64,000 nucleotides of DNA, taken from positions 1 to 64,000 of the forward strand of contig JBDOQK010000042.1 in NCBI GenBank assembly GCA_040437565.1, written 5' to 3'. The notes below the pieces were generated by a model. That model made no database searches, was not told the origin of the DNA, and saw only the letters and a program-made list of their open reading frames with translations. Shown here in pieces: positions 1 to 64,000 of this stretch. Within the stretch, counting starts at the first letter, position 1. Each line of letters opens with the position of its first letter. Source of the stretch: Albugo candida (Eukaryota). Both the position numbers and the translations under genes were made by a program.

Positions 1-2240
1 TATCGTGCAATGTGTTGGTCTCGGTACGCGACAAAAAGGCTTTATCAATCGCGATCAATTTCATTTGCACGTGCAAAGATACCATTTGCCATTTCGTATT
101 GAGCATATCGGCTTGTGGCTCACTTTTTTTCCTAGCGTACGTCTTCTGTATCCGTTGTAAAGTTTGTCGTCAATCTCTTTGCTGGACGTTCGTCCGACTG
201 CATTTCAATCGACAAGATGCTTGCACCTGTTCGTCTTCTACATGATCCGAACCGATACGCACAATTTACTCTCCTTATCAACCGATTGGTAGTCGCAACA
301 TACAAGATGTTAATTCCAAAATAGCAGAGCGATCAGGAGGACCATTGCATGATAAGTAATCAGACGTCCTAGACGGGCAATGTGGAAGCGTATCTTGATC
401 TATGTGGCGTTTCTCCTTGAAAGCAACACCCTTTCAAGTATGTCGTCGTTTCTTGTATCTCGGAATGTCGTGCAGGCGATCTCGGAACAGTAGTTTATCA
501 AAGTGATGAAAGATATCATAAGTGCGATCAAGAACAATGGAGATTTAGATTCGTTTCTTCAGGCTTCATGGCGCACGATGTAGTCATAAACGGCTCTAAT
601 TGTAGCTGCCAATATATTGTATCCAAAAACTGTCGGGGTCGTCAAAACGGAGTATACCAGCACTATCCTTGATCCCATCTTGAGAATGACCCAGATGAGT
701 AACCATTTGGGATCTGTAAGGGCATACGTAATGCTTTTGTTCACTCTTCCAAGCAATCCTCCAAGAAAAAAATTGAGTACCCAGCTAGGCGCCGGCGTAC
801 GATTTGTGATGCAAGGGTAAGTCCTTCCAAGCGTGAGTTGAATTGACTATTCAGAAAATCATCACTGTCCGACTAATACCTACAACAAAATAGCATTAGA
901 CTTGATGACTATGACCACGTCCATAGTGCACTACAAGCGATTGCGAAGCGAACTCCGGTAGTGCGTATTATTTTGTACGTACTTCCCAGAACCACGAGTT
1001 TGTAACGCTTGATAAAAATGCCATTAGCTCGCTATTTACCCCGAGGAAGAAACAACTCACTCTGCAAACTTCAAATCCAAAACTTCTGCAAGTGTATGAA
1101 GAAAGAAGCGCTTTCCCCGAAGCCAGTATTGGTATCATTCCACTTTACATGCACTATGAGAGTTCGTCCCAATCGAAATAAATTGATTGTTCCAGATGCG
1201 ATATTGTGAAATGTCTGATAGGCAACTTTGCCTTTCTGTCTTGGCAGTGTGCTCATTCAAGAGGTCGTATCGCGACAAAGCAATGTCACGAACTTCTTCA
1301 GATGTCGCTTGTGCAAAGTCTATGTGCTTGCATTGTTTCGATAGCGAGTATTCTTTCTCTTTCAATGATCTCATCGCATTTTTCTCGAAATCCTTCTCTT
1401 GTTGCTCAAGTTGAGACGGTTCCTGTAACATGACTGAAAGACTCAAACGCAATATTGATTCTTCTTTTGCACACTATCAGGCAGGATTGTGGTTATTTCG
1501 TATGAAAAATAAATGCTCTTCCCTACATGATTAAGCTCCTCTCCATATTCTTTGATGTTTTACTTGAGTCTCTGAGCAGAAGAGTTCATAGACGATCTCA
1601 GGTGGAGTACACCACACCGTTTTTCGTGCTATATGTATTCGACATGAGAGTCTAGTACTCTGAGCATCAAATCGACACATTTCTTGCACATTGAAGACAT
1701 TACGGGCATCTCAACGCTATAGAGTACTTCAAGTGGCATCCAATTTCAATTTCTTTTAGAATCCGTACCATAGTGCATGTCTACTATTCATCACATAGAC
1801 ATGGTGACTCATGTGTTCATATTTAGTAGCCTGCTGTGAAGTTTCATTCTTTCTCGGTGCATAAGCACAAGCTGTTGATTGATCAAGAAATGAGGGTGGT
1901 AAAAACATGCTATTACTTGGTGTTAATTCATCGGGTTAAGAAGTCAGATCCATGGGAGTACAATAATCTATCAGCTGGTCCATTTTCTTCTCCTCCAAAT
2001 GTGAGATATGAATAATGTCAGGATCATGAACCTATCATTGACGTCGCCATATTCATTTTGTGATAAGAATGTGATGACTTGACAACAATCGATGAGATTG
2101 ATATAGAGTTTGATAGGAGAAGATATGAGTCTCCTAGAGCCTGTGCAGTTTGGCTGGTCTTTTTAATCATGTCATCTTCTACTGTTTTTGAGCATCGGTC
2201 GCAGCACCTCATTCGATTATAAGGACGTACGGTTGGCTTA
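1..2240 (+). pseudogene. Degenerate Cys-rich protein gene, possibly CCG/CHxC effector family
   Basis: Stop-interrupted plus-strand frames with recurrent Cys modules (SCQYIVSKNCRG ~608, NFCKCMKKEA ~1081, MCLHCFD ~1322). No TE motifs. Ends at the TA of the transposon starting at 2243. Confidence 0.3.
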
Positions 2241-2242
2241 TA

Positions 2243-4267
2243 CACTGCACACCACCTATAATCTGTAACGTTTTTAGGCCTTAGTGAATATACTACTCTT
2301 CACGCATAAATCATCGCATAACAAAAACAGAGATTTTATATGATAGATACAGTCTAGCGCTTCAAAACAAAAGGCTTCGATTTTAAATTAGATCATTTTT
2401 GGATAATTTATGAGGCTCTAAAAGTTGCCCTGTTTCTCAAGATTTAACTATTATATACAATCAAAGCGTGAACTTTGGCCGCCATCAGTGGGCAAATTAG
2501 GGTTTAGGGTTTGAGTAAAAGTGTAATATATTATCTTTTTATTATACTTACAGTTCATACAGTAGTTACTAAAGCATTGCTGTCTGTGTGAACTGAGTCT
2601 GGAACTCTTCGATGTGATCGGTACTTTTTCATAGCATATTCCGTGAATTTTCCGGTTAGATCTTCCCGACACACATCCATATAAAGGAAGCACTTTCTAG
2701 CATGGCGAATGATTGTTGCGAGCGACAATGAGGCAAGTGCTTTCGGAGCTGTCGCGACCAATCCTTTTCATGTGTAATCGCACTTTTCCCTCGCGTATCG
2801 TTTTGCTTCCCCCACAAAAGCTTTGTATAAAATTAAATACGCAATGAAATTTGGGGTAAAATATGATGAGTTGTCCCGCCGCGGTGATTGTCTCTTCCAA
2901 CAAATCTTTTTGAGCTTTAAAGTCTGGCTGGTTAAGTATAACACTGCGGCCGCAGCAGCTACCTGTGTCACCACATTTACCCCGGCAATCCAAGCGAAGG
3001 TTTCTCGTCCTGAGGTTGCGTTCCTTTAGGAGGATCTTTATGCCTTTTAGTAGTCCGGCCAGAAGATGATCTGCGGGGAGTACCAAGGATTGTGATGTCC
3101 CATCTCCAAACATTCCATTCCGCATCACCGGTTGCTTTCCTCCCGGTCCAAAATTCATCCGTTGAGACACGAGAGCATCTTCAGCAAATGCTGCGTGGCT
3201 AGTCCCATTGTCGAAAGCGAAGAAAGCTTTTGCGTGGGGAAACTGAGCATCGAAAATGGTAATTGCAGCATCCCGGACTTCCCTTTGAAGGTCTTCCGAA
3301 GTCTATTAAACATCATAGTTCTTGCCGATAATGTGATTAGGCAAGCCTCTCCTGGAAGATTGCTGTGTTGAAGCTTATTTTTTGCTCAAAGCTAGTCGAC
3401 CCCCTTGAATAAGACAGAAAATGTTAACTCTTAATAAAAGTAATGAGTTGAAAACTCTAGAATAAGAGACTTACCACAATCACTCTGGAAATCGATGACA
3501 TGTATCGATCTCCCAGCCCCCTTCTTGCGCAGTGGCTGCTCGCCATCAGGATGCCATACCTTCTTCTGGCCATCATGGGCGGCAAGTACGCTTTCATCAT
3601 GCTTCACTAAGATGATGGCATCTCTGGCAGGCCAAATCTCCGATTCCATTTCCGGTCCAAAACATTTCGGCATAAATGGCTCATAGATTCTCATTTATTC
3701 CAAAAACTGAGTACTATATGCCACAACAACTTTTCGTTTATTGCCATCAACGTACATGCCTTTCCTCACTTCTGAATAGCGTAGACCAAGTAACTTCATC
3801 TAGTGGGTCACAGTGCTGAGGTGGATTGATGCGGTGGGATCAATTTCTGGAAGTATTTTCTCGTTGACATGCTTGGTAAAATCCGTTGGTACAACGCAGA
3901 ATTTTTTTGTTTCGAAGGTAAAGCCGCACATCTGCAATGATATCTTCATCCTCTAATAAACGGATTGTTTAAACATGCTTTCCCTGCTTGCTCTCGGGAA
4001 AATAACCAGTTTCAAGATATAAACGTCCCATGCAACGAAGCATCTCGGCAAACCAACGCCCTTTTCAATTCGCCGCCGTAATTATTTGCGAGGCAGCAAC
4101 TCTCTATTTTGCAATCACGATAGACCATTAATAAATTAATAAAAATTGCGCTAGAGAATGTGCAAGTGAATGAACTATACCTGGCTGACGCAGAGTATAA
4201 GCCTGAACTATCCTGCAATAGAGGCAAGACGCAGCCGCATAATTTCCTCCTGCGATTCATTTTTTTT
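2243..4267 (-). mobile_element. Degenerate IS630-Tc1-mariner DNA transposon, copy A; other end lost in gap
   Basis: TA then CACTGCACACCACCTATAATC terminus at 2243. Transposase fragments LVKHDES, QPLRKKGAGRSIHV, FAFDN, CCGRSVILNQPDF, FYPKFHC, KKYRSHRR. Frameshifted; homologous to 55185-57404. Confidence 0.88.
3404..3474 (-). other. Predicted 71-nt spliceosomal intron in the transposase
   Basis: GTAAGT donor and TTCAAG acceptor. Splicing gives DCGGRLAL, matching intronless DVCGRLAL in the 31053-34228 element. An equivalent intron is at ~56334-56402. Confidence 0.7.
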
Positions 4268-4989
4268 NNNNNNNNNNNNNNNNNNNNNNNNNNNNNNNNN
4301 NNNNNNNNNNNNNNNNNNNNNNNNNNNNNNNNNNNNNNNNNNNNNNNNNNNNNNNNNNNNNNNNNNNGCTTGCGTTGCCTTTTTTGCGCGCAAGCGTAAA
4401 GTTGTGGTCGTGTCTACGACAAAGCAGTATGTATGGTTGTTGATGGGCGATTCTTTACCAGATTGTGAAAGTTGTAATTTCAATTTGAGATTTGGTCTGC
4501 GAGTTCGATATGATCACTTTCTTTGACAGGTACCGACCAATGATGTGATGGATTTCTATAATATACAGACGAAGTGGTGTGAACATATCTGTATCGAAGG
4601 AAAACGGCTCTATACGACAAAGCGCTCGATAAATGCAACCACGAAGACTTTAGTCATTTAGTAATTTCGCAATAGTTTGATAGTAAATAAACAACAAAAG
4701 AAATGACAGGACTTGATCCATTCGTTTGATTAACAAACAGGTGCGCTGTCACCTCGCTGGACCTTATTATCCGAATTTGAAAGGAAACATAAATCTTGTC
4801 GATAATTATGACTTATGATACATAGTCTTCGACGTTCAGTTGAGGTTATTTACATTACTAGAATTTGACGAAAATGACTTCTCTAAATGCCTAAACTGTA
4901 ATAAATAACATAAAATACATGCAGAAGTGACCTGAAAAGTCACACAAAAGTGAACTTGGCGCAAGCGAGGACCGATGAGTAGACTAGAC

Positions 4990-7340
4990 CACTCAGACCA
5001 GACTTATTACCGCTCACGCCTTCGTATCTTTAAAGAGTTGATCTACTGGAGAAATTTCGTTTAGCTGAACCCTATTGCAATAGGCCAAGAAAAACCGTCA
5101 GAAGCTGATCAAGCTGTGCGGGATCATAGCACTGCCGTTGGTAAAACCAAATATAGGCGCCGAATGTGCTATAGATCCCCGATACAGCTGATCCTGTTGG
5201 TGTTGAAGATGCTTGATCGAATAGTCGTCGATTGCGATCCGTCCAGATGAAATGTATCGCAATGGAAACCAATGAAAACTAAAGATCCTCCAACACTACC
5301 CTAAATGGCTTCCATATGTCACGGAGGAGAGGAAGTTGTAGACACGGTATGTGCGACCGCTTAGGTCGAGCTAAAAGGAAAGCTATGTACGATGGAAACA
5401 GGTCTTCCCAAATTGGGTATGTCCCACTACAGTCAAAAAACAGATGCTGACAACTTTCCACCTCACCACAATGCTTCTGTGTGCACAAGATGATTTCCGG
5501 ATGAGCTTGCTTCATAAACCAGAACCGGGATCGCACTGGTAGAATTGAATATGTCAGTCGGAGCTGAATGTCCGAGTAGATTGGTAATAAACGTCCGCGA
5601 GGACGTTGAAAACCCTTTGAGAAAACCTTCACCCAAGTCTAAGCAGCTGTCCGGTCTCTCTCCGGTAAGTGCAGCAACATTGGGTGCGGCTTATCCGGTG
5701 GTTGTGCTTTACTAACAACTCAAAAGAGTTGATTCCGAGGAATATTTGGGAACAAAACTTTCTTATCCGAAACTTGAATGTCAAAATGTAACGGGTGAGC
5801 TCCGGAAGTGGACGCTCAGTGCACACCAACACACCCTATGGTTGAATCGACGAAGAATTTGAGTAGCTTCGACGTACAATCGTCGCAAAAGCTTGGTGGT
5901 GGAAACTTCAGCTGGATTGCCATCTGAGTGCGTACTGGAACGCAAGATAAACTTCGAAGACGAATCAAACCAAGTTGATCTTCCACCGAACAAGTCACGC
6001 AAAGAACGGATACGAAACGCTTGAGCGAACTGCATCCGAAAAGCACGCGCAGGTTCAGGGACCGTTTTCATACATCGACGATGAGCAACAGCACTAGTAG
6101 AACGTTGTCGCTGCTCAAGGTGAAGATGAATATGCATATAAAGCCACACAGGAGCATTTTACATAACTATGTATTGCTCCTGCGATGACAAAGTCGTCGG
6201 TGTGAGCTCCCATGTTTTTTAACTTCACCAAACGCACGTCTGCTTCCACCATGATGACGCTACATTCCAACGATACATGGTACCATGCCGTCGAGGTGAT
6301 AACGTTTAGATATCAAGCGGTTTGAACGGTCCAAAGCTGGGTAAGATGGTCTTCACCATCTCTATTCCAGTCAGTGTCCAGTTGCTCGGAACAGCCGTAC
6401 TTGAATGGAGCGCAAATTGTTGGAGGAATTGGATTCGTTGCTTCTTTAATTGATTTTCGATCATCGAAACCTTTAAATTACCTTGTGAATAAGGAAGATA
6501 TAAAAGTTTCGATGGAAATAATTGCATGTCCGTTGAATCCCGCTCGTACTTTCGACTCAACACAAATCGATTTAACATCGATTGCGAGCGTCGCAGTAAA
6601 TGCTGCGGGATATGTTAATGTGCCGTAAAATGCCATAATCGGGACATAACCATAGTTTGCGAAACGATCTTCTAGGAATTCAATCATCAAATCACCCACT
6701 GGTGATTGACTGAAAGGAAATCCTAAATACTCGACCGACTCGCAACGTGATAGAACTTTCAAAAAAGGGAACGGCTAACATACTTGGCGACAATTTAGAG
6801 GAAGTAAAGTCGACTTGGTTAGATTTATCTTTGCTCCTGAACCATCACAATAATGATGAACGATATCAAGCTGAGCCTCTACTCCACCGACCGAAGACGA
6901 TAACAAAGTCGAGCCGTCCGCAAAGAATATACTGGTTGATGTATCCATTGGAGTGATACAAATACCAGGGCCATCGTTCCTCCGCAATAAATTACCCAAC
7001 GGCTCGATAATTGTGAGAAAGAGCAATGCGAAGAGTGGATCAGCTTGTTCCCCTCCCCGAGATGGAGTGGTCCTCGGTGAAAGCGTTTCACTCAACAACA
7101 ACGAAACAGACGTGTTGGTGTATAGAAGCTTTGTCCAGTTGATAAACGAATTTCCACAATTCATTTTCGAAAGAACTGCAAATATGTACGACCATTCCAG
7201 TCGATCGTACGCTTTCTCAAATCGAGATAGGTCATATATGCTTCTTCACCACGATAAGTGATCAAATTCTGTAGATCACTTATGTACCGTAAATGGTGGT
7301 GGATAGATCTGCCTCTCAGAAATGCCTTTTGATCTTCGGT
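4990..7340 (-). mobile_element. 5'-truncated degenerate non-LTR retrotransposon (L1-like ORF2: RT plus C-terminal zinc finger)
   Basis: KAYDRLEW, SFINWTKLLY, QADPLFALLF, FFADG (RT active-site region), SGAKINLTKS, YLGFPF, CTQKHCGEVESCQHLFFDC, IWTDRNRRLF. Confidence 0.88.
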
Positions 7341-10241
7341 TACGTCTCATAACTTAAGTGTTCTATACGAGAAGACAGATAGACGCAGCAGTTTTCTATT
7401 TCGTCACATCTCGGCAATGCAGGCTTTGTTTTTTTATACTAGTGCAAGCAAAATCCACGTTTCACGTAACCGGTTCTTGTGCGCATTGGCACATTTATGA
7501 CGATGCGGTGAAGTGGTCACGCTGATGCTGCATTCGTTTCATTAATTGGACTTACAGTTAGAGACGTCTTTGCTCCTACATTTACTTTATTTCGATAATT
7601 TCTGACGATCTGAATGAGGCCTTCACTGGAGCGATCTGAGACATTTGTATATGGCAAACATTTAACATTACCATGCCAAAAATACTTTGCAAAAAAAGCT
7701 TAATATTATTATATCATTCATGTCACTGTGATAATACTCGTGGTGCACCAAGAATAAGACGGATAAAGACCGACTAACGATTCGAACTGTTCGTTAGTCA
7801 ACTTCACCAGCTCAAAACTATTTGTATAAACTGTCATGACCTAGGAATGCCGAATGTATAATTGCCATCACAGCGCTGCTTCGATTTTCTGTTGGATGTA
7901 GAATATCGTTGTTGTGTGGCCGCTCACAAAAACTGTGTTGCGTTTTGGATGTACGAAAAACAGACATGACTTTTGTTGATTAAGATCTTGAAACTTAGTT
8001 ACTCGAAGGCAACTAATGGTGTTTTTAATAGGTCGTGGTCTATCATAAGATGTCAGTTTTAATGTATTCCATTCACATCACTGCGGGTGCTGCGGTATTG
8101 TTTCTCTTTGATAAAACCAAGCAGACCTTATCATTCATCAAAGTGACCAGGGATCGAAATTTTTCACCATNNNNNNNNNNNNNNNNNNNNNNNNNNNNNN
8201 NNNNNNNNNNNNNNNNNNNNNNNNNNNNNNNNNNNNNNNNNNNNNNNNNNNNNNNNNNNNNNNNNNNNNNCTACAGCTGAAAGCAAGTATGAGGATACAA
8301 AGATCAAACGACGGATATGTGAATATGCGACTGATTTTAAGAAGAAAACAGCCTCACCGTGTCGCGATATTGCATCCAATGGTTTTAAAGGTGCAACCTC
8401 GAAGACTAAATACGGATTTGGTAAGACGAATGGAATAAGCTTTCGTACATATGGTATGGTCTGTCAGTAGCATACTTATAAGGGCTCTTTTTTTTGTCAA
8501 TGAGAACATGGAGCGGATGAATGTGCAGCATTTGATGGTGTCACTTTCACCAGATTGGTGCAAAAATAAAAAATATATAGGTGTGGTGTTCACTTAATCG
8601 CAGTAAACCACTTTTTAATGTAAAATATGCATTTAGGTCGACATAGTCATCGCACTTAGGATACGGACATTAAAACGCGCTTGAGAAATGGATCTTGTAC
8701 GGACATGCTACCAAAAGCTTGACTTTCTATGTCGTTCGACAGCCTCCGGTGAAGAAGACCACGAAAATGTAAATATCCTCAATAAAGTATAATATTTTTT
8801 ACCCCGTTTTATACTTTTGTATATACATAATAACTTTTTCTTCACGCACTCGAAATCTAGAATGATGGAAAACTCCCATCCGCGAGCAATGAAATCTCAT
8901 TCAGGAAGTTCACTGTACCACAGAGTTAGAAAAACCTTATCCGGGATACAGGCTGATCAGTAGTATGCAGGCTTCAATCATGCTTGTATAAGATGCTGTT
9001 TGACATGTCTGAAGACAACCTTTTCACAATGATATACTATAAGGGATTGCTAAACTCACCCCATGCATTTTGTTAACCAATCATATTTCATCATTTTAGT
9101 CAATCATTTTTGATTGATTTGATAAAAGTTAAACTTGATCCAGGACGCAATCTGCAACTCCTGGCATTGCATACAGACGAATATGCACTAAGGTGCATAA
9201 GGTCATGGCTGTGAGTACTCTTATCTATCTCCAACTGCCGAGCCCCTGGCTCCCTGCGTTTTGAAGTGACTTGGAAAAACAGTTAGATATTTATGGCTTC
9301 GTCTCCTTGCGTTTTCGGGGCGATCTGGGTCGTGATAACTACCAGCATGCTCGCACTTTAAGACTTTTAGTCGCAGTTCGTTCTCAGGACGGTTTCCGAC
9401 TTTNNNNNNNNNNNNNNNNNNNNNNNNNNNNNNNNNNNNNNNNNNNNNNNNNNNNNNNNNNNNNNNNNNNNNNNNNNNNNNNNNNNNNNNNNNNNNNNNN
9501 NNNGTATGGATAGGGCAATGTGGAAAGCATTATCATCGTATGCGACACAATCACCTGTATGGTGAGGTTTAATGAGTCGCGCAAACTTGCTGAGTACATA
9601 AAGAAAGAGTGCGCATGTTGGCGTCCGATGTCTGATTGCTGAACGACTCTATTTTGCTGGTTTTCGATTTGAATAAGCCCGATGCGTGCGTTATACGACA
9701 TATTTAGACATTTAGACAGATAAGCAGTCGCAAATACCAGACATTAGAATTGATCGTGTTTCTAGTTTACTTCTGAGCTCACAAGTATTTCATCACGAAG
9801 AGCCTCTGAATAGCACTCAGATTCATCCATAGTCTCTCTACGGCAACATCCCGATTTCAATTCATCAATCTATTACTGCCGGAGTCTTCTGGGCGGCTAT
9901 ACATGGCATAGTAGGCTTCTGGATGGAACTTACAGTGAAACCGCTCACTAAGCAATTGGTCAGTCGGATCAAAACCTCTTATGCTGATAACGCACGTATA
10001 AATCAGTAATCGATCGCTTCGGGATTCCTCAAGTGTTCAAGTGCCAAATGTACAGTGACCTAGTGCCATGAAGCATGCAAGCGACATGGTGTCTTGATAT
10101 ACATATGTGTTCAATTGTGTCAAGTATACAACCTTTCGGATTCTTAGCGAGCGATATGGATAACAAAAACAACCAGAGGTGCAATGATGGCTTATAGGTT
10201 CAGAAGACGTGTATTTTGTGCTTGGTTGTGATTATGAGTGC

Positions 10242-10534
10242 TGTTGAAAGTATTTGAATTGCACTTGTTGCAATTGAGGTAGAGTAAAAGATATTAATCA
10301 TTCAACTTCTAAGTCAACACTACTATATGCATGTGCAACGGCATTACAAACTTGACCATGTCACATTTCAAATGACGTCCGTCTGGTACCCCGTGGTGAC
10401 CGTCTCTCTTCGTACCATATGTCAGGTTGTCACCAAAAAGAGCCGTTCAGATGAGGTCGGACTTTACCTGTGATAAGTCTTGCAGTTGACGCGCAAACGC
10501 TTGACGAACCGTCAGAAAACGATCTCTTTTAACA
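10242..10534 (-). repeat. Copia 3' LTR (~293 bp, TGTTAA...TCAACA)
   Basis: Starts immediately after the PPT, has TG..CA ends, and is homologous to the LTRs at 44322-44606 and ~45340-45601. Confidence 0.8.
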
Positions 10535-12031
10535 CTCCCCTTCGACGTCATCCTGGATGGCCTTCAACTTGAACATACCACGCAGGTCTGATATCCTTGG
10601 TGCTGGTAGTGCCTTCGCGAGTAGATCCGCCATTATATCATTAGACTTGCCAAGACTTGGCTGCACGACCTTATCTTGAGCGTGGTGATAGACAAACTTG
10701 AACCGATTATCGACATGGTTCACGCTTGAGCTACTCTTCTCGCTTTGCAATTGCTTGATCGCAGCTTGTTTGTCCTATCCACATGAGCATCAGCTCAACG
10801 AATTTTATGTACAGTTCTCCAAACAATCCCCTGTTCCCTAGAAGCTCACGACCAGCATGCGACGCAGCGATGAACTCCGCTACCATGATCTAAGCGATGC
10901 ACCAGTATGCTTCTTGCACGTCCACGATACCACTACACCGTCCATCGTTAGCACGCATCCTGACACTGACTTTCTATCCAGCTTATCCGCGGCAAAGTAC
11001 GCGTCGCTCCAGCTTTCGATCTTGATAGGGTCCCCTGGTTGGCTTGTACTGTTGATGCATAAGATCAGCGACTTTGTCTCCTTTATATATCGTTCAATTC
11101 GCTTGGCTATTCTCCAGTCCCTCATCGTTGGTTTGTGTGTCCTCCTGGTTGCGCGGTGTACTGCAAAACAGATATCTGGGAAGTGCATCGTGCAATCCAT
11201 AGTAGACTATCAACGAGGGACTGAAAGGACTTGATGCTTGCTAGCTCGCCGTCGTGTGACGCAACCAACAATTCTGAACCTTGCATTTCTTCTTCGCTGA
11301 GTTTTTCGCCAACTGGGGTTCGATCACCGTTCGACGATTCCAAACCATGGTCCTGTAACAGTAAGTCGATAGTCACTTCTTGGTCCAACACATGACCAGC
11401 CTCGGAGTCCAGCATTACCCAAAAACCCGGAATCTTGTTCACGACACCCAAATCTTGATTTCAAGCGACACCATGATGTTGAAAATATTGTACAACGACA
11501 TCGTCTAAAGTCTCGGTGACCAACAAGTCGTCGACATTCACACCAACAACCGTAGCATTACCATCGCTTTCTTTAATGTACAGACACATATCTGCTGTAC
11601 AGTTCTTGAAACCCATATCGAACAACTTCGAGCTCAATAGCTTGCTCCATAGCCTTCCATCCTGCTTCAGCCCATATAGCGACTTCTTTAACAATCAATT
11701 TAATGTTCTTTCGTCTGGTTAATTCCATGTTGCTTCAAAATATCTTGAACGACTTGCATTCCGCTTGACACTCTCATGTATATGTCAACGTCTTTTCCCC
11801 TTTCTTTCCTGACATATGCTCTCTTATGTCACCATGACGTGCCGGAACGTTCCTTCCTCGAGAGAGTATCAAGATCGCCTTCACAGTGCCAAGTTCTATC
11901 AACGCAACGAAAGTCAGATTATAATCGATTCCAAAGAGTTGCTCATTTTCACATGGAACAAGTCTTGCCTTACCTCTCCAAATTTCTATCAGCATCTTTC
12001 TTCGTCTTAAAAACGAACTTGTTGTGAAGAA
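10242..12031 (-). mobile_element. Ty1/copia 3' portion (RT, RNase H, PPT, 3' LTR), degenerate
   Basis: KARLV, LKKSLYGLKQ, NVDDLL, SDAYFA..RKSVSG, HVDNRFKF, MADLLAKAL. PPT GAAGGGGAG abuts the LTR. Confidence 0.92.
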
Positions 12032-12131
12032 NNNNNNNNNNNNNNNNNNNNNNNNNNNNNNNNNNNNNNNNNNNNNNNNNNNNNNNNNNNNNNNNNNNNN
12101 NNNNNNNNNNNNNNNNNNNNNNNNNNNNNNN

Positions 12132-13460
12132 ATCTTCGCCGAGATCGTGCGCTGCAAAAACGCGATTGATTAGAAGTAGATGTGCTACTTCATCCAACGC
12201 AGGATCATTCGACTCTATGCATGGAATAAGCACCCCATGCATAGTGATGGGATGATCTATTGATGCCCGGATGATTTGGTCCGGTTTAGTACAAAATTTT
12301 ACCAGCCGACGCACATGAGGGATGTACGCATCGGCTTGAACCAACTTGTCTGTTCGAAGCTGGTGAAGTGCATTTTTGGAATCCATTTCCATGAGCTCTC
12401 CGGTTTCACCTATTCGAGTTGGTCGATCCTCTTTTCCACCGTTGAATGACGCTTCATATAAAAGTGCGCTGCCTCTTTCGAAGTGGCCACCTCCTTTGCC
12501 ATCCGTGCTTTCACGGGAATAATTTGAATGCGGTTGCCATGCTCCGGATTGGCAACCGCTTGGACTTCTTCTACCTCCACCTCTATAGCTGCGAGCACAG
12601 CAAAGTAATTTCTTGTCGCCAACGTTGTGAACGCTCGAGGTGGTGCATTGGACACCATTTGGTCAAACGGATCAGTCCGATTACGCTTTCCTCTTGTCCA
12701 TGTCAACTGCATATATGTGTCACCATGGCTCTCCACCCGTGAATAGAAAGATGATTGACTTTTTACATGTTGGATGGGGAGAGTGGGTTGCGATAAGTCT
12801 GGTGACCCTGGGGGTGAGAAAGAGGGAGGAGTGCTGAGCTCCAACGAAATTTGGTCGGAGTGTTTTCGCTCCGGTCGCCTTGCCTCTAATTCCTGAATTA
12901 GAACTGGATTCTCCACCTATTTTGGGATCACCGCGACTGCCGTTGGCGCGTTTGTTTGTTTTGGTTTTCATCTTGCAGTTTTGCTTGGAATTGATTCTGA
13001 GTTTGAGGGTTTGGTTTTTGTTTTGTTGGTTGTTATTGCTGGGCTTTTTTTGCTTTTGTTTTGTTGTTGCCTCGCTCCCGTGGATGATGCAGCACCCAAA
13101 TTCAAGCAGTAAGGCCCACGTTGACCAAAACGTTGTCGTTTCGCTGGAATAGGAGCATTCTTACCCCGTACTGGGTAGAGCTATTTTTCGTAAGCGATTT
13201 CTTCAATCAATGTACCAACTCTAACCAGTTGCTGGAGGCACGTCGAATCGCCAAAGTAAACTCGCCAAGTTGACATCACCACTTCCTTAGTGGGAACAGT
13301 CTCACGAAATCCGAGTTGGTAAAGAGCGCGGAGTATGTTGTTCCGCTCCTCCTCCACGCCTACGCCGAAAACATCGAGGTAGTGTGTTGTTTCAAGAGTA
13401 GTGGCTGGGGAGTTGACAAGGGAGTGGACTGGGTAGTAAATGGATATTGAAGGCTCTAGC
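12132..13460 (-). mobile_element. Fragment of an oomycete-type LINE ORF1
   Basis: Minus-strand frames HYLDVFG..LYQLG..STWRVYF...LYPVRGK, then a low-complexity K/Q/P/S tract, RNYFAVL and HLLLINRVFAA. Recognised from memory as oomycete LINE ORF1-like. Confidence 0.55.
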
Positions 13461-13659
13461 GTTTGTTACATGGCACCAGGAGCGGTGGATGGAGTGTTGG
13501 ACGGAGTGGCTGGACGACAGGAGGTGCAATAAGAGAGAAAGACTTCTTAAATTACTTAATTGACGGTACGAAAGCAGGGTGTATTTTTGTAATCTCTAAT
13601 TTCAGGGGTGTGTTAGTAGTTTGTCCATTGCAATCCCTTTTTCAATAAAAAAAGTTGCA

Positions 13660-14350
13660 AGAATAATAATTTACCGACTTGCATATTTCCACCTACCAAA
13701 TGGCGTCTGACCAATCAGATTACGCGGTACTTCCACTCCACATTTTAACATTTCCACCCATCTTTTAATGGGAGTGGCACTTCTATCCAAAGTATTGATT
13801 GGTATTCCACCCCTGGTTGCATCTAATCTGCCATGGATGGCATTAATCCAAGAGTAATACAAATGGGCTATCCTTATCGGGTTCGTAAGAGGTAATGGAG
13901 GGCTCTCTTTTTAGTAAAAAGAATTCTGCTGGTAGAAAGCTTTCGCAAACGTGCATTCGTTCGCATCACAGGGCACTTCGAGATTCGAGCAATGTAAATA
14001 AACGGTATAGCGGTATAAAGATGCCAAGCGCGCAGAAAACAGCTACTTGCAACATCTCGAAACAATAGCCTATTACATAACAGCACCCTCGCATGGCATC
14101 TGTGCGCTTGAGAAAGTTGGCTATTCTAGAATCAGGATCATAGAAAGGTGCGCAAATATGAGTTCTGATACCTTCGATCGGCATGCAAGACTGTGGAACT
14201 GTGGCCATTTCTTGGAACAGGGGGTGACTACCATCGTAATATGATTGGTCAGAAGCCACGTGGTGGGCGGAATAGTAACTGCCATAATTTGACTAATCAT
14301 GACTGATAGAAAAAGCAATTGCCGCGATATTATTGTCCTATTTGATATAT
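13660..14350 (-). pseudogene. Degenerate secreted-protein gene, possibly CHxC/CCG-like
   Basis: Hydrophobic leader LLFLSVMISQIMA, then frameshifted FHS/QSCMPIEG and further Cys clusters. Several frameshifts. Confidence 0.3.
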
Positions 14351-16175
14351 TCCCTAATTTTGGATGTTATTCAGTTATTTATTGTATTGCAATCTGTCTC
14401 GTCTGGTTTTGGCGTAAGGCAGCCACAACAATGTACTGTCAAAGAATACTTAATATAGCATTCTAGGAATATGGACATCTTAAGAGACGGTCCTTGGCTC
14501 ATAAAAAGTGTATATTACCTCTAATACAAGCCTTTTTTACCTTGGAATGATTTCTGTCGCTTTTGTGCTCTTTTTTTNNNNNNNNNNNNNNNNNNNNNNN
14601 NNNNNNNNNNNNNNNNNNNNNNNNNNNNNNNNNNNNNNNNNNNNNNNNNNNNNNNNNNNNNNNNNNNNNNNNNNNNNATATTACCTCTAATACAAGCCTT
14701 TTTTACCTTGGAATGATTTCTGTCGCTTTTGTGCTCTTTTTTTATTGTACACATAATGAAATGCTCTATGAGGAGAACTTCTGGCATCTGGGAAATTTGT
14801 AGTTGCGAGTGGGCTAGACGGCGTGCAGGCGGGGACGAAGGTAGCGGTAAGCGCGGATCGTGGGTGAATTGAGAGTGAGCTCGGCTCCTATCTCGCGTGT
14901 TGTGTACAGTCAGAGTCGTGGATGAAGAGGGGGTGAGCTCAGTGCCCGCCTCGGGGGTTGCGTGTAGTGACGGACGTGGGTGAAGGAGAGAGTAGCGTGA
15001 CTGGCGGCTCGCGTCCTGCAGGGAGCAGGAATAGGCATGCGTGTTCAGAAACAAGAGTTCTCGGCCTGCGCCTCGCGTCGTGCAGGTAGGCAGGGTACGT
15101 CGTAGCCGGGCTCATGCGCACGTCTGGTCAACTGCTTCGGCGGGTGCGACGGCGAGTACAGCTATCCAGCAGCGAAGCACACGATACGTAATAACCGAAT
15201 TATGTGAGGAGCGGAAATAGATTAATTGCGAAGCGCTGCGTCCCACTAACGCCTCACCGGATATTTTTGCTGAGTAGCTCAAGGTAGAGCACTTCCTGCA
15301 TCGACTCACCCAGCTAGGTCTGTAGCCACTCACTCCACATCCTCCTCTCTTTGACCCCCAGATAGTGGCAAACAATTGACTCTCATCCCGCACTCAACTC
15401 CACCTAATCGAAACCTCTGTGCTTGATGCCCGCTCCCGTACCCACATCCGCCTAACGGAATGTCTTCACGTAATGCACCACTTCCGCAAATATCGCACGA
15501 TTGCTCTCTCTCCATTCAGNNNNNNNNNNNNNNNNNNNNNNNNNNNNNNNNNNNNNNNNNNNNNNNNNNNNNNNNNNNNNNNNNNNNNNNNNNNNNNNNN
15601 NNNNNNNNNNNNNNNNNNNCCACTAACGCCTCACCGGATATTTTTGCTGAGTAGCTCAAGGTAGAGCACTTCCTGCATCGACTCACCCAGCTAGGTCTGT
15701 AGCCACTCACTCCACATCCTCCTCTCTTTGACCCCCAGATAGTGGCAAACAATTGACTCTCATCCCGCACTCAACTCCACCTAATCGAAACCTCTGTGCT
15801 TGATGCCCGCTCCCGTACCCACATCCGCCTAACGGAATGTCTTCACGTAATGCACCACTTCCGCAAATATCGCACGATTGCTCTCTCTCCATTCAGGAGA
15901 ACTGCTGACATGTGGGGAATTTGTAGTTGCGAGTGGTATAAAGAGCGTGCAGGCGAGGACTACTCGTCAATGCAGGAGAATGGGGTTAAGAGGGGGATAA
16001 ACGTTGTGTGCGCTGAATGACAACCGGTGGTTGGTGACGGATGCGTAGCTGAGTGCGGGCTATATGCCTACGTGGGAATAATGGAAGAGGTGTGACGTCG
16101 TAATATGCGAGGTTAATGTTTTACGTAAGTGTCGCGTGATTGGCGAAGATGTAGTTGCTGCGTTGCTGTTGAAGG

Positions 16176-16451
16176 ATGTTTGACGCTGATGACGTTGTCG
16201 ATGAAGAGGCATGGAGGCTGTAAGTCGCTGGCACCGAGTTTGGATGTCGAGGTATGAGAAGTGCGGTTTATCATTGGTGGGTGAGGAGTCAGACGCTAGG
16301 CGCTGATGAACCTGGCTTTCTGGTCGTGTGCAGGTCTGCCGAGCTAGGTGACACGCATGCGAAGGTTGTGCTTGCTGATCGAGAAGGTGGCTATTCTTGC
16401 GTTCGTGTTTGGAGGCGAGGAAGTCTAGGCAGCTATGAAGACGTCGGTTGA
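16176..16451 (+). pseudogene. Small unknown ORF (92 codons, one internal stop) overlapping the capping-enzyme start
   Basis: MFDADDVVDEEAWRL*VAG...YEDVG*. Its stop (16449-16451) lies just downstream of the ATG at 16435 (17-nt overlap). Confidence 0.35.
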
Positions 16452-18255
16452 GGCAAACTGTTTCGTCGTCTCGTCGGGTACGGGTTGTAGCAAAATCGAG
16501 TACGAGGTGAGCCTTGACGGCGAGTTTTCGAGGTGCTGCTGCAAAATGCCTGGAATTGATGAGATGCAGCTGTTCGACGAAGAGAGATATGCGGCTAGTT
16601 TGCGTTAGGGCGAGACGCTGATCCCTTTTTTTGCGCTAGGTTGACGAGAGACGCGAACGGTTGGCTGATCGAATCTTTGCTGAACAGGGTCGACTTGCTA
16701 CCACGGTGGCACCGCGCAAGACGTTTCCGACATTGAAGGAGCTGAGCGTAGACGTTGAGGGTGTGCAGATGGCATTCTGTGGGTCGTTGCAGAGTTATAG
16801 AGTGTTCTTCGAGGAGTGACGTTGCGGATAGGCAAGTGGATCTGTAAGGGTAGACGCTTCGAGCCGGAAAGACGGTACGCTGTCTAGTTGGAGTACGCTT
16901 CAACATGTCCGATCTCTGACTCCGACAAGGTGGACACCCTCGTTGCGATACATNNNNNNNNNNNNNNNNNNNNNNNNNNNNNNNNNNNNNNNNNNNNNNN
17001 NNNNNNNNNNNNNNNNNNNNNNNNNNNNNNNNNNNNNNNNNNNNNNNNNNNNNTTGGAGTACGCTTCAACATGTCCGATCTCTGACTCCGACAAGGTGGA
17101 CACCCTCGTTGCGATACATACGCGCTTTTACCACGTCGAGCAGTTTGCAAAGGTGCTAGGTGGGCAGACGTGTGCGAGGCTGCATGCAGTCGCTTCACCG
17201 GTCAAAGACGTGCGCGTCGTCCGGGAGTGTGACGTGTCTTTTCGCGTGATCGTCTACGAGGAGCATGCCTGGCTGGTCGAGACGATCTCTATTAGGTACA
17301 ATTGCTGAAGCACCCCCCAGCGGAATGTCGCTGGGTTCCGCGTGAAGTCTGTGCTCGATCTGCTTCCACCGCTGTCGATGGTACTACGCGTAGAGAAACT
17401 TCCGGATGGGTCACTTGTGCTGATCGACCTACTCGCGATGGTGGTATAACCGGGCAGACGTCCAGCTCCTCCGACGCGTACCGAAATATGCTGCTCCATC
17501 GTTACGTCCCGGACGACTTCCTGTTCAGCGAGGAGCTGGACTCGGTTGAGCAGGCGCAGGAGGCAAGGCGATTAGCGTCGTACGGGTCAGACGGAGTCAT
17601 TGTGATCGCCAAAACGTGTTCGCTTACGTTTATTTGAAAAGGCCGACGCTAAACATGATGTGAAAGCGTGCCGGTCAGTTCGTATCGGTAGAGGAAAGGC
17701 TTCGAGGCGTGTAGGTGTGGCGTCATGCAATATGCGAGCCATTTCCGTCTACGAATCATCGCTCCAACCCCCTTCCAACGGCACCGCTGTGTTCTTCTCG
17801 TACATGTCTAGTACAGACAAGGTTAATGCCAACCCTATGTACGTTTTCGACAACGTGATGTACATCCTACAGTCGAAGGACGTCTCGTACCTATCCCTCA
17901 TGTACCGCGTCTCGGCGTACTCCTTCTTCGTGTGTACAGTAATATACGAGTGGACCTCCATCCGCGCGTACCTGCGANNNNNNNNNNNNNNNNNNNNNNN
18001 NNNNNNNNNNNNNNNNNNNNNNNNNNNNNNNNNNNNNNNNNNNNNNNNNNNNNNNNNNNNNNNNNNNNNNNNNNNNNCTCGTACCTATCCCTCATGTACC
18101 GCGTCTCGGCGTACTCCTTCTTCGTGTGTACAGTAATATACGAGTGGACCTCCATCCGCGCGTACCTGCGAGTTCTAGTCATTGACGTGAATACGAGAAG
18201 GCTTCAGAAACAGGACGTCACTGTTCTCCAACTCCCAGTGTTATCTGTTCTGTGA
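16435..18255 (+). pseudogene. Decayed virus-type mRNA capping enzyme (triphosphatase, guanylyltransferase/OB fold, truncated N7-methyltransferase)
   Basis: Motifs in order: IEYEV (16495), RYAV*LEY (16873, same frame), FRVIVYEEHAWL at the KxDG position (17240), LRVEK (17384), LVLIDLL (17414), SDGVIV (17587), YLKRPTL (17631), VYE...STDKVNAN..V..NV (17810), VIDVNTRRLQ (18178). Confidence 0.65.
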
Positions 18256-19345
18256 TCGGTGATTCGCCTTGACGCATATGAGCGCATGTACATGCACGTA
18301 TTCAAAGACTAATTGGGTGAGTATATGCTGCACGTGACCATGGATGAATTCGGGACTGGGTACGGTCCCATTTGATTACGTATTGTTGTACCTGACTGGC
18401 GGGATTTTTATCAATTTAACCAGGAATGTGTACAGACAAACGACGCGCGACTCTCACTTTTAAGAGACATTGCCGTGATCTCGTTTGGTTCATTAGAGCG
18501 CTTCAAAAAAAAATAAAAACCTCAATATAATACCAATATTGACGCATCAACCAAAACATTCTGCCATCTTTGAAGTCGCACCTACACGGACGTCTCTCAT
18601 GGAAGCACAAAACCGTTAACTTTGCATTGAAAAACACATGATGACAACGATGTATGTGCTGAGGAAACTATGATGAGATGAAAGCGAACATTACCACGCA
18701 AGAAGATGGATGTGCCACAAGAATTGATATAGAAAGAAAGCGTTTCTTTTCGCTTATTAGCTCGAGTCTCATTTCCTTTTGGCTAGGCCGTTGGTGACGT
18801 GTTTTAAGCGCTTCCTTGAAGCTGTTTCTCGCGTCATCTATTAGTTACAAGTTGGCGGTAATGAGCAAGACTTGAAGTCAGTAATGGTAATTTCTTCTGC
18901 AACTCTGCATGTTTTTGATCAATTGGCGGAGATATGCGAAGCATTTTCTCTTTATATTCTGGATAGCAGTGAACGCAACCGCTATTCCCTACGCTTTCCG
19001 GTATAACACGATGCGACCTAAATGCCCTTCACGATAACACGTGTAGTAGGTGATTTTTGCAGTAGATATACACATTAGATGAATTTCATTTTTCATAACT
19101 AAAGCCTGTTTGAGGCTACTGAAGACGCATCGCTCTCGAATGCAAACCATGGACGCGCTTCACAATCATATAAAGCAGACAAGATACGTAAATTTGTATG
19201 AACACAATCCGACCTTTGTATTCTTGTTTTCTCGGAATATGATCGATCCGCTGACTTGAATGTCGCCGATAGTTCGGAAGACTTGAGTAGGTTCTTGTCA
19301 ATGTACTACTACGATGTCGTTGATCGCAATAATTTGCATGCGCTA

Positions 19346-20711
19346 CGGTGCACTACACTAATATAAAGGGGCTCTACTATCTGTGTGGACCAATTCATTT
19401 ATATATTGAGGGTTACCATTACCTGTGCGCATCCGAGCTTCTGTTCCTCCTTGTCTTCATTTCACAATGCTGCGTCCTCCTAAAAAGCAACCAAAAATCG
19501 AGGGCTAGGTCCACAATGGCTGTAAAAAGAAAGCGTCGGAAGAAGGAGCAACGTTCTTTCGCCGTGTCTGGTAGATATGATCACGACAGTTGTACTTCGA
19601 AGACGAATGCTTGAGTCCAAGTTAGGATTTGGAAGATGAAGAAGAAGAAGCTTAAGGCGTTGTTGAAAACATTACAAGAACATTTCTGGCGGCACTGAGA
19701 GCAGCGCAGCCAGACATAACGTCGAATGAACCTTCTCACTACCTTTTTACTCGGCACACATCAACAAAACGGTTGCCGCGGCATGCTGGCCTCTGACTAA
19801 CTAATGGACACCCGGAAAAAGGAGCACATCCAGGCCGATGAAGCAAAAAGAACCGATATTGCAATTGTTTGGGATCTTTCATGAGAAAGTGACGTGAAAT
19901 ACGAGTTTCTGTGGTCAGTCAGAGTACTAAACACTTTCATTTAGTAGCTAGTGGCAGAGGGAACCAGAATCTCCAGCAAGCTTGAACAGAAGTAATCCAT
20001 AGGGTTGTTGATTTGCATCACTTGCGTCTGCGCAAGGAACGGACCACGATGCGCTGGCTACATTGTCTCGATATATCGCTCCGTGAAGTTAAATAACACA
20101 TCTCTATTGATGGCCATGAGATAGAATATGTGATTGCTTATCGTCAAATGTTTCCGGAACAAATGCGTAAGTATGAAGCACGTTTGCCGTTATTGGAGGG
20201 CTTGGATGGAAAAACATGAGAATGTTCGTGTTCGTTTCCTGTGGAAGTGCCGCGCTCAAAAAATTTGGTGACTCACGAGGAGAGCAACTATGCCTCCCAT
20301 AACGACTTGAAACACTTAAGGTTGCCCTCTGGTGAGCATTCGATTCTCTAGAAAGGGCAAGAACGCTCAATTGATGTCAACGACTTTCCTAGCGATGTGG
20401 CAGCTTACTTAGCACTTGCAATGAAACAAAGCTGCATCGCCCTAACATTCCCACTGAAACTTGTGTGATTCTGCGTCCAAGAAATCAACATTATGGCTGG
20501 TGGGAGGCTGAAGACTTATTGAAGCATTTGAATGAGAGGGCGATCTCGATTTTTGAAGCTTTGTTTCCCGGTAAGCAAGCGTTGTTCGCGCTTGACGGCG
20601 CGACTAGGCACTGCACCTTTGCGCTTGACACCCTTCGCGCAAACTGGATGAATTTGGGTTCTGGTGGTGAATTTCTCTGATGCGAAACACCATGTAGGGT
20701 GAAAAGAATTT
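19346..20711 (+). mobile_element. Highly degenerate IS630-Tc1-mariner copy, same group as 31053-34228
   Basis: ORF 20465-20680 reads GWWEAEDLL..AISIFEALFPGKQALFALDGATRH..MNLGSGG. Possible terminus TA|CGGTGCAC at 19346 (uncertain). Confidence 0.7.
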
Positions 20712-22496
20712 NNNNNNNNNNNNNNNNNNNNNNNNNNNNNNNNNNNNNNNNNNNNNNNNNNNNNNNNNNNNNNNNNNNNNNNNNNNNNNNNNNNNNNNNN
20801 NNNNNNNNNNNGGACACCTGGATTCCTCGTCCTTCTAACCAATATTTCACTGCGAGCTAAATTACATCGAAACCTTTTGGGGAGATGCAAAGCTTTTTAC
20901 GCGGAGGAACTGCGATTATTCAAGACTTGGCTTACTTAATACAGTCCCAAGAGCACTTGAACCCGTCCCATTAGACCGAATTTGACGATAATCAAAAAAT
21001 CCCGGCGATATATGGATGTGTATTGCAAGGTATTGAGCGCCCGTCGGGCAGGATACGCCGTTCACAAATATCGGGCTCATCGGCGTGTTCCAAATTGACC
21101 TTGACAATTTGACTAGTGAGTTGACGGTCACTATCCTTTTTACGTCAAAATGGCCATCAATCCTTGGCTGAAAATGCATATTGTTTTTCTAGGTTAAAGG
21201 TTCATGTGGCCAATTACAGCCCCCTCAGGCAAATACGCGACATTTTGGCGGATTACAAACCTATATTGCTCCATGAAAAAATTGCCTAGCCAAATTCCAA
21301 AACCACTGCAAGATAGCCCGATCAGTGAACTCTTCTTTAGTGATTGAATATCTTTTGTTATGGGCATATCTGAGAAGGGCAGAGGGGCGAAAATTTGCTG
21401 GTTTCAAGTTTCGTGCACTAGATAATGTAAGACAGTAGGAGCGATGATTTCTTCTATACGCATTAAAAAGACCACATTGATAATTTCCGAGCGGCTTCTG
21501 TAAAAGCTAAGTTGCATTACCCATTTTCGTTATAATAGGCTGGACGAATGACATTTTAGCATACAATGAAGCGCATATGTCTAGAATTGCTGAATTGTTT
21601 CACCGAAAATTACAAAAAAGTGATGTATGACTGCCCAAGTAGGAATGCAGTACTGGAGTCAGTGAAGTCTACGAAAAAGCCAACTGAACACAGCCGACTG
21701 CAGACGATAAAAATGGCTTTCAGAGATTTGAGAAAAAGATATTAAATCGCTGCGCTGTTAAGATTCTGTCACCCTAATCATCCTAATATTTCAGATAAAA
21801 ATGATCGCCAACAACAGCGCTGGTAATTACGATGTCCGTATCTGACTCTAGTATGCATGACTATGCTAGGAAAAGCCAGCGATCATCCGTTGAGATGAAT
21901 GTGCATGGAATCAGGCCACTCGTTTTCGGAAGAACGTATCTGTAGTGCTAATTTATGGCCTGTATTAATTACTACAGGTTGTATGCTTGCTTTTATTTTC
22001 TGTACNNNNNNNNNNNNNNNNNNNNNNNNNNNNNNNNNNNNNNNNNNNNNNNNNNNNNNNNNNNNNNNNNNNNNNNNNNNNNNNNNNNNNNNNNNNNNNN
22101 NNNNNGATTACTACAGGTTGTATGCTTGCTTTTATTTTCTGTACTAAATTAGGAGCAGATTTTCAGCATGAATGAGTAGGATAGAGCTGTAATAAAATTG
22201 CGTGCTACAATCAAATATCGTACAAAAGAGACACCCTGACGGGCTTCTGATTTGGTTGCAAATACCCGTGAAGATAAACATTAACAAACAAACCACAAAA
22301 CAGTCATACCTACCATGAATGTCAGCTTATGAGTGAAACGAAGGAAATCAGCCATGACATGGTGAGAACGCAAGTACTTCTTCTAATATCCAACGCGAGT
22401 GAAGCGGCTTAGAGAAGCCTTTTATTAATCACGTCATCAATCATACTACCGAATTTTTTTTCTCCTTTCTTTCTGTGAGAAGCTCATCGTTTCCTA

Positions 22497-23076
22497 TCAA
22501 TTAGGGAAATTAGTAGAAACGTTGCGCCCAATCAAGTTTGGAGTAGCACTCACGTCTTCTTTTCTTCTGGATATTTTTTTTCTCAGCTTATGAAATGCCA
22601 TGATCATCTCCTCATATGATGAAATAAAACTAAATCGGAACGCATCCAGCAGTCCGAACATATTATACGCTGACTCCGACTTCTGGATCGACTTTAAGAC
22701 GCATGTAAAAGCTATCCGATTCTTGTCGTAAAATTCAAATTCTAAATATTCCAACTTTTTTCCTTCGATATACCTTTTTACTTCTGGATGCTTTTGAAAC
22801 TTTCATGCGCGTCTGTGATAGGTTTCTACACATTGGATCAATTATCGTGTCCACAATTAACACAACATTGATCCAAATAGTTTTAATCAAACGCTTACAA
22901 ATCGATTTTAGATTGTAATAATGCTCGGAGTTGGGTATGGGCGCATACAATACCCCTTCAAACGTGCAATTAGGCAATTTTGAGTTGATGATAGAAAGGT
23001 GAGATTGATTCATGAAACGCACAACGCATATAAGCGATTGTGAGCTTGTTCTGGTAGGGAATTGTGTCGTGTTCAA
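22497..23076 (-). pseudogene. Frameshifted gene relic of unknown function
   Basis: Two overlapping minus-strand ORFs (113 and 85 aa) joined around an A-run at ~22756. Protein-like composition, no recognised motif. Confidence 0.3.
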
Positions 23077-24078
23077 TCGAGAATCTTGTGCTGTAGATCA
23101 CTACCAAAGAATAAGAGAAATTGACACAATCTTTTTCCTCACGATTTAGAATGTGGCCTTTTCAATTAACAACAATTATCACAAAGAACTTCGAATTGCT
23201 CTCCGCACATTAAATTCTGTGAATCGTTATACTTTATTCTCTAAAATGTCGGCCGTGATTAATCTTGGTTAAGTTCTCAACCCTTCGTAGAGATAGAAGC
23301 ACCCTGGTTCAATTCTCTTTTGTCCTAGCGAGATCTCGTGAACTTGTTTTGTGTAGGTAATGTCGAAGGATTTCTCCGATTTTGCCAAAAAAACGCCGTG
23401 CCGCATTATTTTCCAATATTTATGTATACTAACTAGCTTGTAGCATTATGGGTCGTAGCTAATGGATGAGGGCTCGTCTCGACAAATACGTCAGAAGAGA
23501 GTATTTCTGCTTCGTAATTCATTTGAGGTGTGCCAATAATTTCTCATGATCACAAATATTCACTCATTTTATTCCACTCTTCCTGCCATCCGAAACCATT
23601 TACCATTCTACTTAATGCTCGTGCTGATTTCAGCAACCTAGCTCTGTATTTTAATTTTCTCTATGGATTTACGGCTCTCTCGTACCAGCCATGTTCACCC
23701 ACTTGATATCTGGTCTTTAATTCTGCAATTCTATCTATTCCTTTTCTAGTTGAGCGCTACTTATTGCTTTTTGTGGGTATACTACCGTCCTTAAACTTGC
23801 TTTATGATTGGCTTTTCCCAGAGCGAGTTGAAAATCAAAACGTCCAGTTGCATACTGCATGGGAGAATTGGAATCTTTCTATATTCTTGTTTCTGAGTTG
23901 CTTAAGGAGATACTGCAGGTTTGATAGCCTCTCAACTTGCTTTCTTGATTGAGCAGTTTTCGGGTGGCGCACCCGCCTGGTATTCCGGAAAATGCATACA
24001 TCTTGTGAAGTATCCAAATCCGCCTACAGATAATTTGTAATTCGTTTGTTAAAAGCCAACTATTAGTTACAACGTATG

Positions 24079-27000
24079 GTAATTATGCAGCTGGAAGGTT
24101 CAGCATCAACTAATGCTTCGAAAGAATAATGGAGTGTGAAACTCTACCAGCCATTTATTGTTCTAGCGAGTGCTTTTCTCTCGAGAGATTTTCGAGACCC
24201 TTTATGGTCTCCTAAAGCTCCATTCCTGATTGATGAAACATACAAGGTACGAAGATGCGCCCTCTATTTTGAATGAAACGTTTTGCACAGCACGGAGCAG
24301 ATATGAAGAAGACGTGAAAAGTGACGCCAGAAATCCGCAATTTTTTGGAGCTTGAACAAGACCACTTTATAGAGAAAGTTTCGCGAGCAACTGCTGCATG
24401 AACAAGATCAAGTGTAATTATCTCGAAGCAACACAATCATCACGATCTTATCTAATGGAGATATCCGAGAATAGCGTCTAGGAAGCTGCAACGAGGCACT
24501 TATCCTTGTGAGTCGAAATAGAGACGTAATGTAGATCAAGTCTTTGGAGTTTAAAAAGACGCGTTCGCATCAAACAGAAGAGGATGCTACTCGCCTAAAA
24601 TCTAAAGTCTCTTAACTGTCAACAAAGGCCATAGTGGGCCTTACAATACATAGACATTTAATTAAAACTAAAAGGCGCTCTTGTGCCTACAGTTCATTCA
24701 TCAAAGTAGCTGTACCTTTAAGAGTGATGCTTCCATGCAGTGATGTAATGATGATGTAAAAGTACACATCACTGTGATGTCGCAAATAGGCTTTACAGAA
24801 GATGCCACGGTCCTCTTGCCTCTGTTGAAGCAGCAGCATCTTGTAAATATTTCTCATTTGTTCTTAGCTTGTAGTTGAATTTATGCATAATCGGGTGTAT
24901 AATAATGTAGAGGAGCGGTAATCGGGTAGCCCAACTGCTTTCCTATTCAATCTTTCTATACTCGATTACTTATCACAGTAAGTGCTTCAATCATAATCGC
25001 GACACGATACTATATGGAAAAAAGGTGCTTATAAAGGCCAAGTATTCGAGTGCCTGTTCAGAAGAGTATCAGAAGTGAAATCTAATTTTGGCGAGAAACT
25101 AACTTTGACCATATCTGCCGTCGTATCCATACGTTGGAACGGCTTGATCCAAAATAATACCTTAATGCAATTTGGGTGCAGTATTCTCCACTTGCGGTAG
25201 TGTCTCGATTGTATCATGCTAGCCTCTACAATTCAGTGAAATAAGTCGGTGTGCGCAAAGACGGAATCCGTTTCGGTGCTGAAGTGCTATCAATGAACGT
25301 CATGGCATGATACTATGCACAGAAAACGCCATTATACTTATTTCAGGGATCCCAACGTGAGGACTGCTTGCTGAATATTCTATTTACTTCATCGATCAAG
25401 GACTCATCCATCATTGTCTTAACTCTATACTGGTGGGTATTGCGTCAAAACAAGCTTGCTAATTCAGCTCAGAAGAACACTACTAGATGAACACGACAAA
25501 TCCTTTCCTGATTCAAATTCTACTATCCACTAATATCGAATGTTTTAATGCAGGAAATCGCTCATGTGACATGTCAATTCTGGAAGTAAATGGCAACTTG
25601 TGTATTCTGTAGAGCACAATGCAACATCAGCTGTACCTAATTCTGGAGATTTAATGCTGNNNNNNNNNNNNNNNNNNNNNNNNNNNNNNNNNNNNNNNNN
25701 NNNNNNNNNNNNNNNNNNNNNNNNNNNNNNNNNNNNNNNNNNNNNNNNNNNNNNNNNNNGTAATCATGCAGCTGGAAGGTTCAGCATCGACTAATGCTTC
25801 CAAAGAATAATGAAGTGTGAAACTCTACCAGCCATTTATTGTTCTAGCGAGTGCTTTTCTCTCGAGAGATTTTCGAGACCCTTTATGGTCTCCTAAAGCT
25901 CCATTCCTGATTGATGAAACATACAATGTACGAAGATGCGCCCTTTATTTTGAATGAAACGTTTTGCACAGCACGGAGCAGATATGAAGAAGACGTGAAA
26001 GGTGACGCCAGAAATCCGCAATGTTTTGGAGCTTGAACAAAACCACTTTATAGAGAAACTTTCGCGAGCAACTGCTGCATGAACAAGATCAAGTGTAATT
26101 ATCTCGAAGCAACATAATCATCACGATCTTATCTAATGGAGATATCCGAGAATAGCGTCTAGGAAGCTGCAACGAGGCACTTATCCTTGTGAGTCGAAAT
26201 AGAGACGCAATGTGGATCAATTCTTTGGAGTTTAAAAAGACGCGTTCGCATCAAACAGAAGAGGATGCTACTCGCTTAAAATCTAAAGTCTCTTAACTGT
26301 CAACAAAGGCCAGAGTGGGCCTTACAATAAATAGAAATTTTATGAAAACTAAAAGGCGCTCTTGTGCCTACAGTTCATTCATCAAAGTAGCTGTACCTTC
26401 AAGAGTGATGCTTCCATGCAGTGATGTAAGGATGATGTAAAAGTACACATCACTGTAATGTCGCAAATAGGCTTTACAGAAGATGCCACGGTCCTCTTGC
26501 CTCTGCTGAAGCAGCATCATCTTGTATATATTTCTCATTTGTTCTTAGCTTGTCGTTGACTTTATGCATAATCAGGTTTATAATAATGTAGAGGAGCAGT
26601 AATCGGGTAGCACAACTGCTTTCCTATTCAATCTTTCTATACTCGATTACTTATCAAAGTAAGTGCTTCAATCATAATCGCGACACGATACTATATGGAA
26701 AAAAGGTGCTTATAAAGGCCAAGTATTCGAGTGCCTGTTCAGAAGAGTATCAGAAGTGGAATCTAATTTTGGCGACAAACTAACTTTGACCATATCTGCC
26801 GTCGTATCCATACGTTGGAACGACTTGATCCAAAATAATACCTTGATGCAATTTGGGTGCAGTCTTATCGACTTGCGGTATTGTCTCGATTGTATCATGC
26901 TAGCCTCTACAATTCAGTGAAATAAGTCGGTGTGCGCAAAGACGAAATCCGTTTCGGTGCTGAACTGCTATCAATGAACGTCATGGCATGATACAATGCA

Positions 27001-27339
27001 CAGAAAACGCCATTATACTTATTTCAGGGATCCCAACGTGAGGACTGCTTGCTGAATATTCTATTTACTTCATCGATCAGGGACTCATCCATCATTGTCT
27101 TTTCTCTATACTGGTGGTATTGCGTCAAAACAAGCTTGCTAGTTCAGCTCAGAAGAACACTACTAGATGAACACGACAAATCCTTCCCTGATTCAAATTC
27201 TACTATCCACTAATATCGAATGTTTTAATGCAGGGAATCGCTAATGTGACATGTCAATTCTGGAAGTAAATGTCAACTTGTGTATTCTGTAGAGCACAAT
27301 GCAACATCAGCTGTACCTAATTCTGGAGATTTAATGCTG
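24079..27339 (+). repeat. ~1.58 kb direct duplication across a gap (24079-25659 and 25760-27339) containing Cys-rich gene relics
   Basis: Colinear copies with scattered substitutions. Plus-strand relics CLDCIM (25201, 26882), REDCLL and *HNCF. Confidence 0.9.
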
Positions 27340-30300
27340 TTTTGAGGGAATAAAAATTTGGGTGGCAAAGGTTTCAGCACCCCCCCCCCGCTTCGATAAG
27401 GATCGGATAGTACGAGGGCGGAACTTCACCAAAAAAATATCAATTTCACGTAGAATTTGAGATCATCAAATGAACATAGTACTGAAAAGAATTACAGCAA
27501 ACACGCATCTCGCTGTTTGTCGAAATCTATGATATGCAACGCGTGCATTCGAAGTCAACTTTTCTAAGTACATTTATCCCAACAATTGCACGGGAACTTT
27601 TCGCATTTAGGTCGTTGACCACTTTTGAGACAGCTAACTTACCTTTTTCTAAATTCCAACCCTGAGACGTGAAAATTATGGGAAAATGGTCCCACAGGAA
27701 TACCTGGATCTTCTAACTTTAGTATTCTCTAGGAACATAGGAAAAGATTCCTGTACTNNNNNNNNNNNNNNNNNNNNNNNNNNNNNNNNNNNNNNNNNNN
27801 NNNNNNNNNNNNNNNNNNNNNNNNNNNNNNNNNNNNNNNNNNNNNNNNNNNNNNNNNTTGAGACAGCTAACTTACCTTTTTCTAAATTCCAACCCTGAGA
27901 CGTGAAAATTATGGGAAAATGGTCCCACAGGAATACCTGGATCTTCTAACTTTAGTATTCTCTAGGAACATAGGAAAAGATTCCTGTACTTTCCATGACT
28001 TTGATGTGTCAAATTTTTCCAATTGACCAACCTGAAAATATGAATACTTTTGGATAAAAGATTGCAAAATGTAGGGAAACGACTTTCAGAGGTTTAGCTT
28101 GTCAAGAATGCGTAATGGGCATATGGTTTGAATCTATGTTCCAGTGGACTGCATAAGGATCACGTCATCGTGCTCAGATATAAAACTCTGTAAGAAATGG
28201 TTCGTTACTCGATAGAGACAGGATAATATTTTTACTAATGACGACAGTAATTATCATCGGCTGGGAAAGGAGAGGCACTCATTGATAGCTCAATTCGAGA
28301 GCACATATGTGTCATGTGAGGTTTCTTGCTGGTGAGTGCTAGCGAAATCAAATGCATGAACAGGTACATATGACGTCTAATACGAAGAAGAACGAAGCAG
28401 ACGATCTCTCCAGCTTTTGTATAATATTGCGCATCAGACACGCTTGCACAAAATATACCGCGTCGTGCATCATCCCACATCATGCAATTGGAAGATATGT
28501 CATATTCAAGTGTAAAGCATCGGAATTTTCGTCAAATATCGTATCAGATGTACATCGGTAATGAACAAACTCGTGATTATCCCAGTCGAAAAGTGAACGT
28601 CGTGGTGCTCATGTATCCACGCACTGTCGATACCCGCGGACTTCAATTTAAACGTGTAGGTACCAGTTTTAGTGAATATGTGGCGTATATTTGGGCTGGA
28701 TTGTTTTCATTCTCATTTCGTATAAATAAACACTTATATGTCACCGATGTTTTAGGCTTAGGAGGAAGGGATTATTATGCTTTGAACGTAACAAACGTTG
28801 CGCTAAAGCTCAAGATAATGTTCGCTTCCGAGAAGGATAGAGCACAATCATAGAAGAATCATGGACACGAATCCATGTATCATTTACTTATACGCCATGT
28901 GACGTTTCATCTTCTCCAAATGTCACAATAAACAACTTTTTTTTGTAAGTTGAACGTGGAATAAACGCACTGCATGCGGATTGAGTATCACGTCATTAGT
29001 GTTATTACTCCTAGGATACTATTTTTATCGATTTGCTTTGTTTTTCTATCTTGATGCAAAAATCTAATGAGATTCTTTGTTTGAAGCCTTCGAAGATCAT
29101 CCAGCGAAAGAACGAGGTAATCTGCGGTAAAGGTATAGAGAATATTCCTGAATCTTAATCTTCCAGCTTAATGAGCACATTACTAATTCAAAGCATTGTA
29201 GCCATGCCTTAGCGTACGGAGATCGATAGCTTTGTAGTGTATCACACAGTTGTTTAAAAGAGCTTGTTCGTTCATGCACCTTAAAAGCTCAACTCTACCA
29301 AGATAAAGGAGTATCAACACTTCATTCATGAGGAATGAAGACATCCTGTTTAATAATTCTTGACTTTCTTAAAGCTGGTTCGTTGATAGAAACGTTTATT
29401 GGAGCATACGCCTGTGACTACTATAAAGACATGTTGTTGAGCATCTAACTTCACCCAGGTTTATTTGTTTTGAGTCAAGTAATTGATGCAAGGTTGCGCT
29501 TTTTCCAACTGGGAGGTTTTATATTTTACGCCCTCTTGTTGAGATTGTTGGAGCGTAAACGCTACCAGGATTAAAATGCTTTCAAAGTCTGTTTTCTTAG
29601 ATCATATGTCTTCGCGTGGGACATTATTCGTAGAAGTCATCGAAAAATACTTTGTACAAAGGCATGTGACCTTCCAGGTCAATCTCCACGCAACACGTAG
29701 CGCGCGATTATAAGATTCGATGTGGTTGAGAAGAAATAGAAAGCGACACTAGACATAACGTAGACGTACAATTGGATCTTATATGAAGCATTTTTTGTCG
29801 AGCAGCCGAAGCTACAACAGAACCGCAACGGTGAATTTTGCTGATTACTAACAGCAGTACTCCACGAGAAATAGGTGCGTTAGCCTGGCGTCAATGCGTC
29901 TTATCTCACAGAGAAAGCGGATCAGCAACCTAATTTACAATATTTTTTCTCTCATGATGGTCTTCACTAAATTTGCTAAGGAAGTTTGATATATTTTCAT
30001 CCCTGAATTACCATATTGAATTCATTTCGGATGATGTCGTCGAAGATGAAATATAAGCGTGTACATGGTACCGACAAAGAAGAACGATCTTCGCTTGATT
30101 TTGAGGGTGTAACACTACCATCAACGTCAGGAGTACGCTTTCATACATCATGTAATGAGATGAAAAATGTCAAGAGTAAAAATATCAATAGCAAAAATCA
30201 CACCGTAGAAGGAGTGTTTGCGGACACACCTCATTCATAGGACGTCGGATTCCTCAAACATTATCGATTGACGCAATAATGGATGGATGGTAAGGGTATC

Positions 30301-31052
30301 GCGATGCATCAAAGCGTTCTATAGAAATGGAGCAGGTTTTTCTATCTATTCTACGCAACATTATTCTGCACATATCTTTCGCTTTTTGCTAAAATAATAT
30401 CGAATGTCTTGCTAATAAATCAATGGACAGCAATTTCGTGAATCAGCTGCTGTTTCATTCAGTTTATGCTGTACTCGGTTGGACACGAATGTAGGTATTC
30501 CGAATTGGGAGAGCTTTGATGTGAATACCTTATGTTGAGACGTCTTTTATATTAAAGCTGATGTCCATGAACCAGTGTGGAACACATCCGGCTAATCAAC
30601 TTTANNNNNNNNNNNNNNNNNNNNNNNNNNNNNNNNNNNNNNNNNNNNNNNNNNNNNNNNNNNNNNNNNNNNNNNNNNNNNNNNNNNNNNNNNNNNNNNN
30701 NNNNTCTATAGAAATGGAGCAGGTTTTTCTATCTATTCTACGCAGCATTATTCTGCACATATCTTTCGCTTTTTGCTAAAATAATATCGAATGGCTTGCT
30801 AATGAATCAATGGACAGCAATTTCGTGAATCAGCTGCTGTTTCATTCAGTTTATGCTGTACTCGGTTGGACACGAATGTAGGTATTCCACATTGGGAGAG
30901 CTTTGATGTGAATACCTTATTTTGAGACGTCTTTTATATTGAAGCTGATGTCCCTGAACCAGTGTGGAACACATCCGGCTAATCAACTTAAAGCTATTGG
31001 ACGATAAATTAGTGGCTGTGGGCGTTTAGTACGAGAAGGCTTAGACTAGCTA

Positions 31053-34000
31053 CAGTGCACGACACCTATAACCAGCACCTCCACCCGGTGCGCAAATTTT
31101 TTTTGAGACACCCAATTACCCACTTAAACAAAAATATATCTCTATATCTTAAAAGTAGATTGCCGTTGCTTTCTGGCAATAAAGTCGGATTTTTGCAAAA
31201 TTCATTTTTGACGAAGTTGAAAGCCTTTGAAGTTCGGCAATTTTCGTGATTATGTATGGAGCTATGGAAATTTGGCCGGACATCTAAAAAAACACTTTTT
31301 TAACCAATTAGAACGGACCACCTAAAAATAGATAATTGTTTTAGCCAAGTAGAAAGGACCATTTAAAAATAGATAGTGTGTTAGAAATCTGATACAGACT
31401 TACATATTTTCTTTGCTGGTTATGTGTATATCTGTAATCTAGTTTAAAAAGTGCATTAACGTTCATAAGAACAGAGACTGGAATGCGACGGTGTGAACGG
31501 TACTTCTTCACTGCATATTCGGCAGCTTTTCCACTGAGATTTTTACGGGAGACATCCATGTACCGTTGTGTCTTGCATGCCAATCGGCGAATTGTTGTCA
31601 AGCTGATTGAGGACGTGGCAGAGGGGACAGTTTCTTGCAAGACAGCCCAGGAGTAATTGCAGTGCTTCCGTGCGTACTGCTTTGCGGCGCCCCAAAAGTT
31701 CTCAATCTAGTTCAACTCGCAATGAAATTTGGTGTAAAATATAATTTTATGCCCAGCTGCTGTAATCACCCCCTCAAGTAATCCACGCTGGGCCACAAAA
31801 TCTGGCTGTCGGGACATGACAGTGCGAGCGCAGCAAGAAGGAGTATCAGAGCATCTGACATCACTTGGGCAAACCAAACATAAGGCAGGTTGCCAAAGAC
31901 CACGTTCGCTTAAAACAGCCTTGATTCCATTTGGTTTACCACGTAATTCCTCATTCTCATAATCGTCTGAGCAAACTATGCTCTGAGGCACATTGTCTCC
32001 ATAAGTCGTTGGCCTTGAGAAAAGCACAGATTAATTGATTGTTNNNNNNNNNNNNNNNNNNNNNNNNNNNNNNNNNNNNNNNNNNNNNNNNNNNNNNNNN
32101 NNNNNNNNNNNNNNNNNNNNNNNNNNNNNNNNNNNNNNNNNNNTCAAGTAATCCACGCTGGGCCACAAAATCTGGCTGTCGGGACATGACAGTGCGAGCG
32201 CAGCAAGAAGGAGTATCAGAGCATCTGACATCACTTGGGCAAACCAAACATAAGGCAGGTTGCCAAAGACCACGTTCGCTTAAAACAGCCTTGATTCCAT
32301 TTGGTTTACCACGTAATTCCTCATTCTCATAATCGTCTGAGCAAACTATGCTCTGAGGCACATTGTCTCCATAAGTCGTTGGCCTTGAGAAAAGCACAGA
32401 TTAATTGATTGTTTACAGTAACTACGGGGATAATTTATTTAAATCATTCCTCATTTTTGGTTGTTTTCCACCAGGGCCCAAGGTTCATTCTCTTTGCAAC
32501 AAGTGCATCACCAGCAAAAGCAGCATGACTGGTTGCATTGTCGAAGGCAAATAGATCTTGAGCACAAGGAAATGAGGCATTGAAGATTGGAATAGCTTTG
32601 TCACGGACTTGTGCATTCAGATGCTCTGCTGTCCATCAGCCATCGTTATTCTTTTCAGGCTTCATGTAAACACAGGACTCTATTGGCATATCAGGATACT
32701 CAAGCTGCTTTGCTTCATCGAGCGCCAAGCGCCCGCAAACATCATTCAGAAATTCGCTAACGTGAAGGGAATGTCCTTGTTTTTTTTTTCGTAATGGCTG
32801 CTCTCCCTCCGGCAGCCAGAGTTTTCTTTGACCATCATTTGCTGAAAAAACGCTCTCATCATGCGTAACAAGTATCAATGGTTCCACACCATCTGCAGGC
32901 CACGCCATAACTTCCATATTTTCACCAGAAAAAACTGGAAACATAGGGTCATATGCCTCCATTAGTGCAAGAAACTCATTTAGGTATGCCACAACATCAG
33001 CACGCTCATATCCATCACTGTAGAGACCTTTGCGGACCACTCGAAAGCCAAGATTCATTTCTTTCACCCATCGCATAGCAGTTCGGGATGATATTGTTGG
33101 TGGTGGTGTATAACCGAGGGAAGGGAGAATCACATCATTAATGTGAATTGTAAGGTTGGTGATGTCAACTGCGAATTTATTTTTGCGCAAGTAGGTCTAT
33201 AATTGCCCCACAATGTCCTCATCCCACTAAACGACAAACGCTTTGCGTGTTTTCCTTTTCGGACATTGGCAGCTTGTGGTCCTTTAGAAATGCACGTGCC
33301 AATGTGCGTAAAGCACGTGAGAAGTATCCGCCCTTTCCTATGCTTGTGATGACAAAGTCACTTGCGCTCGTGCGACTTCTCCCATTTTTGCAAAGGCGCA
33401 GGTACAAAATCAAAGCTTGCACGCGTAGCTGCTCTGCCCCATTAAGCTTCTTTGCTTTGTCAATTTTAACAGTCTTGACAATCTTCGCCAATTCTTCTAT
33501 TGCACTGTCAAGGCCCCTCTCATCCCACAGGCTATCTTCAACATCGTCAGTTTCGGAATCTTCGTCAGCAGAAACTCCTGCTGCCACAGGCTCTTGCCGC
33601 ATAAAATAGCTGGTCAGCTTTCCTGAACCTTCTGCTGCCTTGCGCTGATTCTGTTTGTGACGTCGACGTGTCCACGGTGAATCACCACCATAACGAAATG
33701 GGCGGTTGGTGGTTGGTACTGGAGCAATAAGAGCTGGTGACATCGCCACCTCCAACTATTCAACTTCATCTTCAGTCTGCTCTTCTTCCTTGTCACTTGT
33801 TGGTTCCTCTCCAAAAATTTCATTCTCCATGTCACTACCATCTATATTGTTTCCACTGTCAGGATGCTGTGAAAATGGTGGTGAACCGTGATGACTTTTT
33901 TCTGCGTTTCTGGTGTTCTGCAGGTGTTTTTTGCGCTTTGATAGCTGTACCATGTTGCCTAGCGAATGTTTTTTGCTGTTTAGAATGTTTGAGGGTGTTG

Positions 34001-34228
34001 GTATGTATCTACTGTATGAGTCTACATATAAATCTACATAGGTGTCCACCCTATAGTTTCGCGTTCCATATTAATGTCGGGTTCCGATTGGTTCTAAAAG
34101 CAGGTATTTCTCACGTGATTGGTTCACAAACAGGTTTCTGTCACGTTCTAAGTATACTCTGCATGAAATAGATTTTTCGAAATTTGGCCGCAAAATATGG
34201 GAGTGTCGGTTATAGGTGTCGTGCAATA
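31053..34228 (-). mobile_element. Complete IS630-Tc1-mariner transposon nested in the Copia 5' LTR
   Basis: 21-bp TIRs: CAGTGCACGACACCTATAACC (31053-31073) and GGTTATAGGTGTCGTGCAATA (34208-34228). TA duplicated (31051-52, 34229-30). The empty site is visible in the 3' LTR. Confidence 0.95.
31341..33953 (-). pseudogene. DDE transposase (Tc1/mariner-related, long D-E spacer), disrupted
   Basis: MVQLSKRKK start; LVTHDES (first D), FAFDNATSH (second D), KFHCELN*IENFW (E); C-terminal KKYRSHRR. Contains stops and frameshifts. Confidence 0.9.
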
Positions 34229-34300
34229 TAGTCAAATGAAGTAAGGACCTCCTACATTTAATATATCTTACGTTCCAAACTTTATCTGAAGTGCTCAAAA

Positions 34301-34313
34301 GGTCATGAGCCCA
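34301..34313 (+). promoter_or_regulatory. Primer-binding site, tRNAiMet anticodon-arm (half-tRNA) type
   Basis: GGTCATGAGCCCA directly after the LTR end, resembling the copia/Ty5-type GGTTATG(G/A)GCCC site. Confidence 0.75.
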
Positions 34314-37300
34314 AATACTCAGAACGCGGTCGACGAACTCCTTGGCGAGAACAATTACTTTAGATGGGAGTTCAACGCGCGTATGAAGCTAATGAAGAAG
34401 AGTTTGCTGCATCATAGTCACTTAGCGAAGATCCTGCAGCTTTGGCAATCTGTAAAGTCAACAACCTTAAAGCCTTCGCAATCATTTCAATGTCAATTAG
34501 CCCGAGTCTCCAGGAAATGATCAGAGGCGCTTGTACAGCCTCCCAGTTATGGGAGATTCTAAAGAAGTTTTACCTTCGAAATAGTATGCACGAGAGAGTA
34601 CGAAACCGGCGAAGACTTCATGAATTCCGAATGGAATAGAGTCAGAATATTATAGAATATTTTATGAAACTTGATGAATTATGCCTTTCGATGCAAGCTT
34701 GTGGGGATGTACTTAGCATGCATGAGCAAATAGTAATATTGCTTGGGAGTCTCTCGGATGAGTACGATCCCATTATTGAAATTATCGGAAATGCACAAGG
34801 GATAGATCTTTTCAAACAAAAGAAATGCTGCATCGGGAGTATGCACTATTGGTGAAATAAAAGACAAGAGAAATTGCTCTCAAAGCAAAAGCAATGAAGA
34901 AGTCGGATAGATTCAACGCAAAAAAATCTCTTCAAAAGACTTACAAATTCGAAGGTAAATGTTATCACTGTAACAAAGGTGGACATAAAAAGGCTGAATG
35001 TTAGAAAAATGTAAATCACAAGAAACAGTACGGTGAACAAGCATTCACAGTGTGTGAAGACATGGCTGAAGGTTGGCTGCTCGATAGTGGAGCAAGCTGT
35101 CATATGTGCCCATTCAAAGAAATGTTCAGTGAACTCCGACCACTCAAGAACCAAACATATATCTCTATTGCGAATGCAAACAAAGTTTCAGCAGGAGACA
35201 TTGGTACAGTTCCAGTTATTCTGAAAAACAAAATATCAATTCGTATTGAAAATGTACAATATGTACCAGATTTGGATCGCCGATTGCAATCTATTCCAGC
35301 ATTAGCAGAAAAAGAACTTAATGTCTCTTTTGGAAGAGGAGTTTGTGAAATTAAAGACAACGAACGATTTGTAACTCAAGTCACAAAAATGGGGAAGGTT
35401 TATGTGGTAGAGTGTGCTATAAATGAATTAGCACTTGTTAGCACTTCGGGTAAAGAGATACATGATCAACAATCATCAAGTTCCAGTGTATGGCATGTCC
35501 GGTTGGGACATTTACCTACCAAGCAAATTGAAGCTTTGTAGCACTGCGTTGATGGTTTCAAGATGAAAGATGAAATCGAAACGAGAAAGAGACGAAGAAG
35601 TCATTTGTGAAGGATGTATCAATGGAAATCGTTTTTGCACGCGTTCCCAAAGTCACGCTATGGTAAAAATCAAGTCCGATCTTCAACCTATAAATAGTGA
35701 CGTAATGGGACCAATGGAAACGAAATCTCAAGGTGGAGCAAGCTTATGGTAACTTGCATTGATGATTACTCTAGGTATGTAGTGTCATTCGACACAAATC
35801 TGAAGTGCTCGATCGGTCCTCAATTTCAAAGCAATGATGGAAAACCAACTAAATTCGAAAATTAAGTGTATCCGAACCGACAATGGTGGGGAATTTATCA
35901 ACACTCGATTTGCGAATATTTGTAAAAGTTCCGGTATTATGAACCAAACAACAGGTCCGTATTCGCCACAGAAAAATGGACTGGCTGAACGAATGAATCG
36001 GACCATTACGGAACGTGCGAGATCCATGATGAATCACATGCTAGTAAAGAAGAAGTGGTGGGCTGAAGCTATGAGTACCGCAGTTTACATCACCAATCGA
36101 GTTCCATGTGCCACCTACCCAGACAAGACACCATGCGAGATGTGTTTTGGGAGCAAACCATGTCTTACTTATGTATGCATATTTGGTGCCCGAGGTTTTG
36201 CTCACATTGAGAAATCACGACGGAGAAAGTTGGATAAGAAGGCGGTCAATGTATGTTACTCGGATGTTCGGACAATATGAAAGGATTCCGCGTATGGAAT
36301 TTTGAGTCGTAGAAAATCGAGATTACTCGTTTAGCGCAAATTCAAGAATTAGCCGAGACAAAATAAGTTCAGGTTGTTATTGGAGATAAATCATCCGAAC
36401 GAAATCGAAATGAATGTCAGTGTGACGAAGTAAGCGAACAAATACCGATCAGGACAATTCCGCATGTCGAGAGCATGGATGTAGATCCGACAGAAGCGTC
36501 AACAAATGCGAATGAAGATTTGACAAGATATTCGACTCAGGGGCAGTGTCGTTTGGCTGCTTATCAGACATCTCCCAACGTCGATATGGATTTTGCGGAA
36601 GACGATTTTAGCACTATTGAGGCCATTGTGCCCAGAGGAGACTGGATAACCTCGAAAGCTACCCGGTTTCTGGAAACCCTCAAGTTGGGCACGATGTCCA
36701 TCTGGCACTTCCACTAGGTCAATCGTTGCAAGCAATAGTACAAGTGGAATCGTCTACTTCTATCGTTCCAGTAAAAAATCTAATTCCATGAACTGTCCAT
36801 CTAAAAGATATCGTATCGAATACGAACAAGGGGATGCAGCGATAGAAGCTCCATCATCCTAGCAAGAGGCCGCGAAGTCACCTCAATCGGAATTATGGTA
36901 TACTGCAATTCAGGCCGATCTTCAAGCACTGAGCAAAAAACAAACGTGAACGGCTGTAACGAAAAAGGCTATCGGAACCAAATGGGTTTTTACAATTAAA
37001 CGAAACGAAGACGGTAAAGTTGAACGGTTTAAGCCAAGATTGGTGACATTTGGATATCGACAAACTTATGGTGTTGACTACACAGATACGTACTCCCCAG
37101 TCGCGAAGTGTACTCAATTCGTATTTTCCTTGCAATTTGCTGCCATCAAGGGCGTACGATTCATCAGTATGATGCTGATACGGCCTTTCTTAACGGTTAT
37201 CTGCAAAAAGATGTGTTCATCTATCCACCTCAAGGTGTTGAAAGCAAGCCAAACCAAATCTTCAAACTCAGTCGAAGTTATATGGACTTAAACAAGCAGA

Positions 37301-38388
37301 TGTGACTTGGTTCAAGACAAGATCAACTGTATTTGCTCAGATAGGGTTTCCAAAATGTCTATCAGGCTCATATATGTTTGTGCGCAAAGATTCCAAGTCA
37401 TGGGTTTATGTCAAATTATATGTCGATGACATGCTGATCGGAGCCAAAACCATCGACTCGATCAAGAAAGTTGCAAACGAACTTTCGAGTCACTTCAGTC
37501 TAAAATTCTGGGAAACGTGCGATTTAGCCTTGTTATTGAAGTGGAATACAAACAAGAACTGCGACAAATGAAGATCAGTCATGGAGCTTGCATACGAAGA
37601 ATGGTCGAGAAGTTCAACCAAGTAAACGCGAAGTCAGTGTTTAACCCAAATGTTCCGGGGCTTTGTTTAACGAAATCAGACGAAAAAGATTTGAGAATGG
37701 AAAACCGATCATATCGCTCACTTGTCGACTCTCTTCTGTACATCGCAATGGGCACAAGACCAGATATTGCTTTCACGGTTTGCCAGCTCATTCGACACCT
37801 GGAGCAACCAAGCAAACAATACTGGAATGCAGAAATCCGTGTTTTTGCCTTACCTGAAATCTACCGCAATGAGAGGAATATGTCATGAGGCTATGCCAGG
37901 AATTATCGACGTCAGTACTTACAGTGATGCGGATTGGGAAGCGACAAGGAGACAAGAAGATCAACCTCCGTTATAATGGTGATGATAAACAACTCTCCCG
38001 TGATATTCAAATCAAAACTACAGCAGAGTGTGGCTCTCAGCACAGCCGAAGCTGAGTACATTGCTATCTCGTTATGCATACAAGAAGTCATGTGGGTCAA
38101 AAATTCATTATCTTAGTCAAAGGTGAGGATCGATGATTCAGTGATCACTCATGAAGACAACCAAAGTTCAATTGCAATTGCCAACAACGATGGAGAGCAG
38201 AGTCGAGCGAAACATATCGACATACGGTACCATTTTGTCCGTGAATAAATAAAGGCCAAAACGATCAAGCTTTAATACATCGACACCAAGTTTTAGTTGG
38301 CTGATTTTCTGACCAAGCCAGTGCCGAAGAAGAAATTTGAATGACTTCTGATTAAGTCCAACATCACGAATTTATCCTCCAAGGGGAG
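34305..38388 (+). pseudogene. Copia gag-pol polyprotein, disrupted
   Basis: NNYFRW, zinc knuckle CYHCNKGGHKKAEC (~34960), WLLDSGASCHM, WHVRLGH, IRTDNGGEF, PQKNGLAERMNRTI, YVDDMLI, YSDADW, LSTAEAEY, KHIDIRYHF, ADFLTK. Confidence 0.95.
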
Positions 38389-38574
38389 TATTGAAGCTGA
38401 TGTCCTTAAACCAGTATGGAACACATCAGGCTAATCAACTTTCAGCTATTGGACAATAAATTTGTCGCTGTGGGCGTTTAATACGAGAAGGCTTAGACTA
38501 GCTAGTAAAGCGAACTAAGGACCTCCTACATTCAATATATCTTACTTTCCAAATTTTATCTAAAGCGCTCAAAA
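38389..38574 (+). repeat. Copia 3' LTR (186 bp)
   Basis: Follows the PPT and matches the reconstituted 5' LTR. Confidence 0.94.
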
Positions 38575-40273
38575 TGTTAGTGCAAGTATACGAGTACCTG
38601 ATCCAATAAATCTAAACATGAGCATATCTGCAATCTTGCCAATACGTGGGAAGAGACTAATGTTGACCCGCCTGAAAGCTATTTCGCGTTGCAAGTCTAC
38701 GCTTCAGTATCAGGTCTCCTTTCCACGGTGGTGACTGCAGTAACTGCCAAATCGTAGACAAAAACATATTCAGAGCGCACAAATGCGGCTTCAATGGCAA
38801 CCACGGCAACTCTGTCACTATAATTTCGACATGCTACAATACATAAAACATTGCTCTCGTATAATATATTGTATGAATATGAACGTGAATGCTGCATGCA
38901 AAATACGTTTGTTTACATCAGCGACCGGCTACTTGGGCAACTGTTGCGAGCTTTTTGCTGTCATGTTTTTGGGTAACAAGAAGCTTAAAAACCAGTCAAG
39001 AAAGTGCATAGTCGCGCTACAAGCCAAATTATCACTCAATTAGTCCCTGCTTGCAGCGAATACTACGACGCTTTGATCCGCGCATTTAGCATATCGATTT
39101 CTAGAGTAAATGTATAATTCGGCACTCTGTTGATGACCACGTCGTCTTTGCACATTTATGGAGATTACTCGCATTCCATATTCGATAAAAAACGGGTAGG
39201 AGGACATGTATTCATTTAAGAAGAGGGTTTTGGAAAAGACGTGATTCGATGGGTTACTTGCTCCTTGTCAAACGCTATATGTATAGCGCCTGTGTCTGAA
39301 ATAAAGCTTACTTAGATCTAGCGTTACAATTGCACGCGAATTGCTCCCTTGAAGTCGGAGACGTTCGCGTTGACAACTGGCTTGCTTTTTTGTACTATAT
39401 TTCACCCTTCGCGGCCTGAAAATTGTGGATGAGATGAATCTCAAAAATTAAGTGCCTACAGTTGCTGACTTCACTATCCAATGTAGTTGTGCTAATCGAT
39501 GGCAAGAGGTTTAACCCATCTGATGTGTCAGCAGGGAGCCATTTAGCGAGCTGAAATAGGTGAATAGTTTCAAGGAATTGACCAAGGGTACGACATACAA
39601 AATTCTTACTCAAGGTATCGTGCCGATCATGGGTCATGGGCAAACCAGTATAACTAAATTGTTCATCTGTGGATTACATGAGGATTACTTTACAGTGCTT
39701 AACTTAGATGCGAGCCTCAGTACTGACGCAGCCATATTTATTGACTGGTGAAGCAGAGGTACTGAATCGATTGTCTCATGAAACGTTTTGTAGTTGGCGG
39801 ATGCCAACCAAATGAAGTGCGTGGACAATTATCTATCTACTTCGATACGAAGCAGTACACACCATTTCCTTTTTCCAATCTTTGATATGAGATCCTCAAG
39901 TAGCGAGAGTATCAGTTGTAATAGTTTTAAGATGTTTAGGATTTAGCTTCGCGCTTTAGGCTCGTTACGTTTAATAATATTATTAGATATGTAGCATTCC
40001 TTCCTTTTGATTTTTTTCAATTTCTTTCTGCATAAAGAAGCATTTGTATGTGAAATATGGGGCGTAGCCAGCGTGACAGAAATAGCAAACTTTTCCTTAT
40101 CGTCTATATGCAAAGAAGCATGAAAGAACGAAATACAATACTCTTTAGGTAAGAAGCGTATCGGCGAAGTTGGAGTATCCCCTCCGCTTTATAGATGGAA
40201 CAAAAGTCAATCAACAAAAAGTTTGGTCATAATTCCCTCAATCATTGTATAAGTGAAGTTTCACCTACGTTTC

Positions 40274-40924
40274 TTATATAAAGCTCACAAAAAATTTTTC
40301 CTGTTGCTTATTGAGTTGAACGTTGTACAAGCTCATTGCATGGGGATTGAAAATCACAGTTCCATGACACGTTCCTTGTATAATAATCTCTTTCTTGACA
40401 CCACGACATATCTTTTCGTTCTTCTGTTCTGTCCCTATTACGAGGCATAAGTTGATATTATCTTCCACCTTATTGAATTTTTCAAAAATGAACGGTGGAA
40501 CAACAAGATTCGTTTCGGTTATGTCAAACATAACAAATAAGGCACCTTGACCTTCAGAATTAATGGATACATCCATTGTCTGGACTACCCACTCCTCGCC
40601 ACCAATATTTGAACTCGTTATCGTAGCGGGGCTTGACGCATCTGTAGTCAACCATAATTGATCAAGTCGAAAGGAAGCAAAAAATTGAGGACAATTATTA
40701 CCATTGCAAACCGGTCTGATGTCAATTACCTTTTTCTTTATGTTTTCTGTACAGTAAAGTAAAATTATCTTCTTTGTGGCGAGCACAGCAACAAAATTAG
40801 TCTGCTGACTCACTTTGGGTGCTTGCAATCGGCAAGTCAAAACCGGTGGAAGCTCGCACTGTTCGCCATATGAAAATAAAGATGTTGCTTTATGAAGCAT
40901 GTAAATGATCAGTGATATTTTCAT
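40274..40924 (-). CDS. Putative secreted protein, 216 aa, unknown function (candidate effector)
   Basis: Longest uninterrupted ORF in the window. From the ATG at 40924 it reads MKISLIIYMLHKATSLFSYG (signal-peptide-like), then a beta-rich region with 8 Cys. No TE motifs. Confidence 0.6.
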   Translation of the reverse strand: MKISLIIYMLHKATSLFSYGEQCELPPVLTCRLQAPKVSQQTNFVAVLATKKIILLYCTENIKKKVIDIRPVCNGNNCPQFFASFRLDQLWLTTDASSPATITSSNIGGEEWVVQTMDVSINSEGQGALFVMFDITETNLVVPPFIFEKFNKVEDNINLCLVIGTEQKNEKICRGVKKEIIIQGTCHGTVIFNPHAMSLYNVQLNKQQEKFFVSFI

Positions 40925-41165
40925 AGTGGCGGATTCGAGTTTTGGAGCGGAGGTAATTTGGGAAACCAGAAGGAGACTTTTAGGATAGGAAACCGCTGTA
41001 GAAGGTATAAGGAGTTGTCCGGTCTTGTCTAAGAACATTCGAGAACAATTCTTAAAAGTTCTCAACGTTGCCGGATCAGATTTATCATGTTTTCGTGGTC
41101 ATGCGATATTCAAACCGTCACCAATCATCGTCTAGAATAGGGAAAACGTTGCACTGATTCATGAA

Positions 41166-41204
41166 GCACACACCTAGACGCACACACCTAGACGCACACA
41201 CCTA
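41166..41204. repeat. 14-bp tandem repeat GCACACACCTAGAC, ~2.8 copies
   Basis: Read directly from the sequence. Confidence 0.9.
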
Positions 41205-44200
41205 TAAAAATAGTTCTGTGGTCTGCTAATTCCGTGTGATGCAATACGAGTTCTCTCACAATGCATGACGTATTCTATAAGCAGACAATTTTCCCATTAC
41301 TAAATAATAAATTGGACAAACGCTTTCACTATTCTCGAATCAGATATTATATTTGCGAGGTGGTAAGACATTCATCCTATCGTAAAGAATAAAGAAACGT
41401 TGCCTTGTTTCACGTCGCATAAAAGTATCTCCTTTGAAGCGTATATAATGTTTTGCTAATTCCGTTGTCTCACAATCGGTAGGTATTCTACAAGTAGGTA
41501 ATCATTTTCATCACTGGGAGCTAGTTGTACAACCTTAAACCATGATGTGAGGAACACCGTGATGGAAATCAAATGTATCAGATGAAAGATTATACACATG
41601 GAAAGGTTTGAACAATCCTAGCATCATCTAAAAACTTTGCATCTATCTTCTATAGCGGTTATGAATAGAATGTGCATGATGTACTCGCGTACAGGTACCA
41701 AGATAGATATTACGCTGATTTGTTGACTGCTTAACCAACAGTATCACCAGAATGTTGGACAATATAACGAGAGCAATCTCAAGCAATAACTGCTTGTAAT
41801 TTTTGTACACTCGATGCCAACGACATTACCTCGCCCCTCTACGTTTGCTTTTTCTAGATGCCAGCCGATCTCGTTTCCATGAAACTATCGATGTGAAATA
41901 CCTGCTTTGCGGCACCAAAGCATAGAAAAACCAAAGACTATGGGTCCTGTCTTATTGTTTTCATTCTGGTGTCCCGATCACGTTCTAATTAACGAGTACA
42001 CATGGCGTCGAGTTCCTAGGTATGCATCGTATACATTTGGTCGACCTAAAGTATGTTTATGCGATACTCCGTCAAGCTCTCACCAAGCAGATATGGATTA
42101 AGCGGTTAGTCTCATAAAAATCCCATTTATCAACAGTTAACAGAGTCCTGCATACTTATTCTATCTATAACTGTCTTAAAATAGGCATACACATAACTGC
42201 TTTGAAGTCTCGTGAACTCGGATCGAATACCTCTGATGCTGTCACGCCTTAATCCAGGGAGGCACATTTGACTATAAAGCTGGTACATCGTTCCGAATAT
42301 CGGTGGTATAGAAGTGAACATTAGACTTCTCTTCCAAAGATGCCGCATCCTATTTGCTCACAAATGGTCTTGAAAGTAAGGCATTTTCTTCTGGTGGCTT
42401 TACGTCATCGCTTTTTACACTTCAATTACCGCAACACAATAATGCTACGATTAGGATGATGGTAATCGCGAATCAAGCGACATAGGGTAAGATGAAAATA
42501 TTTTCTAATGAGCAAGATCAACCCTTCCGCACTCGAGAATAATATCCCTAGAAAGAGGAAATCCAAATGCATCTTAAAGAATTCTCATTGTTCATCTGCG
42601 AACGATATGTGCCATCAGGAAGAACCTTTTTTATTAGTGCGCAGAGATAAACGGGATTGGCTTGGGTATCAAGTGATTAGTAGAACTGTTGGAGGCGTTC
42701 TAGTCTCAAGAGAGATATTATTGCATTTCTTGTGATTGCAGTGCTTGTGGATTTTTAAGACATTGCCGAAATTGTGATGGATCGTTGTCTACGACGACAA
42801 GAGTGTTTGTACTTTGGTGAGACAAGCGACGCTTAAGTGTGATATCTAATATAGCACAATGCTAGATCTTTTGAGTGATCTACTGGAAAAAGTATACCAT
42901 TGTAAGATTATCATTATAGGCCATCAAACAGGCTCCACTAAACCATTCATAGAAGTGCTCTTGATTGAGGAGAACGATGCCGATGCCAATTACCATCTCT
43001 TAATCCACTGACCGATGAAACAATCTGTCAAGTTATCTTCGACCAAACTATGGTCAAGTGATCTCGGGTGGTTGTGATCCACTGAAAGATAACAACTGCT
43101 TCTTATCTCGCAGTAGAATTTTGGCGAAAAAACTGGGATGAACTGACTGGCAAGCAGTGCTTCTTTGGAAGAGAAGGGTACATTTAGAACTCAGGTTCCA
43201 CCTAATTGCAATCGGTGACGATAACGAAGGAGCGTTCCTCTGTTCATACCTTCGGAGATAAACATATCTCGAAACAAATTGTCATGTCTTCGCCAGATTA
43301 GAGCTATGACAGCGGACATAGATATATCCGATCAAGAGTCATCAATGTTCACCTCTCCTCCAAATTCCACACCACCTGTATCTCACTTTTTTAGAACCGT
43401 CTCCAACAGCATTAGTTCATCTCGATGTGGCCATAAAGCTCGTTTCGTCCCCGAGAAACATCAACATGTAGAGTCATGTCGACCAATGATTTCGAAAGCA
43501 TCACATCATCCCTACCCTGGTAGGGAATAAGGAGGTATTTTTGCGTGCGCGTATGAATGGAGAAATAATAGATTGAAGCAGTTGTTAATACTGTGCAGTG
43601 TTCCACACTTTTCTACGTTAACTGCTCTAAGTAAAAGCTTTTAATACAGTTGCGTAGATCTCACTGCACATTCTTGATGTCTGCACTGGTCGCGAGGTTT
43701 CCAATATACAAATGGATGGCGAATGACCCGTTTATTTGGATTCTTCACAAAATCAGAGCCCTCGCAGATTATGTACGGCGAAGCACAAATAAATGAAGTC
43801 GAGTCTCAGCGTGAGAGAAAGAACAGGGTACAGCGATCGACTTGATGAGCAGATACAGAAAATATAACCGACATCCCACCCTCACCAGACAACATTACAT
43901 CATGTTGGATATCATCGTAGTCGACTGTAGGTGCCATTTCTTGAGATCAATAAAGATAAAAAATATGAATCTGGTAAAATGAAGAGATTTTGGTTCATTA
44001 AATTTGAAAAAAAAGATATTGAAGGCCATTTCTTTGAAAAAAACATGACTCAAAGTTGAAGAGTAAGATACATTTGACGGGGCGAAATGATGCAATCCAA
44101 GACCAAGTTATAAAGATACAATCAGATGCATCCCTTTCTGTTTCCGAAAAGAGCAAAACCCATCTGAGTACATCTTTTATCACGAGGATGTTAAGCCTTC

Positions 44201-44321
44201 TGATGAAGCTCAGTACCTGTTTTCAACCAGGCTTTTTGGACTTGAATACTCAATACCTCGGTCTTGAGCCTCAGCTTCATATAAAACGCGTTAGATACGA
44301 TACTATCAGGGACAGCATCAA

Positions 44322-45601
44322 TGTTAGAAGAGATCTTTTCACGATAGTTCGTCATGGGTTTGTGCGTCAACTGCAAGAACCATCACAGGTAAAGTCCGAC
44401 CTCACCTGAAAGGTTGGTTTAGTGGCAACGTGACAGATGGGAGGATGTGAGACGGTCACCACGTGATACCAGATGGACGACATACTCAAGTTTGTAATGC
44501 CGCTGCGCATGCATGTTGTAGTGTTAACAAAGAAGATTAAAGCTAAATATATTTTACTTGAACTTCTACCTCTATTGCGACAAGTGCAATTCAAATACTG
44601 GCAACAGGTTATGATGCCAAACGATCGTGGTGGTCGATGGTCGTATCCTGATCTTCGACTAACAATCAGAAGAAAAGTCGGCAGTTCCCGTGGCGATACT
44701 AGACAAGGTGGTCGCCATGCTTGGTGGTTTGTCAGAGCGAATCTGTCGGATGAAATCCTCGCATAACGGACAAGTCAACCGACATCGCAAGGAATCTGCG
44801 AAGTCAACCACTTTTGGTTCGGTTTTTGGATCTGCGGCAGGTATGAACCTTCGGAATCTGGAGCATTTCTCTCCTTCCAGGCGTTGAACGAATGTCTCGC
44901 CGACCACCTGCTTTGATGCCCAACGACCAACTTATGCTGGGGATATGCTCGACCCACAGGCTCAGGTCGATGACAACTATGAAATGGGTCAAAGACCTGA
45001 TGCTAGCTTTCATGGGAAGGGTACACCTGAAGGAGTATACCCAGGTATGCGTATACCCTGTCCGGTTTATTACCAGCCTGGGAANNNNNNNNNNNNNNNN
45101 NNNNNNNNNNNNNNNNNNNNNNNNNNNNNNNNNNNNNNNNNNNNNNNNNNNNNNNNNNNNNNNNNNNNNNNNNNNNNNNNNNNNTATCGATATTTGCCTC
45201 AAGTTTATGTTTCACCGGACTCACGCCAAGCTCGTGCAGCGAAGTTTTGTCAAGTCTGATGCTATGATGGCGGATCTATTGATGAAGGCACTACCAGCAC
45301 CAAAGATCTCGGGCCTGCGTGGTATGTTCGAGTTGAAGGGTTTGCGCGCCAACTGCAAGAACCATCACAGGTAAATTCTTACCTCACCTAAAAGGCTGCT
45401 TTGGTGGCAACGCGACAGATGGGAGGAAGAGAGACGGTCACTACGTGGTACCAGACGGAAGTCATGTGAAACGTGACGTAGTCAAGTTTGAAATGCCGTT
45501 GCACATACATGTTGTAGTGTTAACATACAAGGTTAATGCTAAATATATTTACTTGTACTTCTACCTCTATTGCAACAAGTGCAAGTCAAATAATTCCAAC
45601 A
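44322..45601 (+). mobile_element. Ty1/copia element with exact 5-bp TSD; interior mostly missing at a gap
   Basis: 5' LTR 44322-44606 (TGTTAG..GCAACA), PBS GGTTATGATGCCA, gag N-terminus, gap, RNase H end (MMADLLMKAL), 3' LTR ending 45601. ATCAA on both sides (44317-21, 45602-06). Confidence 0.92.
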
Positions 45602-47573
45602 ATCAAAAAGTTCGAAGACACGTACTTGACGTATTAAAGCTCCCCGTGTGTGAATTAATAAAATATCGAACTAGTAGATGCTCCTCTCGGTTTCCGGAGA
45701 AAGTACGGTGAGATGTTGATGAAGCAAGTTCTCAACCAATCAAGCCAAAATTGAATAGGTCTACATCAGATTATGCAGGTTATTTCATGTATTAAAATCT
45801 CAGAAATAAATAGAGAGANNNNNNNNNNNNNNNNNNNNNNNNNNNNNNNNNNNNNNNNNNNNNNNNNNNNNNNNNNNNNNNNNNNNNNNNNNNNNNNNNN
45901 NNNNNNNNNNNNNNNNNNAGTTTGAAATGCCGTTGCACATACATGTTGTAGTGTTAACATACAAGGTTAATGCTAAATATATTTTACTTGTACTTCTACC
46001 TCTATTGCAACAAGTGCAATTCAAATAATTCCAACAATCAAAAAGTTCAAAGCCACGTACTTGACGTATTAAAGCTCCCCGTGTGTAAATTAATAAAATA
46101 TCGAACTAGTAGATGCTTCTTCTCAGTTTCCGGAAGAAGTACGGTGAGATGTTGATGAAGCAAGTTCTCAACCAATCAAGCCAAAATTGAATAGGTCTAC
46201 ATCAGATTATGCAGGTTATTTCATGTATTAAAATCTCAGAAATAAATAGAGAGACCCCTCTCGCGTGATCTATTCCCATTACTTAGTCAGAGTATATGAA
46301 ATCTTCTCAATATCATAACAAGATCAAAAAAAGATCGGAACATAGCTACCCTTCCCGAAAATATACTGCGCGTATTTTGATCATTCCCACCTCAGGTAGG
46401 CCAGACAGACTTTGCTAGCCCTTAGAGATCTTTAGTGGATTGAGCAAATATGGAAATGGTTTCTCAGTGTAATTTTCGCCAATTGAAAGTTAATCGTGCA
46501 TAGCGATGAGTAAGACTGGGAGCTTAGTCACGCTGTAGCTTTGCCTTAGAAGCCTATGATCGAAAACCGCTGCAACCGCTCATTAGTATGGTTCAGTTGA
46601 AGGTGTTGACATTTCTAGAATTACAAAAAAATATTTCTTTCGATGCCTAGGCTTTCGTCAAAAGCAAATGTACATACACAAAAGCCTTTCATTAAAGGAA
46701 CCGTTGAAATCTCCTCAGTGCGTTTGCTACGATTACCTCGGTTTGATATGATCCTACGTGATTGGCTAGTTTTAGAGGCTGATAATTCACCCATTCAGAC
46801 TGCAAAAGAGATCATCATTCTATATATCTTCAAATTGGCTTATTTCTATATCTTCGTATACCATTTTTCTCATAATTAGCTTTGTCAGCACAACAATGAG
46901 CGCTCTCGCGCCTCCTCAAGAAACGGCTTACGGCAACCTGAAAGTGGCATTGATGGTAATGCGNNNNNNNNNNNNNNNNNNNNNNNNNNNNNNNNNNNNN
47001 NNNNNNNNNNNNNNNNNNNNNNNNNNNNNNNNNNNNNNNNNNNNNNNNNNNNNNNNNNNNNNNGAATAGGTCTACATCAGATTATGCAGGTTATTTCATG
47101 TATTAAAATCTCAGAAATAAATAGAGAGAGACCCCTCTCGCGTGATCTATTCCCATGACTTAGTCAGAGTACATGAAATCTTCTCAATATCATAACAAGA
47201 TCAAAAAAAGATCGGAACATAGCTACCCTTCCCGAAAATATACTGCGCGTATTTTGATAATTTCCACCTCAGGCAGGCCAGACAGACTTTGCTAGCCCTT
47301 AGAGATCTATAGGGGATTGAGCAAATATGGAAATGGTTGCTCTGTGTAATTTTCGCCAATTGAAAGTTAATCGTGCGAAGCGATGAGTAAGACTGGGAGG
47401 TTAGTCACGCTGTAGCTTTGCCTTAGAAGCCTATGATCGAAAACCGCTGCAATCGCTCATTAGTATGGCTCAGTTGTAGGTGTTGACATTTCTAGAATTA
47501 CAAAAAACTATTTCTTTCGATGCCTAGGCTTTCGTCAAAAGCAAATGTACATACACAAAAGCCTTTCATTAAA

Positions 47574-50199
47574 GGAACCGTTAAAATCGCCTTAGTGCGT
47601 TTCCTACGATTACCTCGGTTTGATATGATCCTACGTGATTGGCTAGTTTTAGAGCCTGATAATACACCCATTCAGACTGCAAAAGAGATCATCATTCTAT
47701 TCATCTTCAAATTGGCTTGTTTCTATATCTTCGTATACCATTTTTCTCATAATTAGCTTTTTCAGCACAACAATGACCGCTCTCGCGCCTCCTCAAGAAA
47801 CGGCTTACGGCAACCTGAAAGTGGCAATTGATGGTAATGCGCAAAAACAAGGCTACGCATTGCGTGTACTGCGTACACATAAGATTGTAATCGGAAGAAT
47901 GGAGACGTGAAGGGTCAAGACACAAAATGCTCGCAGACTGGGGCTGCGGTCTGAGGTGATAGTCGCTCCTGTATACGCGTTTTCTCCGGCCGTAAAGTAG
48001 GTTGTCCAATTCGAGTTCTAATTCGCAAAATTGGAAGCGAATCAGCTGGGTCTCAGGTCACTGTTGTCTGTACAATTCATAAACGTGAGGCCTCTGAACA
48101 CGCTTCGGCTAATCCGAAGGGGAAGAAGCTAAAGCCGGGATACAAAGCGGTGTTCGAAGCCTTAGGGCGACCAGTCGTAGAGTCTAATCGCATATCGACC
48201 TTTCTAAGACAGCAAACACCGACCTGATGCGACATCCCAAGATGTCTACAACCTACGTTGCTTGCATAGAGCCGAGCTTCTGTCTGGCTGTTCGCCACTT
48301 CAAGCATTGCTGGATAACCTTGAAAGCCCGTTTGTAGTGTATTGTATTCAACAAACGCCAGAAGGCTTACAGTTCCTCCATCTGTTGATTGTGTACGTGT
48401 CAGCACGCATTTTTTATAGCACGTTCAGCCAAGGGAGTGTCTGGTTACTTGATGCAACTTATAAAAAAAATTGCTATGGTCTACTAATGTTTCATGGGGT
48501 GTAACAACCTCGACGAATGCGACATACACCCTGTGCTTTTGTTATATGGAAAAGGAAACAACGGCTGACTATGGCTGGGCAATGGACAATATAAAAAAGC
48601 TTTTCAACGACCGGGGGATCGACCACCAACTCAACTTTGTGACAAATCGGGAACTCGCACTCATGACCGCACTGTCGAAAACATACCGCTTTTATTATGT
48701 CGTTGGCATATCAGCAAAAAACATCTTTGCCAAACAACGGACAGCACTTCCATTGAAAGAGTATTTCGACCGTTTTCTCGAAGACTATAGCAGGTTAGTG
48801 AATGCTACTACTGAAGCAGCATACGAAGAAGTCCTCGAGGAAATGCGTGATTATTTGCCGCGTCAAGCCATGAATTATTCATCAAAAAAATGGCTTATCT
48901 ACAAGGTAACAGCTTACCACATGTATCTCCATACCGGAACCAACAAACAACTTATTATCCTTCACGATACGCTAGAAAGAGCTTGTCAATGCTTGGATGC
49001 ACGGTGTCCCGCATTATGGGCTCACGTCAACATAGCGCGTGGAGATTGCCCATGAGGCTTTAAATAAATGGATTGGTGTGTCCATAGGCAGGTAAATATA
49101 TCTTTCTGCGCAAGGCTTTGATATCACAAGCTCTTGCTGCCATGTGTTTTACTGACTTGCTCTCTCTTCTCAGTTGATCATTTAACAGTGGATACTGCCA
49201 TCAACATGGCATGTGATGGGCAGCTTGCCAGAATAAGCCAGGAACATGGAGCGTTCTATTGGCGACATGCAGCTCGGCCCATGTTTGCAGTTGTCTTAGT
49301 TAAGGTCTCGGTAGCAGCTCTACGGATGCGCACGGGAAGTATATGACAAGGGATGCGGGAAGCGCCTGCCAAGGCCTCCGGAAGACAGCTATAGTATACC
49401 CGAGTGTGCATTTGTGAGACAATGAACCGTTAGGTATAAAACGTTGGCTGGATGCCACAATGATATTGAGCCAAGCTTACAAGTCACTTATTTAATCAAT
49501 AGGGATGGCCGCTTTCCATAAGCATTGGTGGTTGGATCAACCACCGCGTATGCGTTGTGGCAGTAAATCAAATTTGGAAACTATGTCCAGTGCATTTCAA
49601 GCGGTAGCAGAATCGTATCAAATTGAGTCTTCTTCACAAAAGACACGCCGTGTTGGGCATCATACTCGGCGCTTCAGCTGCTGCAAGTGCTGTCCTTGAA
49701 CCAGTGTCTGTGCAAGTGCGTGAGAGGCCATCTGGATCGATTCAAAAGATTCAACCATTTGCATCATCGACGCAAATAAGCTCGTCGGAATTTGAGCTCA
49801 TTGCAGCAGCCTTGGATGCGTCCATGCAAAGAAGATGTGGCCGTTTCAGGAGGGTAAGACACAAAGTACGAAGATGTGAAACTGCAACAACAAGTCCCAC
49901 AGGATCAATTTTATAGAAAAGAAGGTTCTTGTGTCATGAATGACCCGTAAAGAGTGAATTTTAGGACTCAGTTTACAGAATAGTATACTTTCGTGTTATG
50001 AACAAACGAAGAACTATGGAATAGTCTAACAAAAATGCTCGAATTAAATGATTGCGAATTGAGTGCAAAATAGTTGACATCGATAAGTGGCGGGGGGTTC
50101 CATCATATTATCATATTTTCCTTACCTAGGCATACGTTAGCACTATGCAAGCATTAGGTTAGCCAATTATATCAGACTGAGGGGATTTTAACGGTTTCC
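47574..50199 (+). mobile_element. Degenerate Mutator-like (MULE) DNA transposon with ~23-bp TIRs
   Basis: LLDATYKKN, FCYMEKET..YGWAM, FVTNRELALM, LLCRWHI.KNI, RVEIAH..L. TIRs GGAACCGTTAAAATCGCCTTAGT (47574) and ACTGAGGGGATTTTAACGGTTTCC (50176-50199). No clear TSD. Confidence 0.82.
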
Positions 50200-51130
50200 C
50201 GTGATTTACATTTGTTCGATCGATCAAAAGCGGCGCCAATTTGGGCAATTTCCAAGCCGAAGACCTGTAGCGCGTTGCTAAAACTGAAACCTCTATTCTC
50301 GCAGCATTCACGTCGGAAATTGGATGGTTGACGTCCGCTTTGACTCCCTCGTGACATCCTCACTGGGCATCATGTAAGCCTCAAAGTTATGTTCACAGCC
50401 TTTTGCAGCGTTCGTGAAGCGGCATCCATCCATCACGTCTGCCAGCGTAAGCACAAAACGCCTGAAAGCCCAGATGCTCTATCTTTACTGATCAACATTA
50501 GTCAGGTCCTATTAAGCGGTTCGTGATGTCTGGCATGGAGCTTCAGACAATACTAATTTCCCCCCTGTATTCGAATTTGATTCGGCTGCCAATATAGATC
50601 GATTAACGCATTCGAATCCCGCCAGCTGACAGGGTTTCTTTTATTGGATGCGTTGAGACGGAACCACATATCATAGAAGATTTGTAGAAGCTCTGTCCGT
50701 ATTCCGTATTTTCAAGCGGTTGTTCCGCTGCGCTTTGACGTTATCGACCGGAGGCCGAAGAAGCTGAAATCCTCTACCCCATATGACTTGACGCCAACAA
50801 GTGTTCGAATCGACGATTTGAGTGGGCCTAGCTGCACAGTAGACTGTACTCATAGAGAGATTCGGTGCAAGTGGACGATAGTCAGAGGCTTTTTGCCGCT
50901 CCGCTGGAACTACCGTATTCAAAATACCAGCAACGGAAGGATCTGATGCAGCACGAGATCTTTCATTTGGGACGTAAATTTGAGTCCGTATCGAGAATCC
51001 AAAGCCTACCGTAGGAGGTTTTGAGAAGGATACGAATGCGCCGACGACTTTTGGACTGTAAACACTGGGGGTATATTACGACGGTGAAAGCCTTTTGGAC
51101 GGTGGGGTTTTCGTCATCCTAACGCGAGCT
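50200..51130 (-). mobile_element. Possible very degenerate LINE ORF1 fragment
   Basis: Minus-strand relics such as PCQLAGF..IEYRGKLVL weakly resemble the 12132-13460 type. Confidence 0.25.
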
Positions 51131-51147
51131 TGTGGCATTCCATCCAT

Positions 51148-52340
51148 TTATTCGCATTTATCAAACAGTTTCTGCGTGCAACCGATTTGGTCGAGAGTCC
51201 ATTTCTTTGGCTCACTAGGTGCATCACCGATATCTGAATCCAAAAGCTGGGCAAATTGACATAATTCCTCAGCTTGTCGTCTGGTTACTTCTCTCATTGT
51301 GTTGAGACGGGCCATCAGAGCCTGTTTGAAATCAGGTTTTGCGTACTTCCTAACGCTTTCAAGAAGCATATCATCTGCTCCGTTGGGATGAGAAAAAGCT
51401 CGCTCCAAGAACGTCCAGTCGGCGTCTTTTGCCGTAAAAGATCGTGTTGTTTGCGTTCTGGTGATACTGGGCTCAAACACTTCGTCAATCCGGTCCATCA
51501 CTTCTACAAGGGATAGAGCACTGTGTCACCCATTAACGGACTTGCTTATCGTAATAAGTGAGCGCTTTGCCGCTCAGATACCGCCCTAGTTAGGCCATCT
51601 TTATTTCATCGCTCCAAATCTCCCCGGATGCTTGTTGGGCATGTAATAGCTGCCGCAAGAAACGGTTACCCCATTAAGTAAACAGCGCTTTAAGACCATA
51701 GTATGTTTACTCCCCGTCAAACGGCTAAATTGCGAGCTTTATATCCCTTGCTGACGGAATCTGACTCTGTTGAGCCCGTCCAGAGCATTTTGTTGCATCG
51801 CATGGACAAAGCTTATCATCATCCCACTTTCATGATGCTGCATCGGTTTCGCATCCAGGGATGACATTGTCAGACCCTGTCCTTGGTTGCTTGGTCCAGC
51901 TAATACGCTTCCCTTTCGCGCGGGCGGTGGTGGTACTGGATATCCGACGCTCCGCTCGGTTTTGATCTTATCCCGTCGATTTCCTAGCATCTCCAGAAGC
52001 AGTATCATTCGGTCCATATTCGACTCATCTGATCCGTCGGATTCTTTCATGGTCTTAGGTGGTGGAATCTAGATTGGGCTCAGAACCTGTTTGCAAGTGA
52101 GCGAAGACCGTTGCTTTGATCCTAACCAATTGTTTAGAGAAACTATCAAGTGCGCTCAGAAACCTAAAGCACATTCTTAAGTCTTTCCAACAATAGGACC
52201 TATGGTCACTTGTATTAGCGCATTCGACTTCATATTGACAGAAGCAACCCAAAGAATGAGCACCTCGACCGTAAAGTTGGATCCAATCAGTCTAAAATTA
52301 CTGGAGGGAGGATAATGGCTGGTATTTTTTGCATGCGACA
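51148..52340 (-). mobile_element. Ty1/copia 5' fragment (LTR ~52088-52340, PBS, gag)
   Basis: LTR end GCAAACA followed by GGTTCTGAGCCCA (52075-52087). Gag relics FDGE..Y.GL and LMARLN..RQAEELCQFAQ; N-terminus resembles that at 44690. Confidence 0.75.
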
Positions 52341-53199
52341 TCTAGCCTTTCATCCAGGGTCTTTTGTTATGTTTCGCCCAATTCTGGATTAAAAGGTCTA
52401 AGCTGCTCTAAAACAGATGAAGGCCAGCAACGGCAAATAAAATCACGTCAGTGGGATGTTCTAATGATTTAGTTGTCCTGTTGCTGCTTTTGAGTAATGA
52501 AAGGAGCATAGAGAAAGGAATCAATGATGCATTCCAAATTGGTACGTGTCTCAAAGATTCGAACGGACAGAGAGAAACTTACTGAGGATTGGCATTTTGA
52601 AATTTTTCCACCTGCTGACTTGATGACGTCTTTAAGGAAAACATTTTGCTTTCTTGCTACTTGCTTGTCGATGAGTTTGGGAACGCCGGTCGGAAGCTTT
52701 TCCATACTGTCCAGGTATGTTCTTGCATGTAATTTTACTTTTCGTTTGTGGAATCCCGAAGTTGTCTCTTCGGCTTTGGCTTCGTCGGCATCACACTCAA
52801 CGTCACTATAATTCTGCCTATCGTCTCCGTTTGCAATTTCACTATTCTCCAAGACACCGTCACGGCCATATAAAGGGACTTGAGAGACGTATATATGCAG
52901 TAGACTGATTAATTGGTCAGTTTACGGTAACAAAAGCTTAAGTATAGTTCAGCCAAATTCTGTAATGCATAACCTCAACCCGAAAAATATAAGACTGTTT
53001 CTATCGTGTAAATGGTAAAAAAAGCTGTCTCTTTCCAAAACAATCGTTCTATTCAAGCTTACATAAGGCACACTAGGCTTAACGACGCCCTCCATCTAGT
53101 ACTAGAATCGGACCTGCACTTGAAATTCAATTTTCCTGGGCCGTGCCCGCAGCAATGATGTTCGACTCCTGTGAAGATCACCAGATGATCCTTTCGTTG

Positions 53200-56100
53200 C
53201 GAGTTTCTATTCAACGTTTTAACAAGCCGAGTCCGCTCGCCTTGATCGTAGCACTGTCTTTGAAATTACCGAACGTGCGGAGTAAGCGTGGGATAGACTG
53301 CGGAAAGTTCTGAAAGTGTCGGAGTTGCTGATCGCTGATGTAATGAATGACGATTCCAATCGGACTAGACCAAAATGCAGCGTCACTGCTTGCAATGCAA
53401 GCCACAAATCGATATAATGTTCTGATATTCGTTTCAATCTGGCCGCACTGTTGGAACAATTGCACATGCAATATGCGTCCAACGTGGTCGAGAGAAAAAA
53501 ACCTTATCCCAAATAGGGTGTAACTCCCTTCAAAAATTTTCTGTATCATCGGACTCTAAAAAGAGATGTTGATCGGATTCCCCTGCGCCAAAACAATTCT
53601 GCGTGCACAATATAATATGGGATTGAATCTTCTAACTCGTTCCGAATCCAGTGCGTCCAAATCTCTCCCGTAATGACCAATATGTCAACATTGGATGAGT
53701 CTTAGTTGATTTGGGGGGGTTTCCAGACAATTCGTGATAGTTGAGAGCGTGGAAAAAATGAAGGAAAATGTTTCGCACCTTTCTTTGCGATACCACATAA
53801 AACGATCTCCCACCTTTTTTTGGTTGGATCCAAGTGATGAGCTTAATCGTCTAGTAAATACGCTGGAATGTCTGAATGACTTTATTGGTAACTTGACTCA
53901 ATGACTTTCTTTTAGCCCTATCCGACGTGTTCAGCTCTTCGTCGTTGTATTATATCTCACATAAATCTTCTTTCGGTGGTCATGTATCACTTTCTCGAAA
54001 AAAGTCTTGGAGACTTCGAGTTTCATTAAGATTAGAAATGATTTCAGAAACGTCCGATGTTGTTCGTCCACCATTCCAAGACTGCACCAAACGTTTTGCG
54101 TACTCGAATTACGAATAACTGCTTCATAATGAAATGTCTGGTCACGGTGAAATCGTAGCGGCAGTTCCATGAAGTACTGACGGCGTTGGAGAACTGTCAA
54201 ATCTGGAATTTTAATAGTCCAATGCATCTGATGTCACATTTTTATAATTCACGTTTTCAACAAGAAGAGGTGCTGCCCCATTATACAATTTTTCCATGTC
54301 ATTATGCTGAATATGACCATCGGATAGTGTGAGCCAAAGGAAGGTTGAAAAAGCTATAATAATTTCGGGGAAGCAGTTGTCCAATTCCCAGGAATACTTG
54401 TCGACACATCGAATACACTTGGCTAAAAGAATCGATTGCGTTGTAGTTTCGATCGTCCCACCAAAAAATGACCTTGTAGTCCACCATTTTCTTGACGAAG
54501 TTTAAAAATACTTGGCTGAGTAGGTGAACGTGTGTTGAATCGTATTGTGTTTCCGACCAAGCACAAATCGATTGATCATCGACTACCACTGTCGAAAAGG
54601 CTTTGCTACTATGTCTACGTAAATCGTGTAATTCCATAGACGTGATAAAGTCATCGTCTGCACAACCAGTAGGCGACCAAGAACAGTTCGTTCACGTCAA
54701 AACCATACACATAAGCCATCGTAAATATCCTTGTCGAGAGTTGCAATAACATCGAATAAGTCGGTATCTGTCCGAACGAAATACCCAAATACTTGAACGA
54801 ATTCTCCTGAACCATTATGAATAAATTGGGAATACGTGAACACAGTATCGTCCTAGTCAACAAGAGTAAGAATGATTTGCTCAAGTTGGTTTTCGCACCA
54901 GATACGTCGCAATAGACTTGAACGAGTTCGAGTTGCGCGAAAGACCATTTGGTGTCTCTGAAAGAAATATAGAATAGTCCGAAAACAATAATTCAGTAGC
55001 GACAGGCGTTTCATTCATCAAAATGCCATGTTCTTTTATGTTGACGAGGTAGATTCTCTAAAGGGTACATCAATCATCAAAAAGAGTAATGCTGATAGAG
55101 GATCGCCTTGTTTTGCTCTACGTTGTGTTAAGAATGGACGATGTGATATTGTCCTTGATCATCAAGTTCGCCTTCTTGTTGCCACAGTGCACACCACCTA
55201 TAACCTGTAACTTATTAAGGACTTAGTAAATTCACTACTCTTCCCGCATAAATTATTGCATAACAAAAACAGAGATTATATATGATAGATACAGTCTAGC
55301 GCTTCAAAACAAAAGGCTTGGACATCAAATTGGATTATTTTTGAATACTTTATAAGGCTCTAAACGTTGCCTTGTTTCTCTAGATTTAACAAGCATTTCC
55401 TATCAAAGCGTAAACTTTGGCCGCCATCTTGGTTTAGGGACTGAGTACAAGTGTAATGTATTATCTTTATATTATACTTACATCTTCATACAGTAGCTAC
55501 TAAAGCATTGCTGTCTGTGTGAACTGAGTCTGGAACTCTTCGATGTGATCGGTACTTTTTCATAGCATATTTCGCGGTTTTCCTGGTTAGATCTTTCCGA
55601 TACACATCCATATAAAGGAAGCACTTTCTAGCATTGTGAAGGATTATTGCGAGCGAAACTGAGGTAAGTGCTTTCAGAACGTCGCGACCAATCCTTCCCA
55701 TGTGTAATCACAATTTTTCCTTGCGTATCGATTTGCTTCCCCCAAAAAAGTTTCTATAAAATTAATTCCCAATAAAATTTGGGGTAAAATATGATGAGAT
55801 GGCCCTCCGCGTTGATTGTCTCTTCCAACAAACCTTTTGGAGCTTTCAAGTCTGGCTGGTGTTGAATAACACTTCGGCCGCAGCAGCTACCTGTGTCACC
55901 ACATTTACCCCGGCAGTCCAGGCGAAGGTTTCTCGTCCAGAGGCTGCGTTCTTGTAGGACGATCTTTATGCCCTTTGATTTTCCGTCCTGAAGATAATCT
56001 GCGGGAAATACCATGGATTGCGATATTCCAACTCAAAACATTCCATTCCGCATTACCGGTTTCTTTCGTCCCGGTCCAAGTTTTATCCGTTGAGATACGA

Positions 56101-57740
56101 GAGCATCTTCAGCAAATGCTGCGTGGCTAGTCGCATTGTCGAAAGCGAAGAGAGCTTTTACATTGGGAAACTGCGCATCGAAAATGGGAATTGCAGCATC
56201 CTCTACTTGCTCATGAAGGTCTTCCGTAGTCCACCAACCATCATAGTTCTTGCCGGGATGTGTGATTATGCAGGCCTCTTGTGAAAGATTGCTGTGTTGA
56301 AGCTTCTTTTCTTTGCTCAAATCTAGACGACCCCTTGAATATACAGAAATGTTAACTCTTGCTCAAAGTAATGAGCGAAAAACTCTAAAATAATAGACTT
56401 ACCAACACCAGTCAGAATTTCGCTGACGTGTATCGATCTTCCAGCCCCCTTCTTTCGCAGGGGGTGTTTGCCATCAGGAAGTCATAGCTTCTTCTGGCCA
56501 TCATGGGCGTCAAACGTCAATAGAATGATGGCAACTCTGGCAGGAAAATCTCCGATTCTATTTCCGGCCCAACAAGTTCCGGCATAATTGGCTCATAGAT
56601 TCTCATTCGTTTCAAAAACTGAGTACGATATGCAACGACATCTGCTCGTTCATGGCCATTTAACGTACATGCCTTTCTTCACCTCTGAATAGCGTAAGCC
56701 AACTAGCTTCATCCAGTGGGTCACAGTGCTGAGGTGGATAGATGCGGTGCGATCAATTTTTGGAAGTATTTGCTCGTTGTCATGCTTGGTAAAATCCGTT
56801 CGTACGATGCAGAATTTATTGTTTCGAAGTTAAAGCTGCACATCTACAATGACATCTTTATCCTCTAATAAACTGATTGTTTAAACATGATTTCTCTGCT
56901 TGCTCTCGGGAATAGAAACAGTTTCAATATATAAACGTCCCCAGCCATGAAGCATCTCGGCAAACCAGCGCCCTTTTCCATTCGGCGCCGCAAATATTTG
57001 CGAGTCAGCAAATCTCTATTATGCAATCACGATAGACCGTTAATAAATTAAAAAAAATTGCGCTAGAGAATGTGCAAGTGAATGAACTATACCTGGCTGA
57101 CGCAGAGTATAAGCCTGAACTATCCTGCAATAGAGGCAAGACGCAGCCGCATAATTTCCTCCTGCGATTCATTTTTTTTNNNNNNNNNNNNNNNNNNNNN
57201 NNNNNNNNNNNNNNNNNNNNNNNNNNNNNNNNNNNNNNNNNNNNNNNNNNNNNNNNNNNNNNNNNNNNNNNNNNNNNNNGGAATGGTATTTGGGGGGGGG
57301 GGTATGAATTTACGCCAATTATATTCGTTAACGGTTTATGTTTGATGAATTTTCAATTTTGGCCGCAAAAAATAATAATTACAGGTTATAGATGACTTGC
57401 ACTATATATAAAAGACGAACCCAGTCGATAAAACTTCTTAACACCTATTTTTCCAAACTCAAAACATTTCCATCCAATTGACTCAATCATAAGCTTTCCC
57501 AAAGTAGAGAAAAGACGCATCTGCTTCCTCCCTAGGACGAGCTACCAAGTCAATATACTGGAGAGATGTCGGAATAGATGATGCATCGATCGTCCTCGCA
57601 GTAATGATTTTTGATCTTGATGAGTCAATTTTGGCAAAACCGTTGCAAATGGATGCGCCAATGCTTTTGCATCGACGCAATATAGTGTGATCGGTCGATA
57701 CTTGATAGAATCAACTCTCGATCTTTTTTTGTACAAAATG
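53200..57740 (-). mobile_element. Degenerate L1-like LINE ORF2, split by a DNA transposon
   Basis: YRPITL, FGKAYD and SFIDWVRLLY (57407-57740) continue past the insertion as SNKKANLMI..KQGDPLSALLF, SGAKTNLSKS and FKYLGI (53200-55184). Confidence 0.88.
55185..57404 (-). mobile_element. IS630-Tc1-mariner transposon, copy B, both ends present, internal gap
   Basis: TIRs CAGTGCACACCACCTATAACCTGTAA (55185) and TTACAGGTTATAGATGACTTGCACTA (57379-57404); flanks CA and TA. Motifs FAFDNATSH, YPKFYWEL, KKYRSHRR. Confidence 0.92.
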
Positions 57741-59849
57741 TGATTACCGAGTGATGTTGTGTAAAAAACACAGAAGCAAACTCGTATAATACTTGAAAGA
57801 CTTCATACATTTCTATCAATTCGCTCCGTTCAAATTTTATGATTTCAGCCGATCTATATTTCAGTATTTTTTTACCCCAATATTCGCTGTTTCTCAGCAT
57901 CACGGCCACTCTTCTTAGACTGTATAACGTTCCACACAATTCGTTTTATACATTTGTTCACCTAGATAATCTCTTTTTTCTCAGTTTGCGGGGCCATATA
58001 ACGAAATTGACTCAAGTATTGCACAGCGTAAGTATTGTAAATGGAGAATGCACCCCATGTTTTGTTCGAATGCCAGTGGTAAACGCAACGCTTTCAGCTA
58101 TAGGGAGATAAATTGCGGTGTTGAACAGAGGTATTTCGCTAGACAGGTATTTTATTCACATTATTGGTCATCGTCTGAACAATTAGATCTCCAGTTTCGT
58201 TATGTGACATTTTCCTGAGTCCAAGCTGATGGCAGTGATTCATTCTGGCTACCTAATCCAAGGCAATAAGAGGCTCTTGTTCATCTTGTAGAAATGGATT
58301 TAGGCCAGAATGACGGTGCTGTCTAGGGTAGCAGGTCGTAGAGGAGAGAAACATAGTATAGAGCAATAATTTGTAATCACAAATGTACCCCACAAATAAA
58401 CAGTTACTTGGGTACCATATTCTGCGCGATTTAATAAAGGAGTCCCTAATTAAATACCGAAGGGTCCTACCGTTGCGCGTTGCTCCAACACTCTTGCATG
58501 AATCAAACACGATAAAAGGTAGCATCGCCGCTTGCAATGCAAAATTTTCGGGAATACTTCAATTCCGATCGTATGATCGACACAATACTGCATATAACAT
58601 TTGGTCAACGTGGAAGAGAGAAAAAAGAGCAAACCCCGAAATAATTCTCGAGAAGTATTACCCGTTTGGTCGCATTCGAGATAAGCATACCGAACTCACT
58701 GCTACATACGAGGCCTTAATGCATAATATGATGTTGGACTTACTATTCTTGAAAAACCTAAACCGAGATCAAGTTGGGAGCATCCTAAGTCAGATGACCC
58801 ATATGTGGATATCAATGAATCTGTTGCTTCCAGACCATGTATGGAGAGATGGTAGCGAAAAGTAAAGGATGATAGTGGTTTTCCGTGCTTTTTACTCAGG
58901 CATAATCGATCTACCACTTGCATTTGGTTGGATCCAATTGGTGAGACAATGGTCGAGTGGATATAATGCAGAAATCGAGTAAATTCGTTATAAATTTCAT
59001 CAAATAACGTTTCTTCAGCCACACCAAAACTAATGATAGCTTTATCGTTGTAGAATTGTGTGGGGAGTAATATGTTGCAGTGGAACTACTTTGGATGATC
59101 CCTGTGGTATTACAATCACAAATTCGAATGCTCCATCTCATCCAGCACTTACAATGCTTTATTCCACACGGGAGACCCACTCTCCAATCGTTCCACTTTT
59201 CATGACAATGTGGCGCACTGGTCAACATGTTCGTGAAATCGCATCCGCAAAAACAGAGATCGCTAGAGTTGTAATTATTTTCTCGATGAAGCTACAGAAA
59301 TAGCAGGGATAATCGTTAGTGGGTCGGCTTTGAACTGGCGGAGTAATTTGATGCTTTGAACCTTCGGTCGTTCCACCAAAAAAGCGTTCTCCTCTACCAT
59401 CATGTCTAGAAAGATATGAAGAGTCACGACCCATCAGACGAACATTCTTGAAGGCATTGTCCTGGTTCCGATCAATCACAATCACTATCAGTTGATAGTT
59501 TGGACCAGTCTTACGTGAACGTCAAATCAAATACCAACCTACCATAAAACTGTTTTCAAGCAATGATATAAGTATCGAGTGAGTCGATGGTTAGATTCAA
59601 CAGAATGATGGAAATGTCAAGTCCCAGTATGTTTCTGCGAGGGCACGGCATGTTCCGACTTAGCAAGTCTAGGGATGATTTTCTGCTTGAAGTTGCACAG
59701 CTCATTGCGATAGATTCGTATGATTGTAAGTTTTAGGAAAATTCATTCGCTCTTATTTTCGCAAAGAAAGAATCAGTTGCGACAGTAGTGGCATTGATTC
59801 AATTATCATCTTATAAATATTGACTTACTATTTTCCTGAGATCTTGATT

Positions 59850-61000
59850 GCCATCAGATAAATTCATGCTGAGAGAAGAACGCTTGTTATAACTGCACGC
59901 TTTGATGAATGAACGTAAGGATACTGCCGTTGGCCATCAACAGCACCTTATTATTTGTGTACAAAAAACGAACTCGGTCGACGAAGTTATTCAAGCTTTC
60001 CTCTTCCCAATACACGAGTTTGCACGTCCAGTTGCCTCGATCATAAGCTTCTCGAAGCCAACAGAAGTCGGATACGCTTCTTCGACAGGAGAGCGAAAGC
60101 GTCTTGTATGCTGGCGAGATATCTAATGCGGTGAAAATTGACCGTGCCCTCACAAATACCTTTGTTCTAGATAGTTCAAATTTTGGTAGCAACTGTTATG
60201 ATCGATGCGCATCAATACTTCTGAATGTACTTTCGCATCGTCAAAAGGATTCAGATCGGTCTAATTTTGGCAAAATACGTCCTTGGTCTTTTTTGTATAA
60301 CAAGGTGATCGCCGATAATGTAGTGTTCGTGTTAAGATTCCTCTTTTCACTTCATGTTCGAACGCGATCTTTTATATAGTCGTGGTAAGCTAGCAAAATG
60401 CAGCCGTCAGTCCATTTTTTCTCAAGATAAACTACTTCGCATGTGCTTGATCGATTCTACCATTTCGTTCGTGCTTGCGTGCATTCAGAGAGGGTCTTGC
60501 TTTTCAGCCTCACTCAGAGAACTTCAATGCAACCCAATGGCATTTTATAATATCATATGTAACAGATTAGTCGGTCTTTGAAGTACTAAGAGAGCCCACT
60601 AATCCACCCAGCAATCTTTACATTTGAGGACAATTTTATAGAATTCAAGGACCCCCAGTTTTTGGTAACATTCCCGACAATAACGATTAAAGGACCAAAG
60701 GAAACTTTAGGGGTTTTTACATATACTTCGCACGATAATCGAAGCTCCCATCTTGGCTTCATCTTGCATTCTTATAGAGCAAATCTTGAATTTGCTTGAG
60801 ACTAGATTCGGAAAATGCCGTGACTGATTGGTGTCTTGGGAATGTGATGTTGCCCTAGTGCGGTTTGAAACACGCTGAGTATACTCATGATCATGTCGGC
60901 TATCTTGTGAAATATTCTTCGCAACTGCTTGTAACTGTTTCTTGACTTTAGCTGGTCAACCTGTTCTCATTTTTTCCTGGATTAAAAGCTGTCCGTACTT
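59850..61000 (+). pseudogene. Degenerate Cys-rich gene, CCG-like modules
   Basis: ACYNCTL**MNVRILPLA..LLFVY (59885), NCYDRC, RMCLID, RNCL. Many stops; boundaries approximate. Confidence 0.3.
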
Positions 61001-62581
61001 GTCCAATCACCAAACTCGCTTCTTATTTTATTTCCCAGAAAACAGAAGTTGTTGAAACGGTCTTGATGGAAATCTTTCAATGTTTCCGCTTCGGTTTATG
61101 AGTTAAATTTGCAATTTTTCTTTCATGTCAGATGATCTCCTCCATTTCGAGGTCTATAAGTTCAAGTGTTTGTAACATCTTGAATAGCTCTTGTGGCATC
61201 TATATGTAGTCCAGAAGACTCTTGCGTGGTAATGATCCTGTTAATATTTTATAAGCGTATGTTTGCTTTACAAGCGTCTACTACAACCAGCTGCGAAAGA
61301 CGTTCCAACTAAGCTGAACAACCTTAATCGTTCCCAATTTCTCCAATTGGAGCATCGAAAGCAATATCGACGACTATGTTAAAATCAAAATTACGATATG
61401 TGTTGCAGCCGGTTTCAAGATGTTCAAGAGCAGCTGTCAATTGAGAAGCACACATCTTTTTTTTGACTGGTGCATGTGATTTTGACTATACACCGGTGTA
61501 TTTGAAAAAAATGAACTCAACTAGCGTTTCAAATACCTCGTTTACTCAATCCAGTTTCTTTTTTTCTTTATACACTCATATACATAAGCAGTGGCGTTTG
61601 ACATATTAGAAGGTTAGACGATCGACAATTATACGCATTTAACTCGAAATTGGACCCTCCTTCTCAATTCTTCTTTATTTTCTGTACAAGAATAACTAGT
61701 CGTATCGGTTGAACAATCTTTGTTCATGACGCATCATATACGTTCGTCAAGAGAGTACATATGCAGCAGTCAAATCATCGATCATAGGTATCATTGGTAC
61801 AGATGAAATAGCCCTATTTTTTGCGAGTCATCACATCGCCTGATTAAGGTGATGCGCTCAACTGAATAATACAGTCACAGTATGCATATTCTGTGGACAC
61901 GAGTGCACATTTCTAGAGATGATTCATACCGAAAATAAAGATCCACGTCAAGAGAGAATTCAGAGAGAGGAGAATGGTAATGCAACTGATTATATGTGTG
62001 AGTCATATCCTGAAAATTTTCAATCAGGGAGCAGGAAAATGAAGTTGAGTGAAAAGTAGCAGAATGGGATAATCAAAATAATGAAACGTATTTAAAGTCT
62101 TTTCTAGAGGACGAATCTATATGTATTATCGAAATAATGAATGACGGGTGTTTTGTATTTTGGTCAAAAGCATTTGGTGAATGAAAATAAACAAGATATT
62201 GTTGCTTGCGGATTTATTTCAAATCTGCGCCGAGGAAGATGGATAAAGGAAGGGCACGGCTTTTGCAGATGCGCTTTCTTGTCAATAGCGCGCTACTAGA
62301 GAGCACTTAAGATTGTATTTGCAGTCCCTCAATGTCCAAGAACAGGCAACACCTGTAAATAGATCCAGATTAATTCACAAATGTCATATGGAGACACCTA
62401 AGACATAAAAATGTACCACAATGGGAAGAACTTCATCAGTGCTAATACTATAATAGATCGAACAGTAACGAGGGAGGAAATTGTTTCGACTGATAACCTT
62501 TCTCCTAATGACTGTACTATCCTTCTATACTGGATAATGAGTTTTTATCAGCACAACTCACTGTTGCGAGTTATCCACGTC

Positions 62582-63646
62582 ATGCGAACAGCTCAATTTC
62601 TGATCGTGCTTCTGCCCCATTTCTTTGGTAGTAGGTTCAACTAAGTATCATCCTACCTAAAAACAGACACCGTCAGCATATTCATTCGGCTCACCAGAAC
62701 AGATTTAATTAGATTTTAGAATTGTTTGCTGTCTATTGCGGGTGCTAGTCGTGCAAAACACATTTCTCGACAAAGATTTACTGATGATGGATACAAAAAA
62801 AGTGAACTAGATCAGGAAGATTTTGAAGTCACAGTCTCAGATTTTGGTTTTGTGCTATTGCAGTAATATTGTGCTACAGATTCATCTTGTGGCCAACTAA
62901 AAGTTGGACATCGTTCTGGCTCGCGTCCACAACCAAGTACCATGCAAAATCACTTGTTACCGGATGTCGGAGATCCGAAAGCTAGTATATTTTGCATTAT
63001 CCGAGCAGTTTTAAGCGAATAATGTAGAAACTGCTGGAGTGAGTCTAGCGATTCAGCATATTGGGGGGACTTTCGAATAGCAGCACCGAGTATTCATGAA
63101 TTACATACAATTTACGTGATGTCCACATCACAAAATTTTTAATACATTGTTCATCGATGTACTGCTTCGAAGGCTTGCATTGGAACTACTACGCAAATAC
63201 CAGGTAGAATCTATCATCTTCTGATTCTCAATGGGCCATTCCAAGGCACTCCGTACAAGCAGACAAGTCAGATGTCTGTTGAATCCGATCCGGGCAGTCA
63301 GATACCTCATTTGATAGAAATCTATAAACAGCTCGAGTGGATCACTCTAGCTCGCTTCTGTATCACAGCAAAACTCTTTGCACTTTCTCGTGTCATTAGG
63401 CGTATGAAGTGCTTGGCAACAAATGCAGGTGGAGTTGTTGTTATCCTGCAACATAAAATAGATGATCAGCACACGATAATGCAGTACATGCATATTTTAA
63501 CTCAGCATACTAGTACAACTACGTTCTGGACGAATTGCCCATGCGGCAGTAAAGACGATGTTGGAATTAGACCTGACGGAGTTTGCAATGAACGGAGTGC
63601 GCTACAGCTCGACACAGTACTGATGAAAGACCTAAGGTCTATTTAG
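62582..63646 (+). pseudogene. CHxC/CCG-type effector pseudogene
   Basis: One frame from ATG 62582: MRTAQFLIVLLPHFFGS (signal-like), F*NCLLSIAGASR (62714), YCATDSSCG, CRNCW (63023). Later RMKCLATNAG (63401) fits CxxCxxxxxG with the first Cys codon changed to CGT. Confidence 0.62.
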
Positions 63647-64000
63647 ATGAATGAAGAAGAGCAAAAGTAGCAAAAATAAATGTCGTCATCAAGTATTCCA
63701 GTGAATGCGTCTGGGCAAACTTCCGAAAGAAAAACCATGTAATGATTGCATTACTAGTTTGCAGGCATCATCAAAGACCAATGCTAATCTCTCACAAGAA
63801 ACTCTTTTGTCTTGGTTGCGGAGGAACTTTGATAAAAAAAAACTAGCTTCCTGCATTAACCTGGTCAATTATTAGAAGCCCCCGCTATGTCTTCAGTTGG
63901 TATTTGTTCCTAACTTCATATGTGAGTAGGAGTTTACTCCATTCGAGCAAGCTACAGTGTATTAACAAAACCGCAATTTTTCGGCAAGAACTGATACAAG

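Follow-up and report, generated by a model that had tools for sequence, protein, structure and literature searches.

In the 64,000-nt stretch of Albugo candida DNA analysed here (the window; contig JBDOQK010000042.1), an abruptly GC-rich island raises the question of whether foreign DNA has entered the genome, and from what source. The earlier note on this stretch, made from the letters alone, had proposed an endogenous viral or plasmid element. A sliding-window scan confirmed the abrupt compositional shift. The island extends from 14744/14770 to about 18256, and its best 2.8-kb window, starting at 14767, has a GC content of 0.54, the highest across the 64 kb (median 0.414, SD 0.029). At the left edge GC rises abruptly at about 14744–14770, and on the right side it is back down to 0.42 by about 18300. 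The strand asymmetry proved less uniform than had been described. The plus strand is indeed G-rich at 15900–16900, where GC skew (+0.30 to +0.49) is the strongest in the 64 kb (SD 0.077, 700-nt windows), but the skew is negative (−0.31 to −0.48) over 15241–15519, a sequence identical to 15620–15896, and about 0 beyond 17000.

Part of the island is an artefact of scaffolding. It holds three 100-N gaps, after which the preceding 277, 66 and 94 nt, respectively, are repeated exactly:

15520..15896, no strand: false gap (15520–15619) and exact 277-nt copy of 15243–15519
16954..17119, no strand: false gap (16954–17053) and 66-nt copy of 16888–16953, inside the pseudogene described below
17978..18171, no strand: false gap (17978–18077) and 94-nt copy of 17884–17977, inside the pseudogene

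Contigs from runs X6 and X11 connect 15242 directly to 15620, contigs from all four runs (X6, X7, X11 and X20) connect 16887 directly to 17054, and one X7 contig connects 17883 to 18078, marked "between: not known". Given the duplicated gap ends and the contigs that span the gaps, 737 of the 3496 nt originally assigned to the island are therefore artefactual and its true length is about 2.76 kb. Of the 18 runs of 100 N in the whole window, 6 are no real gaps and come with duplicated sequence, and the locus may serve as a practical caution on this assembly.

Such gaps invite the suspicion of an assembly chimera, or of a contaminant contig scaffolded into host DNA, since the region consists of small contigs chained by 100-N gaps and its composition is sharply unlike that of its flanks. 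However, exact overlaps close every gap, and the locus is present in the four independent runs, which carry at least two organism labels and whose contigs together span both island edges and all gaps. The left edge is crossed by X7 record 23 (14375–14571 joined to 14737–14837), by one X11 contig and by one X20 contig; the right edge is crossed by X20 record 13 (18078–18447), X6 record 20 and X7 record 27. Because independent contigs bridge the edges and gaps, the island is not a contaminant, and a chimera is scarcely credible. The contiguity with the flanks, set beforehand as a check, was thus found in independent assemblies: the island DNA is integrated, at the same locus in several isolates. 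The isolates are not identical. Relative to the window, run X11 lacks single nucleotides at 16373, 16632 and 17281 and 5 nt at 17394, and it has an insertion behind 17689; each of these differences falls in the supposedly coding region. Across the 64-kb window, the flanks of the island are full of transposon relics.

The identity of the right-hand part of the island was sought with a read-through translation of 17054–17446, used as a phmmer query against 1.84 billion representative sequences. Ten proteins matched at E ≤ 0.001. The best of them, P0002 (733 aa), was 59% identical (E 2e-37) and aligned straight through the TGA at 17306. In an alignment of seven full-length family members (A1), the invariant residues include two ExE pairs (E88 and E90; E217 and E219), R134/R136, K149, K283-x-D285-G286, D397-G398, K413, R471-x-D473-K474-x-x-P477-N478 (motif VI) and D531-x-G533-x-x-R536. 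An AF2 model of a family protein (mean pLDDT 71.7) was compared with known structures by Foldseek. Against the PDB, the full-length match was vaccinia D1 (E 4e-20, alignment of about 850 columns), and single domains matched cellular guanylyltransferases (E 1e-7, including human 3s24 and Candida 1p16), triphosphate-tunnel enzymes (7ns9 and 5a68, E 4e-5 to 1e-4) and methyltransferases, namely the C-terminal domain of ASFV pNP868R (7d8u, 2e-5), vaccinia D1-D12 (2vdw), Ecm1 (1ri1) and RNMT. Against BFVD, the capping enzymes of pithovirus, marseillevirus, Tunisvirus, ASFV (NP868R) and entomopoxvirus were matched at E 1e-23 to 5e-19.

Each of the three activities of a capping enzyme can be placed on the predicted chain. 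Both ExE pairs are present in 7/7 members and coincide with model strands at residues 85–220, as in an N-terminal triphosphate-tunnel triphosphatase; the guanylyltransferase is indicated by the invariant KxDG and RxDKxxPN motifs together with the fold matches, and the cap N7 methyltransferase fold lies in the same chain according to both the full-length D1 alignment and the separate domain matches. None of 13 family proteins was detected by Pfam (a further one, P0011, matched DNA_pol_B only), and a sequence-profile search against the PDB gave only E 0.86, aligned to 3s24 at motif VI; the assignment is therefore drawn from motifs and predicted fold, on which the intact family is a fused triphosphatase-guanylyltransferase-methyltransferase of the D1 type. 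The earlier call of a capping gene was correct, as vaccinia D1 and other giant-virus capping enzymes have the fold that is predicted for the intact homologues. In the intact donor protein, the N-terminal domain would remove the gamma-phosphate of the nascent transcript, the KxDG domain would add GMP via a lysyl-GMP intermediate and the C-terminal Rossmann domain would methylate N7.

Cellular guanylyltransferases and cap methyltransferases were among these fold matches and transposon relics fill the surroundings of the island, so that a decayed host capping gene or an ordinary transposable element has to be considered as well. Eukaryotic cells, however, are known to use separate or two-domain capping enzymes, whereas the best fold matches of the family are viral and all three domains lie in one chain; moreover, its relatives adjoin polB and RNA polymerase genes. 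In line with the earlier note, which saw no transposase, RT or termini, domain and repeat searches found no RT, transposase or integrase domain and no terminal repeat within the island, whose only true repeat is a single 66-nt direct repeat, and there was no second copy elsewhere in the 64-kb window. A known transposable element was rejected on these grounds, and a cellular origin is very improbable.

The copy in the window is heavily damaged. A tblastn search with P0002 located it with E 6e-79, and frameshift-aware alignments gave 275/542 identical positions over P0002 residues 2–555 and 360/552 (65%) over residues 1–562 of P0020, an intact protein of 732 aa, the latter alignment reaching 18280. 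The features are as follows:

16244..18256, plus strand: trifunctional D1-type mRNA capping-enzyme pseudogene, 3'-truncated (tblastn and frameshift-aware alignments)
16426..16428, plus strand: in-frame stop TAG (frameshift-aware alignment, as for the next three)
16885..16887, plus strand: in-frame stop TAG
17306..17308, plus strand: in-frame stop TGA
17661..17663, plus strand: in-frame stop TGA
16606..16608 (TAG) and 18260..18262 (TGA), plus strand: extra stops in the P0020 alignment only
17243..17263, plus strand: destroyed guanylyltransferase motif I, RVKVDGE in the family and RVIVYEE in the window
18178..18207, plus strand: degraded SAM-binding motif, V(V/I)D(V/I)G(S/T)GR(L/M)Q in the family and VIDVNTRRLQ in the window
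18257..18280, plus strand: right edge of the island, where homology stops at about family residue 555–562 of 732

The pseudogene spans the triphosphatase and guanylyltransferase and runs into the beginning of the methyltransferase, and is broken by nine frameshifts and 4–6 in-frame stops. The frameshifts lie near 16283, 16371, 16603–16627, 16695, 16817, 17438–17441, 17623–17629, 17688–17691 and 18220, and all nine sites are covered by gap-free contigs of runs X6 and X20. The catalytic KxDG is gone, the nucleophile K283 being replaced by I, D285 by Y and G286 by E; among other invariant residues, R136 has become T and R471 has become S, while E217 and R302 fall on stop codons. Within the SAM-binding motif, A1 shows no variation at the family residues D531, G533, R536 and Q538. 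Nowhere does the window carry the final ~170 residues: tblastn searches with the C-terminal portions of P0020 and P0002 gave nothing better than E 0.39. A gene call from another assembly, P0003 (94% identical), carries the same RVIVYEE and ends at the residue of the TGA at 17306.

Despite this damage, GC3 periodicity persists (GC1/GC2/GC3 of 0.54/0.42/0.67 over 485 codons, with frames set by homology), which agrees with the C/G-ending codons noted earlier, and some frame changes fall on GT...AG pairs, e.g., 16606–16639 and 16817–16887. One might thus imagine a working gene read via short introns, programmed frameshifts or a variant genetic code. Yet intact relatives have coding sequence that aligns with the supposed introns, two different stops, TAG and TGA, stand inside aligned blocks, and the indels that distinguish strains are of 1 and 5 nt. 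K283, D285, G286, R136, R302 and R471 are all lost, together with the C-terminal ~170 residues. We consider such decoding barely conceivable, and a functional capping gene is ruled out by the frameshifts, stops, lost catalytic residues and missing C-terminus. On the alignments, 16244–18256 is one dead gene, made up of frame fragments of a single capping-enzyme gene.

This changes the picture of compact, overlapping ORFs and virus-like gene packing that had been drawn for the island: the ORF relic, the ORF at the proposed capping ATG and those beyond it, up to 18255, are pieces of one pseudogene. An ORF ending at 16451 does overlap the ATG at 16435 by 17 nt, as had been reported, but the 92-codon ORF described at 16176–16451 contains a TAA at 16221–16223 and is open only over 16224–16448 (75 codons), and homology places the start of the gene at about 16244, not at ATG 16435.

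Upstream of the pseudogene lies the remaining part of the island, with the following features:

14744..16243, plus strand: GC-rich part, apparently non-coding, with a real length of about 1.1 kb without 15520–15896
14771..14836, plus strand: copy a of the 66-nt direct repeat, 85% identical to 15895–15960
15895..15960, plus strand: copy b, the partner of copy a
15241..15519, no strand: C-rich block with skew opposite to the remaining island (−0.31 to −0.48)

Among 458 windows of 1.1 kb, the upstream part (GC 0.49–0.66) was the closest to the pseudogene in 3-mer composition. The first 800 nt at the contig end of L002, a metagenome locus with an intact relative (see below), are likewise C-poor, with a skew of +0.44 to +0.47. 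The W/R/G/V-rich ORFs of this part had been suggested to be further genes of the element; it gave no Pfam match and no tblastn match to the proteins of L002. The C-rich block is probably a multi-copy repeat, with summed contig depths in run X11 of 4028 and 1206 versus about 28–580 in other bins. It has the look of host DNA, which, like its opposite skew, speaks against a donor origin of the upstream part. One X6 contig departs from the window sequence at 15865. Since nothing tested was homologous to the upstream 1.1 kb, its assignment is drawn from composition, which suggests that it belongs to the same foreign insert, possibly as terminal or intergenic DNA of the donor. We propose that high GC, GC3 bias and strand skew persist because the composition of the donor has not yet been erased.

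Taken together, homology to an intact capping-enzyme family, continuity with host DNA and presence of the locus in X6, X7, X11 and X20 bear out the foreign, viral or plasmid-like origin suggested earlier. We estimate a probability of roughly 0.85 that the island derives from a foreign DNA element, virus- or plasmid-like, of which a dead fragment lies in transposon-rich nuclear DNA. The insert would consist of about 1.1 kb of GC-rich DNA without detectable coding capacity followed by about 560 codons from the start of a gene of ~732 codons, and may have been captured by end-joining of a fragment. The present copy would have no enzymatic role and would be subject to neutral drift, with indel differences still found between strains.

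The search for an accompanying polymerase, capsid, helicase or integrase gene, of a kind proposed in the earlier note, found none beside the pseudogene in the 64-kb window, so that the nature of the donor has to be read from relatives of the gene and not from this locus. The P0020 cluster counts 17 members. Besides P0020 itself, 14 of those listed were checked: 12 have the full length of 732 aa, share 96.7–98.9% identity with P0020 and show neither indels nor any change in KVDGE, and the other two are of 538 aa. Contigs of this cluster measure 17,442–17,456 nt in seven listed rows, P0002 is found on contigs of 17,624 and 17,851 nt, and the longest contigs of the P0007 cluster are of 14,625, 17,573 and 17,575 nt. 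Overall, family contigs range from 14.6 to 28 kb, with a size of about 17.4–17.9 kb recurring across many assemblies; none on a large viral contig was seen among the clusters listed. The recurring ~17.5-kb contigs could also be integrated copies bounded by repeats. Named relatives come from Albugo laibachii Nc14 (CCA27725.1), Bremia lactucae (TDH65860.1), Lobulomyces angularis (KAJ3382885.1) and Peronospora belbahrii (CAH0521469.1, CAH0520257.1 and CAH0520256.1). Identity to the closest intact relative does not exceed 65%, so the true donor is unsampled.

In L002, the capping gene is accompanied by genes for a DNA_pol_B protein (PF00136, 1.6e-38), an Rpb2-like RNA polymerase subunit (PF00562, 3e-11) and a weak match to D5/P4 primase-helicases (phrog_1156, 8.7e-5). 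The polymerase matches archaeal and delta-type polymerases in the PDB. L002 has a GC content of 39–53%, and no inverted repeat was found within 15.4 kb of its contig. Among 10 ORFs of part of this contig, none carries a double jelly-roll capsid or packaging ATPase domain, and five are matchless. A similar association appears in Bremia, where protein P0011 joins a capping-like piece to a polB piece 41% identical to the L002 polymerase. From this gene content, the elements of the relatives would be non-cellular.

A fragment of a conventional giant virus (Nucleocytoviricota, e.g., asfarvirus-like) could account for part of these observations. Capping enzymes of giant viruses give the nearest fold matches, and the core genes of these viruses include those for PolB, RNA polymerase, D5-like helicase and the capping enzyme. 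The family shares with the vaccinia D1, ASFV NP868R, pithovirus and marseillevirus enzymes the order triphosphatase-guanylyltransferase-N7 methyltransferase, and with Nucleocytoviricota capping enzymes the ExE, KxDG and RxDKxxPN motifs. Core genes of such viruses have been reported in 10/40 oomycete genomes, and the giant-virus-derived elements of Phytophthora and Pythium have been assigned mostly to asfarvirus-like viruses (Gallot-Lavallee & Blanc 2017, PMC5294986); the main text of that study mentions neither Albugo nor capping genes. As in those cases, a core-type gene of viral origin has become fixed in the nuclear genome of an oomycete, where it decays; unlike them, a single truncated gene is found here, with its nearest intact relatives on 17–28 kb contigs. 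The proteins also differ, as the family shows only 9–16% identity to Nucleocytoviricota capping enzymes in structural alignments, is shorter (about 650–756 aa versus 800–1400 aa) and is unseen by Pfam, including its capping-enzyme models, while the window copy is a pseudogene without the catalytic lysine. IMG/VR holds no relative of the family, the intact relatives sit on recurring contigs of 17.4–17.9 kb and others of 14.6–28 kb, none was seen on a large viral contig, and the 64-kb window has no second viral gene. A giant virus as the donor is thus unlikely, and a small element of about 17–28 kb would fit better.

Fungal cytoplasmic linear virus-like elements (VLEs) of the pGKL2 type offer another comparison. 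They are described as elements of 13–36 kb that encode a D1-like capping enzyme, an RNA polymerase and a helicase for themselves and of which pieces occur in nuclear genomes (PMC6211774; PMC13348850). The donor lineage would share with them the small size, these three genes and the nuclear fragments. However, the polymerases of fungal VLEs are described as terminal-protein-primed and related to adenovirus-type virus polymerases (Polisuviricotina) (PMC13348850), whereas that of L002 matches PF00136 and archaeal and delta-type polymerases; fungal VLEs are given as > 75% A+T, in contrast to 39–53% GC in L002 and 54% GC in the island. VLEs have been reported in fungi only, and PMC13348850 names no oomycete. 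A pGKL2-type VLE was rejected, as the L002 polymerase matches listed show no protein-primed type and the 15.4 kb hold no inverted repeat. Mriyaviruses, described as 35–45 kb relatives of giant viruses, resemble the relatives by description in combining a small genome with giant-virus affinity, but their genomes are about twice as large and the term "capping enzyme" is absent from the opening of the abstract (PMC11253617).

The small elements of the intact relatives appear not to have been described: Pfam is silent, IMG/VR is without a relative, and a literature search found no description of the family or the donor lineage, which agrees with the undescribed element supposed earlier. We tentatively put forward, at somewhat less than even odds, that white rusts and downy mildews among the oomycetes (Albugo, Bremia and Peronospora), together with one or more chytrids and with soil eukaryotes, carry self-transcribing dsDNA elements of about 17–28 kb, giant-virus-like replicons in miniature, with an RNA-primed-type family B polymerase, a D5-like helicase, a multisubunit RNA polymerase and a D1-like capping enzyme, distinct from fungal killer-plasmid VLEs and from every giant-virus family. 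These would be alive as molecules of about 17.45 kb, the island being a nuclear fossil. An element that carries out its own transcription outside the nucleus would gain translatable mRNA from such capping.

As a type of sequence the island is nothing unusual: a dead fragment of endogenous viral origin that has no function today. Its worth lies in pointing to a family undetected by Pfam, yet intact and conserved in many public assemblies, of which one metagenomic relative shares a gene cluster with giant-virus core replication and transcription genes. If the ~17.5-kb contigs are whole replicons, they would, to our knowledge, be some of the first virus-like dsDNA elements to be linked with biotrophic oomycetes, and by far the smallest genomes with a giant-virus transcription and capping module. 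If true, this would bear on the kinship between giant viruses and fungal cytoplasmic plasmids and would offer a natural system for cytoplasmic expression where the organisms are difficult to transform.

The GC content of the window is about 41% (median 0.414, SD 0.029), whereas the best 2.8-kb window for GC begins at 14767 and reaches 0.54. The GC skew of +0.30 to +0.49 at 15900-16900 is the strongest in the whole window, and thus the abrupt shift to GC-rich DNA with a G-rich plus strand, described in the earlier note, is confirmed. The compositional island is real; its length, however, had been inflated by artefact gaps, and its ORFs had been described wrongly. The window contains 18 gaps, each of exactly 100 N, spread over 4268-57279, and one third of them (6/18) precede an exact duplicate of their left-hand sequence (66-277 nt).

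Gaps behind which the preceding sequence is repeated exactly
14578-14677, in or beside the island: copy of 66 nt; run contigs skip 165 nt
15520-15619, in the island: copy of 277 nt; run contigs skip 377 nt
16954-17053, in the island: copy of 66 nt; run contigs skip 166 nt
17978-18077, in the island: copy of 94 nt; run contigs skip 194 nt
27758-27857, away from the island: copy of 133 nt
32044-32143, away from the island: copy of 270 nt

This pattern is typical of overlapping contigs that were scaffolded without merging, and ORF or repeat calls spanning such gaps are distorted. Contigs from the public sequencing runs join directly across the four island gaps, thus these are scaffolding artefacts and the real length of the island is about 2.76 kb. 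We also compared both edges with the run contigs. The left edge is bridged by X7 record 23, in which 14375-14571 is joined to 14737-14837, and the same joint was seen in one X11 contig and one X20 contig. The right edge is bridged by X20 record 13 (18078-18447), X6 record 20 (18093-18374) and X7 record 27 (18078-18341). Thus, the island is continuous with its flanks in four runs carrying at least two organism labels, and since run contigs bridge both the gaps and the edges, the idea that it is an assembly chimera is hardly credible.

In order to seek homologs we translated 17054-17446 through its TGA (read as X) and searched it against 1.84 billion representative sequences, which gave 10 matches at E <= 0.001. 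The protein P0002 (733 aa) showed 59% identity (E 2e-37) with a gap-free alignment across the window stop, and P0003, a 70-aa gene call from a different assembly with 94% identity, terminates at the same stop as the window copy. Most of the other eight matches are proteins of 653-756 aa with 30-35% identity to the read-through; the shorter ones, P0008 (236 aa) and P0011 (423 aa), reach 41%. Another relative, P0020 (732 aa), was found by a later profile search. Frameshift-aware alignment placed 16244-18256 against P0002 residues 2-555 (275/542 identical, 9 frameshifts, 4 in-frame stops) and 16244-18280 against P0020 residues 1-562 (360/552 identical, 65.2%; 9 frameshifts, 6 stops). The last ~170 residues of the family had no match anywhere in the window (best E 0.39). 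Searches with pieces of the window itself were less informative: Pfam returned nothing meaningful for 10 exon-like pieces, and an 80-aa piece gave no match in a word-indexed search and no usable match in the ESM Atlas.

According to these alignments, the ORFs previously taken as overlapping, virus-like gene packing are pieces of one broken gene: the supposed ORF relic corresponds to the N-terminal part of the capping pseudogene, and the ORF at 17732-18252 continues the same gene. Moreover, the 92-codon ORF proposed at 16176-16451 is interrupted by TAA at 16221-16223, its open part being only 16224-16448. Gap-free X6 or X20 contigs cover every frameshift site, thus misassembly of this sequence does not account for the breaks. 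X11 differs from the window by 1-nt and 5-nt indels within the pseudogene region, which is what neutral decay predicts. A plus-strand gene with short GT-AG introns was considered and dropped, and it is extremely improbable that the gene still works by way of introns or recoding, since the alignments to the intact P0002 and P0020 run through the supposed introns as coding sequence.

The alignment of seven full-length relatives has a mean column identity of 46%. Invariant residues include two ExE motifs (E88, E90 and E217, E219), R134, R136, K149, K283-x-D285-G286, D397-G398, K413, R471-x-D473-K474-x-x-P477-N478 and D531-x-G533-x-x-R536. We take these to mark three enzyme types: an RNA triphosphatase of the triphosphate-tunnel kind, a guanylyltransferase that works through covalent lysyl-GMP, and a methyltransferase that depends on SAM. 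In the window copy the family motif RVKVDGE has become RVIVYEE (17243-17263), R136 is replaced by T and R471 by S, E217 and R302 fall at stop codons, and the SAM motif reads VIDVNTRRLQ. As predicted from its sequence, this copy cannot be active. The pseudogene GC3 is 0.67.

The fold of the family was assessed with an AlphaFold2 model of P0002 (mean pLDDT 71.7; residues 1-78 disordered). In the PDB it matched the whole vaccinia D1 capping enzyme (E 4e-20); guanylyltransferases of cellular origin followed at 1e-7, the methyltransferase domain of ASFV pNP868R at 2e-5, enzymes with a triphosphate tunnel at 4e-5 and cap N7 methyltransferases at about 1e-4. The top matches in BFVD were the capping enzymes of pithovirus, marseillevirus, Tunisvirus, ASFV and entomopoxvirus (1e-23 to 5e-19). 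The full-length match to D1 and the viral enzymes at the top of BFVD speak against a host gene or transposable element, an origin that we regard as very improbable. At the sequence level, Pfam detected the capping region in none of the family proteins scanned, the alignment profile reached only E 0.64 and 0.86 in the PDB (the latter for human guanylyltransferase), and no relative of the family was present among IMG/VR viral contigs.

Members of the family clusters occur in oomycetes and in a chytrid, and further, intact members lie on contigs that are strikingly recurrent in size.

Relatives and the contigs that carry them
Albugo laibachii Nc14, CCA27725.1: in the P0002 cluster
Peronospora belbahrii, CAH0521469.1, CAH0520257.1 and CAH0520256.1: contigs of 102-190 kb
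Bremia lactucae, TDH65860.1: 97-kb contig
Lobulomyces angularis (chytrid), KAJ3382885.1: 25.9-kb contig
P0020 cluster: contigs of 17,442 (two), 17,444, 17,448 (three) and 17,456 nt
P0002: contigs of 17,624 and 17,851 nt
P0007: contigs of 17,573, 17,575 and 14,625 nt
Other intact members: contigs of 19.6-28 kb

Twelve full-length variants of the P0020 cluster share 96.7-98.9% identity with P0020, contain no indels and keep KVDGE intact; judging by these sequences, the capping gene of this cluster is being maintained.

The gene surroundings of one relative were examined in the metagenome locus L002, which spans the initial 15.4 kb of a contig 23.7 kb long. Together with the intact capping gene it carries a family B DNA polymerase (PF00136, 1.6e-38), for which archaeal and delta-type polymerases were the top PDB matches, an RNA polymerase subunit resembling Rpb2 (PF00562, 3e-11) and a 463-aa protein with weak matches to D5/P4 primase-helicases (phrog_1156, 8.7e-5; TIGR01613, 0.0049). 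The Bremia protein P0011 consists of a capping-like piece joined to a polB piece, the latter 41% identical to the L002 polymerase. Besides the capping gene itself, five L002 ORFs had no match, and one ORF adjoins the capping gene.

5603-7585 of L002, minus strand: ORF of 660 aa, adjoining the capping gene

Its conserved N-terminal part of ~420 aa is followed by a Ser/Pro/Gly-rich tail. This ORF gave no match in Pfam, PHROGs, NCBIfam or the PDB and no informative Atlas match; its single relative has 48% identity, and AlphaFold2 run from these two sequences gave a pLDDT of only 30.5. No common promoter-like word was found upstream of the ten L002 ORFs. The contig end of ~1.1 kb (1-1100) is non-coding and C-poor (skew +0.44 to +0.47), contains a 49-nt tandem pair as well as a 94-nt unit that recurs every 292 nt, and looks like a telomere-like terminal region.

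The part of the island upstream of the pseudogene, 14744-16243, had no protein homology, and among 458 windows it was the nearest to the pseudogene in 3-mer composition. It is divided into three blocks.

14744-15240: G-rich block
15241-15519 (= 15620-15896): C-rich block
15897-16243: G-rich block

A 66-nt direct repeat (85%; 14771-14836 and 15895-15960) encloses the first two. Tandem Repeats Finder returned no rows for 14678-16300, and no inverted repeat was found when the upstream region was compared with itself. By analogy with the C-poor end of L002, the G-rich blocks may be terminal non-coding DNA of the donor. The C-rich block is probably a high-copy repeat: its summed contig depth in X11 is ~4000 and 1200, versus ~28-580 in other bins. 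One X6 contig departs from the window sequence at 15865, within this block, which may be a host repeat.

Directly left of the island lies a 38-nt inverted repeat (13687-13724 / 14235-14272, 84%, 510 nt between arms), and contigs of three runs depart from the window sequence at 13677 and 13713. The repeat may mark where a dispersed element, for example a MITE, ends.

The rest of the window is rich in transposon relics, including RVT_1 at 6778-7245, MULE at 48465-49052 and a retrotransposon.

35005-37885, plus strand: decayed copia-type retrotransposon pol (pol 35005-37568), whose Pol_BBD, integrase (rve) and RVT_2 domains are spread over several frames

Among 80 ORFs of at least 95 aa, Pfam scores were limited to transposon domains and one weak WBP-1 match, and tblastn of the L002 proteins against the window recovered the capping gene only. 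As neither search revealed another donor gene, the capping fossil is a lone fragment; the proposal of a viral or plasmid-like origin is upheld, and that of virus-like packing with further element genes nearby is not. Rfam gave no matches and ARAGORN no tRNAs in the whole window. The longest open frame, 40277-41098 (minus strand, 274 aa), had no Pfam match. By eye, the minus-strand ORFs 2700-3302 and 31957-33196, also lacking Pfam matches, have a cysteine-rich stretch in common, as if both were copies from a single transposase-like family.

Endogenous giant-virus genes, mostly asfarvirus-like, are described in 10 of 40 oomycete genomes in PMC5294986, the main text of which mentions neither Albugo nor capping genes. 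It is unlikely that the island is a fragment of such a conventional giant virus. Fungal cytoplasmic virus-like elements encode their own capping enzyme of the D1 type, as well as RNA polymerase and helicase, and leave nuclear fragments, according to PMC6211774 and PMC13348850; however, they use terminal-protein-primed polymerases and are reported there from fungi only (PMC13348850), and they are very AT-rich, unlike the 54% GC island. Mriyaviruses are 35-45 kb in size, and capping enzymes are not mentioned in the text of PMC11253617. In the openly accessible literature covered, no paper turned up that describes 17-28 kb elements carrying these genes together, or any element of the kind in Albugo or in other oomycetes.

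The most likely origin is the capture, in nuclear DNA, of a fragment from a small self-transcribing DNA element. This fragment would comprise one end of the element and its capping gene, the 3' part of which would have been lost at or after capture, with decay since; the GC richness, GC3 of 0.67 and skew of the island would then be donor traits. As it stands, the locus is a fossil without function. The island belongs to a familiar class of endogenous viral elements, its donor lineage looks new, and the interest of the locus lies in the live relatives to which it points.
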